Shown here piece by piece: positions 1 to 64,000 of a stretch of DNA of 64,000 bases. The stretch comes from an uncultured Acidobacteriota bacterium (GTDB taxonomy: Bacteria; Acidobacteriota; UBA6911): contig CAWJKZ010000013.1 of the NCBI GenBank assembly GCA_963843575.1, positions 384,001-448,000 of the forward strand. The letters are read 5' to 3'. A model generated the notes under the pieces. It did no database searches. It saw only the letters and a list, made by a program, of their open reading frames with translations, and was not told the origin of the DNA. The position numbers and the translations under genes were made by a program. Numbering within the stretch: the stretch's first letter is position 1; every line of letters starts with the position of its first letter.

Positions 1-22
1 CCTGGAGTGGTAGACTCTCCGC

Positions 23-268
23 ATGAAGGCAACTACCATAAAACTAGGAGGGGAACTGCTTCAGGAGTTGGAACAGTCAAAGCCGGCAGGTAGCAGCGTC
101 GCGGCGTTTGTCCGGGAAGTTCTTTGGAGAGATCTGAGGCGCCGGAAGCTCGCCGACGCGGCAACGGAGTACGAGACGTTTCTGGCGGAGAATCCGGAAG
201 AGCAGGTCTGGATGCGGGAGTGGGATGAAATCGACCTTGCTGCCTCTCCCAAGCGGAATCGCCGATGA
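23..268 (+). CDS. Putative antitoxin (ribbon-helix-helix/CopG-like) paired with PemK toxin
   Basis: 81 aa, N-terminal MKATTIKL beta-strand plus acidic C-terminus; ATGA overlap with downstream PemK/MazF toxin. Confidence 0.7.
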   Translation: MKATTIKLGGELLQELEQSKPAGSSVAAFVREVLWRDLRRRKLADAATEYETFLAENPEEQVWMREWDEIDLAASPKRNRR

Positions 269-588
269 AGAGGGGAACGATCTGCTGGGCGAGTCTCGAG
301 CCGGTTTCTCCGCCGGAGCTGGGCAAGGCCCGGCCCGCGATCGTGATATCGAACTCGGACCAGAACATGGTTTTGCAGAGTGTAGTCGTGGTGCCGCTCT
401 CGACCAAGGCGCCCGAGATCTGGCCCTTGCGCCTGCGTCTCGAGCTGCCCCGCGGGAAAACATCCTTCGCCGTGCTTCCGGGAATCCGACAGGTCAGCAA
501 GGCACCGATCCAGGAGGTTGCCGGAATCCTCCGCCCCAACGACATGAGCCGTCTCGACCAGGCCGTCTCGCTGTACCTGAGCGATTGA
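265..588 (+). CDS. PemK/MazF family toxin (endoribonuclease)
   Basis: MKRGTICWASLEP..E.GKARPAIVISN..N....VVVVPLST, the typical PemK signature. Confidence 0.9.
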   Translation: MKRGTICWASLEPVSPPELGKARPAIVISNSDQNMVLQSVVVVPLSTKAPEIWPLRLRLELPRGKTSFAVLPGIRQVSKAPIQEVAGILRPNDMSRLDQAVSLYLSD

Positions 589-592
589 AATT

Positions 593-708
593 TGGAGTGC
601 GGCGGCTCGACGCCGCTTTCGGGGGCTGCGCCTTGGCGCAGCCCTTCACCGCGCTGGAGTGCGGCGGCGAGCGCCGCGACCAAAGCGGCGTCGAGCCGCC
701 GCACTCCA
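593..708. repeat. REP-like palindromic element, family A (inverted doublet)
   Basis: Perfect 27-bp inverted repeat TGGAGTGCGGCGGCTCGACGCCGCTTT (593-619) / AAAGCGGCGTCGAGCCGCCGCACTCCA (682-708) enclosing a further hairpin and a partial unit. Confidence 0.9.
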
Positions 709-725
709 CAGCGTACGGGAACAAT

Positions 726-2069
726 ATGAACGACAAGCTCTCGCCGCAGGAGATCTCCGACATTACCGCGAAGCACACCTATGGCACCTGGCGCTTCCAG
801 AAGGGTTGGCATCCGCTCACCGTCGTGGATGCGGAAGGCTGCTATTTCGTCGACGGGTCGGGCAGGAAATACCTGGACCTGTCGGCCCAATTGATGTGCG
901 TCACCCTGGGCCACAAGAACCCGGCCGTCATTCGTGCGATCGAGGAGCAGGCGCGTCGACTTCCCTACATCGCGCCCGGTTTCGCCACCGAGGTGCGCGC
1001 CACCCTGAGCCGGCTGCTGCTGGAGGTCCTGCCGAATGGCCTGGACAAGTTCTTCTTCACGACCTCGGGCACCGAGGCCAACGAAGCCGCGATAAAGATC
1101 GCCCGGATGTTCACCGGGAAAACCAAGATCATCGCGCGCTACCGGTCCTACCACGGCTCCACCATGGGCTCGATTGCGGCGACCGGGGATCCGCGCCGGT
1201 GGGCGATGGAGCCGGCGGGCAAGATCCCGGGGGTCATTTTTGCCCCGGAGGTGAACTGCCATGACTGCCCCCTCCTGCATCGCTATCCGGGGTGTGGCAT
1301 CGCCTGCGCCGAATACGTCCGGCACATGATCGAAAACGAAAGCGACGTCGCCGCCGTTCTTGTCGAACCCGTCGTCGGCACGAATGGCGTCCTGGTCCCT
1401 CCTGCGGAATACATGCCCCGGCTGCGGCGGATCTGCGACGATCACGGCGTTCTCCTGATCGCGGACGAGGTCATGAGCGGCTGGGGCAGGACGGGACGCT
1501 GGTTTGCCGTGGACCACTGGGATGTCCGGCCCGACATCCTGACCACCGCCAAGGGGATAACGACGGCATATGTCCCCCTGGGCCTGTGCGCGACCACGGG
1601 CCGCATCGCCGCCTACTTCGACGACCACTATTTCGCGCATGGCCACACCTATGAAGCGCACCCGTTGACGCTCGCTCCCGCGGTCGCCGCGATAGAGGAA
1701 ATGAAGCGGCTTGACCTGGTCCGCCGGGCTGAGGAGATGGGCAGCTACCTGGGGCAGAAGCTATTGGCCCTTAAGGAAAGACACCCGTCGGTAGGGGACG
1801 TGCGCGGTCTGGGTATGTTCTGGGCCGTCGAATTGGCGCGGAACCGCGACGGAGAACCTTTCAACACCATGGCCGACAAGGTTGGGGGCAAGGCCCTGGT
1901 GGTGGATAAGGTCGCTGCCGAGATGATGCGGAACGCCGTCTTCGTGCAGGCGTGGATCAACCACCTGGTGATCGCGCCTCCGCTGATCATTACCGGCGAG
2001 GAAATAGATGCGGCAGTGGCGGTATTGGACCGTGCTTTGGTGATCGCGGACGCGGAAGTAGAAGCCTGA
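726..2069 (+). CDS. Class III PLP-dependent aminotransferase (omega-amino acid/taurine-pyruvate type)
   Basis: SGTEANEAAIK, LLIADEVMSGWGRTG, DILTTAKG motifs; start placed at ATG 726 after the repeat. Confidence 0.9.
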   Translation: MNDKLSPQEISDITAKHTYGTWRFQKGWHPLTVVDAEGCYFVDGSGRKYLDLSAQLMCVTLGHKNPAVIRAIEEQARRLPYIAPGFATEVRATLSRLLLEVLPNGLDKFFFTTSGTEANEAAIKIARMFTGKTKIIARYRSYHGSTMGSIAATGDPRRWAMEPAGKIPGVIFAPEVNCHDCPLLHRYPGCGIACAEYVRHMIENESDVAAVLVEPVVGTNGVLVPPAEYMPRLRRICDDHGVLLIADEVMSGWGRTGRWFAVDHWDVRPDILTTAKGITTAYVPLGLCATTGRIAAYFDDHYFAHGHTYEAHPLTLAPAVAAIEEMKRLDLVRRAEEMGSYLGQKLLALKERHPSVGDVRGLGMFWAVELARNRDGEPFNTMADKVGGKALVVDKVAAEMMRNAVFVQAWINHLVIAPPLIITGEEIDAAVAVLDRALVIADAEVEA

Positions 2070-2070
2070 T

Positions 2071-2120
2071 GTCGGCGCCCAGGCGCCGACCACAAAGCGG
2101 CGTCGAGCCGCCGCACTCCA
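2071..2120. repeat. REP-like element, family A
   Basis: GTCGGCGCCCAGGCGCCGAC hairpin followed by AAAGCGGCGTCGAGCCGCCGCACTCCA. Confidence 0.9.
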
Positions 2121-2155
2121 GATGGTATAGTGGGCGGACATCAAGGAGGGGAATT

Positions 2156-3265
2156 ATGCGCGCGCTCGTCTGCGGTCTGCTGGTCGCTGTCTGCGGTTTC
2201 TCGCAATCCCAGGAGAAAAAACCGGTCGAAAAGTACGGCGTCACCGTCGTCGGTGGCCCGATGGACTCGATCCTCCTGAAGGACTACACCCCGGCCTCGT
2301 CCCTGAAGGTCCCTGCGACGCAGGTGGCGAAGGCGCGGGTCCCCGCCGTCGACGTCCACGCCCACGTCAATGCCGAGACCCCCGCCGAGGTTGCCGCGTG
2401 GGTGCGGGTCATGGACGAGGTGGGCATCCGCAAGACCGTCATCCTGACCGGCGCCACCGGGGCCGAGTTCGACAAGCTCGTCGATCTCTATCTCAAGCCC
2501 TACCCCGATCGCTTCCAGCTGTTCTGCGGTCTGGACACCTCGAAAAGCGACGCCGCGGACTACCCGCAGCGGGTCGTCCGTGAGCTCGTGCGCTGCGTTT
2601 CCAAGGGGGCCAAGGGAGTGGGCGAGCTCTCCGACAAGGGATGGGGTTTCGGCGGCAGTGCCGCGTCGGCCCCGCCGCGCAACCGGAGGCTGCACCCCGA
2701 CGACGCGCGCCTCGACCCCTTCTTCGAGAAGTGCGCCGAGCTGGGCCTCCCCATAAACCTGCACATCGCGGACCACCCGTCCTGCTGGCAGCCGCTCGGC
2801 CCGCGCCAGGAACGCACCCCGGACTTTCAGGGCTTCAATCAGTATGGGAAAGACGTCCCCTCGTTCGACGAGCTCCTCGCCACGCGCGACCGCATGCTCG
2901 CCAAACACCCGAAGACCCGCGTCATCGCCTGCCACTTCAGCAACCAGGGGCACGACATGGCGGCGCTCGCCAAGGTGCTCGACCGCTTCCCGAACCTCTA
3001 CCTGGACCTCTCGGCGCGCGACTACGAGATTGGCAGGGCTCCGCGCACCTCAGCGAAGTTCCTGGCCCGCTACAAGGACCGGGTTCTGTTTGGCACCGAC
3101 ATGGGACGGGACAAGGAGATGTACCAGGCCTGGTGGCGGCTGCTGGAAACCGCCGACGAGTTCATCCCGGGCCGGATCTGGTGGCGCTACTACGGCCTCG
3201 AGCTCCCCGCCCCGGTGCTGGAGAGCATCTACAGCGCCAACGCCGCGAAGATCCTGAAAGACTAA
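2156..3265 (+). CDS. Amidohydrolase_2 family metallohydrolase with signal peptide
   Basis: AVDVHAH, GVGEL, NLHIAD, IACH, RVLFGTD motifs; RBS AAGGAGG upstream; hydrophobic N-terminus. Confidence 0.85.
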   Translation: MRALVCGLLVAVCGFSQSQEKKPVEKYGVTVVGGPMDSILLKDYTPASSLKVPATQVAKARVPAVDVHAHVNAETPAEVAAWVRVMDEVGIRKTVILTGATGAEFDKLVDLYLKPYPDRFQLFCGLDTSKSDAADYPQRVVRELVRCVSKGAKGVGELSDKGWGFGGSAASAPPRNRRLHPDDARLDPFFEKCAELGLPINLHIADHPSCWQPLGPRQERTPDFQGFNQYGKDVPSFDELLATRDRMLAKHPKTRVIACHFSNQGHDMAALAKVLDRFPNLYLDLSARDYEIGRAPRTSAKFLARYKDRVLFGTDMGRDKEMYQAWWRLLETADEFIPGRIWWRYYGLELPAPVLESIYSANAAKILKD

Positions 3266-3267
3266 TC

Positions 3268-3379
3268 TGGAGTGCGGTGCCTCGGCACCGCTGTCGCGGT
3301 TGTACCGGACCGGCGAGTGGGAGCCCAGGGTCGGCGCCTAGGCGCCGACCCCAAAGCGGCGTCCAGCCGCCGCACTCCA
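3268..3379. repeat. REP-like element, family A (doublet overlapping the 3' end of the adjacent gene)
   Basis: TGGAGTGCGGTGCCTCGGCACCGC ... GTCGGCGCCTAGGCGCCGAC..AAAGCGGCGTCCAGCCGCCGCACTCCA. Confidence 0.85.
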
Positions 3380-4246
3380 CAGCCGGCAGTTCTCCTTCAC
3401 CTGCTCTTTGTATTTCGGGAACATGCCGATCACGAAACAGTCCTGCGGCTTGGCGTAGCTCATCGCGAGCTCCAGGGCAGCGAGCATGCGCGCGGGCGAA
3501 TCGCAGTGGCGCGTCGCCCCGTACACTTTGAAGATCAGACACGTCTTCCTGGTCTTGCGCACCCGTGCGAGCATCTGCTCCCGGTCCGGGTCCCAGAACA
3601 GCTCGTCGGGCACGGGCCGCCCCGCGAGCTTTTCCGCCTCCTCGCGCGTCCGGCTCAGGTTGTACAGGCACGTCATGTAGAAATCGAGGTCCCACCCCTT
3701 GGACTCGACGTAGTCGACCACCTCCGGGATGTGGGTCCCCAGGCCGACCTGGCAGCCGGTCTGGCGGATCACCTTGAGCATCTCGTACGCCTCGTCGATC
3801 TTTCCCGCCGCCCACAGCTTGTCGGTCTGGCTCCCGTGGTGATAGATCCCCAGCGGCTTCATGTCGGCCATCGCGCCGATGTTCCTGGGGACGTCGGCCA
3901 TCTCCGACGCCGTCTGGCCGATCCACTGGATCTGCCCTCCCTCGAGGCGGTACTCGTTGAGCAGGCGAATGATGTGACGGTCGCCCCGCGACTGCCACGT
4001 GTTGATCCCGGCCGCCTCGCAGGCGCGCAGGAGCTGTTTGACTCTTTCGGCGGTGAAGTAGTCCACCATCTCCCGGCTGAGTTGCGGCGACAGGTGAGAC
4101 GTCCCGCTGACCGGGTTTCCCCCGACGATCAGCCGGGAAATACGGTGCTTACCGAAACTGACCTGGGGGAAGCTCCCGCCTTGGGGATAGGCCGCCCCAG
4201 CGGCGGCCGCGGCGACGGTAGAGAGGAGAAGTTCGCGTCGATTCAT
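3338..4246 (-). CDS. Tat-exported aldo/keto-reductase-like TIM-barrel protein
   Basis: MNRRELL twin-arginine signal; ISRLIVGGNP, GLGTHIPE, CLIFKVYGA; same family as 38749 and 40372. Confidence 0.75.
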   Translation of the reverse strand: MNRRELLLSTVAAAAAGAAYPQGGSFPQVSFGKHRISRLIVGGNPVSGTSHLSPQLSREMVDYFTAERVKQLLRACEAAGINTWQSRGDRHIIRLLNEYRLEGGQIQWIGQTASEMADVPRNIGAMADMKPLGIYHHGSQTDKLWAAGKIDEAYEMLKVIRQTGCQVGLGTHIPEVVDYVESKGWDLDFYMTCLYNLSRTREEAEKLAGRPVPDELFWDPDREQMLARVRKTRKTCLIFKVYGATRHCDSPARMLAALELAMSYAKPQDCFVIGMFPKYKEQVKENCRLWSAAAGRRFGVGA

Positions 4247-4279
4247 ATGCTATCCTTATCACCTTATCCTGGAGGATGA

Positions 4280-4477
4280 ATGCAAAATCCGCCGAACAAA
4301 AAGTGCATCGCGTGCGAACGCGGGGCCGATCAGGTGCCGCTGATCGCCCTCGAATACCGGAACTCGACATTTCACATATGCCCGCAGCACCTGCCGTTTT
4401 TGATCCACGACCCGGCGCAGCTGATCGGCAAACTCCCCGGCGCGGAAAACCTGAAGCCGTCCGAAATCCACGACTGA
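4280..4477 (+). CDS. Small putative metal-binding protein (CxxC...HxCxxH)
   Basis: 65 aa, RBS GGAGG upstream, CIAC and HICPQH motifs. Confidence 0.65.
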   Translation: MQNPPNKKCIACERGADQVPLIALEYRNSTFHICPQHLPFLIHDPAQLIGKLPGAENLKPSEIHD

Positions 4478-4585
4478 AAAACAACAACTTGTCACGGAAG
4501 ACACGGAAAAAAACGGAAGACACCGTCCTAAGACTTCAAGTATTTCCGTGTTTTCCGCCGTTTTCCGTGTCCTCCGTGACAAGTT
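4477..4585. repeat. Repeat family B: inverted repeat built from 9-bp CACGGAAGA-like units
   Basis: AACTTGTCACGGAAGACACGGAAAA (4486-4510) / TTTTCCGTGTCCTCCGTGACAAGTT (4561-4585); left arm recurs at 62243-62272. Confidence 0.8.
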
Positions 4586-5837
4586 TTTTTAGAGTTGCCG
4601 GGAGAGCACAGTCCCTCGCGGCGTGCCGGACGCGGTCGTGCTTGTCCCAGGCGCCGCGGTCCACGAGTACAAAGAACTTCCACAGCGCCTTGTGTTTCTC
4701 CTTGAGCACCCGGATCTCCTCGTTGTTGCTCCCCGACAGCGGCACCGTCCTGCCCCCCTCGAGCCGCACGGGCACCTCCGCCTCCGGCAGCGACATCGAC
4801 GCGGACGGGCAGTAGATGATGACGTCGCGCGGATCGAGCCCGGCGGCCGCGGCGATCTGCCGTTCCGCGTCCTCGCGCCGGCCCGCGCTGTCGTGAAACC
4901 GCGCGACCAGTTCCTGTTCGCGCGCCTCCCCGGCCTCGACGGTCTCGACGAAGCACGCCTTGTAGATCCTGCGCTCCTCCAGGCGGGCGACGAGGTGAGC
5001 GACGGCCGGGTTGCGCCCGTAGCGCTCGCGCAGCAGCCACAGGAGCGTCTCGTCCCTCAGGGTCCAGAGAGCGCGCACCTCCATCCCGTCGCGCAGCGCC
5101 AGTTCGACCGCCTTGGAGATCATCGCGCCCGAAGCGATCTTCGAGTGGTGGAAATAGACTCTCTCGGAGAGCGTGTACCGCAGGCGCAGCAGGTTCACCA
5201 GTTCCGACAGCGCGTCGCGGCGCAGCACACCGTTCTTCTCGAGGTTGACGACCAGGCGCCCGTCCTGCACCGTGAAGGACCGGAAGATGCGCGGGTCGTA
5301 GTTCTGCGACAGCCCGGTGAAATACGTGTCGCGCCGCAGATAGTCGAGCAGGTCCGCGGTGATCGGCCCCGTGATCATGTCGGAAGCGAAGCCTGCCTTG
5401 CCGTCCAGTATGCGGATGACCTCGCCATGGATTCCCGCGGCGCGCAGGCGTTCGGCAAGCCGGGAATCCAGGAGGAAGTGACGCCGGCGCGCCTCGTCGC
5501 GGTCGTGCCGCGGCAGCACGCGCCGCTCGTCCTCCAGGGTGTGGCCGAACGGGATGTGGGTGACGTCGTGCAGCAGCGCCGCGGCCCGGATGACGGTTTC
5601 GGTCTCGGCGGTCACCTCGCACGTGTGCCGCAAGGCCTCGATCATCCGGCGTGCCATCCAGCAGGTGCCCAGCGAGTGTTCGAAACGCGTGTGCACCGCC
5701 GAAGGGTAGACCAGGTGCGCCGTGCCGAGCTGTCGTATCCCGCGCAGCCGCTGAAACTCCGGCGTGTCGATCAGCTCAACCTCGAGCGCGCTGAGCTCGA
5801 TGTCGCCGTGCACCGCGTCCCGAATAAGCTTCCGCAT
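4536..5837 (-). CDS. HD-domain phosphohydrolase (SAMHD1/dNTP triphosphohydrolase-like)
   Basis: IRDAVHG, FQRLRGIRQLG, HTRFEHSLG, ALLHDVTH, ADLLDYLRRD, VYFHH. Confidence 0.9.
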   Translation of the reverse strand: MRKLIRDAVHGDIELSALEVELIDTPEFQRLRGIRQLGTAHLVYPSAVHTRFEHSLGTCWMARRMIEALRHTCEVTAETETVIRAAALLHDVTHIPFGHTLEDERRVLPRHDRDEARRRHFLLDSRLAERLRAAGIHGEVIRILDGKAGFASDMITGPITADLLDYLRRDTYFTGLSQNYDPRIFRSFTVQDGRLVVNLEKNGVLRRDALSELVNLLRLRYTLSERVYFHHSKIASGAMISKAVELALRDGMEVRALWTLRDETLLWLLRERYGRNPAVAHLVARLEERRIYKACFVETVEAGEAREQELVARFHDSAGRREDAERQIAAAAGLDPRDVIIYCPSASMSLPEAEVPVRLEGGRTVPLSGSNNEEIRVLKEKHKALWKFFVLVDRGAWDKHDRVRHAARDCALPATLKKLVTEDTENGGKHGNT

Positions 5838-5852
5838 GCCGCTCTTATAGCA

Positions 5853-5953
5853 TGGAGTGCAGCGCCTCGGCGCCGCTTTCCCGTGCGTCCCGGGTCCACA
5901 ATGCCCGGCGCCTCGGCGCCAGCCTCAAAGCCGCGTCGAGCCGGCCGCGGCCC
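5853..5953. repeat. REP-like element, family A (degenerate doublet)
   Basis: TGGAGTGCAGCGCCTCGGCGCCGCTTT ... AAAGCCGCGTCGAGCCGGCCGCGGCCCA. Confidence 0.75.
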
Positions 5954-5996
5954 ACTTCCTGCCTCGCTTTGATCCGGACTGTGGTATGCCCCATCC

Positions 5997-6413
5997 TCAG
6001 GCCCGAGGCCGCGCCGACAGGTATGCCGCGGGGGACAACGCGTGTTCGGGGAACGCCTGGAGAACCTGCTTGTCAAGGGTGATCAGGCGAATGCCGAGTT
6101 GTTCCGCGAGCGCCACGAATTCGCAATCGTAAGCGCTGCAGCCGCTCTCGCGCGCCAGCCGTAAAATCGGCAGGGTCGGGAGGGAATACTCGTTGTCGGC
6201 GACCAGTTCCTCCGCGGCCTGCATCACCTCGAGGGCAAACGAGAGGTCGAATCTTCGGGTCCGCATTCCGGTCGCGAGGACATTTCTGAGTTCGCTGCGC
6301 CACAACCAAGGGACTGCCCACTGGGCGTCCTTCTTCAGAACCTGCTCCGCGCTGTCCGTCGCTTCGCTCGGCAGGAAGAGCGAGGCGATCAGGTTGGTGT
6401 CGACGACGATCAC
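5997..6413 (-). CDS. vapC: VapC/PIN-domain toxin
   Basis: MIVVDTN, SELRNVL, CSAYDCEFVALA, LITLDK. Confidence 0.9.
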   Translation of the reverse strand: MIVVDTNLIASLFLPSEATDSAEQVLKKDAQWAVPWLWRSELRNVLATGMRTRRFDLSFALEVMQAAEELVADNEYSLPTLPILRLARESGCSAYDCEFVALAEQLGIRLITLDKQVLQAFPEHALSPAAYLSARPRA

Positions 6414-6649
6414 CGCCGCCCCTTCCGTCGCGCCTGATCGAGTTCTTCGAGGGTGAAACGGGTTCGCGTGCGCGCCCGCAACATTTGTGCGTTCGCCAGG
6501 ATTTCGCGGGCGCTTCGTCGCCTCGGCAGAAGGCTCCTCTCCAGGCAGACGATGATCTCGCTGTTGATGCTGCGCTTGTGCGCGTCCGCCGATGCCTTAA
6601 TCCTGTCGTAGAGACGCTCGGGGATGCTTTTCAGGGTTATGTTTGCCAC
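6410..6649 (-). CDS. Arc/FitA-like ribbon-helix-helix antitoxin
   Basis: GTG start after GGAGGG; ANITLKSIPERLYDRIKASADAHKRSINSEII; overlaps vapC start. Confidence 0.85.
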   Translation of the reverse strand: MANITLKSIPERLYDRIKASADAHKRSINSEIIVCLERSLLPRRRSAREILANAQMLRARTRTRFTLEELDQARRKGRR

Positions 6650-6804
6650 GATCCCTCCGTGAACCATTATGATACCACAATGGTTACCCGTGGGCCGGGT
6701 CGGCCCGACCCGGCCCTGAGCGAAGTCCCAGGGGCCGCGTCGAGCCGCCGCGGCCCACTTCCTGTATCGCTTCAATCCGGATCTGTGGTATGTGTGATCT
6801 CCCT

Positions 6805-8088
6805 ATGTCAAGCGCTGCCCCAAAGCCCGACATCCGCGCGCGCCCGGAGCGCTGGGGCATCGCGGCACTGCTGTTCGCCGCGATGGTGTTCTGTTACGCC
6901 CACCGTGGCGCCCTGTCCGTCGCAGCTCCATTCATGCGTTCGGAGTTCGGCCTGTCGCGCAGCGCCATGGGGGTGCTGCTGGCGGCCTTCTTCTGGAGTT
7001 ACTCCTTCCTGCAGATCCCGGCCGGCTGGCTCGTCGACCGGTTCGGGGTGGTGCGGTCGTACGCGGCGGGTTTCCTGCTCTGGTCGGTGGCGCTTCTCCT
7101 CACCGGCTACACGCGCGCCTTCGCGATCCTCATCCTGCTGCGCATCCTGCTCGGGGTAGGCCAGTCCGTGGCCTTTCCGGCCAGCGCCCGTGCGGTGTCG
7201 AACTGGTTCCAGCAGCGGGAGCGGGGCACGGTCACCGCGTGCTACCTGACGGGGGTGAGGCTCGGTCAGGCGGCGATCAACGCGATCGGCGGCTTCCTGA
7301 TCGGGGCGTTCGGCCAGCGCCGGTTCTTCCTTCAGATCGGCCTGGTGCCGCTGCTGTGGCTCGTGCCGTGGCAGCGCTTTGTCGGGAGGCTCGAGACGGA
7401 GGAAGCGCCTGCAGTCGCCGGACGCACGCCCGAGCCTGGGGCGGCGGGTATCAAGGGCGTAGTGGCGCTGTTTTCTCAGACCAGCGTGCTGGGCATCTTC
7501 GCGGGCTTTTTCGCCTACGATTACGTCTGGTACGTCTTCACCAGCTGGCTGCCGTCCTATCTCGTCGAGGAGCGGGGCTTCACGGCGGCCGAGATGGGCG
7601 TCTATTCCTCGGTGCCGTTCGTGGGGATGTCGGTGGTGGTGATGCTCTCCGGGATCTTCAGCGACGCGCTGGTGCGGCACGGCTACCCCGAGCTGCGGGT
7701 GCGCAAGACGCTCTGCGCCGCGGGATTGATTATCGCCTGCCTGATCGTCCCGGCGGGATTGGTCGACGACAAGATGACGGCCGTCTGGCTGCTTACTTTG
7801 TCGCTGTGCGGCCTCGCGGTGGCGACCCCGAACACGTGGACCCTGACCCAGACCGTCTGCGCGCGCAACGTGGTGGGGACGGTCTCGGGGATCCAGAACT
7901 TCGGCGGCAACCTCGGCGGCGCGATCGCCCCCGCCCTCACCGGCTACATCGCGGACCAGACCGGCTCGTTCTTCCTCGCCATGGTCCTGTGCGGCATCAT
8001 CCTGGTCGCCGGTGCGGCATCCTACGTGCTGCTGGTCGGCCGCCCCGTCTCTGGAGTGCGGCGCCTAGGCGCCGCTTTGACGGGGTGA
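6805..8088 (+). CDS. MFS transporter, anion:cation symporter (sugar-acid) family
   Basis: AAFFWSYSFLQIPAGWLVDRFG, VSNWFQQRERG, SGIQNFGGNLGGAIAP; about 12 TM segments. Confidence 0.9.
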   Translation: MSSAAPKPDIRARPERWGIAALLFAAMVFCYAHRGALSVAAPFMRSEFGLSRSAMGVLLAAFFWSYSFLQIPAGWLVDRFGVVRSYAAGFLLWSVALLLTGYTRAFAILILLRILLGVGQSVAFPASARAVSNWFQQRERGTVTACYLTGVRLGQAAINAIGGFLIGAFGQRRFFLQIGLVPLLWLVPWQRFVGRLETEEAPAVAGRTPEPGAAGIKGVVALFSQTSVLGIFAGFFAYDYVWYVFTSWLPSYLVEERGFTAAEMGVYSSVPFVGMSVVVMLSGIFSDALVRHGYPELRVRKTLCAAGLIIACLIVPAGLVDDKMTAVWLLTLSLCGLAVATPNTWTLTQTVCARNVVGTVSGIQNFGGNLGGAIAPALTGYIADQTGSFFLAMVLCGIILVAGAASYVLLVGRPVSGVRRLGAALTG

Positions 8089-8163
8089 ACTTTGCTCCAC
8101 AGCGCGCACTACGAGCGGCGCCTAGGCGCCGCTCCGAAAGCGGCGTCGAGCCGCCGCACTCCA
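8052..8163. repeat. REP-like element, family A (triplet between convergent genes, overlapping the MFS stop)
   Basis: TGGAGTGCGGCGCCTAGGCGCCGCTTT ... GAGCGGCGCCTAGGCGCCGCTC.GAAAGCGGCGTCGAGCCGCCGCACTCCA. Confidence 0.9.
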
Positions 8164-8165
8164 GA

Positions 8166-9848
8166 TCATTTCTGCAGGATTGCGCCTTCGGCGACGCTCC
8201 CCACCAGCCGCATGTACCGGCGCAGCACGGGGCTGGTGATTTCTTTCTGGAGCAACTTCATCTCCCCCCGGCGCCTCTGCATCTCCTGCTCCGGGACGAG
8301 CAGCTCGAGGCTGCGCCCCGGGATGTCCATCCTGATGCTGTCGCCCTCGCACACGTAGGCGATGGCGCCGCCGGCCGCGGCTTCCGGGGCGATGTGCCCG
8401 ACGCACGGCCCGCGGGTCGACCCGGAGAATCGCCCGTCCGTGACAATCGCCGCGCTCTGTCCCAACCCCATCCCCATCAGCGCCGCCGTCGCGCTCAGCA
8501 TTTCGCGCATCCCCGGCCCGCCCCGCGGCCCTTCGTAGCGGATGACGACCACGTCCCCCGGCACGATCCTACCGTCGTAGATGGCGCGCACCGCGTCCTC
8601 TTCCGAGTCGAACACACGCGCCGGCCCGGTGTGGGCGAGCATCGCGGGGTCCACGCCGGTCTGTTTGACGATGCACCCTTCCGGCGCGAGGTTCCCCTTG
8701 AGCACGGCGTAGCTCCCCTGCGAGTGCACGGGGTTGCCGATCGGCCGTATGACGCCGGGGTTCCGGTTCTCGGCGGATTGGGCGATGTCGCGGACGCTGC
8801 GGCCTCCGGCGGTCATCTCGTCCGCGCAGAGCAGCGGCAGCAGCTCCTTCATGATGGCCGGCACCCCGCCGGCGGCGTCGAGGTCCCAAAGGGTGTCCGG
8901 ACCCGACGATTTCAACGCCGTGATGTGCGGCGTGTTTCGGCTGATCTCGTCGACCTGGTCCAGCGTGACTTTGATGTCGCACTCGGCCGCGATGGCGGGG
9001 ATGTGGATCACGGCGTTGCTCGACCCGCCTATGGCGGAGCTGACGATCAGCGCGTTCCGGAAAGACCGTTCGGTGACGAAGTCGCGTGGGCAGACGCCGG
9101 CTTCGGTGAGCCGGACGATCTCTTCGCCGCTGCGCCTCGCGATCCGCTTCTTGGCGGAGGAGACGGCGTGCGCCGTGGCGCAGCCCGGGAGCGAGAGCCC
9201 GAGCGTTTCCGCGACGCAGGCCATGGTGTTGGCGGTCCCGAGCATGGCGCAGGAGCCGGGCCCCGGGCAGACGGCGCACTCCATCTCGAGCATGTCCCGG
9301 TCGTCGAACTCCCCCTTGATCCACCGGCCCGTGGCTTCGCGCATGTCGGGCACCGCGATGCTCTTGCCGCGAAAGGTGCCGGGCATCATGGGGCCGCCGG
9401 TGACCATGAGGGAAGGGAGGTTCAGGCGCATCTGCGCCATGAGCATGGCAGGCTCGATCTTGTCGCAGGAGCAGAGAAAGGCGAGGCCGTCCATCTGCTG
9501 CGCCTCGACCACCAGTTCGATGGAGTCCGCGATCAGGTCGCGGCTTGGGAGGACGTAGCGCATCCCGGCGTGCCCCTGGGCGATGCCGTCGCAGATGGCG
9601 ATCGTGTTGAACTCGAACGGCACTCCCCCGGCCTCCAGGATGCCTTTCTTTACCTCTTCGGCGAGGTCCCTGAGATGGACGTGGCCCGGGTGCATCTCGT
9701 TCCAGGAATTGACGACTCCGATGAAGGGCTTCTCGAAGTCGCCGTCCAGCATCCCAAGCGAGCGCAAGTGCCCCCGATGCCCAGCCCGTTCCGGCCCGGC
9801 GACAATTGTCCTGCTGCGATACTTCTTTCGAACCGGAAAGTAGTCCAC
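8166..9848 (-). CDS. ilvD: Dihydroxy-acid dehydratase (IlvD/Edd family)
   Basis: ICDGIAQGH, CDKIEP, CPGPGSCAMLGTANTM, YEGPRGGPGMREM, TDGRFSG. Confidence 0.9.
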   Translation of the reverse strand: MDYFPVRKKYRSRTIVAGPERAGHRGHLRSLGMLDGDFEKPFIGVVNSWNEMHPGHVHLRDLAEEVKKGILEAGGVPFEFNTIAICDGIAQGHAGMRYVLPSRDLIADSIELVVEAQQMDGLAFLCSCDKIEPAMLMAQMRLNLPSLMVTGGPMMPGTFRGKSIAVPDMREATGRWIKGEFDDRDMLEMECAVCPGPGSCAMLGTANTMACVAETLGLSLPGCATAHAVSSAKKRIARRSGEEIVRLTEAGVCPRDFVTERSFRNALIVSSAIGGSSNAVIHIPAIAAECDIKVTLDQVDEISRNTPHITALKSSGPDTLWDLDAAGGVPAIMKELLPLLCADEMTAGGRSVRDIAQSAENRNPGVIRPIGNPVHSQGSYAVLKGNLAPEGCIVKQTGVDPAMLAHTGPARVFDSEEDAVRAIYDGRIVPGDVVVIRYEGPRGGPGMREMLSATAALMGMGLGQSAAIVTDGRFSGSTRGPCVGHIAPEAAAGGAIAYVCEGDSIRMDIPGRSLELLVPEQEMQRRRGEMKLLQKEITSPVLRRYMRLVGSVAEGAILQK

Positions 9849-9861
9849 TTGCTCACCAAAG

Positions 9862-9911
9862 GGCGGCGCCTAGGCGCCGCCTACAAAGCGGCGTCGAGCC
9901 GCCGCACTCCA
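9862..9911. repeat. REP-like element, family A
   Basis: GGCGGCGCCTAGGCGCCGCC.ACAAAGCGGCGTCGAGCCGCCGCACTCCA. Confidence 0.9.
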
Positions 9912-9913
9912 TA

Positions 9914-10969
9914 TCACTTCTTCTCGGTGATGTGCTGGACCGCGATGGTTTGCAGGGCGCCGTTCACGTCGGGCTTCTGCACCTGGATCTCGGTCTCGGT
10001 CGTGTCCGCGCCGGCCGGGCGCGTCGTCCGTACGACCTTCTCGCTCACCTGCAGTCCGCTCGACGGCGCCGCCGGGTTCACCTGCGACGTGGTCTGGGTA
10101 ACCTGCTGCGAGCCGTCGGCGTAGCTCGCGCTGACGATGACCGCGCGCGCGTTCAGCCGCAACCTGCCGGTGGAGTCGGCGAGGTGTGTTTCGATCTCGC
10201 CGCGCGCGTTCCCCTGCGGGTCTTTCGTCTCCCGGCTCACCTCGTGCCGGAGCAGCGTCATCGAGCCGTTGACGTCCTGCCGGTAGACGTCTTCCTGCGC
10301 GGAGGTCTGTTGCGCCGTCTGCCGGCTGCTGCTGACGTGCCTCTCCGCCGCGGCCATGCTCCCGGACGAGTTGGCCCGATAGGCGGTCTTGTCGATCTCG
10401 ACGGTCCCGTCCGCCTTCTTCTTCTCGATCTGGACCACCTGTTCGGTCTGGGTCAGCTGCCCGCTCCCGCGCGCCACCGTAGCTTGAGTCCGGTAGGTGT
10501 CGGCCCCCGCGGCGGCGGTTTCCTGTGAAACCCGCTCGACCTGCAGCATGCGGCCGTTCGCGTCGCGTCGCGTCACGGACCGGGTGGCGCTGAACCCGTT
10601 GTTCGGGGTGGCGCGCACATCCTCGGTGACGAGTTCCACGACTTCGTCGCGCCCGTTGACGTCGCGGTTGTAGGTGCGCCGGACGATGCGCATGGTATTG
10701 GGGTCGGGCCGCGTGATCTCGGTTTGGGTGTTCGAGGGCACCTCCGCGCGCGCGTTGAGGGCCAGGGACGCGAGCGTGCGGCCTTCGTACACCACCCCGC
10801 GATTCTGCGCCCCCGCCTCGACCCAGTGGAACCCGGCAAACGGGTCTTTGGGCTTTTCTGCGGGGCGCGCCAACACGCAGAGCATCAAGAGTGACGGAAT
10901 CAGGAACGGGCGGCGCCCAGGCGCCGCCTTGAAAGCGGCGTCGAGCCGCCGCACTCCATAACCTTTCAT
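9914..10969 (-). CDS. Exported hypothetical protein with internal beta-hairpin repeats
   Basis: Hydrophobic segment then about 8 repeats centred on D(V/A)NG-type turns; N-terminus read through a REP element. Confidence 0.7.
   Translation of the reverse strand: MKGYGVRRLDAAFKAAPGRRPFLIPSLLMLCVLARPAEKPKDPFAGFHWVEAGAQNRGVVYEGRTLASLALNARAEVPSNTQTEITRPDPNTMRIVRRTYNRDVNGRDEVVELVTEDVRATPNNGFSATRSVTRRDANGRMLQVERVSQETAAAGADTYRTQATVARGSGQLTQTEQVVQIEKKKADGTVEIDKTAYRANSSGSMAAAERHVSSSRQTAQQTSAQEDVYRQDVNGSMTLLRHEVSRETKDPQGNARGEIETHLADSTGRLRLNARAVIVSASYADGSQQVTQTTSQVNPAAPSSGLQVSEKVVRTTRPAGADTTETEIQVQKPDVNGALQTIAVQHITEKK
10909..10958. repeat. REP-like element, family A (inside the 5' end of an ORF)
   Basis: GGCGGCGCCCAGGCGCCGCC..GAAAGCGGCGTCGAGCCGCCGCACTCCA. 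Confidence 0.9.
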
Positions 10970-11091
10970 TGTCAGCTCCGGAAGGAGGTTCGTCTTATGC
11001 TAGGGTCAGTAGGGCTCGGTGTCAACGAAAGCCCCCGGACGTAATTGCTTTGAAACCGGCTTCGGCTGTAAGATGCGACCAGGAGGCCGCC

Positions 11092-12090
11092 GTGACTTCC
11101 CCGGAGACAAGGGTCGGACTCCGTCCGATTGGCGACTACCTTTCGTGTTCCCATGCGGACATCGAGTGGGCGCTGTCCGTCCAGGCCATCGAGTCTGCGT
11201 CGGGCAACGTGAAGCGGCTTGGGGAGATCCTGGTCGCGCGCGAGCATCTGGACCAGGAAGACCTTCTCGCGGCCCTCGAATCGCAGCGCACCGACCGGTT
11301 GCGGCTTTGCTCCCTGACGGCGGACCTGAATTGGGAGGAACTGGTCAGGCTCGGAAAAAAGACCGAGGAGATGGAACTCGAGCCCGGTCAGATCCTGTTC
11401 CACGAGGCACAAAGGGGCGACAGCGTCTACGTGGTATTGGCCGGGCGTCTGCTCAAGTCGAGCTCCGTGGAACAGTCGGAGCTCCCAACCGGGGTGGTTG
11501 TGCCCGGCGACGTCCTGGGTGAAGACGAGTTCTACACGGACGGCACGCGGCGCTGTTCGGTGTATGCGACCGAACCCTCGGTGCTGCTGAAGATCCGGTA
11601 CGAGCTGTTGCCCAGAGGCACAAGGGAGAAGCCCTCGTCGTTTGCCTTGCCGCCAGGAGGCTCCCCGGAGGAGGTCGCGGCGGGGATCGCCCGGAAGGCG
11701 TGCGAGGTCCTGGACGCGGATCGCGCCTATGTCTTCGTGCGCGATCTCGCATCCGGGGACCTTATCGGGCGCTCCGGGGAAGAGCCGATCAGGGTGAAGG
11801 CCGGCACGGACGTCGCCGGCTGGGTGGCGCTCAAGCGGGAGACGGTCAATCTTCAGGAAGCCTATCTCGACCCGAGGTTCGACACTTCGATCGACGTCGT
11901 GACGGGTTACTGGACCCGAAGCCTGCTGGCTGCCCCGGTGTTTGGCAGCGGTGGTGACGTGGTCGGGGTCGTCGAGGTCGTGAACAAGCGCACGGGCCGT
12001 TTCGACGCCGACGACGAAGCCCTCCTTCACGCCTTCGCCCACCAATGTTCCACTTCGAGATTCTTCGAGCCCTTCGAGGCCTCGAGGTGA
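11092..12090 (+). CDS. MshEN-like + cyclic-nucleotide-binding + GAF domain protein
   Basis: GTG start after AGGAGG; RLGEILV..HL..EDLLAALESQ; LFHEAQRGDSVYVVLAG..GDVLGE; DPRFD..D..TGYWTRSLLAAP..VVNKRTGRFDADDE. Confidence 0.8.
   Translation: MTSPETRVGLRPIGDYLSCSHADIEWALSVQAIESASGNVKRLGEILVAREHLDQEDLLAALESQRTDRLRLCSLTADLNWEELVRLGKKTEEMELEPGQILFHEAQRGDSVYVVLAGRLLKSSSVEQSELPTGVVVPGDVLGEDEFYTDGTRRCSVYATEPSVLLKIRYELLPRGTREKPSSFALPPGGSPEEVAAGIARKACEVLDADRAYVFVRDLASGDLIGRSGEEPIRVKAGTDVAGWVALKRETVNLQEAYLDPRFDTSIDVVTGYWTRSLLAAPVFGSGGDVVGVVEVVNKRTGRFDADDEALLHAFAHQCSTSRFFEPFEASR
12054..12087. repeat. 9-bp-period tandem repeat (CTTCGAGnn), family C
   Basis: TTCGAGATT CTTCGAGCC CTTCGAGGC CTCGAGG; a similar inverted array lies at about 52255-52290. 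Confidence 0.55.
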
Positions 12091-12121
12091 TCTCTGAACT
12101 CTCTACCTACTCCATCCAGAT

Positions 12122-13177
12122 ATGCCCACGAAACGTGTTTTGGTTACCGGCAGCAGCGGTCTGATCGGGTCCGAAGCCGTCCTGTTTTTTGATCGTCTCG
12201 GGTGGGACGTCCACGGGATCGACAACAACATGCGGCGGGATTTCTTCGGTCCCGACGGCGACACGGCGTGGAACCTGAAGCGGCTCCAGGGCGCTGCCGC
12301 GCGCTTTACGCACCACGACACCGACATGCGGGACCGGGAGTCGCTCCTGGAGATCCTGCGGAGCGCCCGACCGGACCTGATCGTGCACTGCGCCGCCCAG
12401 CCCTCACACGATCTTGCCAAAGACCGTGCGTTCGACGACTTCGACGTCAACGCCGTGGGCACGCTCAACCTGCTGGAGAGCGTGCGGCGTTATGCGCCCG
12501 ATTCCCCGTTTGTTTTCATGAGCACCAACAAGGTCTACGGCGACCGGCCCAATCTGGTCCCCGTGAGCGAACTCGAGACCCGCTACGATTACACCCCCGA
12601 ATTTCGCGACGGGATCGACGAGACCTGCCCGGTGGATACCTGCACCCACAGCATTTTCGGGGCCTCGAAACTCGCCGCCGACGTCATGGTCCAGGAGTAC
12701 GGCAGGTACTTCGGCATCCCCACGGTCTGTTTCCGCGCCGGGTGCCTCACCGGCCCGAATCATTCGGGTGTCGAGCTCCACGGCTTCCTTGCCTATCTCG
12801 CGAAGGCGGTGCGGGAAGGCCGCCCGTACCGGATCTACGGCTACAAGGGCAAGCAGGTGCGCGACAACCTGCACTCCTTCGATGTCTGCGCGGCGATGCT
12901 GGAGTTTTACCGCGCCCCGCGTCCGGGGGCGGTGTACAACCTCGGGGGCGGGCGCGACAACAGCGTGTCCCTCCTGGAGGCCGTCGCGAGCCTGGAAGCG
13001 CTCACGGGCAGAAAACTCCCCGTCGAATACGTCGATCGCCCGAGGGTTGGCGACCACATCTGCTACATCACGAACCTGGGCCGGTTCAGGGCGGACTACC
13101 CGGAATGGAAGGTAAGCCGTTCCCTGGAGAGCATCCTGCAGGAACTCGCGCAGCCCGCCCTCAAGGCCAGGACATGA
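12122..13177 (+). CDS. NAD-dependent epimerase/dehydratase (CDP-paratose 2-epimerase-like)
   Basis: [35 protein letters not shown]. Confidence 0.88.
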
Positions 13178-13908
13178 AACTCTCCGTCGTGATCCCGGCC
13201 CGGAACGAGGAGGGGACGGTCGGGTCGACCGTCGATTCCATCCGGAGCCGTCTTCGGCGCGAGGGGATAGCCTACGAGGTGATCGTCGTCGACGACGGGA
13301 GCTCCGACGGAACGGCTTCCGAGGTCGAGAAACGCTCCCGGGAAGACGCCGACGTCCGGTTGCTGCGGAATGGGGGGCCGAACGGGTTCGGATACGCCGT
13401 CGCCACGGGGCTCGATGCCTTCCATGGGGACGCGGTCGCCATCATGATGGCGGACGGGTCCGACGACGTCGAGGACCTCGTCCGCTACTTCGTCATCCTG
13501 CGGGACAGCGCGGAGTGCGCCTTCGGCTCCCGCTTCGTGGCGGGGGGCCGGGTCGAGGGTTACCCGAAGTTCAAGCTCGTGATCAACCGGCTGGCCAACT
13601 TCTTTGTGCGGGTCTTGTTCGGGATCGGCTACAACGACGTCACGAACGCGTTCAAGGGGTATCGCGCCAACGTTATTCAGGGCTGTCGCCCCTTGCTGTC
13701 GCGGCACTTTAATCTGACGGTAGAGTTACCGCTGAAGGCCATCGTGCGCGGCTATTCGTACGAGGTCGTCCCGATCGGCTGGCGGCAGAGGACTTGGGGC
13801 GAATCGGCCTTGCACCTCAAGGAGATGGGGAGCCGATACCTTTTCATCGTCCTGTACGTCTGGCTGGAGAAGCTCCTCTGCAAGCGCGACTACCGCAGAG
13901 TCGAATGA
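13174..13908 (+). CDS. Glycosyltransferase family 2 (polyprenol-phosphate glycosyltransferase/DPM synthase-like)
   Basis: [32 protein letters not shown]; ATGA overlap with the epimerase. Confidence 0.88.
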
Positions 13909-13982
13909 CGCACGCGCCAACCCCAAGTGTCTTTAAATCCAGAGGCTGTCCAACGGTTGAACCACCCGGCCTGCCGGAAAAA

Positions 13983-14092
13983 CAAGTGGGTCCGGGCTTC
14001 AGCCCGGACGTCTTTAAATCCGTTCCATATAGTTCCACCTGCCCTGCATAGCGACTGCAAACTGCGTCCGGGCTGAAGCCCGGACCCACTTG
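13983..14092. repeat. GTGG-tagged REP doublet (REPIN/BIME-like), family D
   Basis: CAAGTGGGTCCGGGCTTCAGCCCGGACG (13983-14010) and its exact inverse (14065-14092). Confidence 0.85.
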
Positions 14093-14138
14093 ATTTTTGT
14101 GCTTCACGCGTCGGTATTGTGTGTCCTCCTGAGGTCGA

Positions 14139-15515
14139 TCAGCCTTTGCGGGTTCCGTCTACCGTCGCGTTCATCAGCGCCTGCAACGGGGCGACGCGCT
14201 CCTGCGGCGGCGAATCCGATACGTAGAGGTTCTCGAGCGCGTCCTGCACCAGTTCCAGCGTAAGCCTCGGGGTTACCCCCATGTACCGGCAGGCCGCGAC
14301 GGCGTGCTCCACGATGAATATCGGGTGATAGGCGGCGCACACCGACCCGGTCCGCGGGTAAAAATCCTCGAGCAGAAAATCCAGTATCGCGTCGTCCAGC
14401 CTGACGCCGTACTGCTCGCACACCCGGCGGAAGATCAGGCAGTAATCCGCCACGGAAGGGGGATCGACCCGCAGCTTGTACTTCACCCTCCTCAACAGCG
14501 CCGGGTCCATGAGTGTGTTGGGCGAGATGTTGGTCGAGAAGATCACCATCTCGTCGAACGGGTAATCGAACTTCTTTCCGGTGTGGATGGTGAGGTAGTC
14601 GATCTTTTTCTCGAGCGGCACGATCCAGCGGTTGAGCAGGTCCTTGGGCTGCACCAGCTGTCGGCCGAAATCGTCGATGATGAAGACTCCGCCGAGCGCC
14701 TTGACCTGGGGCGGCGCCTCGTAGAACTTGGCGGTCGTCTCGTACTGCAGGTCGAGCACGTCGAGGGTGAGTTCTCCCCCCATGAGGATGACCGGCCTGC
14801 GGCACCTGACCCACCGCAGGTCCGGCTTCTTCCTGATGATCAGCTCGGTCTCGTCACGGGGGGGAAGTTCGACGTGGATGGTCGGGTCAAAGACCCGGAT
14901 CACCTGTCCGTCGACCTCGATGGCGTGGGGTATGTAGACGGGCTGTTTGAAAACCTTCCCGATCGACTCGCTGACCGAGGTCTTCCCGTTCCCCGCGGAC
15001 CCATAGACCAGCAGTGACCGCGAGGAATTGACGGCGGGGCCAAGCCGGCGGATCAGCGATTCAGGCACGACCAGGTGGGACAGGGCGGCCGTCAGGTCGC
15101 TGACCGTCACCTTCTCGTTCGCGATGCTCTGTTTCTTCACCTGCGTCTGGAATGATGTGAGCGGCACCGGCGCAGGCCCGACATACTCGCACTGGTTTGC
15201 GGCATCCAGAGCCTGGTCTCTCCCGGCGTTCGTGAGGCCGTAGCGCAGGACGGGGACGTTTCCCGGGATCGATCCCAGAACTTCGACGCACTTCTGGTGC
15301 TTGAGGCCGAGCAACAGCTGGTCGACCACCGAAGGGCTCAGCTTGAGGCGTTCGGCGACGTCGGCGACCGTTTCCAGCGCCAGCGTGTGGAGCATCTTCA
15401 AGACGAGCGCATTCAGGAACTTGCAGCTCAATCCCGTCTCTGCGACGGTTGTGGGGAAGGGCGGGGGCGCGTTCCCGTCAAGGGGAGCGCGCTCGCCGGC
15501 AGCGGTCTGGTCCAT
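14139..15515 (-). CDS. AAA+ ATPase with N-terminal winged helix (family often linked to Flp/Tad loci)
   Basis: Walker A YGSAGNGKT, Walker B VFIIDDFGRQ, LLNRWIVPLE, IFSTN. Confidence 0.8.
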   Translation of the reverse strand: MDQTAAGERAPLDGNAPPPFPTTVAETGLSCKFLNALVLKMLHTLALETVADVAERLKLSPSVVDQLLLGLKHQKCVEVLGSIPGNVPVLRYGLTNAGRDQALDAANQCEYVGPAPVPLTSFQTQVKKQSIANEKVTVSDLTAALSHLVVPESLIRRLGPAVNSSRSLLVYGSAGNGKTSVSESIGKVFKQPVYIPHAIEVDGQVIRVFDPTIHVELPPRDETELIIRKKPDLRWVRCRRPVILMGGELTLDVLDLQYETTAKFYEAPPQVKALGGVFIIDDFGRQLVQPKDLLNRWIVPLEKKIDYLTIHTGKKFDYPFDEMVIFSTNISPNTLMDPALLRRVKYKLRVDPPSVADYCLIFRRVCEQYGVRLDDAILDFLLEDFYPRTGSVCAAYHPIFIVEHAVAACRYMGVTPRLTLELVQDALENLYVSDSPPQERVAPLQALMNATVDGTRKG

Positions 15516-15631
15516 GTCCCACTCATCGGCTTGCCCGATCGATCTCTACAGACCGATTTTGTCTTCGGACAATTGTGTTGCACCGCGATCGCTACTGGAA
15601 ACATAATATCCGGGTCGTCTCCCTCCCAGAC

Positions 15632-15720
15632 TGGAGTGCGGCGCCTCGGCGCCGCTTTTGGTGGTTCACCGGACTGGCAAGATCGGCCACGTGGCGGCGC
15701 CTTGGCGCCGCCGCACTCCA
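15632..15720. repeat. REP-like element, family A (doublet)
   Basis: TGGAGTGCGGCGCCTCGGCGCCGCTTT ... GCGGCGCCTTGGCGCCGCCGCACTCCA. Confidence 0.85.
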
Positions 15721-15781
15721 AAGCAGTTGCTAAAGCATTCGCGGCAAGTCTACGATCAGGGTATCAGGGAGGGGGCTTGGG

Positions 15782-16801
15782 ATGCTCAACTCCATGGTGA
15801 GGTTCGTCAAGAAGGACCGGCCCTCGCGCCTGGTCGCGTTCAGGACCTACCTGATCGTCCTCCTGGCAGGTACTCTTCTGCTGTTCGCCCTGAACATCGT
15901 GTCCCTGACCCGCCACCAGCAGTCCTTACAGCATTTGGCCGGAGGGGCCTCCGACACCGAGATCCTGTTCGCAGGTTTGGCCACGGGGATGTTCGTCTGC
16001 ATCATCGGCCTGGGGATCTACCTGCTGGTCCGGGTCTCCCGGGACCTGCAGTGGTTCCAGCTTCAGTCGGATTTCGTCTCCGGGGTCTCGCATGAGCTGA
16101 AAACGCCGCTGAGCCTGATCCGCCTCTACAGCGAGACCATGGCCGACGGCGACGGGGCATTCAGCCCCGAGGAGCGAAACAGCTACATTCGCATCATCGC
16201 CAGGGAGAGCGAGCGGCTGAGCCGTCTGATCGACAACGTGCTCGACTTCTCCAGGATCCGGCAGGGGCAGAAGCCCCGCATCCTCGAAGTGGGCGACCTG
16301 ACCGAGACGGTCTCGCAGACCGTTGCCGACTATTCCGAGTATCTCGCGCTGCGCGGCTTCACGGTCAAGACGGGTTTGCAGTCGAATCTGCCGGCCGTCC
16401 TTTTCAACCGCGAGCAGGTCTCGCAGGTGATATTGAATCTCATGGACAACGCCCGGAAGTACTCGGGCGAGTCGCGCCTGATCCGGATACACATGTGGCG
16501 GCAGCTGGACGACGTCGTCCTCGAGGTGCAGGATTACGGCTTCGGCATCCCCGCCGAGGAGCAGCAAAAGATATTCGAGCCGTTCTATCGTCTTCCGAGG
16601 GGCAGCGAAAAGGGCGGGTGCGGTCTCGGGCTCTACCTCGTCCACCAGGTCATGAAGGACCACGGCGGGAGAATCGAGGTCCAGAGCCAGGTGGACCATG
16701 GTACCCGGTTCAGGCTGTTTTTCCCGATCGCCGAGCCCGGTTTGGCGGAATTGCCCCAAACCTATGATCCCGGTGACCGCTCGATTGTGCAGGCCGGCTG
16801 A
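15782..16801 (+). CDS. Sensor histidine kinase (2 TM, very short loop)
   Basis: H-box VSHELKTPL, NLMDNARKY, DYGFGIP, FEPFYR, GCGLGL. Confidence 0.92.
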   Translation: MLNSMVRFVKKDRPSRLVAFRTYLIVLLAGTLLLFALNIVSLTRHQQSLQHLAGGASDTEILFAGLATGMFVCIIGLGIYLLVRVSRDLQWFQLQSDFVSGVSHELKTPLSLIRLYSETMADGDGAFSPEERNSYIRIIARESERLSRLIDNVLDFSRIRQGQKPRILEVGDLTETVSQTVADYSEYLALRGFTVKTGLQSNLPAVLFNREQVSQVILNLMDNARKYSGESRLIRIHMWRQLDDVVLEVQDYGFGIPAEEQQKIFEPFYRLPRGSEKGGCGLGLYLVHQVMKDHGGRIEVQSQVDHGTRFRLFFPIAEPGLAELPQTYDPGDRSIVQAG

Positions 16802-16807
16802 CAATCC

Positions 16808-17488
16808 ATGTACAAAATCCTGATCGTCGACGACCAGGCGGACCTCGTGAAGGGGTTGGAGATCAACCTCAAGAAGGAGGGCTACGGCGTCGTGAAGGCG
16901 GCGACCGGCGAGGAGGCCCTCAAGCTGGTGACGCAGGAATGTCCTCACCTGATCATCCTCGACATTATGCTCCCGGGAATCAGCGGCTTGGACGTGTGCA
17001 GGGAGCTGCGCAACCGGTCCATCGACATTCCAATTATCATGTTGACCGCGAAAGGGGATGAGATCGACCGCGTGGTCGGCCTGGAACTGGGAGCGGACGA
17101 TTACATGACCAAACCCTTCGGGCTGCGCGAGTTGCTGGCGCGCGTCCGGGTGCGACTGCGCCGCCAGCCCGGGCCGTCGGAACCGCTGGCTCACTACCGC
17201 TTCGGGCAGGTCGAAATAGACTTTGACAAGAACGAGGCGCGGGTCCACAACCGGAAGGTCGACCTGACCCAGAAAGAGTGCGACCTGATACGCTTCATGA
17301 TCCGGAATCGCGGCAACGTCCTTTCGCGCGACGTGCTCCTGAACGAGGTGTGGGGCTACGACGACTACGGGACGACCCGAACCGTCGATACCCACATCCT
17401 GAAGCTGCGCAAGAAATTGGAGGAGGATCCGGCCGATCCCAAGTTCATCCTGTCGATCTACGGAGGGGGGTACAAGTTCGTCGGATGA
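16808..17488 (+). CDS. OmpR/PhoB family response regulator
   Basis: ILIVDD, LDIMLPG, GADDYMTKPF, RTVDTHILKLRKKLE. Confidence 0.95.
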   Translation: MYKILIVDDQADLVKGLEINLKKEGYGVVKAATGEEALKLVTQECPHLIILDIMLPGISGLDVCRELRNRSIDIPIIMLTAKGDEIDRVVGLELGADDYMTKPFGLRELLARVRVRLRRQPGPSEPLAHYRFGQVEIDFDKNEARVHNRKVDLTQKECDLIRFMIRNRGNVLSRDVLLNEVWGYDDYGTTRTVDTHILKLRKKLEEDPADPKFILSIYGGGYKFVG

Positions 17489-18975
17489 GCGAAGCCAGGC
17501 CGAGACCGATCTGGGACCGCATCACGCTGGAGCACCTTTGGCTGGGTGTTCCCCTGTTCGTTCTGGTGGTTAAGGGATTTCTCGTCCCCCTGCCTCTGCT
17601 GGATTTCTGGTGGCACTTGAAGATGGGGGAGATCATCGTCTCCACCCACGCCATTCCCCGCACGGACATTTTTTCATTTACCGCCGCAGGCCAGCCCTAC
17701 ATCGTTCAGAACTGGCTGGCGGAGATCATCTACTACGCGACCTACCGGCTCGGCGGGTTCCCCCTGCTGGTTTTCCTGAACACGGCCCTGCTCGCGCTGG
17801 CGTTGCTCCCCGTGTATCTACTCTGCCTGGAAGTGACTGAGCGAAAGAAGGTTGCCGTCCTGGCGGCGTTTCTGGCCTCGTTTGTCTTCTTCGGCAACAT
17901 GAGGCCGCAGGTTTTTTCGTTCGTCCTGTTTGCTTGGTTTTACTGGGTGCTGGAGGGATACCGGACCGGGCGCCGCGACCGGCTGTGGGTCTTGCCGGTG
18001 CTGATGATCTTCTGGGTGAATTTGCACGGCGCCTTTGTTCTGGGGCTCGGCCTGACGGTGCTCTATCTGGTGGTCGGGATGGTCCCGAAGCTCGTTGGTG
18101 CGGGGGGCGACCGGGATCTGTCGGGGGCGCGGTTGCGCAAGCTCGGTCTTGTGCTGGCCGCGTGCCTGGCGGCGACGCTGGTCAATCCCGAGGGGTACAA
18201 GCTCTACGATTACGTGCGGGTGGTGATGACCGACCCCTCGTCGCAGCAATTTGTCGCCGAGTGGCAGCCCCCCACGGTCAATTCGGCGCAGGGCTTTTTG
18301 ACGTTTTACGGGCTGTTCTTTCTCTCGATCCTGGTATTCGTCTACGCCCGCCAAAGACCTGACCTGATGAAGCTTGCCCTGTTCTTCGTTTTTTCCTTTT
18401 TCGGCCTGATGGCGACCCGCAACACGATCTGGTTCGGCATCGTGATCCCGCCCGTCCTGGCACTTCACATGCCGGGGACGATAGGCTCGAGTGCGCCGGC
18501 GCCTCCCCGGCGGTTCAACGCGTTGGTCGCCGCGGTCGCCGCCGCGGTGCTGGTAATCTTGTCCCCGTGGGTGCGCCCGGCCCTCTATTCAACATCCCTC
18601 CTAGAACCTCAGACGCCGGTCGCGGCCATGGACTACATCGATCGGCACGACCTGCGCGGGCACATCTTCCACCCGCAAGTCTTCGGCGACTACCTCGCTT
18701 GGCGGCTGTACCCGCGTCAGAAGTCGTTCTTTGACGGGAGGGTCCACCTGTTTGGGGAATCCCTGGTCCGGGAGTACCGCAACATCTTCCACGACTCCCA
18801 CTGGGAGGAGCGCCTGCGCCCCTTTGAGATCCGCTACCTGCTGCTGAGCAAGGATCCCGGGCAGGAAGATAGCGTGAGGATGATCGGGAGCGCACGTGCG
18901 TCGAAGAACTGGACCGTGCTGTTCGAAGATAAGGTCGCCATCCTGATGGAGTGCCGCGCCTCGACGCCTTTGTGA
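17485..18975 (+). CDS. Polytopic membrane protein, putative GT-C-fold glycosyltransferase
   Basis: DFWWHLKMG, RPQVFSF, WVNLHGAF, EWQPP, FFDGRVHLFG; more than 10 TM segments; ATGA coupling to the regulator. Confidence 0.6.
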   Translation: MSEARPRPIWDRITLEHLWLGVPLFVLVVKGFLVPLPLLDFWWHLKMGEIIVSTHAIPRTDIFSFTAAGQPYIVQNWLAEIIYYATYRLGGFPLLVFLNTALLALALLPVYLLCLEVTERKKVAVLAAFLASFVFFGNMRPQVFSFVLFAWFYWVLEGYRTGRRDRLWVLPVLMIFWVNLHGAFVLGLGLTVLYLVVGMVPKLVGAGGDRDLSGARLRKLGLVLAACLAATLVNPEGYKLYDYVRVVMTDPSSQQFVAEWQPPTVNSAQGFLTFYGLFFLSILVFVYARQRPDLMKLALFFVFSFFGLMATRNTIWFGIVIPPVLALHMPGTIGSSAPAPPRRFNALVAAVAAAVLVILSPWVRPALYSTSLLEPQTPVAAMDYIDRHDLRGHIFHPQVFGDYLAWRLYPRQKSFFDGRVHLFGESLVREYRNIFHDSHWEERLRPFEIRYLLLSKDPGQEDSVRMIGSARASKNWTVLFEDKVAILMECRASTPL

Positions 18976-19170
18976 GTTTTGGAATCGCTCCTCAGCTACC
19001 TGTAGAGCTCATGCTTTCGGTGTACAGGGACGTCTCAAGTACGGGGATCGCGATGTCCGGCGCGATTGGTCGGCAGAGATTATGGAATCCTGCTTCTCCT
19101 GCCCCCTGATGGCATTTTAGATCACTAGACAATTGCTAGGATGAAGGTTCGTTGCCGTCTCCCGCCAAAA

Positions 19171-21573
19171 CTACTGACTGGGATTGATCAAGCGGGTGAA
19201 CCCGGTGATGTTGACGTCGCGAAACATCGGGGTGCGCGGCGGCAGCAGGGTGGGTTGCAGGAACTCCACGTCGAAGTTGTAGCCTCGCGAGGGTGGCGAG
19301 TAGACATTGGTGCAGCACTTGTAGACTCCGACCGCCTGGCGATTGAAGTAGAGGCTGATAATCGATCCCCGGTAGTTCAGAGTCTGCCCTCCCCAGTTTT
19401 CGAGCAGCCGGACGAAGTTATGCACGCCACCGTCGGTTCCGAAATCCTGAGGGGTTCCGGCGGGTTGTGGAAATGGCCTCCCCGTTCCGGCAATCAGCGC
19501 CGTCCTGTACCAGGTTGTCGTGGCGGTCCGCGCGGTGCCGCCCCCGACGTTGTGCGGGGAAGTGAATGAGTTGCGGTCGTTCCAGTTCCTCGACAGCAGG
19601 GTGACGGCGTCCGCGATCACGGAACACGCGACGTGGTTGCCATCGAAGGTGTTTGGCGCGTTGTAGTTGCCCTGCACGTACACGGGATTTTCAGACACGA
19701 TCGCCAGACCGAGCGGCGTATTGTCGACGGTGCCGAGGTCGATGGCTTGACCGTTGACGAGCTTCAGCGCTCTCCGGAAGAAGACCGGCCGATTCACCCT
19801 TGCGACGTTTGCCGCGACCGCGGTCCAGGGACGGGCTGTGTTGTCCAGCGGCGCCGCTCCCGTCTGGCGGGGAACCTCCCCGTAGGTGTCGAGCCCGCCG
19901 TTGCCGTTGACATCCTCTGCCTGCTCCATGGACCCGTCCGGAGTGCCATTGACGCTGCCGGGATTCACGAAGTCTTCAAAGCCATACTCGCCGGTTTCCG
20001 TATTCATTGCATCGCGATTTGTGCGCCGATCCGAGAAGTAGACCACGTATCCCGTAACGTTGATAGCCGCGCTGCCGCTCGCCCCGATGGCGCCGCGGAA
20101 CCAGCGGGAGAGATTGTTTACATCGAGCTCGACGTAGTGCATGACGCCGCCGAGGTACACCGTAGCCTGGCCGGTCGGGATGTTGTCGCGCAGAGCCCCC
20201 TCACGCGTGTCGTACAGCACGTTGGGCCAGTATTGGGTGCCCACTCCGCTGCTGCAGGCCGCCGGTGCATCTCTCAAACGCTGAACACGAATGATCGAAT
20301 CCGGCGGATTCAGGCAGTTCCCCGTCAGGTCCTGGCCGGCGACGCCGCGCCCGAGGATCTCTGTGGTCACGTCCTGCCAGTTCCCGCCCTGGTCCTGCAT
20401 CTCGATCTTGATGAAGCCATCGATCAGGTTGGTGCCGTTGGGCGTCCGATACCCCTCGCCGGCATTGCCCGAGGAAAGGGCGAAAGGCCTGCCGTCGGGC
20501 GCGACTCCTGCCAACTGGACGGGGGCCGACGCCGTGACCGTAGGTAACGCCGTGATCTCGGGGGCAGTGTCCGACAGGAGAATGCGGAGGCTGGCCATCC
20601 CGAAATATCGCTGCCCGAACACGTCAGGGTTTGCGACATTCTCTCCGATGCCGGGTCGGCGGATCAGGTCAATCGGCGTCGCACCCTGGCTCGCGAGTGG
20701 AAGGTCCATCCGGCGTGCTCCGGTGCGCCCATTCCGGATGTTGCCGTTGTAGGTCCCTATCGACAGATTTGTCCACGTCGGTTCGTTTGAGGCTGTCCCG
20801 ATTGCGCCGACGAGGCTCCCTTCGGAGGCCCTGAGAGCTCTGAAGGCCCCAGGCACGGTGGTTACATTGACGGTGCCGGTGTAGTTCGAGCTCGTTGGCC
20901 AGCCGTTGACGAGATTGGTCCGAATGACCTCACCGACGGCGGTGACCCGATTCGCAAGCGTAAGCGTGCTGCCGGAGCCTTCTGCCAGGTAGAGATTGCC
21001 GTTGGTGTGAACGCGGCCTCCAAAGTTGAAATCCGGACCCGCGTGGAAATTCAGGTCGTTCTGCGAAAAAATCCCGAACTGAAAAACAGGCACCGCGACT
21101 GTCTGCAGGGTCCTGCGCATCCTCACTTCGCTGCCGGTGGCCGTCTGAGCCGTGGCCGTCATGGAATAGGCAGTGATCAAGCCTACCAGCCCCTCGTAGG
21201 GACCAGACGGAACCGTGCGGGTATCGGCTCTGGGCTTGCCGCGGGCATCGAGCGGAAACGTGATCTGATACCCCGAACCGCCGCCGGGCGATACGTACGA
21301 GATGCCCTCGAGGGATGGCGGGCGGGCAGTCAGGGCGTTGATCTGGGCGGTCGTGGGGGCATAATTCGTCTCGAACAGGGTACCCAGATCGGCAGTCAGC
21401 TTTTCCAGACCTGCGAGCGTTGCATAGAATGCGCGCTTTTGATCGCGGTCGAGGCCGATAAGCCCCTGGTCGGAATTGACGGTCAGGATGAAGCCGGTAA
21501 GCAGGGAAGAGAGCAGCACCAGGATCAACAGGGTGGTGATTAGCGCAATCCCACGTTCATTTCCTGTTTTCAT
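19171..21573 (-). CDS. Large PilX-like minor pilin (800 aa)
   Basis: Class III signal ERG|IALITTLLIL lacking Glu5 (PilX/GspK trait), KRAFYATLAGLE; long Gly/Asn/Thr-rich C-terminal region. Confidence 0.8.
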   Translation of the reverse strand: MKTGNERGIALITTLLILVLLSSLLTGFILTVNSDQGLIGLDRDQKRAFYATLAGLEKLTADLGTLFETNYAPTTAQINALTARPPSLEGISYVSPGGGSGYQITFPLDARGKPRADTRTVPSGPYEGLVGLITAYSMTATAQTATGSEVRMRRTLQTVAVPVFQFGIFSQNDLNFHAGPDFNFGGRVHTNGNLYLAEGSGSTLTLANRVTAVGEVIRTNLVNGWPTSSNYTGTVNVTTVPGAFRALRASEGSLVGAIGTASNEPTWTNLSIGTYNGNIRNGRTGARRMDLPLASQGATPIDLIRRPGIGENVANPDVFGQRYFGMASLRILLSDTAPEITALPTVTASAPVQLAGVAPDGRPFALSSGNAGEGYRTPNGTNLIDGFIKIEMQDQGGNWQDVTTEILGRGVAGQDLTGNCLNPPDSIIRVQRLRDAPAACSSGVGTQYWPNVLYDTREGALRDNIPTGQATVYLGGVMHYVELDVNNLSRWFRGAIGASGSAAINVTGYVVYFSDRRTNRDAMNTETGEYGFEDFVNPGSVNGTPDGSMEQAEDVNGNGGLDTYGEVPRQTGAAPLDNTARPWTAVAANVARVNRPVFFRRALKLVNGQAIDLGTVDNTPLGLAIVSENPVYVQGNYNAPNTFDGNHVACSVIADAVTLLSRNWNDRNSFTSPHNVGGGTARTATTTWYRTALIAGTGRPFPQPAGTPQDFGTDGGVHNFVRLLENWGGQTLNYRGSIISLYFNRQAVGVYKCCTNVYSPPSRGYNFDVEFLQPTLLPPRTPMFRDVNITGFTRLINPSQ

Positions 21574-21585
21574 TCCATCGTCCTA

Positions 21586-22593
21586 TCAGCGATAACGGTC
21601 AATAAAGGACAGGCTGCGCAGGCTGACCTGAGTTGTCAGGTTGTGCCGCAGGTATTCGTCGGTGTTCCGGATTTTCAAGCTGGACCGGCCGGCCAGGAAG
21701 ATGCTGGCCTTGCGGATCTGATTGGGGGAATTCGGTGCGACGGGAGTTTTTATGTTCGTCGGGTTCGTAACTCCATCGACCAGGTCATAGGACAGCTGCA
21801 TATCTTCCAGGACCAGCGCGACCGCTGCTCCGGTCCTGTAGTTCACCCGGCGGATCAGGCGAGGCATCGCGGGGTCTGTAGTGGTATCTAGGTAATAGGT
21901 GATCATCCAGACCCGCGTGGCAGTCGTGGGCGGAAACACCCCGGCGCTCTTGAGCTGCGAGATCGACCCCTGGGGTGCCGCGGGCTGATTGAGATGCACA
22001 GGATCGCCGGCGTCGAAATAGATCGTCTGGCCATCCACCCGGGAGACGTATTGCAGTGTGTTGCCGAGCGCATTGCTGAAGGCGATCAGATCGCCGGGGC
22101 TGATGGGATTGCTGATGTTGGTAATCGGCGTGCCGGCGTTCACCCTGGCGCTGGATCCGTCCGCCGCAATTGAATCGAGCGGTGTCTGATTCAGGAGCAG
22201 CAGGTTGTCGGCATAGAGGATGTTGACGATGTCGGTAGCCCGGCCATTGCCTGCGGGGCCCAAACCTGCGCCGGGATTCACCGCAGATACCGTAACCGCG
22301 GGGGCGAACGTGTAACTCCTGCCCGGAGGGCTTGGCCTGTTGACTGGAGCGGCACCCGCGCCGGAGGGGATAGGCAGGCCGCCGGTCGGGATTCCCCCCC
22401 CGGCATTGATGAAGTCTTGGCCGAGAAAATTCATTCCGGCCCGCAGGTTTTGTTCCAGGTCTGCGATGATGCTCGATTTCTCATGCAAACCGAGCGCGTC
22501 GTGAAATGCGCTCATCGTCGCAGCCGTGAGGACGAGCATAATCACCATCGCGATCATAGATTCTGCGAGACTGAATCCCTTTTCACTTCTCAT
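21586..22593 (-). CDS. PilW-like minor pilin
   Basis: KG|FSLAESMIAM, QNLRAGMNFL..D..NAG, EDMQLSY, C-terminal TTQVSLRS. Confidence 0.8.
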   Translation of the reverse strand: MRSEKGFSLAESMIAMVIMLVLTAATMSAFHDALGLHEKSSIIADLEQNLRAGMNFLGQDFINAGGGIPTGGLPIPSGAGAAPVNRPSPPGRSYTFAPAVTVSAVNPGAGLGPAGNGRATDIVNILYADNLLLLNQTPLDSIAADGSSARVNAGTPITNISNPISPGDLIAFSNALGNTLQYVSRVDGQTIYFDAGDPVHLNQPAAPQGSISQLKSAGVFPPTTATRVWMITYYLDTTTDPAMPRLIRRVNYRTGAAVALVLEDMQLSYDLVDGVTNPTNIKTPVAPNSPNQIRKASIFLAGRSSLKIRNTDEYLRHNLTTQVSLRSLSFIDRYR

Positions 22594-22642
22594 CACAGGG
22601 TCTCCGGTGCCGGGAGCCTCCTTCCCGACCTGTCCTGGAACT

Positions 22643-23197
22643 TCAGGCAAACGAGGAGAGATAGGCGACCAACTGGTACTGGCGATTCAAGCTGCCGATC
22701 CTGTAGCGCACGATGACTCGAATCTCGCGCAGATTCGGAGCAAGATCGGTGATCTGGATCTCGCGGGTAAAAACGTCCATGGGACGAACGATGTCATCGC
22801 CGGTGCCCAACACACCGTCCGGTCCTGCCAGAGTCTCGTTTTCAAGCGCGCCGTCGTCTGCCGTGTTTACAAGTCCGTCTGTACCCACGGCGCGCAGCGA
22901 TTTGGGCCCGTCCAGAAACACGCCCCCGGCAGAGGCGTTTCTGATCTGAGCCCAGGTGATGATCCGCGTGTCGCGCGAGGTGAACACGCTCTCGATGGCC
23001 TCCGATGCTTTTTCCTTTGCGACCTGGTGGTAGTGGGAGGTGGACATCAACACCATGCCCTGGGAGAATGCACTGGCCAATGCCAGCAATCCACCCCCAA
23101 GGATGATGATGGAAATCATGGTTTCCAGCAGGGTGAGCCCGGACTGATCCCGGGACGTTGCGCACACGCTGTTGGGCTCGATCGTTATTGGATCCAT
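22643..23197 (-). CDS. PilV-like minor pilin
   Basis: SG|LTLLETMISIIIL..GLLALA, FTREIQI, LREIRVIVRY. Confidence 0.8.
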   Translation of the reverse strand: MDPITIEPNSVCATSRDQSGLTLLETMISIIILGGGLLALASAFSQGMVLMSTSHYHQVAKEKASEAIESVFTSRDTRIITWAQIRNASAGGVFLDGPKSLRAVGTDGLVNTADDGALENETLAGPDGVLGTGDDIVRPMDVFTREIQITDLAPNLREIRVIVRYRIGSLNRQYQLVAYLSSFA

Positions 23198-23742
23198 AGA
23201 CTCCCCGTCCACCGGTAACCTCGAACGCGTCCGGTCGCTCCTAGGATGGTGGCTACCCGGGCCGTAATAGGCCGGTCCAGTCCCAAGAACACCGACCCGT
23301 TCACAGGATTCCCCTGCGCGTCGACCAGTGTCCCGTCGCTCAAAAACATGATTGTTCCGGCAGTCCCGAAAGCCACTGCCGTCCCGTTGCCGAAGGAGTC
23401 GGGAGAGTCGGGCACACCGTCCATTAACCGGAATTGGACGTTGCCCCCGAGCGTGACGGTGCTCAATACGGTTGTCCCGGCGGGTACATCGTTCCGGACG
23501 AGTTGAATCTGATTGTTATTCGGGAATCTCAACTGGATGCTCCGCCTCTGGACAATCGCCAACTCTCTGCCTCTGCGCAGTTGCGCCACCGTCTGAGTCA
23601 GAGCCGTGTTGGAGTTCATCCCTCGTGTTATTCCGGTGATGTCCGGCAGTGCGATCGCGGCAATCACGGAAAACACGACAAGTACAATCAGGGCTTCAAC
23701 TATTGAAAACCCGTCCTGATTGCCCTCTCGACACGGAAGCAT
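23185..23742 (-). CDS. FimT/FimU/GspH-like minor pilin
   Basis: DG|FSIVEALIVLVV..IAAIALP, QLRRGRELAI, IMFLSDGT, ATGRVR; RBS AGGAG. Confidence 0.85.
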   Translation of the reverse strand: MLPCREGNQDGFSIVEALIVLVVFSVIAAIALPDITGITRGMNSNTALTQTVAQLRRGRELAIVQRRSIQLRFPNNNQIQLVRNDVPAGTTVLSTVTLGGNVQFRLMDGVPDSPDSFGNGTAVAFGTAGTIMFLSDGTLVDAQGNPVNGSVFLGLDRPITARVATILGATGRVRGYRWTGSLWIQ

Positions 23743-23803
23743 GCTTTGTCTCCTGCGTTTGGTAACCCTGCCCCGGGGTGTGTCAGGTCAATACCAGAGC
23801 TAC

Positions 23804-23840
23804 GACACCTGTAAGACGGCGAGCGGGTCTTTATGCTTAC
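23804..23840 (-). promoter_or_regulatory. Putative ECF sigma promoter of the type IVa minor-pilin operon
   Basis: Minus strand GTAAG-N17-CGTCTTA; TCGCCGTCTTACAGGTGTC (23804-23822) is identical to 26429-26447. Confidence 0.7.
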
Positions 23841-24032
23841 GCCATCTGCGTGATCTGTGATGCAGGACACATTAAGCGCGGGGATTGCGGGTATCTCTCG
23901 TGGCCGAATGGCAGGAGCTCGCCAGAGCGCGCCCGGAACTGCCGTGGTGTGGTGTCGTGCCTCCGCTTAAGACTATTGTTAATATTGTCTTGGTCGGCTC
24001 TCCCGATCGCGTTACCATCAGCGCCATCCCTT

Positions 24033-24635
24033 ATGGATAGCGACAGCGCTTCGAATGCCCGCGCTCTCCCGAGCGCTGGGAAAAAGAAGGGCAATCCACC
24101 CCCGCCCGCAGACGGCGGAGACTGCGTCCTGCGCGAAGCTGCCCAACGCGATCTGCTGCAGCTCTACGACGAGAACTTCCCCGGGTTGTTCCGATACGCT
24201 AACGCACTCACCAGGGACAGGGAGCAATCCAAGGATGCCGTACAGGAGGCTTTCCTGCGCTATTATGCTTCGCGCGTGGCCGGCGCTGACATCCTGAACG
24301 GGAAGGCGTGGCTCTACACGGTGCTGCGCAATTACGTGATGGACAGATTCCGGGAATCCGGTACATTCAAGGAGGTCGGGATAGATGCGCTGCGGGACCT
24401 CCCTGATGAAAGCCAGAGCGTGCAGACAGGCTTGAGAAGCGCGAGATCTCCCGGCGCGCCACTGCAATCGCTCAGCCCCAGGGAACTGGACTGCCTCAGG
24501 CTCCGCGCCGAGGGATTAAGATATCGCGAGATCGGCGATGTTTTGGGCATCACGTCGGGGACGGTCAGTGCCCTCCTGGTGCGCGCGGCGAAGAAGCTGC
24601 GCAGCGCTGTAGATGCGGAAAAGAGGAGCAAGTGA
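24033..24635 (+). CDS. ECF-type RNA polymerase sigma-70 factor
   Basis: Region 2 KDAVQEAFLR/KAWLYTVLRNYVMD, region 4 LSPRELDCLRLRAEGLRYREIGDVLGITSGTV; start uncertain. Confidence 0.88.
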   Translation: MDSDSASNARALPSAGKKKGNPPPPADGGDCVLREAAQRDLLQLYDENFPGLFRYANALTRDREQSKDAVQEAFLRYYASRVAGADILNGKAWLYTVLRNYVMDRFRESGTFKEVGIDALRDLPDESQSVQTGLRSARSPGAPLQSLSPRELDCLRLRAEGLRYREIGDVLGITSGTVSALLVRAAKKLRSAVDAEKRSK

Positions 24636-25186
24636 TGTCGAACCTCATTCCACCGAACCTGCGTTGGCTGGGGTTGCACCCCGGGGCCGACGAGCTCCTG
24701 GCGTTCCTCGACGGCGAGCTCGACGAACCGGCCGCGGGACAGGTCCGCCAGCACCTTGCGAAATGCGCTCGATGTCGGCAGAAGTCGTCCAACACGGAAG
24801 CGGTACTGAGCGAAATACGCGAGATCGTTTCGGCGCCCCTGCCGGGGGACCTTCCTGTCCGCGAGGCGTTTGCCGACCTGCAGAGCGCCATTCAAACGTG
24901 GCACCTGGAGCGCAGCGCACGGGGCGCGGCCGGCGTGCCTCTGGCTCAGACAGATCTCGGCAAGCAGTTGTCTGCCGTCCTCGAGGTGTATCTCGGGTCG
25001 CGCGCCACCCGGGCACTGCTTGAAAACGCCGGGCGCGACGAGTATGCGGACGAGAGGCTGATGACCGCGATGGCGCCGATGCTGCGCACCTTCCTCGGAA
25101 GAGAAAGTGCGGACGCGCTAGAAATGAAGATGCGAGCGATCCTCAGCCGCGAACGTAAAATGCGAGCATCGAAGCCGATCGGATAA
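24632..25186 (+). CDS. Zinc-finger (zf-HC2) anti-sigma factor without a TM helix
   Basis: HPGADELLAFLDGEL....VRQHLAKCARC (Hx3Cx2C); overlaps the sigma stop. Confidence 0.8.
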   Translation: MMSNLIPPNLRWLGLHPGADELLAFLDGELDEPAAGQVRQHLAKCARCRQKSSNTEAVLSEIREIVSAPLPGDLPVREAFADLQSAIQTWHLERSARGAAGVPLAQTDLGKQLSAVLEVYLGSRATRALLENAGRDEYADERLMTAMAPMLRTFLGRESADALEMKMRAILSRERKMRASKPIG

Positions 25187-25190
25187 GCAC

Positions 25191-26090
25191 ATGCGAACGC
25201 GGCGAACACCTCACGGTCGACTGTCGAGCATCCTGCTCTGGACAACTGCCGTTCACATGACGATAGGGCTGGGCGTCCTCCTCGCCTGGATTCGATTCCA
25301 GGATGACAGGTTGCTGCATTATTACTTCAATTACCTGGGGGCACTGTTCTTCGTTGGTGTCGGGACGACGGACCTGGCCTTGTGCTGGAAGGCTTTTCGG
25401 CGATTCTCGACCGGCGAACCACTGCGCACGGCGTGGCTGCTCATCACGCTTGCTTCGGCCCACCGCCTCGTCGGATTACTTTTTTCCGAGGTGCTCAGCG
25501 TCCAGTCCCTCCTGAACCCGGGCCTCCTGTTCGCGAGTTCCTGGGACCCGGACGTCGCCGTCACGTTCCGCCAGTTCGGCTTGTTCGCCAGCGGCCCGGT
25601 GCAAATGGTCCTCCTGGCATGCGGACTCCTGATCGTGATCGGCATCTACCGGAAACTCGGGATGCTTCCCCGGTTTAAGGTGGTGGATTATGTTCTGCTG
25701 GCGGGCGTTTTTGCATTTACCGCCCGCGAAATCGGAATGGCGGTCTGGATGGTGCGGACGGGCGTGCCCGAGAGCACGTTCAAGGTCCTGAACTGGGCAA
25801 GCGACCCGCTCCTGTGCGTACTGCTGTTCGAAGCGGTACTCGTGCGCCGGGCCGTCCTCAACATGGGTTGGGGACTGATCGCGGAGTGCTGGGGCGCCCT
25901 GATGATCGCGATCGTCATCACCTCCATCGGCGATATGGGGATCTGGGCCACCGCTAACGGCTACCTCCCATGGCCGTTCAATGCGATTGCGTGGTTTGTC
26001 TGGTACCCCGCCAGCACTGCCTTCGCGCTCGCCCCCGCATACCAACTCGAAGCCATCCAACTCGCCCGTAACTCCCGCCCGACACCCTGA
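25191..26090 (+). CDS. Polytopic (7-8 TM) membrane protein, putative sensor
   Basis: Alternating hydrophobic segments, no soluble output domain; starts 4 bp after the anti-sigma. Confidence 0.7.
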   Translation: MRTRRTPHGRLSSILLWTTAVHMTIGLGVLLAWIRFQDDRLLHYYFNYLGALFFVGVGTTDLALCWKAFRRFSTGEPLRTAWLLITLASAHRLVGLLFSEVLSVQSLLNPGLLFASSWDPDVAVTFRQFGLFASGPVQMVLLACGLLIVIGIYRKLGMLPRFKVVDYVLLAGVFAFTAREIGMAVWMVRTGVPESTFKVLNWASDPLLCVLLFEAVLVRRAVLNMGWGLIAECWGALMIAIVITSIGDMGIWATANGYLPWPFNAIAWFVWYPASTAFALAPAYQLEAIQLARNSRPTP

Positions 26091-26409
26091 GTGGGACCTT
26101 TTTGGCTCTACCCTGAAAAGCCCGGTGCGAATCTGACGACCCATCGATCAACCTGGGCTCGGCCTCTGTCGCGGCAAGCATTCGGAATGAAGGCCAGCCC
26201 AAACCGTTCGACATGAAAGCCTGCCTGGCCCTGGAGCAAGTGGTTTAGCACTCAGGCTACCGCATGGATCCATCCCGACAGTCGAAGGTCGATCGATTGC
26301 CTGCACCTGTCCTCGGCAAAATAGTCTGTTCAGAAGCTGTGCCGAATCGGCATCACCGGGGCTCTTTGAGCGTCGGGCGGGGGCCCGAAGCCTGATCTGG
26401 ATTTTCCGT

Positions 26410-26447
26410 GTAAGCAAAACTCCTCTCGTCGCCGTCTTACAGGTGTC
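26410..26447 (+). promoter_or_regulatory. Putative ECF sigma promoter of the Tad minor-pilin operon
   Basis: GTAAG-N18-CGTCTTA; 19 bp identical to the element upstream of the fimT-like gene. Confidence 0.7.
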
Positions 26448-26546
26448 AGTTCCCCAAAACAGATGAACGTCCCTTCGAGACGGGGATGCTGTCCAGTCTG
26501 AGTGCGAGTTTTCGGTGCAGGGGTAATCCTGACCGCCGAGGGCCAT

Positions 26547-27020
26547 ATGAACAAATCACGGTGGAAGTCCTCGAAAGGACAGGCGCTGGTCGAAACTGCT
26601 TTCGTTCTGATCACCCTGCTGCTCTTCACATTTTCGGTGCTGGACTTCTCGCTTATCTTTTATGTCCATCAATCACTCGAGAACGGTATCAACCAGGCCA
26701 CGCGGTACGCCACGACGGGGCAAAGAAAGCAGATCATTGACCCGATAACAGGACTTCCTGTCACGCTGGACCGGGCGGCGTCCATAAAGAAGGCCATGCA
26801 GGAGGCTACCGTCATCGACCTGAGCACGGCCCAGTATACATTCACAAACATCAGCAACCCTGCAGGCGACCCGACGGGCGGCCCCGGAGACATCATCCGG
26901 GTAAAAGTCACGTATGATTGGCCGATTTGCACCCCGTTGATCAGGCCGCTTTTCCCCAGCGGCAAGGTGACTCTGACAGTCGCTTCCGCCGTAAAGAACG
27001 AACCGTTTCCCACATCGTAG
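26547..27020 (+). CDS. tadE: TadE-like pseudopilin
   Basis: KG|QALVETAFV, NQATRYATTG, GGPGDIIRVKVTY, KNEPF. Confidence 0.85.
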   Translation: MNKSRWKSSKGQALVETAFVLITLLLFTFSVLDFSLIFYVHQSLENGINQATRYATTGQRKQIIDPITGLPVTLDRAASIKKAMQEATVIDLSTAQYTFTNISNPAGDPTGGPGDIIRVKVTYDWPICTPLIRPLFPSGKVTLTVASAVKNEPFPTS

Positions 27021-27030
27021 AGCGGCCTTC

Positions 27031-27681
27031 ATGTTCGACAGCTCCAGAAACACATTGATGGGCACGACTAATGTCTTCATGAAAACACGAATGTCGTGGA
27101 ACTGTGCTGAAACCCTGCGGGCGTCGGCCGGTCAGACACTCGTTGAGTTTGCCCTGATGCTGCCGCTTTTCCTGCTGATAATCCTCGGTGTAATCGAGAT
27201 GTCGTTCGCCCTCTACAACCAGAACCTGCTCATCAAGCTGTCACGGGAGGGGGCGAACCTGATCTCCCGGGACACCTCGCTGCAGGACGCCGCGACGGCA
27301 ATGTCGTCCATTGCCACTTCACCGGTTGATTTCAGCAGTGCTAGATCGAGGCTGATTTTTTCGGTGATCCGCCAAGGGACTCGGGGAAGCAATGCAGGGA
27401 GACCTATCCTTTACCAACGCCTGGCAATCGGCAGCTTGAGCGCTGGAAGTGCGCTTGCCACTCAAGGGGCCGGCACCTTCGGAGGGCCCCCCAATTACGT
27501 CGCGATTAACCCCGACGACGACGCCAATCTACGGATTACCAATCTGCCAGCCAACGTGGTCCTCCAGAGCAACGGGCTGATCTTTCTGGCCGAAGTCTAT
27601 AACAGCTATACGCCCATCAGCCCTTTCCAGAATATCGCATTCCGGATGCCTGACAGGTTATACGCGAGTGCGTATTTCTAA
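27031..27681 (+). CDS. TadE/TadF-like pseudopilin
   Basis: AG|QTLVEFALMLP, SREGANLISR; true start may be 27079. Confidence 0.85.
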   Translation: MFDSSRNTLMGTTNVFMKTRMSWNCAETLRASAGQTLVEFALMLPLFLLIILGVIEMSFALYNQNLLIKLSREGANLISRDTSLQDAATAMSSIATSPVDFSSARSRLIFSVIRQGTRGSNAGRPILYQRLAIGSLSAGSALATQGAGTFGGPPNYVAINPDDDANLRITNLPANVVLQSNGLIFLAEVYNSYTPISPFQNIAFRMPDRLYASAYF

Positions 27682-27747
27682 ACCGGGCGCCGATAAGAGG
27701 GTCTAGACGATTTTCTAAAGCTTACGAGGACCAAAGGGCGGCGCAAG

Positions 27748-29169
27748 ATGAGGGTGAAAAAACGTCCGGGAACATGCATGGGGGATGAGCACGGAATCGC
27801 GATTCTGTATGTGGCCGCATCGCTTGTCCTAATGTTGATCTTTGCCGGACTCGCCATCGACCTCGGTTGCGGCTACGTGCTAAAAGGCCAGCTCTCAAAG
27901 GCCGTGGATGGTGCGGCACTGGCCGCGGCACGCACGCTGGGCAGTGGGGATCCGCGAACCGAGGCGGCGCGCATCTTCCGCGCCAATATCCCGGCCCACT
28001 ATATGGGCACCACATCGATGACCGACCCCGACACAGACCTGGGTTTTTTCCAGTCCCGCTATGATGCGGCCAGTGGGGCCAACATCATCACGGTCAGCGC
28101 CAGTGCGGTGCTGCCCACCAGCTTTATGCGCCTCGCAAACCACAACGAACTGAACGTTGTGGCTTCGGGCGAAGCCACCAGGCGGCTGGTTGACCTCGCG
28201 CTGGTTCTCGACACATCCAGTTCGCTGGGAGCAGGATGGCCTGACGTCCGCGATGCGGCACGCACTTTCGTGAATTCATTCTCACCGTCGGACCGGCTTT
28301 CGCTAATCCTCTACAGCAATGGCGCACGCGTGATCGTCCCCATGCCTCCAGACCGCAGCAGCGACCCCGCATCGCTCGCCGCCCAGATTCCGCAAAACAA
28401 CCCGGGCGGGAGCACTGCGATGGATGAAGGATTGTACCGCGGCTGGGACGAGATGCGCACCGTGCCGCGCAACCAGCAGTCAGGATTGCGCGTCATTGTG
28501 CTATTCACGGACGGCTGCAGCAACAGCGTTCCAGGCCTCTACCGCGTCAACGGGATTCCGCTGGGACGAGCGACAGGCCTCAGGACCTATGATTTCCCCG
28601 ATCGCCCGAACGATAACGGCCAGACATGGGACGACCCAACAATTGAAGGGCTCTTCGACACCCAGAGCGGAGCACAGAACCCCAGCTACCAGCTGAGGAC
28701 GACGCGGTGGAATTCGACCGAAACCATAGCCGCTGTCCCGTCCCTGCCCGCCACGAGTTATCACCCGAACCATCGCAGCATGGGCATCCCGGAAGCGTTT
28801 CCCCTGTACGATGCCGCGCTGCCTGGTCAGCGCCCCCCGCGGGCCCCCGCCTCCCGTGCTGATGTGTGGAACATCAACAACGCGGCCCGGAATCTGCTGG
28901 AGATCATCGCCGCGCAGATCCGGGCGGACGACGACGGGAGTTACCCGATCCGGATCTACACAATCGGGATGGGGGTACTGGTGAAAATGCAGCTCGGGAC
29001 AAAGCCGGAACTCTCGGAGGATATGCTCAAGCGCATCTCCAACGACAGGACCTCGCCCGACTACGACAGCGCCCATCCCGACGGTAAGTACTATTATGCG
29101 CAGACTTCGGCGGACGTAGACGCGGCCTTTCAAGCCCTGCGCAGCCAGATCATTCGCTTGAGCAAGTGA
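27748..29169 (+). CDS. tadG: TadG-like pilin with von Willebrand A domain
   Basis: LAIDLG..LSKAVDGAALAAA, MIDAS DTSSS, VIVLFTDG, IYTIGMG. Confidence 0.85.
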   Translation: MRVKKRPGTCMGDEHGIAILYVAASLVLMLIFAGLAIDLGCGYVLKGQLSKAVDGAALAAARTLGSGDPRTEAARIFRANIPAHYMGTTSMTDPDTDLGFFQSRYDAASGANIITVSASAVLPTSFMRLANHNELNVVASGEATRRLVDLALVLDTSSSLGAGWPDVRDAARTFVNSFSPSDRLSLILYSNGARVIVPMPPDRSSDPASLAAQIPQNNPGGSTAMDEGLYRGWDEMRTVPRNQQSGLRVIVLFTDGCSNSVPGLYRVNGIPLGRATGLRTYDFPDRPNDNGQTWDDPTIEGLFDTQSGAQNPSYQLRTTRWNSTETIAAVPSLPATSYHPNHRSMGIPEAFPLYDAALPGQRPPRAPASRADVWNINNAARNLLEIIAAQIRADDDGSYPIRIYTIGMGVLVKMQLGTKPELSEDMLKRISNDRTSPDYDSAHPDGKYYYAQTSADVDAAFQALRSQIIRLSK

Positions 29170-29823
29170 AAGCGCGGTATCGGACGCGGCCGGCTCACAC
29201 GCGATCCGCGCCGATCTACTGCTGCCGGTGCAGGCGCCGCATGTCCTCGAGCTCGTCCATGTGGGGAGAATCGAGCAGGGCCTTCCAATGGAAGCGGCGG
29301 TCAAACGGCTTTAGTGCGACGTCCGCGTCGAACCGGCGCTTGTCGATGGGGCGCACGTCGTCGTAACCCCCGACGGCGCCCCGGTCAAGGAGTAGAGGCA
29401 AGCCGCCACTGCGGCCCCTTCCGGCGGGCCGGTACCGTAGGGGCGGACTGGCGGCCCGCTTCTTGATCGCGGAACCGGTCTGCAACCGCGGGCTCCCCCG
29501 GCACCACTGAATCAGCCACTCACAGCCACCGCCTTTTCGAGCAGACCCCAATTGTGCCCACGGCGCTGAAAGTCAGCCACCCACATTGCCAGTTGTGGGG
29601 TGCCCCGAATTGTAGTCGGCCCTGACGAGTGACCGACCGGCGGCCCGTTACGTCCAATTGGCGCGCTCACTCCCACATCGCCGTATACCGCAAACTGGGA
29701 GTTTCCGACTCACTGGCGCAACTGCTGCGGATTCATGTAGCCAGAGGCCGCACCAGCCGACTATAATCGCTGCAAATCCACTCTCTTCTGATCGCAGTGC
29801 GCCGAAGTGCCAAGGGATTCTCC

Positions 29824-31858
29824 ATGATCGGCAAAACCGTATCGCACTACCGGATCACAGAAAAGCTCGGCTCAGGCGGCATGGGGGAAGTCTACCTGGC
29901 GCACGACACGCAACTCGGACGCAGCGTCGCACTGAAAATACTCCCTCCCGATATGATCGAGGATAAGGAGAGAGTGCAGCGCTTCTTCATGGAAGCTAAA
30001 GCCGCGTCGGCACTCAACCACCCTAATGTCTGCACCATCCATGAGGTTGGCAAGACCGGCGATGGGCTCCTTTTCATCGCAATGGAGAACATCTCCGGCA
30101 AGACCCTCGATTCCGCGATAACCGAACGCGCTCTTACGATACCCGAGATCCTGGACATCGGAGTGCAGCTCGCCGACGCGCTCACCGAGGCGCACGCCAA
30201 AGGCATCACACACCGTGACATAAAGCCCGCCAACATCATGATCACGCCTCGTGGCCAGGTCAAAGTGCTCGATTTCGGACTCGCGAAGCGGCAGGCAGCC
30301 GAAAACGCCGGCCGGAGGAAGCCAGCACCCGGATGGAGACCACTGTTGGCGTGATCCTCGGCACCGTCCAATACATGAGCCCCGAGCAGGCTCTGGGCAA
30401 GAGTATCGACCATCGGACGGACATCTTCAGTCTGGGCGTTGTGCTTTACCAGATGACCACACGCAACCGTCCCTTCTCGGCGCCAGCGCGACAGAAACCA
30501 TCGACCAGATCCTTCATGGACAACCCGCGAAGATAGCGTGTTGCAACAAGGACGTTCCCCAGGAGCTGGAACGGATCATCCGCAAGTGTCTCGAGAAAGA
30601 CCGGGAGCAACGCTACCCATTGGCGAGCGAGCTTCTGACGGAGCTGAAAAACCTGAAGCGTGAATTCGACCCCGGCAACGTAAGCGCTGTGCGCGTCCTG
30701 CCAAAGCCTGGAAGAAGGTTCCGTCGCATGGCGTACTTTACGATCGCCCTGGCGGCAGCCGTCATCGCATGCTGGTCGCTCTATTACTTCCTGGCGCGCA
30801 ACAAGCCGACGGAACCGGGTAATGCCCAGGCCCCGGTACTGCAGCGGGCGCGCCTGAGTACCGGCGGACCTGCATCGGGCAACCAGGAGGCTAACGAATA
30901 CTTTGAAAAGGGCATGATGTTCCTCAGGAAGCAGTTCGACATTCCGCGAAGCCGGCAGATGCTTGAAAGAGCGCTTCAGCTGGATCCGCACTTCGCGGAA
31001 GCCAGGGCTAACCATGCCTTCACCCAGGTGCTGACGATCGACAGCGGGTACTCCAACGACGCCAGCCTGCTTTACCAGGCCGAGGATGAAATCCGGCAGG
31101 CCCTCCAGGATGATCCCCAGTCGGTTGCGGCGCATTCAACCCGTGCGGCCATCCTCCTCTACCAGGGGCGCAAGGAATTGGTCCCAGGCGAGGCTGAGCT
31201 GGCTCTTAAAGCCTACCCGGATGACCTGGATGCCAGGATCTGGCTGATGAATTACCACGAACTCAACGGGGAATACACTGCCGCCCAGAGCCTGGCGATG
31301 CAGGTACTCCAGAGCGATCCCCTGTTTTATCCGGCACGCATGTGTTTGGGGGATTACTTTCGTCAGCAAGGGGACTTTGCGGCTGCCATTCGGGAATTTG
31401 AGAAGTCCTCGAGCAGGATTCACAGAACATTCACGCGCTCGTCAAGCTGACGCGCACGTATGCAGCGGCAGGAGACCTGCGCAACGCTCGCCTTACCCTG
31501 GAGCGCCAGCGCCCGATTGACCGGACCAACTACCAGATTCGCCTCGCATCAGCCCTTCTGCTGGCTCTCGAGCGGCAGCGCAGCCCAGCATTGAAGGAGA
31601 TGGATGAAGAGGTCTTAAGATATGCCGGAATGGTGCCGGATTTGACCTCGCTCGTGGCCGAGTTCTCTACGCGGTTCTGGGAGACGTTCCGAAAGCGTTG
31701 GAATGGCTCGACCGGGCGTTGCGGAGCGGCGATGAGCGCGCTGAGTGGTTGAGCCGCGACCCTCTCTTTGCGAACGTCCGCAGTCAACCTCGCTTCAAGC
31801 AGATTCTGGACTCTATCGCCCTCAGGCGGCAGGTGCGAGCCCAGGCTCGCCACAATAA
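29824..31858 (+). pseudogene. Ser/Thr protein kinase with TM and TPR region, multiply frameshifted
   Basis: [23 protein letters not shown] in one frame; [10 protein letters not shown] in a second; TPR part in further frames. Confidence 0.85.
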
Positions 31859-32338
31859 GTGAACGGCGTCTCCCGGCGTCGGATACTTATAAACCTGCGA
31901 CTTCACAATATCCCGGGAGAGGGAGAGACGGCTAAGGGCTCGCGCAAGAATAAATTCACATTTTGGCGCGAGCGCCGGGCGGGCAGATGCGAGGCGCCGC
32001 GACGCAGGCGATGTCGGTGTCATCGTCGAGGAGCGGCAACGCAGCAGATGCCCGCCCGCCGCCGCGCCGCCGGCGGGCTGACGGCTCCGTCAATAGCAAT
32101 CTCCTAGACTCGAAGACCCGAGGTACACACCATCATGAAAACCGACAGGCGAAAAATGCTGGCAGGTACCGTAAATGTGCTGCAGCACATTTGGTCTACC
32201 TGCACCACGTCGAGAGCCACGCCGATGCGGCAATCAGGCGGGCGCAGATGGACGAGGCGGCAGATATCCAAGCCAGTTCTGGGCGGGAGAAAAGCGGCCA
32301 TTCGTCGGAGGGGGCATTAAATGCGAAATCCTGTAACT

Positions 32339-32363
32339 TGGTGCCGAGGACGGGAATCGAACC
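32339..32363 (-). other. tRNA 3'-end fragment (att-like scar)
   Basis: Minus strand GGTTCGATTCCCGTCCTCGGCACCA, 20/25 identical to the 3' end of tRNA-Leu at 50196, same orientation. Confidence 0.7.
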
Positions 32364-32514
32364 TTCGGCGCTCGCCAGAAGTTACCCGGCCCTGCTTTTG
32401 AGAAGTGACCCACCTGAGATTCATTCCACTGCATTGATCGGTCTCCCGCCCTCGGAGAATTGAATACAGCATCGGTTTCAGCGTGGGAGGGCAGTCGCGT
32501 CCGATACAGGACGA

Positions 32515-32964
32515 ATGTCGAGACCGAAGAAGCCCCACCTGAAACGGTGCACAGTCTGCCGTCACTGGTACCGTCCGTCGGCAAGAGCCACTTTCCAGAA
32601 GACCTGTTCCGAGAGATGCCGCCTGCGGCGTCGACGCCGTCTTGCGCGTCTCCGCAGAGAACACAACCTTCAGGACTACCGGGTGGATGAGAGGGAGCGC
32701 CAACGCATGTCCCGTCAGCGGCGGAAGAAGGCGGCAGAATCCACCGCGATGTCACGCGCCGGGCATCTACCGCAACTCACTGACATTCATAGGCTTGTGC
32801 AGGAAAGTGTGGACAGAGTTCTGAAACGGTCACGCCCTACCTTGATTCGGCAACTGACTGCGTCTCTTGCGGATAATGCGGTGAACCGTGGACAAGCCAT
32901 GCCTCCGGAAGTCATCGGTCACGCGCCGGCTTTCAGCTGCAACTATCTGCCGGAACTGAGTTAA
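32515..32964 (+). CDS. Basic Cys-rich hypothetical protein upstream of ParB-IS21
   Basis: CTVC...CSERC followed by an Arg-rich helix. Confidence 0.55.
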   Translation: MSRPKKPHLKRCTVCRHWYRPSARATFQKTCSERCRLRRRRRLARLRREHNLQDYRVDERERQRMSRQRRKKAAESTAMSRAGHLPQLTDIHRLVQESVDRVLKRSRPTLIRQLTASLADNAVNRGQAMPPEVIGHAPAFSCNYLPELS

Positions 32965-33054
32965 GCCTGAGAATCGTGGACAACGTGTCACGCTCCTGCA
33001 TCGACTCCGAAGACCTTCCGGTGAATGCTCCCTGCATGCTGCGAGGCAGCCACC

Positions 33055-34162
33055 ATGGATCTTGAGTTTCATCAACTCGATCTCCGTTTTGCGCACCTGC
33101 GCGTGCGCCGCCCCGACCGTGAACGCAAACTGCTGGCTTCGCTGGCCGCGTCGGGCCAGCAAGTCCCGATCGTGGTCGTGGCCGTAGGAGATCAGGCAGA
33201 GCGATATCTGGTGATCGACGGCTACAAGCGGGTGGACGCGCTACAGAGGTTGGGCCGAGACACGGTGTGCGCGGCGGTCTGGCAGATGAACGAGGCCGAG
33301 GCTCTCGTGCTGGGCCACTCGTTACGCACCTCCGACGGGGACAGTGCCCTGGAGCAGGGCTGGCTGATCGCGGAACTGCAACACCGGTTCGGACTCGGGC
33401 TCGAGGAGCTGGCCCGCCGGTTCGACCGAAGCGTCAGCTGGGTGTCGCGCCGCCTGGCCCTGGTCGAGCTCCTGCCGGATGCCGTCCAGCGAAAAGGTCC
33501 GCCGCGGCGAGATCACACCGCACGTCGCCATGAGGTTCCTTGTGCCGGTGGCGCGCGCCAACCCGGATGATTGCCAACGTATGGCCGAGGCATACACCGC
33601 TCATAAGTTCAACAGCCGGGGGGCGGGAGAGTTGTATGCGGCCTGGCGCGACGGCTCGCCCGGGATGCGGTCGCGGATTCTCGCGGATCCCGCCCTGTTC
33701 CTGAAGGCGCGCCGGGAGATCGGCAAACCGGATCCGGACACGCAGCCTGCGTCCGCCGAACTGCTGCGGGACCTAGATATGGTTGCGGCTATCGCGCGCC
33801 GTGCCGGTCGGCGCTGGCGGCAGGCCGCCGCCCTGATGGATGGCGCCGACATCGAGCGGGCGCGCCATTGTCTCGAGCACGCCCTGGACGAACTGGCGCG
33901 GCTGGCCCGACGCGTTGAACAGGAGAAGCCCGATGCTGAGCAAAAACCGGCGTATGACGATCCTGGAGCTGCACGGTCGGGGGATGAAGATCCGGCAGAT
34001 TGCCCGGATGCTGCGGATCTCCCGGCCGGTGGTCCGGAAGGTGATCCGTTCCAACTCCGCCGAAGTGCCTCCCCTGCCGCGTTCGGAACGTGCGGAACCG
34101 CACCGCCGCCGCATCCTGGAGCTTTATGCCTCCTGCCAGGGCAACCTGGTCCGGGTCCATGA
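33055..34162 (+). pseudogene. ParB/Srx N-terminal domain + HTH protein, frameshifted near 33490
   Basis: GQQVPIVVV, YLVIDGYKRV, ELARRFDRSVSWVSRRL; continues in the 33479-34162 frame, overlapping istA. Confidence 0.8.
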
Positions 34163-35265
34163 GGAGCTGCTTGCCGAAGGGGCCGAGCTGTCCTACCCGG
34201 CGCTGACGGCCTTCTGCCGCCGCCACGGCATCGGACACGAACCGAAGGAGCCGGCAGGCCGATATCACTTCGAACCCGGCGAGGAGATGCAGCATGACAC
34301 GTCGCCGCATGAACTCACGCTGGCGGGCAGGCGCCGCAAGGTCCAGACCGCCTCGGCGGTCCTGTGCTACTCGCGCATGCTCTTTTTCCAGTTCTTTCCA
34401 ACCTTCCAGCGTTTCGACTGCAAAGTCTTCCTGACGGATGCCCACCGGTATTTTGGGGGAGCGGCACAGCGGGTGATGACCGACAACACCCATGTGGTGG
34501 TATTGCGCGGCACGGGGCGCCAGATGGTTCCCGTTCCTGAGATGGCCGCCTTCGCCGAGCGTTTCGGTTTCCGGTTCGTGGCGCACGAGATTGGTGACTC
34601 CAACCGTTCCGGGCGGGTCGAACGTCCCTTCCATTTTATCGAGCGCAACTTCCTGGCCGGCCGGACCTTCGCCGACTGGGACGATCTCAACCATCAGGCC
34701 CGCACCTGGTGCGAGCGGGTCAACGGCACCTACAAGAAGCACATCCACGCCGTTCCCCGAGAACTGTTCGCGGTCGAACGCCTCCAGCTCAAACCACTCC
34801 CGGCCTGGGTGCCGGAACCCTACCGCTTGCACCAGCGCCTGGTGGACGTCGAAGGATATGTCGTGCTGCACACCAACCGGTACTCGGTGCCGGCTTCATG
34901 GATTGGGCGCCGCGTCGAGGTGCGCGAGACGCGCGACAAGATCGAGATCCAGCTGGATGCGCGCAGCCTGGTCGTGCACCGGAGAATCGTCGATTGCGAA
35001 AGGCAGAGGATTACGCTCGCCGAGCATCGTCCGCCGCGCGGGCAGGGAATCAAGAGAACCGATCCCCATCCGGAGGAGAAGGTGATTGTCGATGCTGTGC
35101 CCGAGGTCGCCGGCTACGTGGCTGAGTTGAAGAAGCACAGCCGCAAGCTGGTGGTTCTTGCCCTGCGCCAACTGCTGCGCATGATCCGGGAGTACCCCCG
35201 CGATGCGCTGCTCCGCGCCGTGGAAGAAGCCTCGCACTATGGGCTCTACGATCTGGACCGTCTCT
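33933..35265 (+). mobile_element. istA: IS21-family transposase IstA, 3'-truncated; istB absent
   Basis: N-terminal HTH, FEPGEEMQHD, LCYSR, TDN, GRVERPF, NRYSVP; joins permease sequence after YDLDRL. Confidence 0.85.
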
Positions 35266-35857
35266 CGGCATCGCCGTCAATTCCACCGTATTCAGCTGGA
35301 TTGACCGCGTGCTGCTGCGTCCTTATCCCGGCGTCAGCGACACCAAGGGACTTGCTCTGATCGAAACCGCAGGCGCCAACGGCGAGCATCTGGTTGCCAC
35401 ATCCTACCTGGATTACCGCGACTACCGCGACAACCTGAAGCTCGTTTCCGCCATCGCGATCGGGCGTTTCACGCCTTTGAGTGTGGGATCGGGTCAGACT
35501 GCCGAGCGCGCGTGGGCCGAACTGGTCTCGGCAAATTACTTCGATGTACTCGGGGTTGTACCGCTCCTCGGTCGCTCCTTCCTGCCGGAAGAAGGTGCAC
35601 ACAAGCCCGGAGCTTTTCCGGTTGCAGTGATCAGCCACCGCATGTGGCAAAATCGCTTCCACGGCGACCGTGACGTGCTGGGTAAGACGATCCGCTTGAA
35701 CCGCCATGAACTAACGATCATCGGAGTTGCGCCTCCGGACTTTCGAGGCACCACTGTCGGGCTGGTCTACGACGTTTGGATGCCCATCACTATGGCTGGC
35801 GAGATGGGAACCGGCCCCGTTCTCAGCTACCGCGGATGCCGGGACCTCACTTCGACG
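35265..35857 (+). pseudogene. ADOP/MacB-type ABC permease internal fragment
   Basis: LGIAVNSTVFSWID, SYLDYRD, VSANYFDVLGV..LGRSF, VAVISHRMW, IIGVAPPDFRG; no start or end. Confidence 0.85.
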
Positions 35858-35959
35858 TGCGAAGGAGGGCCTCCGGAGCCTCAAGGGGGAACAGTGCTGC
35901 GATACCTGCAACTGATCGAGGTGCAGATTTTAGGCTCCCGGGAGCCAAAGCCGCGGCCA
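35858..35959 (+). repeat. 102-bp direct repeat copy of the CDF gene 3' end and trailer (other copy 46469-46570)
   Basis: TGCGAAGGAGGGCCTCC..GAACAGTGCTGCGATACCTGCAACT.ATCGAGGTGCAGATTTTAGGCTCCCGG; few substitutions, no indels. Confidence 0.9.
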
Positions 35960-36354
35960 GGGCGGATCATCGAGATGGGCGGCACGCCTACAGGTGCCGT
36001 CGAGCCCCGGGCTCGCCTGACGGATCAGGGTTCCCAACAATCCGCTACACGCCATATCGTCCTGCCGGCACTCGCATCACCCGTGGCCATCGGGACCAAC
36101 GACCCTCGCCCGCGGTCCGGCCAGGAAGACCTTGATGTTGTGTTGCCAGTGCGCCGGCGCGCCGAGCCTGCCACGCTCCACGCCGGTAGTCTGCGCGCGG
36201 AGGTGTTCAGTGGCGACTGGAGGTCTGCCTTGCACAGCCTCGAGGGGTTCGCTCACGAGGCCGGTTTTTCTGCCTCTCGACCGCAATCAACCCGCAACGT
36301 GCAGCTTGCACCTTGCACATACTTATTTGTACATGTAATAATGCCACTACGATC

Positions 36355-36640
36355 ATGCGGTTCACCTGGGATGAGGACAAGAACCGGCGCAATCTCGCAA
36401 AGCACAAAATCAGTTTCGAGACCGCCAGGCTCGTTTTTGAGGATCCATTCCATGTCAGCCGTCCGGACCGTGTCGTCGAAGGGGAGGGGCGTTGGCAGAC
36501 AATGGGTTTGATCGGATCCGTCGTGGTTGTCCTCGTGGCCCACACCTATCGCGAAGAGGAGGATGAGGCCGTGATCCGGATCATCTCGGCGCGAAAAGCA
36601 ACGTCGCATGAAAGGCGGTACTATGAACAAAATCGACATA
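36355..36640 (+). CDS. brnT: BrnT family toxin (3' end uncertain; the frame reads through to 36810)
   Basis: MRFTWDEDKNRRNLAKHKISF, VIRIISARKAT..ERRYY. Confidence 0.8.
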
Positions 36641-36895
36641 AGCAGGCAAAGGAACTCCGGGACCTGGAGAAAGATGAATCCGAGCGACATCGACCTGTCC
36701 GATCTTCCGGAAGTGCGCGACTGGGACGGCGCGGTGGTCGGCAAGTTTTATCGTCCCATCAAGAAGCCGCTCACACTCCGGATCGATGCCGATGTCCTTG
36801 CGTGGCTTAAATCCCAGGGGAAGGGATATCAAACCCGCATCAATCAAATCCTCCGCTCTGCCATGCTGGACCATGCCCGCAGGCGCAGAGCGTAA
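36623..36895 (+). CDS. brnA: BrnA family antitoxin
   Basis: DIDLSDLPE, FYRPIKKPLTLRIDADVLAWLKSQGKGYQTRINQILR. Confidence 0.88.
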   Translation: MNKIDISRQRNSGTWRKMNPSDIDLSDLPEVRDWDGAVVGKFYRPIKKPLTLRIDADVLAWLKSQGKGYQTRINQILRSAMLDHARRRRA

Positions 36896-36969
36896 GATCA
36901 CAACATCGCGCTCGTGATCGGCGCCATTTTGGCTTCGTAATCCGAGCCCAGATGGCGTATAAGCGCCTT

Positions 36970-38511
36970 ATGGCAAGCTATCGAATCTCTAGACGCTTCT
37001 TTTTCCAGGGCGCGCTCATCGCGGGTGCCGTCCCTGCGGGTGGATTCGGCAGCACGCCCTCGCTGAAGCGGGCGGGCTTCAAGTCCCCCATTGAAAAGCT
37101 CAATATCGCCTCGATCGGCGCCGGCGGCCGTGCCGCCGACGTCATCCGGGGCTGTTCCTCGGAAAACATCGTGGCGTTGTGCGATCCCGATTCCGCGCGC
37201 GCCGCGGCCATGTTCACCAAGTACGACAAGGCCGCCAGGTACACCGACTTCCGCAAGATGCTCGACAGGGAAGAGAAGAACATCGATGCGGTCATCATCG
37301 CCATCCCCGACTTCATGCATGGAACCGCGGCCATGTGGTGCATGGAACGCGGCAAGCACGTCTATGTCGAGAAACCGCTCACCAGAACCATTTGGGAAGC
37401 GCGCCAACTCAAAGAGGCCGCGGCAAAATACGGCGTCTGCACGCAGATGGGCAACCAGCACGTTTCCCAGGAAACCTGCCGCCAGACCTGCGAGATCCTC
37501 TGGTCGGGTGACATCGGCGATGTGAAGGAGGTTCACGCCTGGACCAACCGCCCCATCTGGCCGCAGGCCTCCGTCGACGCCAATGGCAACAAGATCCTGA
37601 TGGATCTTCCCAAACCGGAGCCGGTCCCAACCACGCTCGACTGGGACGCCTGGCTCGGCATCAAGGAGCCCCGGCCATACAGCTCCGCCTATGTGCCCTT
37701 CAAATGGCGCGGCTGGAAGGATTTCGGCACGGGTCCGGCGGGTGACGAGTTGATTCACCTTCTAGGTGCGCCCAACCTGGCGTTGAATCTGACATCCCCC
37801 TTGAGCGTAGAGTGCGTCAAGCAGGATTACAGAAACCCCTACACCTACGGGAAGAACGTGGTAATCAAGTGGGAGTTCGGCGCCCGCGGTGCCATGCCCC
37901 CTCTGACCTTGTACTTCTACGACACTTCGACCGGCGCTCAGTACCGGCCTCCCGATCTTCCGGCGGATGAGCCGGTGATCCCGCCCCGGGAAGACCTTCC
38001 CCAGGGCGGCAGAGGATGACACGGGGAAGCTCAGGCCGGCGGGGGAGGCGGCTGCCGGCGAGGGCGGCGTCAGACGGCCCAATGCCGCCCCAGGCGGGGC
38101 TGTCGGCGGACAGGCGCCGGGCGAGGCGGTGCCGGCCGCGGTCAAAACCAGGGGGTCGTCTTCGTCGGCACGAAAGGCTACCTCGCGGCGGGCGGCGAAG
38201 GGACCGAGGGCGGTGTCGCCTTCTTGCCGGCGGCGCGGAATAAGGATTACGTGTTGCCGCCCCAGTCCATGTGGCGGTCGCCGGGTCACTACGTGGAATG
38301 GATCATGGCATGCAAGGGGCTTCATCCGAGGACCATGTCGGACTTCGCTTTCGCCGCCCCGCTCACGGAGACCGTCCTGTTGTCGGTGATCGCCATCGAG
38401 TGCCAAGGCAAGCTCGCATATGACGCGGGAAAGGGTCTGTTCACCAACAACAAGGAGGCCAACAAGTACCTTCAGCCGCCGCATATCCGCAAGGGCTGGA
38501 GCTTTACGTAG
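36970..38511 (+). pseudogene. Tat-exported Gfo/Idh/MocA oxidoreductase interrupted by in-frame TGA at 38017-38019
   Basis: SRRFF, IGAGGR, HVYVEKPL, TQMGNQ; the same frame resumes with GVVFVGTKG...HYVEWIMACKG...RKGWSFT. Confidence 0.8.
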
Positions 38512-38748
38512 AAAGGCGGGCAGCGAGAAAGGTCGTGTCCCTGTCTGCACTGAGTCCGTGGGCTCCGGAGGTAAATATGGTCTCGCGTCTTATGCAGAGT
38601 GCGACCGTTGGATGTACTCGCTGGTGGTCAGGAAAGCAAAACGGAAATTCTGTACAATAGACAGACCCGTGAGGGAAAATGGAAATCCTGGGTTACATGC
38701 GCAGCGGCGGTTGTAGGGGATCTCAATCTGGAAAGGAGACAGAAAGCA

Positions 38749-39837
38749 ATGAACTCAGAATCTAAACCGGGCCCGACGGGCAAATCCCGGCGGGCGTTTA
38801 TTCAAAAAATCGGGGCGATGGCCGCGGCCTCAAGTATGGCGGCAAATGCAGGCGCCGCCCAGCAACCGCCGGCACCGGGCGTGCCGGGCAGAGCGAACGA
38901 ACGTGATTTTCGGCCGGAGCCAGGCCCCCTCTCAAAGCAGCCGATGCCGACGATTCGTCTGGGCAAGCACGAAGTCGGCCGCCTGGTTCTTGGCGTAAAC
39001 GGCATTGGGACACATTTTTCCGATGTGCTCAGCCGGACGTATCGCGAGTGGAACACGCCCGAACAGCAGATGCGGGTGTTTAAGCACTGTGAGGAGCTGG
39101 GCATTAACCTCAGGGTCCAAACCAGGGACCAGATCAACCGGTACAACAAGGAATTCGGCGGCAAAATGCTGTTTAGCTGCAACAGTGAGGTGTTTGGCAG
39201 CGGGGGAGATTTCAGGGAAACCCTTAAGAAGATGGCCGCGACGGGACCGATCGCCATTCATTCCTCGGCGAGCGGCTCCGATGAGATTTGGAGAAGCGGC
39301 GGGCTCGAGAAACTTCGGGAGTGGTGCAAAATAGTGCGGGATCTGGGTGTTCTGGTTGCCATCAATGGCCACCTCCCCGAAATGTTCATGGAAATCGAGT
39401 CCCAGGGCTGGGACGTGGATTACTACATGCCCGCCGTGTACCAGTTTGGCCGCACCCACGCGGAATGGGAGAAGCTGTTCGAGTCCAACCCCGACCTGGC
39501 GCCTCTGGAGGTCGGTCAACCCCAAACCGAGTACAATTCGCAATATTACGGCGGCGAAATAGCCTGGGTGCGCGGCGATCCGCCGAAGATGCTCAAAGTG
39601 ATCAAACAGGTCAAGAAGCCGTGCCTTGTGTTTAAGATCCTGGCCAGCGGCAACCTGATGGCCAATGCCCTGCCGAAGGTGCAGCAGGCTACCGTGGAGG
39701 CGAGGTTCAAATACATCTTCGAGAACATCAAGTCCACCGACGGAGTGGTGGTCGCGATGTGGAACAAGTACGAGGACCAGTACGCCCTCAACAAGGAGTA
39801 CGTGGTAAAGTACGGCGAGTTGTCGATCCGCGCATAG
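38749..39837 (+). CDS. Tat-exported AKR-like TIM-barrel protein, copy 1
   Basis: KSRRAFI signal, MPTIRLGKHEVGRLVLG, KPCLVFKILASG; RBS AAGGAG. Confidence 0.75.
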   Translation: MNSESKPGPTGKSRRAFIQKIGAMAAASSMAANAGAAQQPPAPGVPGRANERDFRPEPGPLSKQPMPTIRLGKHEVGRLVLGVNGIGTHFSDVLSRTYREWNTPEQQMRVFKHCEELGINLRVQTRDQINRYNKEFGGKMLFSCNSEVFGSGGDFRETLKKMAATGPIAIHSSASGSDEIWRSGGLEKLREWCKIVRDLGVLVAINGHLPEMFMEIESQGWDVDYYMPAVYQFGRTHAEWEKLFESNPDLAPLEVGQPQTEYNSQYYGGEIAWVRGDPPKMLKVIKQVKKPCLVFKILASGNLMANALPKVQQATVEARFKYIFENIKSTDGVVVAMWNKYEDQYALNKEYVVKYGELSIRA

Positions 39838-39917
39838 TAGGAAATTGGCGGCTTTCGCATTGGGACGGCGCGCTGCGGCGCGAGCCACGAGGTTCGCTGG
39901 AATTGAAGAGAACTGCT

Positions 39918-40130
39918 ATGAAACGACCACGGGAATTCCAAACCGCAGACGGCTTCGTACTGATGTACGATGCAGCTAAGAACGAGTGGACCGACGGAGA
40001 GCTGGTATTTGAGGCAAGGTCCCCCGACCTCTGGCCCATGGATTCTGAAAAAGAACCCCTGGAAGGTAAGTTCATTCCCCCGCCGAGCGGTTTTTCCGGA
40101 CCTTGGTCGCCGTGGGCCAGCAGGGAGTAA
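39918..40130 (+). CDS. Small hypothetical protein
   Basis: 70-aa ORF with protein-like composition between the paralogs. Confidence 0.4.
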   Translation: MKRPREFQTADGFVLMYDAAKNEWTDGELVFEARSPDLWPMDSEKEPLEGKFIPPPSGFSGPWSPWASRE

Positions 40131-40371
40131 TGCCAGCGCTCGAGCCAGCGTCGCGCCCGGTCACGCTCGTCCACGAGTGCAACCATCCAGGCAGAATTCC
40201 CGGCAGGTCGGAGTCGTTCTCGCAGAAAGACTCAGCTGTCCGGTTATCAGCTCGAGCAGTGACTCCCGCTCAGGGGGAGAACTGCTGCGCGCCACACCAG
40301 CCAGGAGTTCGTTGGCTTCCTGGCAGCGGCGGTTGCAGGGGATCTCAGTCTGCAAAGGAGAGCAGAAAGCA

Positions 40372-41464
40372 ATGAACTCAGAATCTAAACCGGGCCCGAC
40401 GGGCGAGAAATCCCGACGGGCGTTTATTCAAAAGATCGGGACGGCGGCCGCGGCGTCAAGTCTGGCGGCAAGTGCCAGCGCCGCCCAGCAACCGCCGGCG
40501 CCGCGCAGGGCGCCGGAACGATTTTGGCCGGAGCCAGGCCCCCTCTCAAAGCAGCCGATGCCGACGATTCGTCTGGGCAAGCACGAAGTTGGCCGCCTGA
40601 TTCTCGGCATCAACGGCATTGGGACACATTTTTCCGATGTGCTCGGCCGGACGTATCGCGAGTGGAACACGCCCGAACAGCAGATGCAGGTGTTTAAGCA
40701 TTGTGAGGAGCTGGGCATTAACCTCAGGGTCCAAACCAGAGACCAGATCAACCAGTACAACAAGGAATTCGGCGGCAAGATGCTGTTTACCAGCAACAGC
40801 TCCTACCCGATGCAGCCTGACGGAACCGTGGGAGATCCCACGAAAGTCCTTAAGACGATGGCCGCGACCGGACCGATCGCCATTCATTACGCAGCGAGCG
40901 GCGCCGATGACATGTGGAGAAGAGGCGAGTTCAAGAAGATCCGGGAGTGGTGCAAAATGGTGCGGGATACTGGGTGTTCTGGTTTGCGTCAATGGCCACA
41001 TCCCCGAAATGTTCATGAAAATGGAGTCCCAGGGCTGGGACGTGGATTACTACATGCCCGGCCTGTACCTGTTTGGCCGCACCCACGCGGAATGGGAGGA
41101 GCTGTTCAAGTTCAACCCCGACCTGGCGCCACTGGAGGTCGGTCAACCCCCTACCGAGAGCGATTCGCAATATTACGGCGGGGAAATCGCCTGGGTGCGC
41201 GGCGATCCGCCGAAGATGCTCAAAGTGATCAAACAGGTCAAGAAGCCGTGCCTTGCGTTTAAGATCCTGGCCAGCGGCAACCTGATGGCCAATGCCCAAC
41301 CGAAGCTGCAGCAGCATATCGTGGAGGCGAGGTTCAAATACGTTTTCGAGAACATCAAGTCCACCGACGGAGTGGTGGTCGCGATGTGGAACAAGTATGA
41401 GGACCAGTACGCCCTCAACAAGGAGTACGTGGTCAAGTACGGCGGATCCTCGATCCGCGCATAG
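40372..41464 (+). pseudogene. Tat-exported AKR-like TIM-barrel protein, copy 2, +1 frameshift near 40969
   Basis: Near-identical to 38749-39837; CGGGATACTGGGT versus CGGGATCTGGGT in copy 1. Confidence 0.8.
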
Positions 41465-41480
41465 TGACGTTCGTGTCAGG

Positions 41481-42398
41481 TCACATGTTTTCGAGCAGCG
41501 CGTCGATCACCTTCTGCACCGAGCCCCATGGATCAGGGCCATCGGTCTCGATCGAGTACCAGCCCCTGAACCCCATCTCCTTCGAGATCCTGATCGCCTT
41601 GGCGAAGTCGAACCTCTCGTTCATCTTGACGTGACTGACGGTGCGTGCGAGCGGGTACATGAGCCGCAGCCCCTGTTCGCGGACCTCTTCATTGGGGAAG
41701 TTTCCGATATCGGGATTCGCGAACGTACCGCTGGCTTTCATCAGGTTTACCAGTGCCTCCGGCGTCGCCCTGCCGCGATTTTCCATGAGGATGACAATAT
41801 TCTTCGGTTTGCCGTAGGCGGCCAGGGCCTTCAGCGCCTCGATAACCGGCTCGAGGTTCTCCCGCAATTCGTCCCGCCCCTGATTGATCATGACACTTGG
41901 GCACTCGAGCGTTGCCGCGATATCAATCCACTGCTTCGTCATCTCGATGGCCTTGGCCCGCATGGCGGGATCGGATGAACAGGGGCTGACTACGCCCCGG
42001 TAGCGTGTTTCCGGCGGGTCGATTTCCACTATCAGGTTCACCACCTTCGATTTGGCCTTGTCCAGCCGCTCTTTGAATTTCTTGATATACGAAGGCTCCA
42101 TCGAAAGGAGATTGATGCTGCACACCTCCAGGTTGTGGAGGTGGAGACGGTCTGCCACCGCATCGGGGAGATCCATCATGTCCAGCCCTTTCGGCGCCAC
42201 CTCCTTGCTCCGGTCCCAGATTTCCGGCAGGATGCTGTCGAAGTCGTTGGTCATCAAGCTGATGCGGTCGAGTTTGGCGCGCGTGGCGGCGTCTTGAGCC
42301 TGCGCCACTTTGACAAGAGACGCAGCTGCCGCAGAACCGATCAGAAAGTCGCGGCGTCTCATGACGGGACCGTCGCGATGAAAATCGATATGCCTCAT
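41481..42398 (-). CDS. Tat-exported sugar phosphate isomerase/epimerase (AP endonuclease 2 TIM barrel)
   Basis: MRRRDFL, ILMENRG, NPDIGNF, VSHVK, GWYSIE. Confidence 0.82.
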   Translation of the reverse strand: MRHIDFHRDGPVMRRRDFLIGSAAAASLVKVAQAQDAATRAKLDRISLMTNDFDSILPEIWDRSKEVAPKGLDMMDLPDAVADRLHLHNLEVCSINLLSMEPSYIKKFKERLDKAKSKVVNLIVEIDPPETRYRGVVSPCSSDPAMRAKAIEMTKQWIDIAATLECPSVMINQGRDELRENLEPVIEALKALAAYGKPKNIVILMENRGRATPEALVNLMKASGTFANPDIGNFPNEEVREQGLRLMYPLARTVSHVKMNERFDFAKAIRISKEMGFRGWYSIETDGPDPWGSVQKVIDALLENM

Positions 42399-42747
42399 AG
42401 TCATGACCTCTCTTGCCCCCAAGTTCCTTCACTACTTGGCTTGTTTTTGTCAGCGGCGTCAAAACCAGGTTGCGGAACCCGACCGCATCGTGATCGCCCC
42501 GCAACTCGAGCGAACCCGGCTTGCCTTCATACGCCGCGCTCGTGACCTACAGCAGGCGAGAAGTGCAAACGAAACAGCCGACTCCGCAAAATCACACACA
42601 AGCCAGGATTCCCCTGTTGGCCTCTTGGCCAGCGACGATTATACATCGAGCCGTCTTTATCAGTCGGAAAATGCCACGCGCCGGGCTGGGCCGGGGAAGC
42701 TTCCGGTAACCCCACTTATCAGCCTTCATCGTCTGGAGATGCCGTGA

Positions 42748-42905
42748 AACCTGAACGTCCATTTTCACACGCTGGCTCTGGACGGCATTTGCCTGAGGGA
42801 TGCGTCGATGTAGTTGAGGTCCATCAACAAGTATGGCGTCCCGAACCTGCTCCAACCACCGCTCGCCTCTGCCACGCCTCGGCTGGCTCGCTCTGGCGCG
42901 CCCAC
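42748..42905 (+). mobile_element. Relic of an IS91-like (HUH) transposase
   Basis: Translates NLNVHFHTLALDG (HUH motif of IS91-like transposases), then a stop. Confidence 0.55.
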
Positions 42906-42969
42906 CGCCTAGAGGTAGGTCCTGAGATCAGAACCTACCTCTGTTGTGAGCGACACTCATTGAGCTTTG

Positions 42970-43838
42970 TTAATTCGGGTAGAACCGTATCTGGACTAGT
43001 TTTGATCCGCTGTTATCTATAGTCCAAAGGTACTCTACGAAGTCGGCTATGTTGAACACCCATGCCTCATCGTAAGTCTTGCAGTAGGTCGAGAGCAGAA
43101 TCCAGGAAAGGCCGTCCTCGCGCACAGGGCAGACCCCTGCAACAGGATCAACGGCCTCGTCATAGATACCGTCTGCGTTCAGATCGATGACGCATTTGTC
43201 TGTTGGGGTGTAAGTGCCGTCCGGTGCTGAAAATAGCAAACGTCACCTGACCACTGAAAGAGTCCTGTAACGTTCGTTGCTATGGATTTACCTTTGCTGC
43301 GAGTTACTGTCATCCCATCCGATCTGACGAATCCTCGATCGGTGACGAGACCCAAATACATCAGGTCGTTCCCGAATTCATCGACTGCGGAGACCAAGCT
43401 CGGCAAGATCGTCATTGTGGGATTATACGTGGGCTTTGCCAAGGCTCGTGCATACACTCTGTAGCCGGCCGCATTCGGGGGCACTTGAATGACAGCCGGA
43501 GTCCCATCAAAAGTCGCACAAGGGTCGGTCGCCCGTAATTCTGTAAACGTAGAGACTAATTTGCCTTTAGTCGCGCCCGATTGCATCATCAGGCTAATCC
43601 CTTCGCCCGTTCCTGGAACAAAAACCACATTGCCATAAATTGGCAAACCGGTATCGGGATCGTATTCCTGTTCAGGGCAAGTGAAGCCAACCTTCTTGCC
43701 GATGATGTTCAGGTTGAAATGGGGACCGCTCGGGAACCCATTCGGATTCTCGTCCTGGGCATAAAGAATAGGCATGAAAAGCAAAGACACGCCAGCAACA
43801 CACACGGCCATTCGACAAACGTTCCGCATGTTGGCCAC
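42970..43838 (-). pseudogene. Secreted hypothetical protein split by a frameshift near 43230
   Basis: Signal peptide, NGFPSGPHFNLNIIG; the second frame ends DNSGSKLVQIRFYPN; shift at a T run. Confidence 0.65.
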
Positions 43839-44370
43839 CTCATGATTGGTTGTCTATCTTGGCTCGGCCGTCCCGGGGGGGGGGTAACACCACCTGGTGT
43901 CGGGACTGCGCTATTAGAATCGACCAAGATTCTGAGCGCAGTAGCCCCCCGTTGCGGTGATGGGGGTCACCAAGTGCGATGGTGAAGGCCGAAATGGGTG
44001 GTCGAGTTCCCGTATTCGGCTGCCGAGTCCGGTAGGTCAGTGCAGAGCCGGTTCGTTGGTACTCGACCTGCAACGGCCACCCTCCTGGCCATTACCCCCG
44101 CCTCCCACTTGCTGCCTGTGCTAGCCTCGCTTTCTGATCCAGAAGGTTTTGGGGATTGACTACAAGGCCCACTAGGTCACGATCATCCTCGGCAGCGGTG
44201 AAATCTCCGTGACCACTTGGCTGTTTGGCACACCTAATCCAGCGGTAATTGTTTACCGCATTGGTAGCCTTGTGAATCCTGACTTTCTTGCCTACTCCCT
44301 GGACATATCCAGCGCCGCCACTGGCCGCAGAGTGTCGCGCGATGAGGTCATCCGTCACGACTCTTAACTC

Positions 44371-44937
44371 TTACAGCAGCTTGGTCTGACCGGGGATGGC
44401 AACGGGATAGATGCCGTCCGCTCCGGGTTTCACGGGCGGTTCCATGTTCATGGTGATCTCGCCCACAGGCGGAAAGGCGAACATGGAATCCATCGTTTCC
44501 TTCCATGTCAGTCTCTTGCCGGTATAGGCCGAAAGTTGGCCCAGCACGGTCGCCATGGTGGAGTTGGCCAGAACCTTCGCGTGTTGGAGCGGTTTGCCCG
44601 CGCGGATGGATTGCAGAAACTCCATCTGTTCCTGCTGGTAGGGAGACTTCTTCGACAACTCGTCGTCCGCGCGCCACGTGACGTTACCCTTGAGATCGGT
44701 GAAAGAGGGCGCGCCCATCGCCGCGTAGTGGCAGCGGCCTTTGGTGCCGTGGTAGACGTCCTTGTTCGCTCCGTAGCACCCGGCAGCGGTGCGGCAGGAG
44801 CCGTAGAGGCAAAGCCCGCCGGCGAACTCGTAGGTAACATGGTGATGGTCGAAAGAAGTGCCCATGGGGGTCTGGAGATGCGTGGAGCGTCCGCCCATGC
44901 CGTAGGCTGCTTCCGGCATCATATCGCCGAGTGCCCA
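44371..44937 (-). pseudogene. C-terminal half of a Gfo/Idh/MocA oxidoreductase
   Basis: WALGD..PEAAYGMGGR, FDHHHVTYEF, PYQQEQ..F..SIR, SAYTGK, YPVAIPGQTK; N-terminal Rossmann domain absent. Confidence 0.75.
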
Positions 44938-45040
44938 TAACGCTCACCGGGATTAGTCCTTTCTGTCGCCGGGCTTCGCGCAGGAGGTTCTCCGCCGTTA
45001 ACACCGACGGCTCCCAGTAGTGTTTATTGCGAAGGATCAT
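44938..45040 (-). pseudogene. N-terminal fragment of a nucleoside phosphorylase-like gene
   Basis: MILRNKHYWEPSVLTAENLLREARRQKGL, recognised from memory as the N-terminus of that family. Confidence 0.45.
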
Positions 45041-45054
45041 ATCTTCATCGATCT

Positions 45055-45681
45055 GTGTCGGGACAATCCCTGGGGACGAGTTGCCACGGCAGACTGATGC
45101 TCTTCTCTCCGGATCAGGTAAGCTGGTACCGCCCTCACCTGGAGCGTTCGCTACGAATCATCGAGAATGCCGCCTTGCCCCGCAATGCGGTAATCATCGA
45201 TATCGGTGGCGGTGCATCGACCCTGGTTGACGACCTTCTGGCGCGGGGATACTCAAATCTCACCGTGCTGGACATCTCCGCAGCTGCCATAGCCTTCGCG
45301 AAAGCACGCCTGGGCGGAGCCGCCGATGCCGTCAAGTGGATTGCCGGGGACATCACGCTCGTCGACCTTCCGGAGCGCGAGTATGCCTTCTGGCATGATC
45401 GCGCCGTGTTCCATTTCCTGCGGGATCCGGAACAGCGCCGCCGTTACGTCACCGCCGCGCGCCGGGCTCTGATGCCCGGTGGGCACATCGTCGTCGCTAC
45501 CTTCGGGCCGGAGGGGCCGGAGCGTTGCAGCAGCCTGGACGTCGTCCGGTACAGCGCAGACGGTCTCCATGCGGAGTTCGGAGAGCAGTTCAGAAAGGTC
45601 TCCAGCCAGACCGAGATCCACACCACACCCTGGGGCGCGGAACAGGAGTTCGTCTACTGCTACTGCCGATTGATGCCTTGA
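45055..45681 (+). CDS. Class I SAM-dependent methyltransferase (5' end possibly damaged)
   Basis: VSWY, IIDIGGGASTLVD, LDIS, WHDRAVFHFL, GPERCS. Confidence 0.85.
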   Translation: MSGQSLGTSCHGRLMLFSPDQVSWYRPHLERSLRIIENAALPRNAVIIDIGGGASTLVDDLLARGYSNLTVLDISAAAIAFAKARLGGAADAVKWIAGDITLVDLPEREYAFWHDRAVFHFLRDPEQRRRYVTAARRALMPGGHIVVATFGPEGPERCSSLDVVRYSADGLHAEFGEQFRKVSSQTEIHTTPWGAEQEFVYCYCRLMP

Positions 45682-45896
45682 GTCGACCGGGATCCCCCCC
45701 TCGAATCCATCGACGCCCGCGGCTGGAAGATCCGCCCCCCGGTCAGACCCGCCCCTCTCGGAAAACGAGCCGCAGGAAGAACCGAGCCACATGATATATC
45801 TGACAACATCGGTCTCATGCAGGAACACCGTCCGGCAGCGCGCCAGGCGCGTTTGCAGGGCTTGTTTGCCGTACGGAACCGGTAAAATTGAGATGC

Positions 45897-46526
45897 ATGA
45901 ATAATCTGATTGCAGCGAGGGAGTCCGAGGTCCGCCGTGGAACCAGGCTGCAGTACTTCACCATAGGCTACAACAGTCTCGAGGGCCTGATCTCGATCGT
46001 CGCCGGCCTGTTTGCAGGATCCGTTTCGCTCATCGGCTTCGGATTCGACAGCCTCATCGAGGTGACATCCGGTGCGGCTGTGCTTTGGCGCCTGCACCAC
46101 GACCGCGACCCAGTTCGCCGTGAGCAAGCCGAAAGGATGACCCTGCGGGCGGTGGGATGGTGCTTTGTGGCCCTGGCCGTCTATATCCTCTACGATTCCG
46201 CATCGACTCTGGCCCGGCACGAACCACCGGAACGTAGCATTCCGGGAATCATCATCGCGGTTCTGTCCCTTGTCGTGATGCCCCTGCTTGCGTCGGCAAA
46301 GAGGCGGGTGGCCGCCAGAATCGGAAGTGCGGCGATGAGGGCGGATTCGCGTCAGACGGATTTCTGCGCCTATCTGTCCGCCATTCTCCTATGCGGCCTC
46401 GGCCTGAACGCCATGTGCGGCTGGTGGTGGGCAGACCCGGCCGCCGCATTGGCCATGGTTCCTATAATTGCGAAGGAGGGCCTCCAGAGCCTTAAGGGGG
46501 AACAGTGCTGCGATACCTGCAACTAA
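45897..46526 (+). CDS. Cation efflux (CDF)-family transporter, short type
   Basis: YNSLEG, SLIGFGFDSLIE, ADSRQT, WWWADP, C-terminal CCDTC. Confidence 0.82.
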   Translation: MNNLIAARESEVRRGTRLQYFTIGYNSLEGLISIVAGLFAGSVSLIGFGFDSLIEVTSGAAVLWRLHHDRDPVRREQAERMTLRAVGWCFVALAVYILYDSASTLARHEPPERSIPGIIIAVLSLVVMPLLASAKRRVAARIGSAAMRADSRQTDFCAYLSAILLCGLGLNAMCGWWWADPAAALAMVPIIAKEGLQSLKGEQCCDTCN

Positions 46527-46582
46527 TCGAGGTGCAGATTTTAGGCTCCCGGAAACCAAAGTCGCGGCCACCCCCAGTGACG

Positions 46583-47911
46583 CTACTCGGTTTCCACAGT
46601 GGTGCGACCGTCCGTCTGCGTACTTCCTGCCGCCTCCGAATCCGGAGCACCGGTGATGAGACGGGCAGAGCGATTGTAGGAGAAGTAGTTCCACGCCCAC
46701 TGGACAAAAACCAGGAGTCTGTTTTCGAACTGCACGAGCTGCATGAGGTGGACGAACAGCCACGCCAGCCACGCGAGATAACCCGCGAACCGGAAACCGA
46801 AGAGATCGGCTACGGCAGCGTGACGACCAATCGTCGCCATCGTCCCATAATCGCGGTATCGGAAAGCTGGGAGGGACCGACCGTGCAGCCGTTCCCGGAT
46901 CAGGCGCGCGGCGTATGCCCCCTGCTGCATGGCAACCTGCGCCACGCCGGGTAGCGCCACGCCGGGCTGATGTTCGAAATGCGCCAGATCGCCTACCACC
47001 AGGATCTCGGGATGGCCGGCGATGCTGAGGTCGGGATTCACCTGCACGCGCCCGGCACGGTCCAGGCGGGCCCCTGCCTCTTCGGCCAGCACTACCCCAA
47101 AACCTGAGGCCTGCATCCCGGCCGCCCACAGGACCGTCGGCGTTGCTATCAGCTCGACAGCGTCACCACTTCGAAGAAGCACGCCGTCCGGCCGGATTTC
47201 GGTGACGAGGCTTTTCGTGCGGACCTCGATCCTCAGCCTGGTCAGCGCAGCCGCCGCTTTCATCGATAGGTTTGGATGGTACGAGGGCAGGATCCGGTCG
47301 GCTCCTTCGAGGAGCAGAATCCGCGCGTCGGACGGGTTTATGGAACGGAACTCCTGGGCAAGAGTGTCGCGTGCGACCTCGGCCAGCGCACCGGCCAATT
47401 CCACTCCGGTCGGACCGCCACCGACGACGACAAAGGTCAGAAATGCCCGGATCCGCTCAGGATCCGTCTCATGCTCGGCGCGTTCGAATGCGAGCAATAT
47501 CCGGCGGCGGATTTCGGTCGCGTCCTCGATCGTTTTCAGGCCCGGTGCCAGCTCCGCCCAGCCGCTCTTTCCGAAATAGTGATGGGTGGATCCCGTCGCG
47601 ACAATCAGGGTGTTGTATGCGACCGCCTGCCCGTCACGAAGGAGGACCTGGCGCCGTTCCGCGTCAAGATCCGAAGCCTCGCCAAGGAGTACCCTCAAAT
47701 TCGACTGCCTTTTCAGAATGTTGCGGAGCGGCGAGGCGATATTCGCCGGGGACAGGCCGCCCGTCGCCACCTGGTATAGGAGCGGCTGGAACAGGTGAAA
47801 ATTCCGGCGGTCGAGGAGCGTAATGCGGACCGGGGCGCGTCGAAGCGCCCGCGCTGCGTGCAGACCGCCGAATCCCCCGCCGAGGATCACCACATCATGC
47901 TCTCCACTCAT
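46583..47911 (-). CDS. ndh: Type II NADH dehydrogenase
   Basis: GGGFGGL, HLFQPLLYQVATG, VGGGPTGVELAG, GVAQVAMQQG. Confidence 0.9.
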   Translation of the reverse strand: MSGEHDVVILGGGFGGLHAARALRRAPVRITLLDRRNFHLFQPLLYQVATGGLSPANIASPLRNILKRQSNLRVLLGEASDLDAERRQVLLRDGQAVAYNTLIVATGSTHHYFGKSGWAELAPGLKTIEDATEIRRRILLAFERAEHETDPERIRAFLTFVVVGGGPTGVELAGALAEVARDTLAQEFRSINPSDARILLLEGADRILPSYHPNLSMKAAAALTRLRIEVRTKSLVTEIRPDGVLLRSGDAVELIATPTVLWAAGMQASGFGVVLAEEAGARLDRAGRVQVNPDLSIAGHPEILVVGDLAHFEHQPGVALPGVAQVAMQQGAYAARLIRERLHGRSLPAFRYRDYGTMATIGRHAAVADLFGFRFAGYLAWLAWLFVHLMQLVQFENRLLVFVQWAWNYFSYNRSARLITGAPDSEAAGSTQTDGRTTVETE

Positions 47912-48094
47912 GCCTTTCCGCTCTCCGGCTTGACCTGGAATAAGTGTATCAGGTTGGAATGTCAGGTGCCCGACGGCGTCAGCTCTTCCCAGCGGACCCG
48001 CATGCCCGGTTTTTTCCCGGCGGTCAGACTGATTGATTGGTAAAGCAATCTGTGAGATGAATCAGGACCGGCACGGCGGCGTGGAGAAGAAGGG

Positions 48095-48559
48095 ATGTCC
48101 GATTGCTGTTCGACCACCAAGGACGGGACTTGCTCCGTTGCGGCGAGAAAGGCACAGGATTGTCCTTCTTGTGGCAAAAAGGGGAAACCTGTGGCGGTGC
48201 TGACCGTCAAGAGCCTGGCTCGAGATCACACGCGCCCGCAGCCATCCGCCTTCTATTCGTTTTGCCGCACGGCAAAATGTGAGGTTGTCTACTTCTCCGA
48301 TGAATGTGTATTTACGAAATCCGATGTCAAGGTACGGGTGGGAATCAAGGAGTCGGTAGACCCGATTCCTCTCTGCTATTGCTTCGACTATAACCGCGAG
48401 GACATACGGCGGGAACTCGAGGCTACCGGCAGAACGTCAGTGCCGGACAAGATCAAGGCCGAGGTGGAAAGGGGCTTCTGCTCCTGCGAGGTCAAGAACC
48501 CTAGAGGAGTCTGCTGCCTGGGCGACATTGCTCGTGCTATTCGGCACGTCAACCGATAG
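48095..48559 (+). CDS. CopZ-type zinc-binding / BFD-like [2Fe-2S] metallochaperone
   Basis: CPSCG, FCRTAKCEVVY, LCYCF, CSCEVKNPRGVCC. Confidence 0.8.
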   Translation: MSDCCSTTKDGTCSVAARKAQDCPSCGKKGKPVAVLTVKSLARDHTRPQPSAFYSFCRTAKCEVVYFSDECVFTKSDVKVRVGIKESVDPIPLCYCFDYNREDIRRELEATGRTSVPDKIKAEVERGFCSCEVKNPRGVCCLGDIARAIRHVNR

Positions 48560-48705
48560 GTGAAGCTGTTGTTCCCGGCAACTGCGTCACCGTTCGTACC
48601 GTCGTCATAGAACTGCTGCGTCACCGCCCCCACCCATGGCCGTGAGGTTGCCCGAAACGACTATCCCCGTGCTGTTCGGGTTGGCTCCGGGCGTGAGCGA
48701 CGACG
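48552..48705 (-). pseudogene. Fragment of an extracellular protein (DDGTNGD Ca-binding/choice-of-anchor X-like repeat)
   Basis: TPGANPNSTGIVVSGNLTAMGGAVTQQFYDDGTNGDAVAGNNSFTY without start or end. Confidence 0.55.
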
Positions 48706-48837
48706 AGGATCGTTCCCCCCGGCGATGTCGATGTCGGGCTGGCCGAGCCTACGGCCGTCGGGTTTGTGGGTTCGGCGGGGGACCCCGTTATCCTGAACGA
48801 CGCGTCCGAACCGGCGCTCGTGCCGGCGGCGGCGGCC

Positions 48838-49135
48838 GCGCGGTCGGGGTCATGGTGTCGATACCCACGTTGCCGTTCGTCTCGATCGTTACCCCCGTAT
48901 TCCTGTTCGTGTAGATCCTGAACGGGTGGTTGCTGGTAGTGCCGAAGTAGCCGCCGTCGCGGGCGATGGACTGCATCTCCTGCGTCACCGTGCCGCCGAC
49001 CAGAGCAAACCGCACCCGGCTCGAGTCCCCGGTATTGTCTGAATTCGTGACCTGAATTTAGTTAGATGCGTTCTGGTCTTTCCGCACCTCCAGCTTTTGG
49101 GCCGGTGCGGTCGTCCCGATCCCGACATTGGTATC
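48838..49135 (-). pseudogene. Fragment of a tail-fibre/adhesin-like NVGIGT-repeat protein
   Basis: NVGIGTTAPAQKLEV..(stop)..IETNGNVGIDTMTP. Confidence 0.55.
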
Positions 49136-49255
49136 CGCCTCGGAAGATAAGGGGAAATATGACGTCCGTATTGCTTGCGACACCTTTCTGAGGTCCGCGT
49201 ATAATGTCTCGGTGGCAACAGATGTAGCCAATGTTCGGGACCAGATGACCATTCC

Positions 49256-49542
49256 ATGGCTAAAGACGAGTTGAGTTCCGGGTTCATGCACTCAAACGGA
49301 TGTTTCAACGCCAAATAAGCAGCGCGGCAGTGCTGCAGGTGCTGGATACCGGAGCCACCGTTGAACAATATCCGGATGATTTCCCGTATCCGAGCAGGCT
49401 TGTCCTCGGCTGGTGGGCATCGCGACCCATCCACGTGGTAGTGGCCGATAACTCCGAAGATGGGATCAGGATTGTCGTCACGGCTTATCAGCCCGATTTG
49501 GAGTAATGGGAGCCTGGCTTCAGGAGGAGAAGGAAACCATGA
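49256..49542 (+). pseudogene. DUF4258-type toxin, frameshifted and with a premature TAA
   Basis: HALKRMFQRQI, EQYPDDFPYPSRLVLG, RPIHVVVA, VTAYQPD then TAA then WEPGFRRR. Confidence 0.75.
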
Positions 49543-49766
49543 AGTGCGTAATCTGCAAGGTGAGTGAAACCCGACCGGGGAGAGCTACGGTAACGCTGGA
49601 GCGGGATGGAACCACCCTCGTGATCAAAAACGTTCCCGCGGACATCTGTGCGAACTGCGGCGAAGAATATGTCGATGCCGAGACGACCGATCTTCTGCTC
49701 AGGACTGCCGAAGAAGCCGTCAGGTCAGGAGTCCAGATCTCTGTCCGCGATTACGCCGCCGCGTGA
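49539..49766 (+). CDS. YgiT-type zinc finger / MqsA-like antitoxin
   Basis: MKCVICK...VIKNVPADICANCGEEY. Confidence 0.88.
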   Translation: MKCVICKVSETRPGRATVTLERDGTTLVIKNVPADICANCGEEYVDAETTDLLLRTAEEAVRSGVQISVRDYAAA

Positions 49767-50195
49767 TTTGAATCCGAGCTGCCCGGCTGGTGGAGGAATT
49801 CGCCCTGGGTTCCTGAGCTTGCCGCGGGCTGCGCTCTGAGCATCACGGCCGGTTTTGATGCCGCCTGCTCACCTGCCTCGCCATTTATCTCCGGCTTTTC
49901 TCTTTGTTGCAGTTCCTGGGATGGATACCGGTTTCTATGAGTGAAGTTGAGCCTTCGTCACCTCTGCCAGAGCGGGCCGCCGGAACCGGATGCCCGTCGA
50001 TTAGAAGATCGAGGATCGGGGTCAGGATCCATAGTCAAACACTGTAACTGCACCTCTGGCGGCGTGCGTTAATTGCTTCGCGCGGGAATTGAAGTCCCGC
50101 GTGGGGACTGAAACTCTTTGTTTTCACCGGTAATGAATGTGTCGGGGTCTGAAATTGATATGAATAAGCAATTACGAGAGAGCTGGACGGAGCGG

Positions 50196-50282
50196 TGGTG
50201 CCGAAGGGGGGGGTCGAACCCCCATGACCTTGCGGTCGCGGGATTTTGAGTCCCGTGCGTCTGCCTGTTCCGCCACTTCGGC
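50196..50282 (-). tRNA. tRNA-Leu(CAA)
   Basis: GCCGAAGTGGCGGAACAGGCAGACGCACGGGACTCAAAATCCCG..long variable arm..GGGGGTTCGACCCCCCCCTTCGGCACCA. Confidence 0.95.
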
Positions 50283-50375
50283 TTGGTGCAGGCGGGAAAT
50301 GTAGCCCAGATGGGTCGTTGGAGTCAATCGCGGGGGGACACACCGCGCCGTCCGATTGAGCCTGCTGCGCTTGTT

Positions 50376-50404
50376 TTGACTGGGGGGCCGCGATCCGGTA
50401 TAAT
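50376..50404 (+). promoter_or_regulatory. Sigma-70 promoter of carD
   Basis: TTGACT-N17-TATAAT; a divergent TTGACT-N18-TACATT (50327-50298) precedes the tRNA. Confidence 0.75.
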
Positions 50405-50424
50405 CCGTTAATCCGGAGGTTGTA

Positions 50425-50940
50425 ATGGAATTTCGTGTTGGCGACAAGGTGGTCTACCCCAACCACGGCGTGGGCATCATCGAGCAGGTGACCAGCCGGG
50501 CGGTTGATGGCGGTATCCCCGAAGAATTCTACCTGCTCAGGATCCACTCCAATGCCTCCGTGGTGATGGTTCCCACCACCAACGTCAAGAGCGTCGGCCT
50601 GCGCCGCATAATCAAGCGCGGAGACGTCGAGGGCCTCTTCAAGCTCCTCCAGGACGATTTCTTCGAACCCGAATCCGACTGGAAAGGCCGTTACAAAGAT
50701 CATTCCGAGAAAATGAGGACCGGCTCCATCTTCCAGGTCGCGGAGGTGCTCCGGAACCTCGTTTACCTCAGCTTTAAAAAGAGTTTGTCGTTCCGGGAGA
50801 AGCGGATGCTGGACCGGGCCAAGCAGCTCATCGTCAGCGAGGTGGCTACCGTCCGCGGTCTGAACGAAAAGTCCGTCGAGGATCAGATCGACCGCGCCCT
50901 CGCCGCCGCCTACGAGCGCTCGGCCAAGGCCTCGGCGTGA
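50425..50940 (+). CDS. carD: CarD family transcriptional regulator
   Basis: FRVGDKVVYPNHGVG, WKGRYK, LSFREKRML. Confidence 0.92.
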   Translation: MEFRVGDKVVYPNHGVGIIEQVTSRAVDGGIPEEFYLLRIHSNASVVMVPTTNVKSVGLRRIIKRGDVEGLFKLLQDDFFEPESDWKGRYKDHSEKMRTGSIFQVAEVLRNLVYLSFKKSLSFREKRMLDRAKQLIVSEVATVRGLNEKSVEDQIDRALAAAYERSAKASA

Positions 50941-50990
50941 CGCTTTAGACGCATCTGGGTCTCTACCTCGCTCTGCTTGTCCTGTTCCTT

Positions 50991-52247
50991 TTGCTGTCGA
51001 TCTTCTTTTCGGGATCGGAGACTGCCTACACGGCCGTCGACCGCCTGCGCCTGAAGTACCTCGCCGAGTCAGGCGACAGGGGCGCCGAGGCGGTCAAGCG
51101 CATCGTTGCCAACCCCGACCGACTGCTCGGTGTCCTGCTGCTCGGCAACACCATCTCCAACATCGCCGCGGCCACACTCGTCACCTACCTCGTCGCCGAG
51201 TACGCTCCCCAGGATAGGGTCGAATCCTTCAGCATCGCCGCTTCCGTCATCCTGACCCTGGTCGTCCTCATCTTCTGCGAGCTGACACCCAAAATCGTCG
51301 CGGCCACCAACTCCGAGCTGGTGACGCGACGGCTGCTGTGGCCTATCCGCGCCGCCCTCTGGGTGCTCTCGCCCTTCGCCGGCATGGCGGCGAAGGTCTC
51401 CAACGGACTGGTGCGCCTCCTGCACCTCTCCCCGGCGGGCAGCCCGTTCGCCCAGCCGCTTACCGAGGACGAGATCCGGGCCATCATAGCCGACTCGACC
51501 GAAGCCACCCTGGCCGACCAGAAAAAGGAGATGCTCGCCAACATTTTCGCCATCGGCGCCACCCAGGTGCGCGGCATCATGATCCCGCGCATCGACGTCA
51601 CCGCCGTCGAGATCGGCGAGCCGCTCCCGAACATCCTCTCGGTGGTGAGCAAGAGCAACTATTCCCGCATCCCCGTCTACCGAGGCAACTTCGAGAACAT
51701 CGTCGGCATCCTCAACGTCAAAGACCTCCTGCAGCACCTCCAGCGCCCGGGCGATATCAACCTCCAGGTGCTGCTTCGCCCCGTCCACTTCGTCCCGGAC
51801 ACCGCCCCGATCGAGATCGTCCTGCGCCAGCTACAGTCGATGCACCTCCACATGGCCATCGTGGTCGACGAATTCGGCGGGGTCGAGGGGATCGTCACGC
51901 TCGAAGACCTCCTGGAGGAAATCGTAGGCGAGATACGCGACGAACACGACACCGAGATCGAGTCCGTGCGCGAGCTCGGTCCGAATGTCTTCTCCATCGC
52001 CGGCAACCTTCCGGTGAAGGACTTCAACCGCATGTTCACGCACAAGCTCCCCGAGTCGCGCGCCTACACGACCATCGTCGGGTTCCTCGAAGCGCGCACG
52101 GGCAGGCTGCTGCAGGAAGGGGAAACCGTGCGGTACCAGGGCCTGACGTTCTCCATCGAGAAGACCAAGGGGTTCCAGATCGTCTCGATACGGTTGCGCC
52201 TGCCCGCGAAGCGGGAGGAGAAAGAGAAACAGAAGGTCAAGGCATAG
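50991..52247 (+). CDS. Hemolysin/CNNM family protein (DUF21-CBS-CorC)
   Basis: FFSGSETA, IFCELTPK, YSRIPVY, VVDEFGGVEGIVTLEDLLEEIVGEI; start uncertain. Confidence 0.9.
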   Translation: MLSIFFSGSETAYTAVDRLRLKYLAESGDRGAEAVKRIVANPDRLLGVLLLGNTISNIAAATLVTYLVAEYAPQDRVESFSIAASVILTLVVLIFCELTPKIVAATNSELVTRRLLWPIRAALWVLSPFAGMAAKVSNGLVRLLHLSPAGSPFAQPLTEDEIRAIIADSTEATLADQKKEMLANIFAIGATQVRGIMIPRIDVTAVEIGEPLPNILSVVSKSNYSRIPVYRGNFENIVGILNVKDLLQHLQRPGDINLQVLLRPVHFVPDTAPIEIVLRQLQSMHLHMAIVVDEFGGVEGIVTLEDLLEEIVGEIRDEHDTEIESVRELGPNVFSIAGNLPVKDFNRMFTHKLPESRAYTTIVGFLEARTGRLLQEGETVRYQGLTFSIEKTKGFQIVSIRLRLPAKREEKEKQKVKA

Positions 52248-52406
52248 AACCTACCTCGAAGGCTTCAAGAACTCAGAGAGACTCGAAGAAATGTGGGCCG
52301 CGGCGGCTCGACGCGGCTCGTGGATCTTGCCGATCCCTCGGCTTTCACCTCAGTTCCCGGTTCCGGCTCACTCCGGGCAGGGGCGGGCCGGCCCCGCCCA
52401 CTAAAT

Positions 52407-53684
52407 CTATTCCTTCATGGCCTGGCGGGCGGCGCGGATGGTGGCGGCTATGTCGCGCCCGGTGTGGGCCAACGAGATGAAACAGGTCTCGAACTGCGAC
52501 GGGGCGAAGTAGACGCCCGAGCGGAGCAGCGCGTGGAAGAAACGGGCGTGCCGGGCCGTGTCGCTGGTGCAGGCCGTCCTGTAATCGCGGACCGGGGTGG
52601 CGGTGAAAAACGCGGTGAACATCGAGCCGATGCGGTTGACCTGGAGCGGTGTGCCCGACTCGGCGGCGGAGCGGGCCAGCCCGTCGGCCAGTTCCTGGCC
52701 GAGGCGCTCGAGCTTTCGGTAGGTCCCGGGCCGGCGCAGGCAAATCAGGGTGGCGATCCCGGCCGAGACGGCCAGGGGGTTGCCCGACAGCGTACCCGCC
52801 TGGTAGACGGGCCCTTCCGGCGCGACCCACTTCATAATCTCGCGTTTCCCGCCGTACGCGCCGACCGGAAGCCCCCCCCCGATGATCTTCCCGAGGCAGG
52901 TCAGGTCCGGTTTGACCCCGTACAGCTCCTGGGCTCCGCCATAGGCGACCCGGAAGCCGGTCATCACCTCGTCGAACACCAGCAGGGCGCCGTGCTCGCG
53001 GGTGAGCTTGCGCACCCTCTGAAGGAACCCCTTCGCCGGGGGCACCGTCCCCATGTTGCCGGCGACCGGCTCGATTATGACGGCCGCCACCTCGGCCCGG
53101 TTGGCGTCCAGCGCGCGCTCCACAGCCCCGGCGTCGTTGAAGGGGACGGAGACGGTCAGCGCCGAAGCCTCCGGCGGAACGCCGGGGCTGTCCGGGAGCC
53201 CGAGGGTCGCCACGCCGGAACCGGCCTTCACGAGGAACGCGTCGCCGTGCCCGTGATAGCACCCGTCGAACTTGACGATCTTGTACCGCCCGGTGAAGGC
53301 GCGGGCGAGCCGGATGGCGCTCATCGTCGCCTCAGTCCCCGAGTTCACGAGCCGGACCTTCTCGACGGACGGCAGCGCCTCGCAGATCATGGCGGCCAGC
53401 CGGACTTCCTGCTCGGTCGGCGCACCGAAGCTCGTCCCCTTCTCGATCTGCTTCGCCAGGGCAACCCGGACCGGCGCGGCCGAGTGGCCGAGGATCAGCG
53501 GCCCCCAGGAACCGACGTAGTCGATGTAGGATGCCCCGTCCTCATCCAGCACGCGGCTGCCGCGGCCCGACTTCATGAAGAGTGGGTCGCCCCCGACGCT
53601 GCGAAACGCCCGCACGGGACTGTTGACGCCACCGGGGATCAGCTGCTGCGCCCGGGCAAACAGAGCCTTCGACCGTCGATTCAC
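52407..53684 (-). CDS. hemL: Glutamate-1-semialdehyde 2,1-aminomutase
   Basis: [41 protein letters not shown]. Confidence 0.96.
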
Positions 53685-53718
53685 GATTGCCTTACCCCCC
53701 GAAATGAGCCGTATGGCG

Positions 53719-54687
53719 TCAGAGCGCCCTCGCCGCGTCCTTGGCGAAGTACGTCAGGATCATGTCCGCGCCGGCGCGCCGGATCCCGATCAGCGACTCC
53801 ATCATGACGCGCGGCAGATCGAGCCAGTTCATGCGCGCCGCCGCCACCAGCGCCGCGTATTCGCCGCTGACCTGGTAGGCCGCGAGCGGGTGCGGGTACC
53901 GGTCCCGTATCGTCCGGATGACGTCCAGGTACGGTCCGGCGGGCTTGACCATGAGGATGTCGGCCCCTTCCTCGACGTCGAGGTCCACCTCGCGCAGCGC
54001 CTCGCGGACGTTCGCGGGATCCATCTGGTGACTGCGCCGGTCGCCGAAAGCGGGGGCCGACTCGGCGGCCTCGCGGAATGGCCCGTAGTAACCGGACGCG
54101 TATTTGACCGCATACGACAGGATCGGGGTGTCGACGTGTCCCGACCGCTCCAGGGCCGCCCGGATCGCCGCCACGCGCCCGTCCATCATGTCGGAGGGGG
54201 CCACGATGTCCGCACCGGCCTTCACGTGCGAGAGCGCCATCTTCGACAGCAGGTCCAGCGTGGCGTCGTTGACGACCTCCCCACCCTTCACCACCCCGCA
54301 ATGCCCGTGGCTGGTGTACTCACAGAGGCACACGTCGGTGATGAGGACGATCCCGGGCACCTCCCGTTTCAAAGCCCGAACGGCCCGCTGGACGATGCCG
54401 TCGTCGTCATAGCCCGAACTGCCCAACTCGTCCTTCGTCTCGGGGATGCCGAACAGGATCACGCCGCCGATCCCAAGCGACTTGACCGTGCGCACCTCTT
54501 CGACCAGCCGATCGACCGACATCTGGTAGTTGCCCGGCATGGACGAGATCTCGTTCCGGACCCCTTCCCCGGGACAAACGAAGAGCGGGTAGACGAGCTG
54601 ACCGGGCGCGAGGCGCGTTTCGCGCACCAGGTCGCGCACCGAAGGGTTCATGCGGAGGCGCCGGGAACGCGTGACAGGGAAAGTCAT
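53719..54687 (-). CDS. hemB: Porphobilinogen synthase
   Basis: [36 protein letters not shown]. Confidence 0.96.
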
Positions 54688-54787
54688 GTGAGGCTCTCCT
54701 CGAGTGGCGTTGCATAAAAAAGGTAATTATATCAATCTATCCGCCGGGCAGCCACTTATCGGCGCCGAGGAGTTGGGGGCTGAGCGG

Positions 54788-54814
54788 AAAGCGGCGCCGA
54801 GGCGCCGCACTCCA
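54788..54814. repeat. REP-like element, family A, ending 1 bp before the tilS ATG
   Basis: AAAGCGGCGCCGAGGCGCCGCACTCCA. Confidence 0.8.
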
Positions 54815-54815
54815 T

Positions 54816-56189
54816 ATGAAGGCACTGGAACGGATTGTGGGGCGGACGCTGCGCAGGCACCGGATGCTGCGGCCGGGGGAGCACGTCCTGGTCGCGGTGT
54901 CCGGCGGGGCCGACTCGGTCGCGCTTTTGCGCTGCCTTGGCCGGCTCGGCCCGAGCTGGGGGCTGCGGCTCACCGCGGCTCACTTGAACCACCGGCTGCG
55001 CGGGGCGGAGTCGGACCAGGACGAGCAGTTCGTGCGCAACCTCGGCCGGGAGCTCGGGGTGAAGGTGGTGGCGGAGTCCTGGGAACGGCCTCCGGCGCCC
55101 GGCAACGTCGAGGAGTCGGCGCGAAGGGCGCGCTACGACTTCCTGCGCCGCGCGGCGGCCGCCGCCGGGGCTGCGAGGATCGCCGTCGGCCACACCCTCG
55201 ACGACCAGGCCGAAACCGTGCTGCTGCGTTTTCTGCGCGGCAGCGGCACTGTCGGGATCGGGGGCATCCACCCCGTCGTGGACGACCTGGTCATCCGGCC
55301 GCTCATCGAGGCGTCCCGGGACGAGGTGCTGCGCTACCTCGAGGAATCCGGGGCCCAGTGGCGCGAGGATTCGAGCAACCAGGACCTCGGTTACCGGCGC
55401 AATCGGATCAGGCACGAGCTGCTGCCGTACCTGCGAGACGCGTTCAATCCCAACATCGTCGAGGTCCTGGCGCGCGAGGCCGCCATCGCCCGCGAACTCG
55501 CGGATTACCTGGACGAGGTATCGCGCCCGCAGTACGAGGCGCTCCGGCGGCCAGCGCACGGCGGCGTGACGTTGAACGCGACGGCGCTGGCCGGGTTCCA
55601 CCCCGCCCTGCAGCGGCGCCTCCTGCGCCTGGCCTTGCAGGAGTGCCGGGGATCCCTGAAGGGCGTCACCGCGGCCCACGTCGAGGCCGTCCTCGCCCTG
55701 ACGCGGGCGGGCATGAGCGGAAGGGCGGTGTCTTTCCCGGGCGGGACGGCTTCGCGGCAGTTCGACCAGCTGCTGGTCGCCGCAGGCGCGGGAGGCCCCG
55801 GGATCGAGCGGAGTTACGCGCTGCCGCTGCCGGGACGCTGCGTCGTCGAAGAAATCGGCCTGACGGTCACCGCGCGCCTGGACGCGGTGGAACGGGCAGG
55901 CCGCACCTACCCGGACAGCAGCGCCGGGGCAGTGCTCGACGCCGACCGGCTGCCCGCAAACCTCGTGGTGCGCGGGAGGCTGCCCGGAGACCGCTACGGA
56001 GGGCCGGGGCACCGGAAGGTGAAGAAGATGCTGATCGACCGGCGTGTTCCCCTCTCCGGGCGCTCCGGCCTCCCCGTGTTCGCGGCAGGCGACGCCGTCG
56101 TCTGGATCCCTGGCCTTCCCCCTGCCAGACCCTTCGCTCCCGGCGAGGACACCATCCGCTGCGTCATCCTCGAACTGACCCGCCGGTAA
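54816..56189 (+). CDS. tilS: tRNA(Ile)-lysidine synthetase
   Basis: AVSGGADS, HLNHRLRG, GHTLDDQAET, RNRIRH. Confidence 0.95.
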   Translation: MKALERIVGRTLRRHRMLRPGEHVLVAVSGGADSVALLRCLGRLGPSWGLRLTAAHLNHRLRGAESDQDEQFVRNLGRELGVKVVAESWERPPAPGNVEESARRARYDFLRRAAAAAGAARIAVGHTLDDQAETVLLRFLRGSGTVGIGGIHPVVDDLVIRPLIEASRDEVLRYLEESGAQWREDSSNQDLGYRRNRIRHELLPYLRDAFNPNIVEVLAREAAIARELADYLDEVSRPQYEALRRPAHGGVTLNATALAGFHPALQRRLLRLALQECRGSLKGVTAAHVEAVLALTRAGMSGRAVSFPGGTASRQFDQLLVAAGAGGPGIERSYALPLPGRCVVEEIGLTVTARLDAVERAGRTYPDSSAGAVLDADRLPANLVVRGRLPGDRYGGPGHRKVKKMLIDRRVPLSGRSGLPVFAAGDAVVWIPGLPPARPFAPGEDTIRCVILELTRR

Positions 56190-56204
56190 ATCGTCAGCCG
56201 GCAT

Positions 56205-56233
56205 GGAAACTATGGGAGGTCTTTTGCGTCTAA
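56205..56233 (+). promoter_or_regulatory. Putative ECF (RpoE/SigW-like) promoter upstream of ftsH
   Basis: GGAAAC-N16-CGTCTAA. Confidence 0.5.
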
Positions 56234-56340
56234 ATAGATTGATGGCTCAGCACCTTGCGTCGGGCTTGGGTAGGCGGGGGGTCGAGAACCCCGAAATCCA
56301 TTGCGGTTTATAGAGTTAGGTTAGCAATGTCATGCGACTC

Positions 56341-56349
56341 TGCTATAAT
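56341..56349 (+). promoter_or_regulatory. Extended -10 promoter of ftsH
   Basis: TGCTATAAT about 47 bp upstream of the start. Confidence 0.6.
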
Positions 56350-56395
56350 GGGCAGTGCATTCCGCAGTCGATAGCGACATGGGAGGTCCGGTAAT

Positions 56396-58309
56396 TTGAG
56401 CACCAACTTAAAAAATATCCTGGTCTGGCTGGCCGTGGTGGTCTCGCTGGTATTGCTCTGGCAGCTGTTCTACAGCGTCAGGGATGCCAACGTCGAGGAA
56501 AGGGACTTCACAGCCTTCTACCAGGAAATGACGGCCAAGAAGATCAAGACCGTCAAGATCATGGGCGAGGACCTGGAAGGCGAGGACACCAGCGGCAAGA
56601 AATTCAAAACAGTGGTGCCCGGCGACTCGGGCTTCGAGCTCGCCAAAGAGCTGCAGCAGAACGGCGTCAACGTGAAGCTCGAAAAATCCTCGAATTCCTC
56701 GCTGATGTACGTGTTCCTCTCCTCCTGGCTGCCGTTTATCCTGCTGATCGGATTCTGGATCTTCCTGATGCGCCAGATGCAGAGCGGAGGAAACAAGGCG
56801 CTTTCCTTCGGCAAGTCCAGGGCGCGCCTGATGTCGAGCCAGCAGAAGAAAGTGACTTTCAAGGATGTCGCGGGGGTCGAGGAAGCCAAGGAAGAGCTCA
56901 CCGAGATCATCGAGTTTCTCAAGGAGCCCCAGAAGTTCCAGAAGCTCGGGGGCCGCATACCGAAGGGCGTCCTGCTGATGGGCCCCCCGGGCACCGGCAA
57001 GACGCTGTTGGCGCGGGCCATCGCGGGCGAGGCGAACGTGCCGTTTTTCTCCATCAGCGGGTCCGACTTCGTCGAGATGTTCGTGGGGGTCGGGGCCAGC
57101 CGCGTGCGCGACCTCTTCGAGCAGGGTAAGAAGAACGCCCCCTGCATCATCTTCATCGACGAGATCGACGCGGTCGGCCGCCATCGTGGTGCGGGCCTCG
57201 GCGGCGGGCACGACGAGCGCGAGCAGACCCTCAACCAGCTCCTGGTCGAGATGGACGGTTTCGAATCCAACGACGGCGTGATCCTGATCGCGGCCAGCAA
57301 CCGGCCGGACGTGCTCGACCCGGCACTGCTGCGGCCCGGCCGTTTCGATCGCCAGGTGGTGGTCCCGCTCCCGGACATCCGGGGCCGCGAGGGCATACTC
57401 AAGGTCCACACGCGCAAGATTCCGCTGTCGGACGACGTTGACGTGTCGGTGATCGCGCGCGGCACGCCGGGCTTCTCCGGCGCGGCGCTGGCCAATCTGG
57501 TCAACGAGGCGGCGCTCAACGCGGCGCGCTACAGCCGCAAGCTCGTCCTGATGGCGGACTTCGAGGGGGCCAAGGACAAGGTGCTCATGGGCAAGGAGCG
57601 CAAGTCCATGGTCATCACCGAAGCCGACAAGAAGGTCACGGCGTACCACGAGGCGGGCCACGCCATGGTCGCCTTCATGGTGCCGGGAAGCGACCCGCTG
57701 CACAAGGTGACGATCATCCCGCGCGGCATGGCGCTCGGCTTGACCCAGCAACTGCCGGAAACCGACAAACACAACTACACCAAGGAGTTCGTCCAGGGAC
57801 AAATCGCGATCCTGATGGGTGGCCGGTGCGCCGAGAAGATGTTTCTCAACACCGAGACGACCGGCGCCGCCAACGACATCGAAGTCGCTACCGAGCGCGC
57901 CCGCAAGATGGTCACGGAGTGGGGCATGAGCGCCATGGGGCCCCTCACTTTCGGCAAGAAAGAGGAGCAGATCTTCCTCGGGCGCGAGATATCCCAGCAC
58001 CGCGACTACAGCGAGGACACCGCGATCCGCATCGATCACGAGGTCAAGCGCATCGTGGACGAGGGGTATAACCGCGCCTGGACGCTGCTCGAGGCCAACA
58101 ACGACGGGCTCGTCCGGCTCGCGGAAGCGCTGCTCGAGTACGAAACGCTGGACGCCTGGGAAATCGAGGCCCTGATCAAGGGGCAGCCGCTGGTCAGAAA
58201 AACTGCGCCTACCGACGGCGACTCCGAAGGACGCGTCAAGGAAAAGACCCCGAGCCACACGCCGTTGCCGCAGCTGATCAATCCCAAGGGGAAACCTGCG
58301 CCGGCCTGA
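56396..58309 (+). CDS. ftsH: ATP-dependent zinc metalloprotease FtsH
   Basis: [22 protein letters not shown]; two N-terminal TM helices. Confidence 0.97.
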
Positions 58310-58374
58310 AAAAGACAGAAGCTGGGAGCCGGGAGCTTGCTCCCGGCGCACGGTTCCTATCCTCTGGTGCCCGA

Positions 58375-59247
58375 ATGCCTCCCCCTGCGCCGCGACGGCA
58401 CTTCCAGATGAAGGTGAGGGACAGGGTCCTCGAGCTCGGCTCCCGAACCCTGGTCATGGGCATCCTGAACGTCACGCCGGACTCCTTTTCCGACGCCGGA
58501 CGCTACCTTGAACCGGAGAAGGCCATCCGGCGCGCCTGGGAGATAAAGGACGAGGGCGCCGACCTGCTCGACATCGGTGCGGAATCGACCCGGCCCGGGT
58601 CACGGGGGGTAAGCGCAGAGGAGGAGGCTCGAAGGCTCCTGCCCGTCCTCGATGCGCTCGCGGCGGATTACCCCCTCCCCATTTCGGTCGACACATCCAA
58701 GCCTCAGATCGCCCTTGCCGCCCTGCAGCGTGGCGTCTCGTTTATCAACGACGTGCGGGCCGCCCGGGACGAGCCGGAGCTGGCCGCCCACGTCGCACAG
58801 TTTGGGGCGGGCCTCGTCCTCATGAACATGCGTGGGGAGCCCCAGACCATGCAGACTATTCCACACAGCCCTGACATTCTGGCGGAATTGGAGTTATGGG
58901 CCGAGGAAGCGGTTGCGTGCGCGAGAAACTGTAGTGTATCCTCGGAAAAGATCATCCTCGATCCGGGGATCGGTTTCGGCAAGTCCGTCGCGCAGAACCT
59001 GGAGATCCTCCGTAACCTGGATCGCCTGGCAGCCACCGGTTTTCCCCTCATGGTGGGGACCTCGCGAAAATCCTTTATCGGAGCCCTCTTGAAAAACCCG
59101 GCGGCCGACCGGATCTGGGGAACCGCAGCGACGGTGGCCGCCGCGGTATTGTGTGGGGCCCACATCGTCCGGGTGCACGACGTGGCGTCGATGCGGGATG
59201 TCGCCCTTGTTGCGGATGCGTTGACAGCCGGGGGAAACAGCGAGTGA
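58375..59247 (+). CDS. folP: Dihydropteroate synthase
   Basis: MGILNVTPDSFSD, DIGAESTRPG, DPGIGFGK, GTSRKS, VRVHDV. Confidence 0.95.
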   Translation: MPPPAPRRHFQMKVRDRVLELGSRTLVMGILNVTPDSFSDAGRYLEPEKAIRRAWEIKDEGADLLDIGAESTRPGSRGVSAEEEARRLLPVLDALAADYPLPISVDTSKPQIALAALQRGVSFINDVRAARDEPELAAHVAQFGAGLVLMNMRGEPQTMQTIPHSPDILAELELWAEEAVACARNCSVSSEKIILDPGIGFGKSVAQNLEILRNLDRLAATGFPLMVGTSRKSFIGALLKNPAADRIWGTAATVAAAVLCGAHIVRVHDVASMRDVALVADALTAGGNSE

Positions 59248-60098
59248 ATGGAGTCCTGGCAACGACCGACACATTCCTGTTCGCGGCGGGATTTTTGGCC
59301 TGGGTGGGAACGTGGCAGCAGTACATCCGGGACGCCATCGACATCGCACTGGTCGCTTACATCCTGTACCGCTTCCTGCTGCTCGTCCGGGGTACGCGCG
59401 GGGCGCAGATGACGATCGGGATGGTGGTTCTGCTCGGGTTTTACTACGCGACCCGCTTCTACCGCCTCACCACGGTGCAGTGGCTGCTGAACAACCTCCT
59501 GACCTACGTCGTCTTCGGCATCATCGTGCTGTACCAGAGCGAGATCCGCCGCGGGCTCGCCGGCCTTGGGATGACGTCGTTTTTCGGCCGTCATCGCAAG
59601 GCGGACAAGAAATCCGGTTTCGAGGAAATCATCCTGGCCGCCACGACGCTGGCGTCGAAGAAGATCGGGGCGCTCGTCGTGGTCGAACGGGACATCGGGC
59701 TGCGCAACTACGCCGAGAGCGGGATCGCGCTCGACGCGGTCTTGACCTACGACCTCCTGGTGACCATCTTCAGCCCGAACACCCCGCTGCACGACGGCGC
59801 CGTGATCGTGCAGCAGAACCGCATCATCGCGGCGGGCTGCTTCCTGCCGCTGACGCTGGACCCGCACCTCAGCAAGGAATTGGGCACCCGGCACCGCGCC
59901 GCCATCGGGATCACGGAGGAGACTGACGCGGTGGCCGTCATCGTGTCGGAAGAGACGGGCATCATCTCCGCCGCCATCGGCGGCAACATCACCCGCAACC
60001 TGGACGGCACCGGATTGCGCAGCATCCTGCGCAGCGCCATGGAGAACCGCACGGCGCGCATCCCCGAATCGCTGGGAGAACGCCAGGAAGTCGTATGA
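59244..60098 (+). CDS. dacA: Diadenylate cyclase CdaA/DacA
   Basis: Three TM helices, PLHDGA, GTRHRAAIG, VSEETG. Confidence 0.93.
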   Translation: MNGVLATTDTFLFAAGFLAWVGTWQQYIRDAIDIALVAYILYRFLLLVRGTRGAQMTIGMVVLLGFYYATRFYRLTTVQWLLNNLLTYVVFGIIVLYQSEIRRGLAGLGMTSFFGRHRKADKKSGFEEIILAATTLASKKIGALVVVERDIGLRNYAESGIALDAVLTYDLLVTIFSPNTPLHDGAVIVQQNRIIAAGCFLPLTLDPHLSKELGTRHRAAIGITEETDAVAVIVSEETGIISAAIGGNITRNLDGTGLRSILRSAMENRTARIPESLGERQEVV

Positions 60099-61024
60099 GG
60101 GACTGGATCCGAAGGCTGTTTCTGGAGAACTGGAGCCTGAAGGTCGCCGCCCTCGCCATATCGTGTTTCCTCTGGTTCGTCGTGCGGGGCGACTCGGGCT
60201 CCGAGCGGGTCATCACGGTGCCGCTGGAGGTTCGCATCCCGAGGAACATGGAAATCACTAACGAGCGCCCCAGCACGGTCGACGTCACGATACGGGGACC
60301 GGCCGGGAACATCATGTGGTTCGGCCAGTCGGTTCCGGTCTGCAGCGTCGACCTGCAGGACGTCGAGGAGGGGGAACACACGATCCCGCTCGCGGTGCGC
60401 AACCTGCAGATGCCGCGCGGGCTCGAGGTGATCGCCATCCGGCCGACCCGCGTGCGGCTGGTGCTGGAGCGGACAACCTCGAAGGAGGTCCCGGTGCTGG
60501 CGCAGCTGGGCGAACCGGACCCGGAACTGGACGTCTACGGCGTTTCGCTCAACCCGTCCCGGGTCGTGATCACGGGGCCGCGCAGCCACATCCAGGGCGT
60601 GCACGACGTCCCGACCGAGCGCATCACCCTGGCCGGGCAGCGCGACTCCGTCCGGAGTTTCGTGAACCTCAACATCCGTGACATGGCGATCCACACCACC
60701 CCGGCCGGCCCGATCGAGGTCGCGGTTGAGCTGGGTCCCCACCGCACGCTTCGGACCGTTTCGCGAATCCCGGTGCTCGTCGACGACTCGTCGGTCGCGG
60801 TCTTGCCCTCACACGTCTCGGTGAGCGTCCTGGCCCCCCCGTCGCTCGGGTCCGCATTGCAGCCGGACGACTTCGTCGCCACCGTCAGCGCGGCCGCCCT
60901 GGAACCGTCCAAACGGCTCACCCGGGTGAAGCCGACGGTGAGGTTGAAGGAACCGCGCGACCCGGCTGTCGTAGTAAAGAATGTGCCCGAAGTGACCCTC
61001 CGCCGGGGAACAAAGCCCCGCTGA
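60095..61024 (+). CDS. cdaR: CdaR/YbbR-like regulator
   Basis: ENWSLKVAALAISCFLWFVV TM helix followed by YbbR-like beta repeats; coupled to dacA. Confidence 0.85.
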   Translation: MRDWIRRLFLENWSLKVAALAISCFLWFVVRGDSGSERVITVPLEVRIPRNMEITNERPSTVDVTIRGPAGNIMWFGQSVPVCSVDLQDVEEGEHTIPLAVRNLQMPRGLEVIAIRPTRVRLVLERTTSKEVPVLAQLGEPDPELDVYGVSLNPSRVVITGPRSHIQGVHDVPTERITLAGQRDSVRSFVNLNIRDMAIHTTPAGPIEVAVELGPHRTLRTVSRIPVLVDDSSVAVLPSHVSVSVLAPPSLGSALQPDDFVATVSAAALEPSKRLTRVKPTVRLKEPRDPAVVVKNVPEVTLRRGTKPR

Positions 61025-61076
61025 CCGATGGGACGTGAGAACGGCCGGGTGAACCGCCGTCGCCGCCGGGTTTGAT

Positions 61077-62228
61077 ATGGAACGGACCAGCCTCAGCCAG
61101 CGCCTGTACGAAATTGCCCGCCGGTTCGACGACCGCACCCGCGCCGCGGGCGGCGTTCGCGGTCTGTTCACGGAGGGCGTGACGCGCGACGCCCTCCGCG
61201 ACCTGGTCGAACGGGATCCGCGCGAGACCTACCGGTTCTTCACCCGGGGCATCGATTTTCAGGCGTTCCAGCACCTCCCCTGGTACCGCCGCTACCCGCT
61301 CGGCGCCTGGAGAGTCTTCATCGCAGCCGCCTACAAGCTCAGCCCGGCCCGCAGGGTTGCGTTCGCCGTCGCGATCGTCGCGTTCCTGATCGGCTGGATC
61401 CAATTCGTGTCCGCCGAGGGAGGCACCGGTTTCGGGTGGTGCTTTCTCGCCGTCTTTCTCCTGTTCGTTCTGCTGATGATGGAGCTGCGCGACAAGCTGA
61501 ACCTCAAGGGGGACCTCGAAATCGCCCGCGAAATCCAGTTCGGGCTCGTTCCTTCCGGCGTCTTCGAGCGGCAGGGCATCACCATCCATTCGCGCATGCG
61601 GCCGGCCAACACCGTCGGAGGCGACTACTACGACATCATCGAACTCCCCGACGACACCGTCGTCTTCGTCGTGGGAGACGTGGCGGGAAAAGGGATGCCC
61701 GCGGCGCTGCTCATGGCGATGCTCCAGGGGAGCATACGAACTTTGATATCCGCGGGCTTTCGCGGTGCCGACGTCATGCGCAAGCTGAACGAGTATCTCT
61801 GTGTCAATATCCCCGTCAACCGCCTCGTCACCCTGTTCTACGGCGAACTCGTTCCCGCTACCGGGGAATTCCGCTATGTCAACGCCGGCCACAACGCCCC
61901 CTGCCTCATCCACGGCGGCGGGTGCGACCGCCTCGATTCCACCGCGACCGTCCTGGGACTCTTCCCGGCGCTGGAATTCGATATGCAGGGTGCGGCGCTG
62001 CACCCCGGCGACCGCCTCGTGCTCTTCACCGACGGCCTGACGGAGGCGTTCAACCCCGCCGAGGAAGAATACGGTGAGGCCAGGCTCAAGGCGTTCCTGC
62101 AATCGCACAAGGATCTGGCGCCGGGCCTGCTCGTCGATCAGCTGATCTCGGACGCGATCGCCTTTTGTGGCGCCGCGCGGCCGGGCGACGACATTACCGT
62201 CATGGCCATAAGCCGCCTGCAAGGGTAA
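61077..62228 (+). CDS. PP2C/SpoIIE (RsbU-like) serine phosphatase with 2 TM helices
   Basis: AREIQ, VGGDYYD, GDVAGKG, NAGHN, FTDGLTE, DDIT. Confidence 0.9.
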   Translation: MERTSLSQRLYEIARRFDDRTRAAGGVRGLFTEGVTRDALRDLVERDPRETYRFFTRGIDFQAFQHLPWYRRYPLGAWRVFIAAAYKLSPARRVAFAVAIVAFLIGWIQFVSAEGGTGFGWCFLAVFLLFVLLMMELRDKLNLKGDLEIAREIQFGLVPSGVFERQGITIHSRMRPANTVGGDYYDIIELPDDTVVFVVGDVAGKGMPAALLMAMLQGSIRTLISAGFRGADVMRKLNEYLCVNIPVNRLVTLFYGELVPATGEFRYVNAGHNAPCLIHGGGCDRLDSTATVLGLFPALEFDMQGAALHPGDRLVLFTDGLTEAFNPAEEEYGEARLKAFLQSHKDLAPGLLVDQLISDAIAFCGAARPGDDITVMAISRLQG

Positions 62229-62242
62229 GGGCAGGGACAAGC

Positions 62243-62432
62243 AAAAACAACAACCTGTCACGGAAGACACGGGAGAATTCGTCCGAGATCGGCGAAACGA
62301 ATTGCGCGCAGTTCATGAAGATTCTCCATCTCCGGTTGGCGCTGAGGCGCCGGGGATTTCGGCCGTCGAACGTATGGGAACAGCGGCGCCGAGACGCCGC
62401 ACTCCATATTTTTCGGGGTTTTTCCGGCGACC
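62243..62432. repeat. Composite repeat: family B arm(s) around a family A REP
   Basis: AAAAACAACAACCTGTCACGGAAGACACGG (29/30 to 4477-4506); AGCGGCGCCGAGACGCCGCACTCCA ending 62406; degenerate right arm TTTTCGGGGTTTTTCCGGCGAC. Confidence 0.75.
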
Positions 62433-62466
62433 GGTGATAAAAAAGCCGGGAAAAGGAGCGACGGCC

Positions 62467-63744
62467 ATGAACAGCAGGGGGAGGATTCTGGCGGCGTTGT
62501 CCCACCGCCCGCCCGACCGGGTACCGATCGACTTCGGCAGCACGGCCGTCACAGGCATGCACGTCAGCTGCGTGGCCGCGCTGCGGGACCACTACGGCCT
62601 GGAGAAGCGCCTGGTCAAGGCGCACGAGCCGTACCAGATGCTCGGCCTGATCGAGGACGACCTCAAGGAAGCGCTCCGCCTCGACGTCGACGGCGTCTCC
62701 GCCCCGAAGACGATGTTCGGATTCCCCAACCGGGACTGGAAGCCGTGGCGCATGCCGGATGGCCTGGAAATCATGGTCTCCGGGGACTTCCGCGTGACGA
62801 CCGCGGACAACGGCGACATCCTGATCTACCCGGAGGGAGACCTGGGCGTCCCCCCCAGCGGTCGCATGCCGCGCGATGGGTACTTCTTCGACACCATCAT
62901 CCGCCAGGAACCGATCGACGACGAGCGGCTCAACCCCGAGGACAATCTCGAGGAGTTCAAGCCGATGCCGGAGCAGGAGGTGCGGGAGCTAGCCGCCGCC
63001 GTGCGCGACTGCGCCGCCGGGGGCCGCGCCGTGATGGTGAACACGGGCGGGACCGCATTCGGGGACATCGCGCTGGTCCCGGCGCCTTTCCTGAAGCACC
63101 CCCGCGGCATACGCGACATCACCGAGTGGTACATCTCCACCCGCACGCGCCGCGACCTGATCCACCGTATCTTCTCGTACCAGAGCGAGGTGGCGCTCGA
63201 CAACCTGAAGCGCTTCAACGACGCGGCGGGGGACGCGGTCGATGCGATCTTCCTCTGCGGCACCGATTTCGGCACCCAGACGTCGACGTTCTGCTCGGTG
63301 GCCACCTTCAACGACCTGTACCTTCCCTACTACAGGAAGTTGAACGACTGGGTCCACGCAAACACGAAATGGAAGACGTTCAAGCACTCGTGCGGGTCCG
63401 TCGAACGCTTTCTCCCCTCGTTTATCGAAGCCGGCTTCGACATCCTCAACCCGGTGCAGTGTTCGGCCGCCGGGATGGACCCCGATCACCTTAAGAACGA
63501 CTTCGGCGACCGGCTCGTCTTCTGGGGCGGCGGGATCGATACGCAGCGTGTGCTGCCGTTCGGGACGCCCGGGGAAGTGCGCCGGCAGGTGCTGGACCGC
63601 TGCCGCATCTTCTCGCGCGGCGGCGGTTTCGTGTTCAACTCGATCCACAACGTGCAGGCGCAGACCCCCGTCGAAAACATCGTCGCCATGATCGACGCCG
63701 TCCACGAATTCAACGGCGACGCCAACTGGAGGCCCGGTTCATGA
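62467..63744 (+). CDS. Uroporphyrinogen decarboxylase / MtaA-CmuA-like family protein
   Basis: PDRVPIDFG, CGTDFGTQ, FKHSCG, LNPVQ, FWGGGIDTQ, FNSIHNVQ. Confidence 0.85.
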   Translation: MNSRGRILAALSHRPPDRVPIDFGSTAVTGMHVSCVAALRDHYGLEKRLVKAHEPYQMLGLIEDDLKEALRLDVDGVSAPKTMFGFPNRDWKPWRMPDGLEIMVSGDFRVTTADNGDILIYPEGDLGVPPSGRMPRDGYFFDTIIRQEPIDDERLNPEDNLEEFKPMPEQEVRELAAAVRDCAAGGRAVMVNTGGTAFGDIALVPAPFLKHPRGIRDITEWYISTRTRRDLIHRIFSYQSEVALDNLKRFNDAAGDAVDAIFLCGTDFGTQTSTFCSVATFNDLYLPYYRKLNDWVHANTKWKTFKHSCGSVERFLPSFIEAGFDILNPVQCSAAGMDPDHLKNDFGDRLVFWGGGIDTQRVLPFGTPGEVRRQVLDRCRIFSRGGGFVFNSIHNVQAQTPVENIVAMIDAVHEFNGDANWRPGS

Positions 63745-64000
63745 AAGCGCTGGTTCTACGGGAGTACAACCGCTTCACCTACGAAGACGTCCCCGTGCCC
63801 GACCCCGGCCCCGAAGAGGTGCTGGTCCGGGTTAAGGCATGCGGCATCTGCGGGAGCGACGTCCACGGCATGGACGGGAGTACCGGCAGGCGCATCCCTC
63901 CCCTGATCATGGGGCACGAGGCGTCGGGGCTCGTGGCCGGGCTCGGCCCGGGCGTCGACCGGTGGGCGGTCGGAGACGGCGTGACCTTCGACTCGACGAT
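63741..64000 (+). CDS. Zinc-dependent alcohol/polyol dehydrogenase (partial, runs off the window)
   Basis: MKALVL, ACGICGSDVH, MGHEASG. Confidence 0.88.
   Translation, partial: MKALVLREYNRFTYEDVPVPDPGPEEVLVRVKACGICGSDVHGMDGSTGRRIPPLIMGHEASGLVAGLGPGVDRWAVGDGVTFDST

Follow-up and report, generated by a model that had tools for sequence, protein, structure and literature searches.

Why should an ECF sigma factor be encoded between operons for two kinds of pilus subunits, and does it control both of them? This question arises from a locus of an uncultured soil acidobacterium whose 6,684,759-bp (6.68-Mb) assembly is 88% complete. In the window (the whole 64,000-nucleotide stretch of DNA that was analysed), a trio of genes for an ECF sigma factor, a zinc-finger anti-sigma factor, and an 8-helix membrane protein is flanked by two operons: to its left, a leftward type-IV-pilus-like pseudopilin operon, and to its right, a rightward TadE-TadE-TadG(VWA) operon. 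The first-pass annotation had placed the trio between two different pilin-type sets, with no pilus-machine gene at the locus. The Pfam and NCBIfam gene content bears out this layout (PilX_N in an 800-amino-acid protein, three N_methyl pseudopilins, Sigma70_r2 and Sigma70_r4 in the ECF sigma factor, zf-HC2, a family-less 299-amino-acid membrane protein, two TadE proteins, and a Tad + VWA protein), and a scan of the region's ten ORFs yielded no pilin-machine protein. We propose that components of two pilus types are probably switched on by a single signal, and that the locus is likely to hold a complete ECF signalling module together with two operons that it controls locally.

Co-regulation of both operons by one sigma factor is well supported by sequence comparisons. 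An identical 19-bp element (TCGCCGTCTTACAGGTGTC) had been reported upstream of both operons, on the coding strand of each, and we confirmed it at 23804-23822 (minus strand) and 26429-26447 (plus strand). These are its only matches in the window at up to two mismatches, and 100 shuffles gave none. The two copies are preceded by GTAAGCATAA and GTAAGCAAAA, and by local alignment the block shared between the sites is 37-39 nt, with no similarity beyond it. Promoter P1 (23804..23840, minus strand, GTAAGCATAAAGACCCGCTCGCCGTCTTACAGGTGTC) has a −35-like GTAAGC and a −10-like CGTCTTA that are 16 nt apart, and promoter P2 (26410..26447, plus strand, GTAAGCAAAACTCCTCTCGTCGCCGTCTTACAGGTGTC) is the same element with a 17-nt spacer. 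A two-block form with 16/17-nt spacing and CGTC at −10 is that of ECF promoters. The 19-mer ends 61 nt before the FimT-like ATG at 23742 on the left; on the right, it ends 99 nt before the TadE ATG at 26547 and 54 nt before an upstream GTG at 26502. P1 lies 193 nt upstream of the sigma ATG and is divergent from the sigma gene.

The motif is not scattered through the genome. Across the whole 6,684,759-bp assembly, GTAAGC-N15-18-CGTCTTA and CGCCGTCTTACAGG each occur at P1 and P2 only, and GTAAGCA-N15/16-CGTCTTACAGGTGTC, which lies ahead of each operon on the coding strand, has no further copy. (The half-sites alone are frequent: 99 occurrences of CGTCTTA and 156 of GTAAGCA.) The 19 identical bases extend 8 nt beyond CGTCTTA. 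Contacts with the sigma factor may not be the whole explanation for this: the promoter may have been duplicated recently, or a second factor may be involved. There is no copy on the plus strand upstream of the sigma start at 24033, so the sigma operon lacks the target promoter that ECF sigma factors commonly, though not obligatorily, have ahead of their own operons.

The shared element looks like the sigma factor's own promoter, a reading that is supported by comparison with relatives because their trios carry a bipartite GTAA...CGTC motif in the same place, before pseudopilin operons. The trio is a conserved module of the Acidobacteriota (96 related loci, 77 of them non-redundant). In 49 non-redundant clusters, the sequence extends 1300 bp or more ahead of the membrane gene; 48 of these have a sigma gene upstream of it on the same strand, and 38 of those 48 also have a tblastn match to the anti-sigma factor. 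The ECF-type promoter of the relatives (tGTAAAGAA-N13-TCGTCtt) is divergent from the sigma gene. Of the independent metagenome clusters, 36 have an upstream flank of 250 bp or more, and it was found in this position in 25 of them; the other 11 had no strong divergent motif. We trained a matrix on 16 sites from genome loci and applied it to both strands of 80 independent metagenome loci (590,506 bp). All 36 matches with scores of at least 20 adjoin the trio: 34 are divergent and within 450 bp of the sigma start, one lies between the sigma and membrane genes, and one is convergent just downstream. For comparison, the 13.4 million positions of our genome contain three matches at this level. In four relatives (L008, L010, L011, and L016), an extra copy lies ahead of the anti-sigma gene, suggestive of feedback.

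The same matrix does not single out the two window sites genome-wide, because the −35 is a variant here (GTAAGCA instead of GTAAAGA). P2 scores 15.5, which ranks second among the eight matches in the 64-kb window that score 10 or more and 40th in the genome (where 71 matches score at least 14), and P1 scores below 10. So, the link between sigma factor and promoter in this genome rests on position, the GTAA and CGTC cores, and the duplication, not on the family consensus.

The 200-amino-acid ECF (group 4) sigma factor is encoded at 24033..24635 on the plus strand; although the long ORF opens with a GTG at 23778, translation most likely starts at the ATG at 24033. It has regions 2 and 4 only (Sigma70_r2 at 34.9 bits, Sigma70_r4 at 42.9 bits, and no region 3 in Pfam), and it passes the TIGR02937 sigma70-ECF cut-off (66 bits vs. 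42.9). No NCBIfam subfamily or equivalog model was reached (the best was NF058625, with 70.4 bits against a cut-off of 130). The closest solved chains are SigL and SigH of M. tuberculosis. Orthologues that adjoin the membrane gene are 33-50% identical, whereas paralogues in this genome reach 31% at most.

The anti-sigma factor (24632..25186, plus strand, 184 amino acids; zf-HC2 at 32.6 bits, cut-off 22.2) has an HxxxCxxC zinc finger, and its gene begins at 24632, within the end of the sigma gene (stop at 24635), which points to cotranscription. H41, C45, and C48, the predicted zinc motif in the N-terminal anti-sigma domain, are invariant in 33 sequences, and a profile of the protein matches the anti-sigma domains of ChrR (E = 7e-8), DdvA, and RsiW. 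The protein contains no hydrophobic segment or membrane helix and is predicted to be soluble. Its C-terminal domain has two conserved motifs, YLGxRA and FLGxxA.

The third gene of the trio (25191..26090, plus strand) encodes the 299-amino-acid polytopic membrane protein, with one N-terminal helix and a seven-helix bundle. It belongs to no Pfam or NCBIfam family, and its 104 homologue clusters are all annotated as hypothetical and all lack Pfam domains. Its AF2 model is confident (pLDDT of 90.9), and Foldseek found no match to it in the PDB at E ≤ 0.001. With VIA-align, the best matches were class A GPCRs (Z = 11.1, rmsd 4.3, 211 aligned residues), below the value of about 13 under which the tool advises caution for helical bundles, and the Atlas clusters (HisKA_7TM, MASE3, and MASE4) reached 0.78-0.80 only, which is chance level. 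The membrane protein is a predicted docking partner of the C-terminal motifs of the anti-sigma factor. A complex model of the two, predicted from purpose-built alignments, gave ipSAE of 0.76, 0.76, and 0.71, and the best of three controls gave 0.00. (In the benchmark, 116 of 157 solved complexes scored this high, against 2 of 215 mismatched pairs.) At least 93% of contacts are common to the runs, partner pLDDT is at least 80, and the modelled contacts join the YLGxRA and FLGxxA motifs to invariant loop residues of the membrane protein.

The leftward operon begins with a FimT/GspH-like minor pseudopilin (23185..23742, minus strand; G|FSIVE), which passes the N_methyl cut-off (26.7 bits) and matches ComGD weakly, under the cut-off, and GspH at 19.5 bits (cut-off 80). 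The PilV-like protein (22643..23212, minus strand; G|LTLLE) is just below the N_methyl cut-off at 20.3 bits, scores 26.1 bits with TIGR02523 PilV (cut-off 52.2), and has orthologues that are 55-68% identical. The PilW-like protein (21586..22650, minus strand; G|FSLAE) passes N_methyl (25.6 bits, cut-off 21.2) and probably starts at a Met about 19 codons inside the ORF; it has a weak match to NCBIfam HpsC (17 bits vs. 200). Thus, two of the three small subunits pass the N_methyl cut-off, and class III signal peptides with Gly-1 and Glu+5 can be read in all three translations. The last gene encodes the 800-amino-acid PilX/GspK-like large pseudopilin (19171..21573, minus strand), whose N-terminus (MKTGNERG|IALITTLL) lacks Glu+5, as in PilX/GspK-type subunits. 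Its PilX_N score is under the cut-off (18.1 bits, E = 0.0027, cut-off 25.5), its sole family-level similarity is to NCBIfam HpsA (55.8 bits, E = 1.7e-15, far under the cut-off of 400), and its AF2 model has confidence of any kind only in an N-terminal helix and sheet (residues 6-160). Orthologues of the 800-amino-acid protein (60-67% identical) follow those of the PilW-like protein (48-65% identical) in L008, L009, L018, and L032. There is no PilY1-like ORF in 19171-23742. As the proteins of this operon do not reach the cut-offs of the curated PilV, GspH, PilX_N, HpsA, or HpsC models, we describe the set as type-IV-like, without tying it to a particular machine.

The rightward operon has the order small-small-large, and its TadE and Tad domains are above the Pfam cut-offs. 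The first TadE-type pseudopilin (26547..27020, plus strand; KG|QALVETA; 39 bits, cut-off 22.9) is in an ORF that is open from the GTG at 26502, with GAGG five bases 5' of the ATG at 26547; its orthologues in L007, L010, L011, L016, and L060 are 48-55% identical. The second (27031..27681, plus strand; AG|QTLVEFA; TadE at 52.2 bits) has orthologues that are 45-51% identical. The TadG-type large pseudopilin (27748..29169, plus strand) matches Tad (30.9 bits, cut-off 22.3), VWA (49.3 bits), and VWA_2 (46.2 bits), all above cut-offs. It has the DxSxS metal-site motif as DTSSS, its N-terminus (HG|IAILY) lacks Glu+5, and its orthologues in L010 and L011 are 57% and 56% identical.

The first-pass annotation had supposed that the machines are encoded elsewhere, and genome-wide searches found that T2SSE ATPases, secretins, and a prepilin peptidase are encoded outside this contig. 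Contig C24 carries PilB/PilT/PilC and a T2SS-like cluster that includes GspG. A Tad core locus (C11:29000-44000) encodes two Flp, RcpC, a secretin, the T2SSE ATPase CpaF, two T2SSF proteins (TadB and TadC), and a TPR protein. No separate Tad prepilin peptidase was found (the assembly, 88% complete, has one Peptidase_A24 match). The nine N_methyl matches in the assembly comprise two from this operon, four from the T2SS-like cluster, one PilA-like protein near PilB/T/C, and two on C14.

We therefore propose the following model for the module. The cytoplasmic zinc-binding anti-sigma factor would hold the ECF sigma factor, and its C-terminal domain would dock on the cytoplasmic face of the 8-helix membrane protein, so that the two may work as a two-piece membrane sensor/anti-sigma factor. 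An envelope or surface signal would presumably free the sigma factor, which would then read GTAAGCA-N15/16-CGTCTTA, of which the genome has exactly two copies. P1 is oriented towards the FimT-PilV-PilW-PilX-like operon and P2 towards TadE-TadE-TadG(VWA), so both would be induced together. Each operon encodes only prepilin-type small subunits and one large Glu5-less subunit, which is how priming/tip complexes are composed, and the subunits may be used by PilB/PilT/PilC and the T2SS-like cluster on C24 and by the full Tad locus on C11.

The first-pass annotation had gone further, to a candidate pilus-tip switching system. The motif position in relatives argues for the co-regulation, but switching, in the sense that these kits replace resident ones, is not supported. 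Strict replacement of resident type IVa and Tad minor-pilin sets, which would alter what the pili bind, seems rather unlikely to us. It would fit with the second TadG-TadE-TadE set at C11:2963-5150, which is separated from the Tad core genes by about 27 kb and in whose TadG only an N-terminal Tad domain was found (the window TadG has a VWA domain with intact DxSxS), and with the several differentially expressed minor-pilin/PilY1 sets of M. xanthus, as described in the available text of PMC9109919 and PMC8833165. However, none of this sets replacement apart from addition, and no second FimT-PilV-PilW-PilX-type set was found in the 88% complete assembly. Priming may thus depend on the leftward set alone; the sigma factor would then gate pilus assembly and not switch tips.

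The sigma factor might also drive both operons for a secretion pseudopilus (T2SS-like, or for HpsA-D-like polysaccharide export) or for one joint surface structure. The HpsA and HpsC similarities, the GspG-containing cluster on C24, and the genes associated with the trio in relatives (TonB-like outer-membrane proteins and beta-helix proteins behind the promoter, and often glycosyltransferases beside the trio) point this way. We consider it unlikely, as the HpsA and HpsC scores are far under their cut-offs, the Tad proteins pass theirs and the genome has a complete Tad locus, and neither operon contains polysaccharide export genes. Alternatively, the 37-nt element could have arisen by duplication of a fragment, or could bind a different regulator, such as the OmpR-type regulator at 16808-17488, which is part of a histidine kinase/response regulator pair 2 kb to the left. 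The identity that runs beyond the −10 and the poor scores of both sites with the family matrix would be explained. This is very unlikely because of the ECF-like architecture of the element and its location, which matches that of the motif in relatives and is on the same strand as the genes of each operon; also, the kinase/regulator pair is kept in synteny in a genome from the same genus (G001) that lacks the whole module.

The joint induction of two operons by one sigma factor, our preferred reading, can be set against what adjoins the module in relatives. Pfam or strong tblastn matches place a Tad set next to the trio in 16 clusters, and a weak tblastn match alone adds L088 as the 17th; a type-IV-like set adjoins the trio in 9 (plus L092, with a DUF7305 fragment only). 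Tad sets lie behind the motif in L007, L010, L011, L016 (partial), L031, L060, L078, L083, L096, L098, and L106, and type-IV-like sets in L008, L018, L015, L006, and L060. So, the expected co-occurrence of trio, pilins, and motif was found, but the module is not pilin-specific, because in other clusters the same promoter precedes TonB-like outer-membrane proteins or a response-regulator operon. In particular, a CarboxypepD_reg + OMP_b-brl_4 gene is behind the motif in L033, L039, L048, L056, L057/L059, L067, and L076. Nor is the arrangement one of a kind: in L060, too, both pilin sets are present, each with a motif ahead of it, in a geometry that differs from the window. Across the Acidobacteriota, the module is likely to be a swappable-cargo switch for surface structures, with both slots loaded with pseudopilins in our genome and in L060.

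Among known systems, the module resembles RpoE-ChrR of Rhodobacter sphaeroides and SigH-RshA and SigL-RslA of M. tuberculosis, in which a sigma factor with regions 2 and 4 is cotranscribed with a soluble HxxxCxxC anti-sigma factor. The C-terminal domain of our anti-sigma factor is not a cupin and has no family. The module also differs from all three systems in its always-linked third protein, the predicted anti-sigma binder, in that no motif precedes the sigma gene, and in its targets, which are pseudopilin operons instead of oxidative-stress genes. ECF systems of the FecI/FecR type sit beside TonB-dependent outer-membrane proteins, and similarly, 12 related clusters have the trio beside a CarboxypepD_reg + OMP_b-brl_4 protein. 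However, our module has no FecR-like anti-sigma factor (FecR-type groups are listed in PMC7826278), and the cargo in the window is pseudopilins, not an outer-membrane protein.

The competence genes under SigH in Staphylococcus aureus include pseudopilin genes. In the available text of the sources, SigJ switches on the hpsA-D genes in Nostoc punctiforme (PMC6495340) and SigH controls the competence genes (PMC3486894), so that in both, as here, a non-housekeeping sigma factor acts on pseudopilins that serve a type IV machine encoded elsewhere. But, as far as these texts go, theirs are large developmental or competence regulons without Tad genes, not ECF/anti-sigma/membrane trios beside their targets. 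Free-standing tadEEG clusters were noted in Chloroflexota (PMC7332563), and from the portion available they share with our operon the order TadE, TadE, TadG away from flp-rcpC-cpaF-tadBC. Ours has a dedicated ECF-type promoter, whereas the word "sigma" does not occur in that paper. Finally, the leftward operon resembles the minor-pilin sets of type IVa pili, with three Glu5 pseudopilins and a larger Glu5-less subunit apart from the machine, except that it has no PilY1 gene and does not reach the curated PilV and GspH models. Minor pilins and PilY1 form priming and tip complexes, and Myxococcus xanthus has several differentially expressed sets (PMC7541494, PMC8833165, PMC9109919, in the text available). 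The idea of a regulator that chooses which set is made is common to both, but judging from those texts the regulator in M. xanthus is the HsfBA phosphorelay, whereas here it would be an ECF module that has a Tad set under the same promoter.

Ten genes lie within 19171-29169 of the window, in an assembly (6.68 Mb, 64% G+C, 27 contigs) that is 88% complete, and they are arranged as the first-pass annotation described: an ECF sigma factor module flanked by two pilin-type operons. The leftward operon encodes a FimT/GspH-like pseudopilin (23185-23742), a PilV-like pseudopilin (22643-23212), a PilW-like pseudopilin (21586-22650), and an 800-aa PilX_N protein (19171-21573). The module, which we will term the trio, is transcribed rightward and comprises the ECF sigma factor (from the ATG at 24033 to 24635), a zf-HC2 anti-sigma factor whose start overlaps the sigma stop codon (24632-25186), and a 299-aa membrane protein that belongs to no family (25191-26090). 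After a gap of 456 bp, the rightward operon encodes two TadE proteins (26547-27020 and 27031-27681) and a TadG protein with a VWA domain (27748-29169). The translations carry class III signal motifs: Gly-1 and Glu+5 in each of the three small subunits of the leftward operon and in the two TadE proteins, Gly-1 without Glu+5 in the 800-aa protein and TadG. We take three small Glu5 subunits, or a TadE pair, together with a large subunit that lacks Glu5, to be the make-up of a priming or tip complex (compare GspK of the T2SS and subunits of the PilX/TadG type). The fold model of the 800-aa protein had a mean pLDDT of 35 (from an alignment of only 6 sequences), and its profile gave 0 matches to PDB sequences. 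To the right of these genes, at 29797-31450, are two overlapping ORFs in different frames: one of 185 aa, in which a Ser/Thr protein kinase domain is present only as its N-terminal two-thirds, and a TPR ORF of 399 aa. The two look like a single kinase-TPR gene broken by a frameshift or by an assembly indel. Farther on, 4 kb to the right of the module (33025-35360), are a ParB_N-like ORF and a Mu-type transposase (rve + Mu-transpos_C_2).

The two operons share a promoter-like element. The 19-mer that had been reported upstream of both is exactly where it was placed (2 matches, versus 0 in 100 shuffles), and together with an upstream GTAAGCA it forms an element of 37/38 nt, with a gap of 16 or 17 nt between GTAAGC and CGTCTTA. 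Each copy is on the coding strand of the operon that it faces: P1 (23804-23840, minus strand) is 61 nt and P2 (26410-26447, plus strand) is 99 nt before the likely start codon. P1 is also in a divergent position relative to the sigma gene, 193 nt from its ATG. The genome-wide scan that had been proposed as a check found the full two-block pattern only at these two pilin-facing sites in the whole assembly, although the half-sites are common (CGTCTTA occurs 99 times and GTAAGCA 156 times). A terminator and promoter scan of 18900-29600 yielded no more than it did in shuffles, and it gave no terminator-like site on the plus strand between 26090 and 26410. The 19 identical bases extend 8 nt beyond CGTCTTA in P1 and P2; the two promoters of three related loci (L008, L010, and L018) are without such extended identity beyond the -10 element. 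The extended identity may reflect a recent promoter duplication when the second cargo (i.e., the genes behind the motif) was recruited.

The membrane protein served as a specific query for related modules. Among the genomes of sampled relatives, 3 of 41 (including this one) encode it, as do 5 of 51 genomes within the family. A genome from the same genus (81% complete) had no match; its synteny with the window ends at position 18944, just left of the module, beyond which it runs into DNA that our assembly has on contig C11. The module is thus located where a rearrangement took place. From public collections we obtained 16 genome loci and, for analysis, the best 80 of 152 metagenome relatives; at 90% nucleotide identity, these 96 loci fall into 77 clusters. 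Related loci are titled as metagenome-assembled genomes of Acidobacteriota/Terriglobia. The nearest relatives of the membrane protein are 62% (P0003) and 59% (P0004) identical to it. Of the clusters in which at least 1300 bp precede the membrane-protein gene, 48 of 49 have a sigma ortholog upstream on the same strand, and 38 of these give an anti-sigma match. These sigma orthologs are 33-50% identical to the window's, and its best paralog in its own genome is at most 31% identical. In the exception (L066, 1397-5123), the sole evaluable cluster without a sigma gene, the membrane-protein gene lies 263 bp after a PilX-like gene, an arrangement that may point to a link between the membrane protein and the pilin set itself.

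A two-block motif with the consensus tGTAAAGAAa-N12/13-TCGTCtta recurs in the intergenic regions of the 16 genome loci. We built a position matrix from 16 sites in these loci and ran it on the 80 metagenome loci, none of which had contributed to it. It gave 36 matches with scores of at least 20 in 590,506 bp (both strands). All but two of these (34) are on the opposite strand within 450 bp upstream of the sigma gene; one is between the sigma and membrane-protein genes, one is convergent just downstream, and none is elsewhere. The divergent site is present in 25 of the 36 clusters that have at least 250 bp of upstream flank. For scale, our own genome has 3 matches of at least 20 among 13.4 million positions, all inside ORFs. 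The motif is therefore a constant element of the module, and its position is the one that P1 occupies in the window. Four loci (L008, L010, L011, and L016) have a further copy ahead of the anti-sigma gene, from where it would give negative feedback.

The relatives' matrix fails to single out P1 and P2 among the matches in their own genome. P1 scores below 10, and P2, at 15.5, is the second of 8 matches of at least 10 in the window and 40th in the ranked list for the genome, which has 71 matches of at least 14. The scores are poor because the window has GTAAGCA where the relatives have GTAAAGA (or GTAAATA). The window's elements have the GTAA core, the spacing, and CGTCTTA in common with the relatives; CGTCTTA is also found in L006 and L018, and CCGTCTTA is found in L078 and L083. 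As candidates for additional regulon members we considered the top four matches in the genome (23.1, 22.1, 20.8, and 19.8), which were rejected as all are within ORFs (one of them where a ribosomal-protein gene begins). This matrix, which is not valid for the window's variant -35 element, yielded no further targets in the genome. The best match in the window (16.7, at 26990-27019 on the plus strand) combines a consensus-type -35 element (CGTAAAGAAC), within the final codons of the first TadE gene and 12 nt ahead of the second, with a poor -10 element (ATCGTA); it could be a chance match or a weak internal promoter.

We assigned the cargo within about 5 kb of each trio by tblastn with the window's proteins and by Pfam (by tblastn only for contigs under about 3 kb). 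Tad-type genes are present in 17 clusters (16 by Pfam or strong tblastn matches, and L088 by a weak tblastn match only) and type-IV-like pseudopilin genes in 9, plus L092 with only a DUF7305 fragment. An outer-membrane protein (CarboxypepD_reg + OMP_b-brl_4) is present in 12 clusters, 5 of them also with pseudopilins and several also with a beta-helix protein, and a set comprising a response regulator, a 97-aa Cys-rich protein, and a 462-aa secreted protein is present in 10. Homologs of the trio had been predicted to neighbor pilins, and among the 48 clusters whose context extends to at least 2 kb on one side, 23 do have pseudopilin genes; 11 have none of the four cargo classes. The further expectation that the motif goes with pilins holds in part: pseudopilin sets are the commonest cargo, but outer-membrane and response-regulator cargo occur too. 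No other cargo is linked to the module as often as pseudopilin sets are, yet the module is not pilin-specific.

One related locus, L060, carries both kinds of pilin set, each behind its own motif. The first motif, divergent from the sigma gene, leads into an extra anti-sigma paralog and then TadE-TadE-TadG; the second, convergent after the membrane-protein gene, leads into a response regulator, GspH, two N_methyl genes, and PilX_N. As this geometry differs from that of the window, double loading arose more than once. In both L007 (7980-8534, minus strand) and L060 (5268-5864, minus strand), the Tad operon behind the motif starts with a second zf-HC2 anti-sigma paralog besides that of the trio. 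In eight other loci (L012, L013, L014, L043, L044, L047, L054, and L087; about 5900-8750, minus strand), the motif precedes genes for a receiver-domain protein, a highly conserved Cys-rich protein of 97 aa (MANPKYKVSDK...), and a secreted protein of 462-498 aa without a family. On either side of the trio, those eight loci have a polyphosphate kinase and a PHO4 phosphate transporter; a link to phosphate is possible.

The anti-sigma factor and the membrane protein may form the two halves of one sensor. An alignment of 33 anti-sigma sequences shows an invariant H-x3-C-x2-C, a conserved HP near the N-terminus, two conserved motifs at the C-terminus (YLGxRA and FLGxxA), and no hydrophobic segment; by profile, the N-terminal part matches the anti-sigma domains of ChrR, DdvA, and RsiW. 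The membrane protein is modeled (pLDDT 90.9) as one N-terminal helix followed by a seven-helix bundle. Foldseek gave no match for it, and an Atlas search with a homolog (P0045) was uninformative. Its best matches by VIA-align were 7TM receptors, with Z of about 11, which is below the caution line for helical bundles, and we take the predicted likeness as one of topology, not family. Three models of the two proteins as a complex scored 0.76, 0.76, and 0.71, against 0.00 for the best of 3 controls. Of 157 solved complexes, 116 come up to this level, as do 2 of 215 mismatched pairs, although these counts hold only roughly because the alignments were our own. At least 93% of contacts are common to the runs, and partner pLDDT is at least 80. 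On the anti-sigma side, the predicted interface (residues 115-125 and 149-169) is the two conserved motifs; on the membrane-protein side (residues 3-7, 71-78, 152-158, 224-231, and 288-297), it includes the invariant F72, G226, and G228 and the near-invariant R79, L229, I230, and A288. The predicted complex supports binding between the two proteins, which together probably make up a split membrane anti-sigma factor. We found no fused form; a search for longer proteins gave no match, which is weak evidence. Apparent fusions in L019, L021, and L076 were rejected: high GC accounts for their long in-frame extensions, which are out-of-frame artefacts, and a different frame carries the HxxxCxxC gene.

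A PilB/PilT/PilC machine and a Tad machine are encoded elsewhere in the assembly, as the first-pass annotation had supposed of its two pilus machines. Contig C11 has a full Tad locus at 29-43 kb (two Flp, RcpC, secretin, a CpaE-like protein, ATPase, two T2SSF, and a TPR protein) and a second TadG-TadE-TadE set at 2963-5150, directly beside which is a DruA-like (Druantia defense) protein (1638-2777, L107). Contig C24 has PilB, PilT, PilC, a sigma-54 activator, and a PilA-like gene at 274-286 kb and a T2SS-like cluster with GspG at 184-198 kb, and contig C14 has one prepilin peptidase followed by a GspH-like gene. A T2SS-like ATPase, a platform protein, and two secretins (C24:185487-186648, C24:196210-196657, and C14:704387-704852) each match Pfam in two adjoining pieces in different frames. 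They are either pseudogenes or assembly indel errors, and if they are errors, then other apparent frameshifts in this assembly need care.

The best-supported reading is that both operons are co-regulated by the adjacent sigma factor, which we consider probable. The first-pass annotation went further and proposed a candidate switching of pilus tips, which we hold to be less likely. Co-regulation of both operons, as such switching would involve, is supported, but no second FimT-PilV-PilW-PilX-type set was found in the assembly (88% complete). For the type-IV-like set, the sigma factor may simply gate assembly; for the Tad pilus, it is possible that the window's set is an extra kit. Co-regulation aside, the locus is a conserved ECF module of Acidobacteriota whose putative split sensor is unusual and whose surface cargo can be swapped, the cargo in this case being two pseudopilin sets. 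A bolder proposal, which we put forward tentatively and think somewhat less likely to be right than wrong, is that the trio is an undescribed ECF architecture in which a 7TM receptor-like sensor holds a soluble zinc anti-sigma factor via two short conserved motifs, and the released sigma factor controls type IV filaments only via their priming or tip subunits. With both slots loaded, one external signal would act on two unrelated filament classes (type IVa/T2SS-like and Tad), as a case of general "tip-first" pilus regulation.

Control of type IV filaments has been studied mostly at the major pilin or the motor. Here, genes for putative priming or tip subunits are the only ones under the dedicated promoter, and for two filament classes at once; at little cost, such control would settle both whether a cell builds pili and what those pili adhere to. 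In addition, the module provides a sigma/promoter pair that is portable and probably orthogonal and whose regulon is very small, and it would be a testable example of a soluble anti-sigma factor tethered to a separate polytopic membrane partner. Acidobacteriota, to whose surface regulation these results speak, are abundant in soil yet hard to culture.

Pairs of ECF sigma factors and ZAS anti-sigma factors are textbook systems. By title or abstract, we found no ECF module in the literature that is paired with minor-pilin or Tad pseudopilin operons, and the words pilus, pilin, and Flp are absent from the main text of the ECF re-classification paper (PMC7826278). Other papers describe systems with which the module can be compared: in Nostoc, the alternative sigma factor SigJ switches on the pseudopilin genes hpsA-D (PMC6495340); Myxococcus is reported to have several minor-pilin/PilY1 sets that are differentially expressed (PMC9109919, PMC8833165); and Chloroflexota have free-standing tadEEG clusters (PMC7332563).
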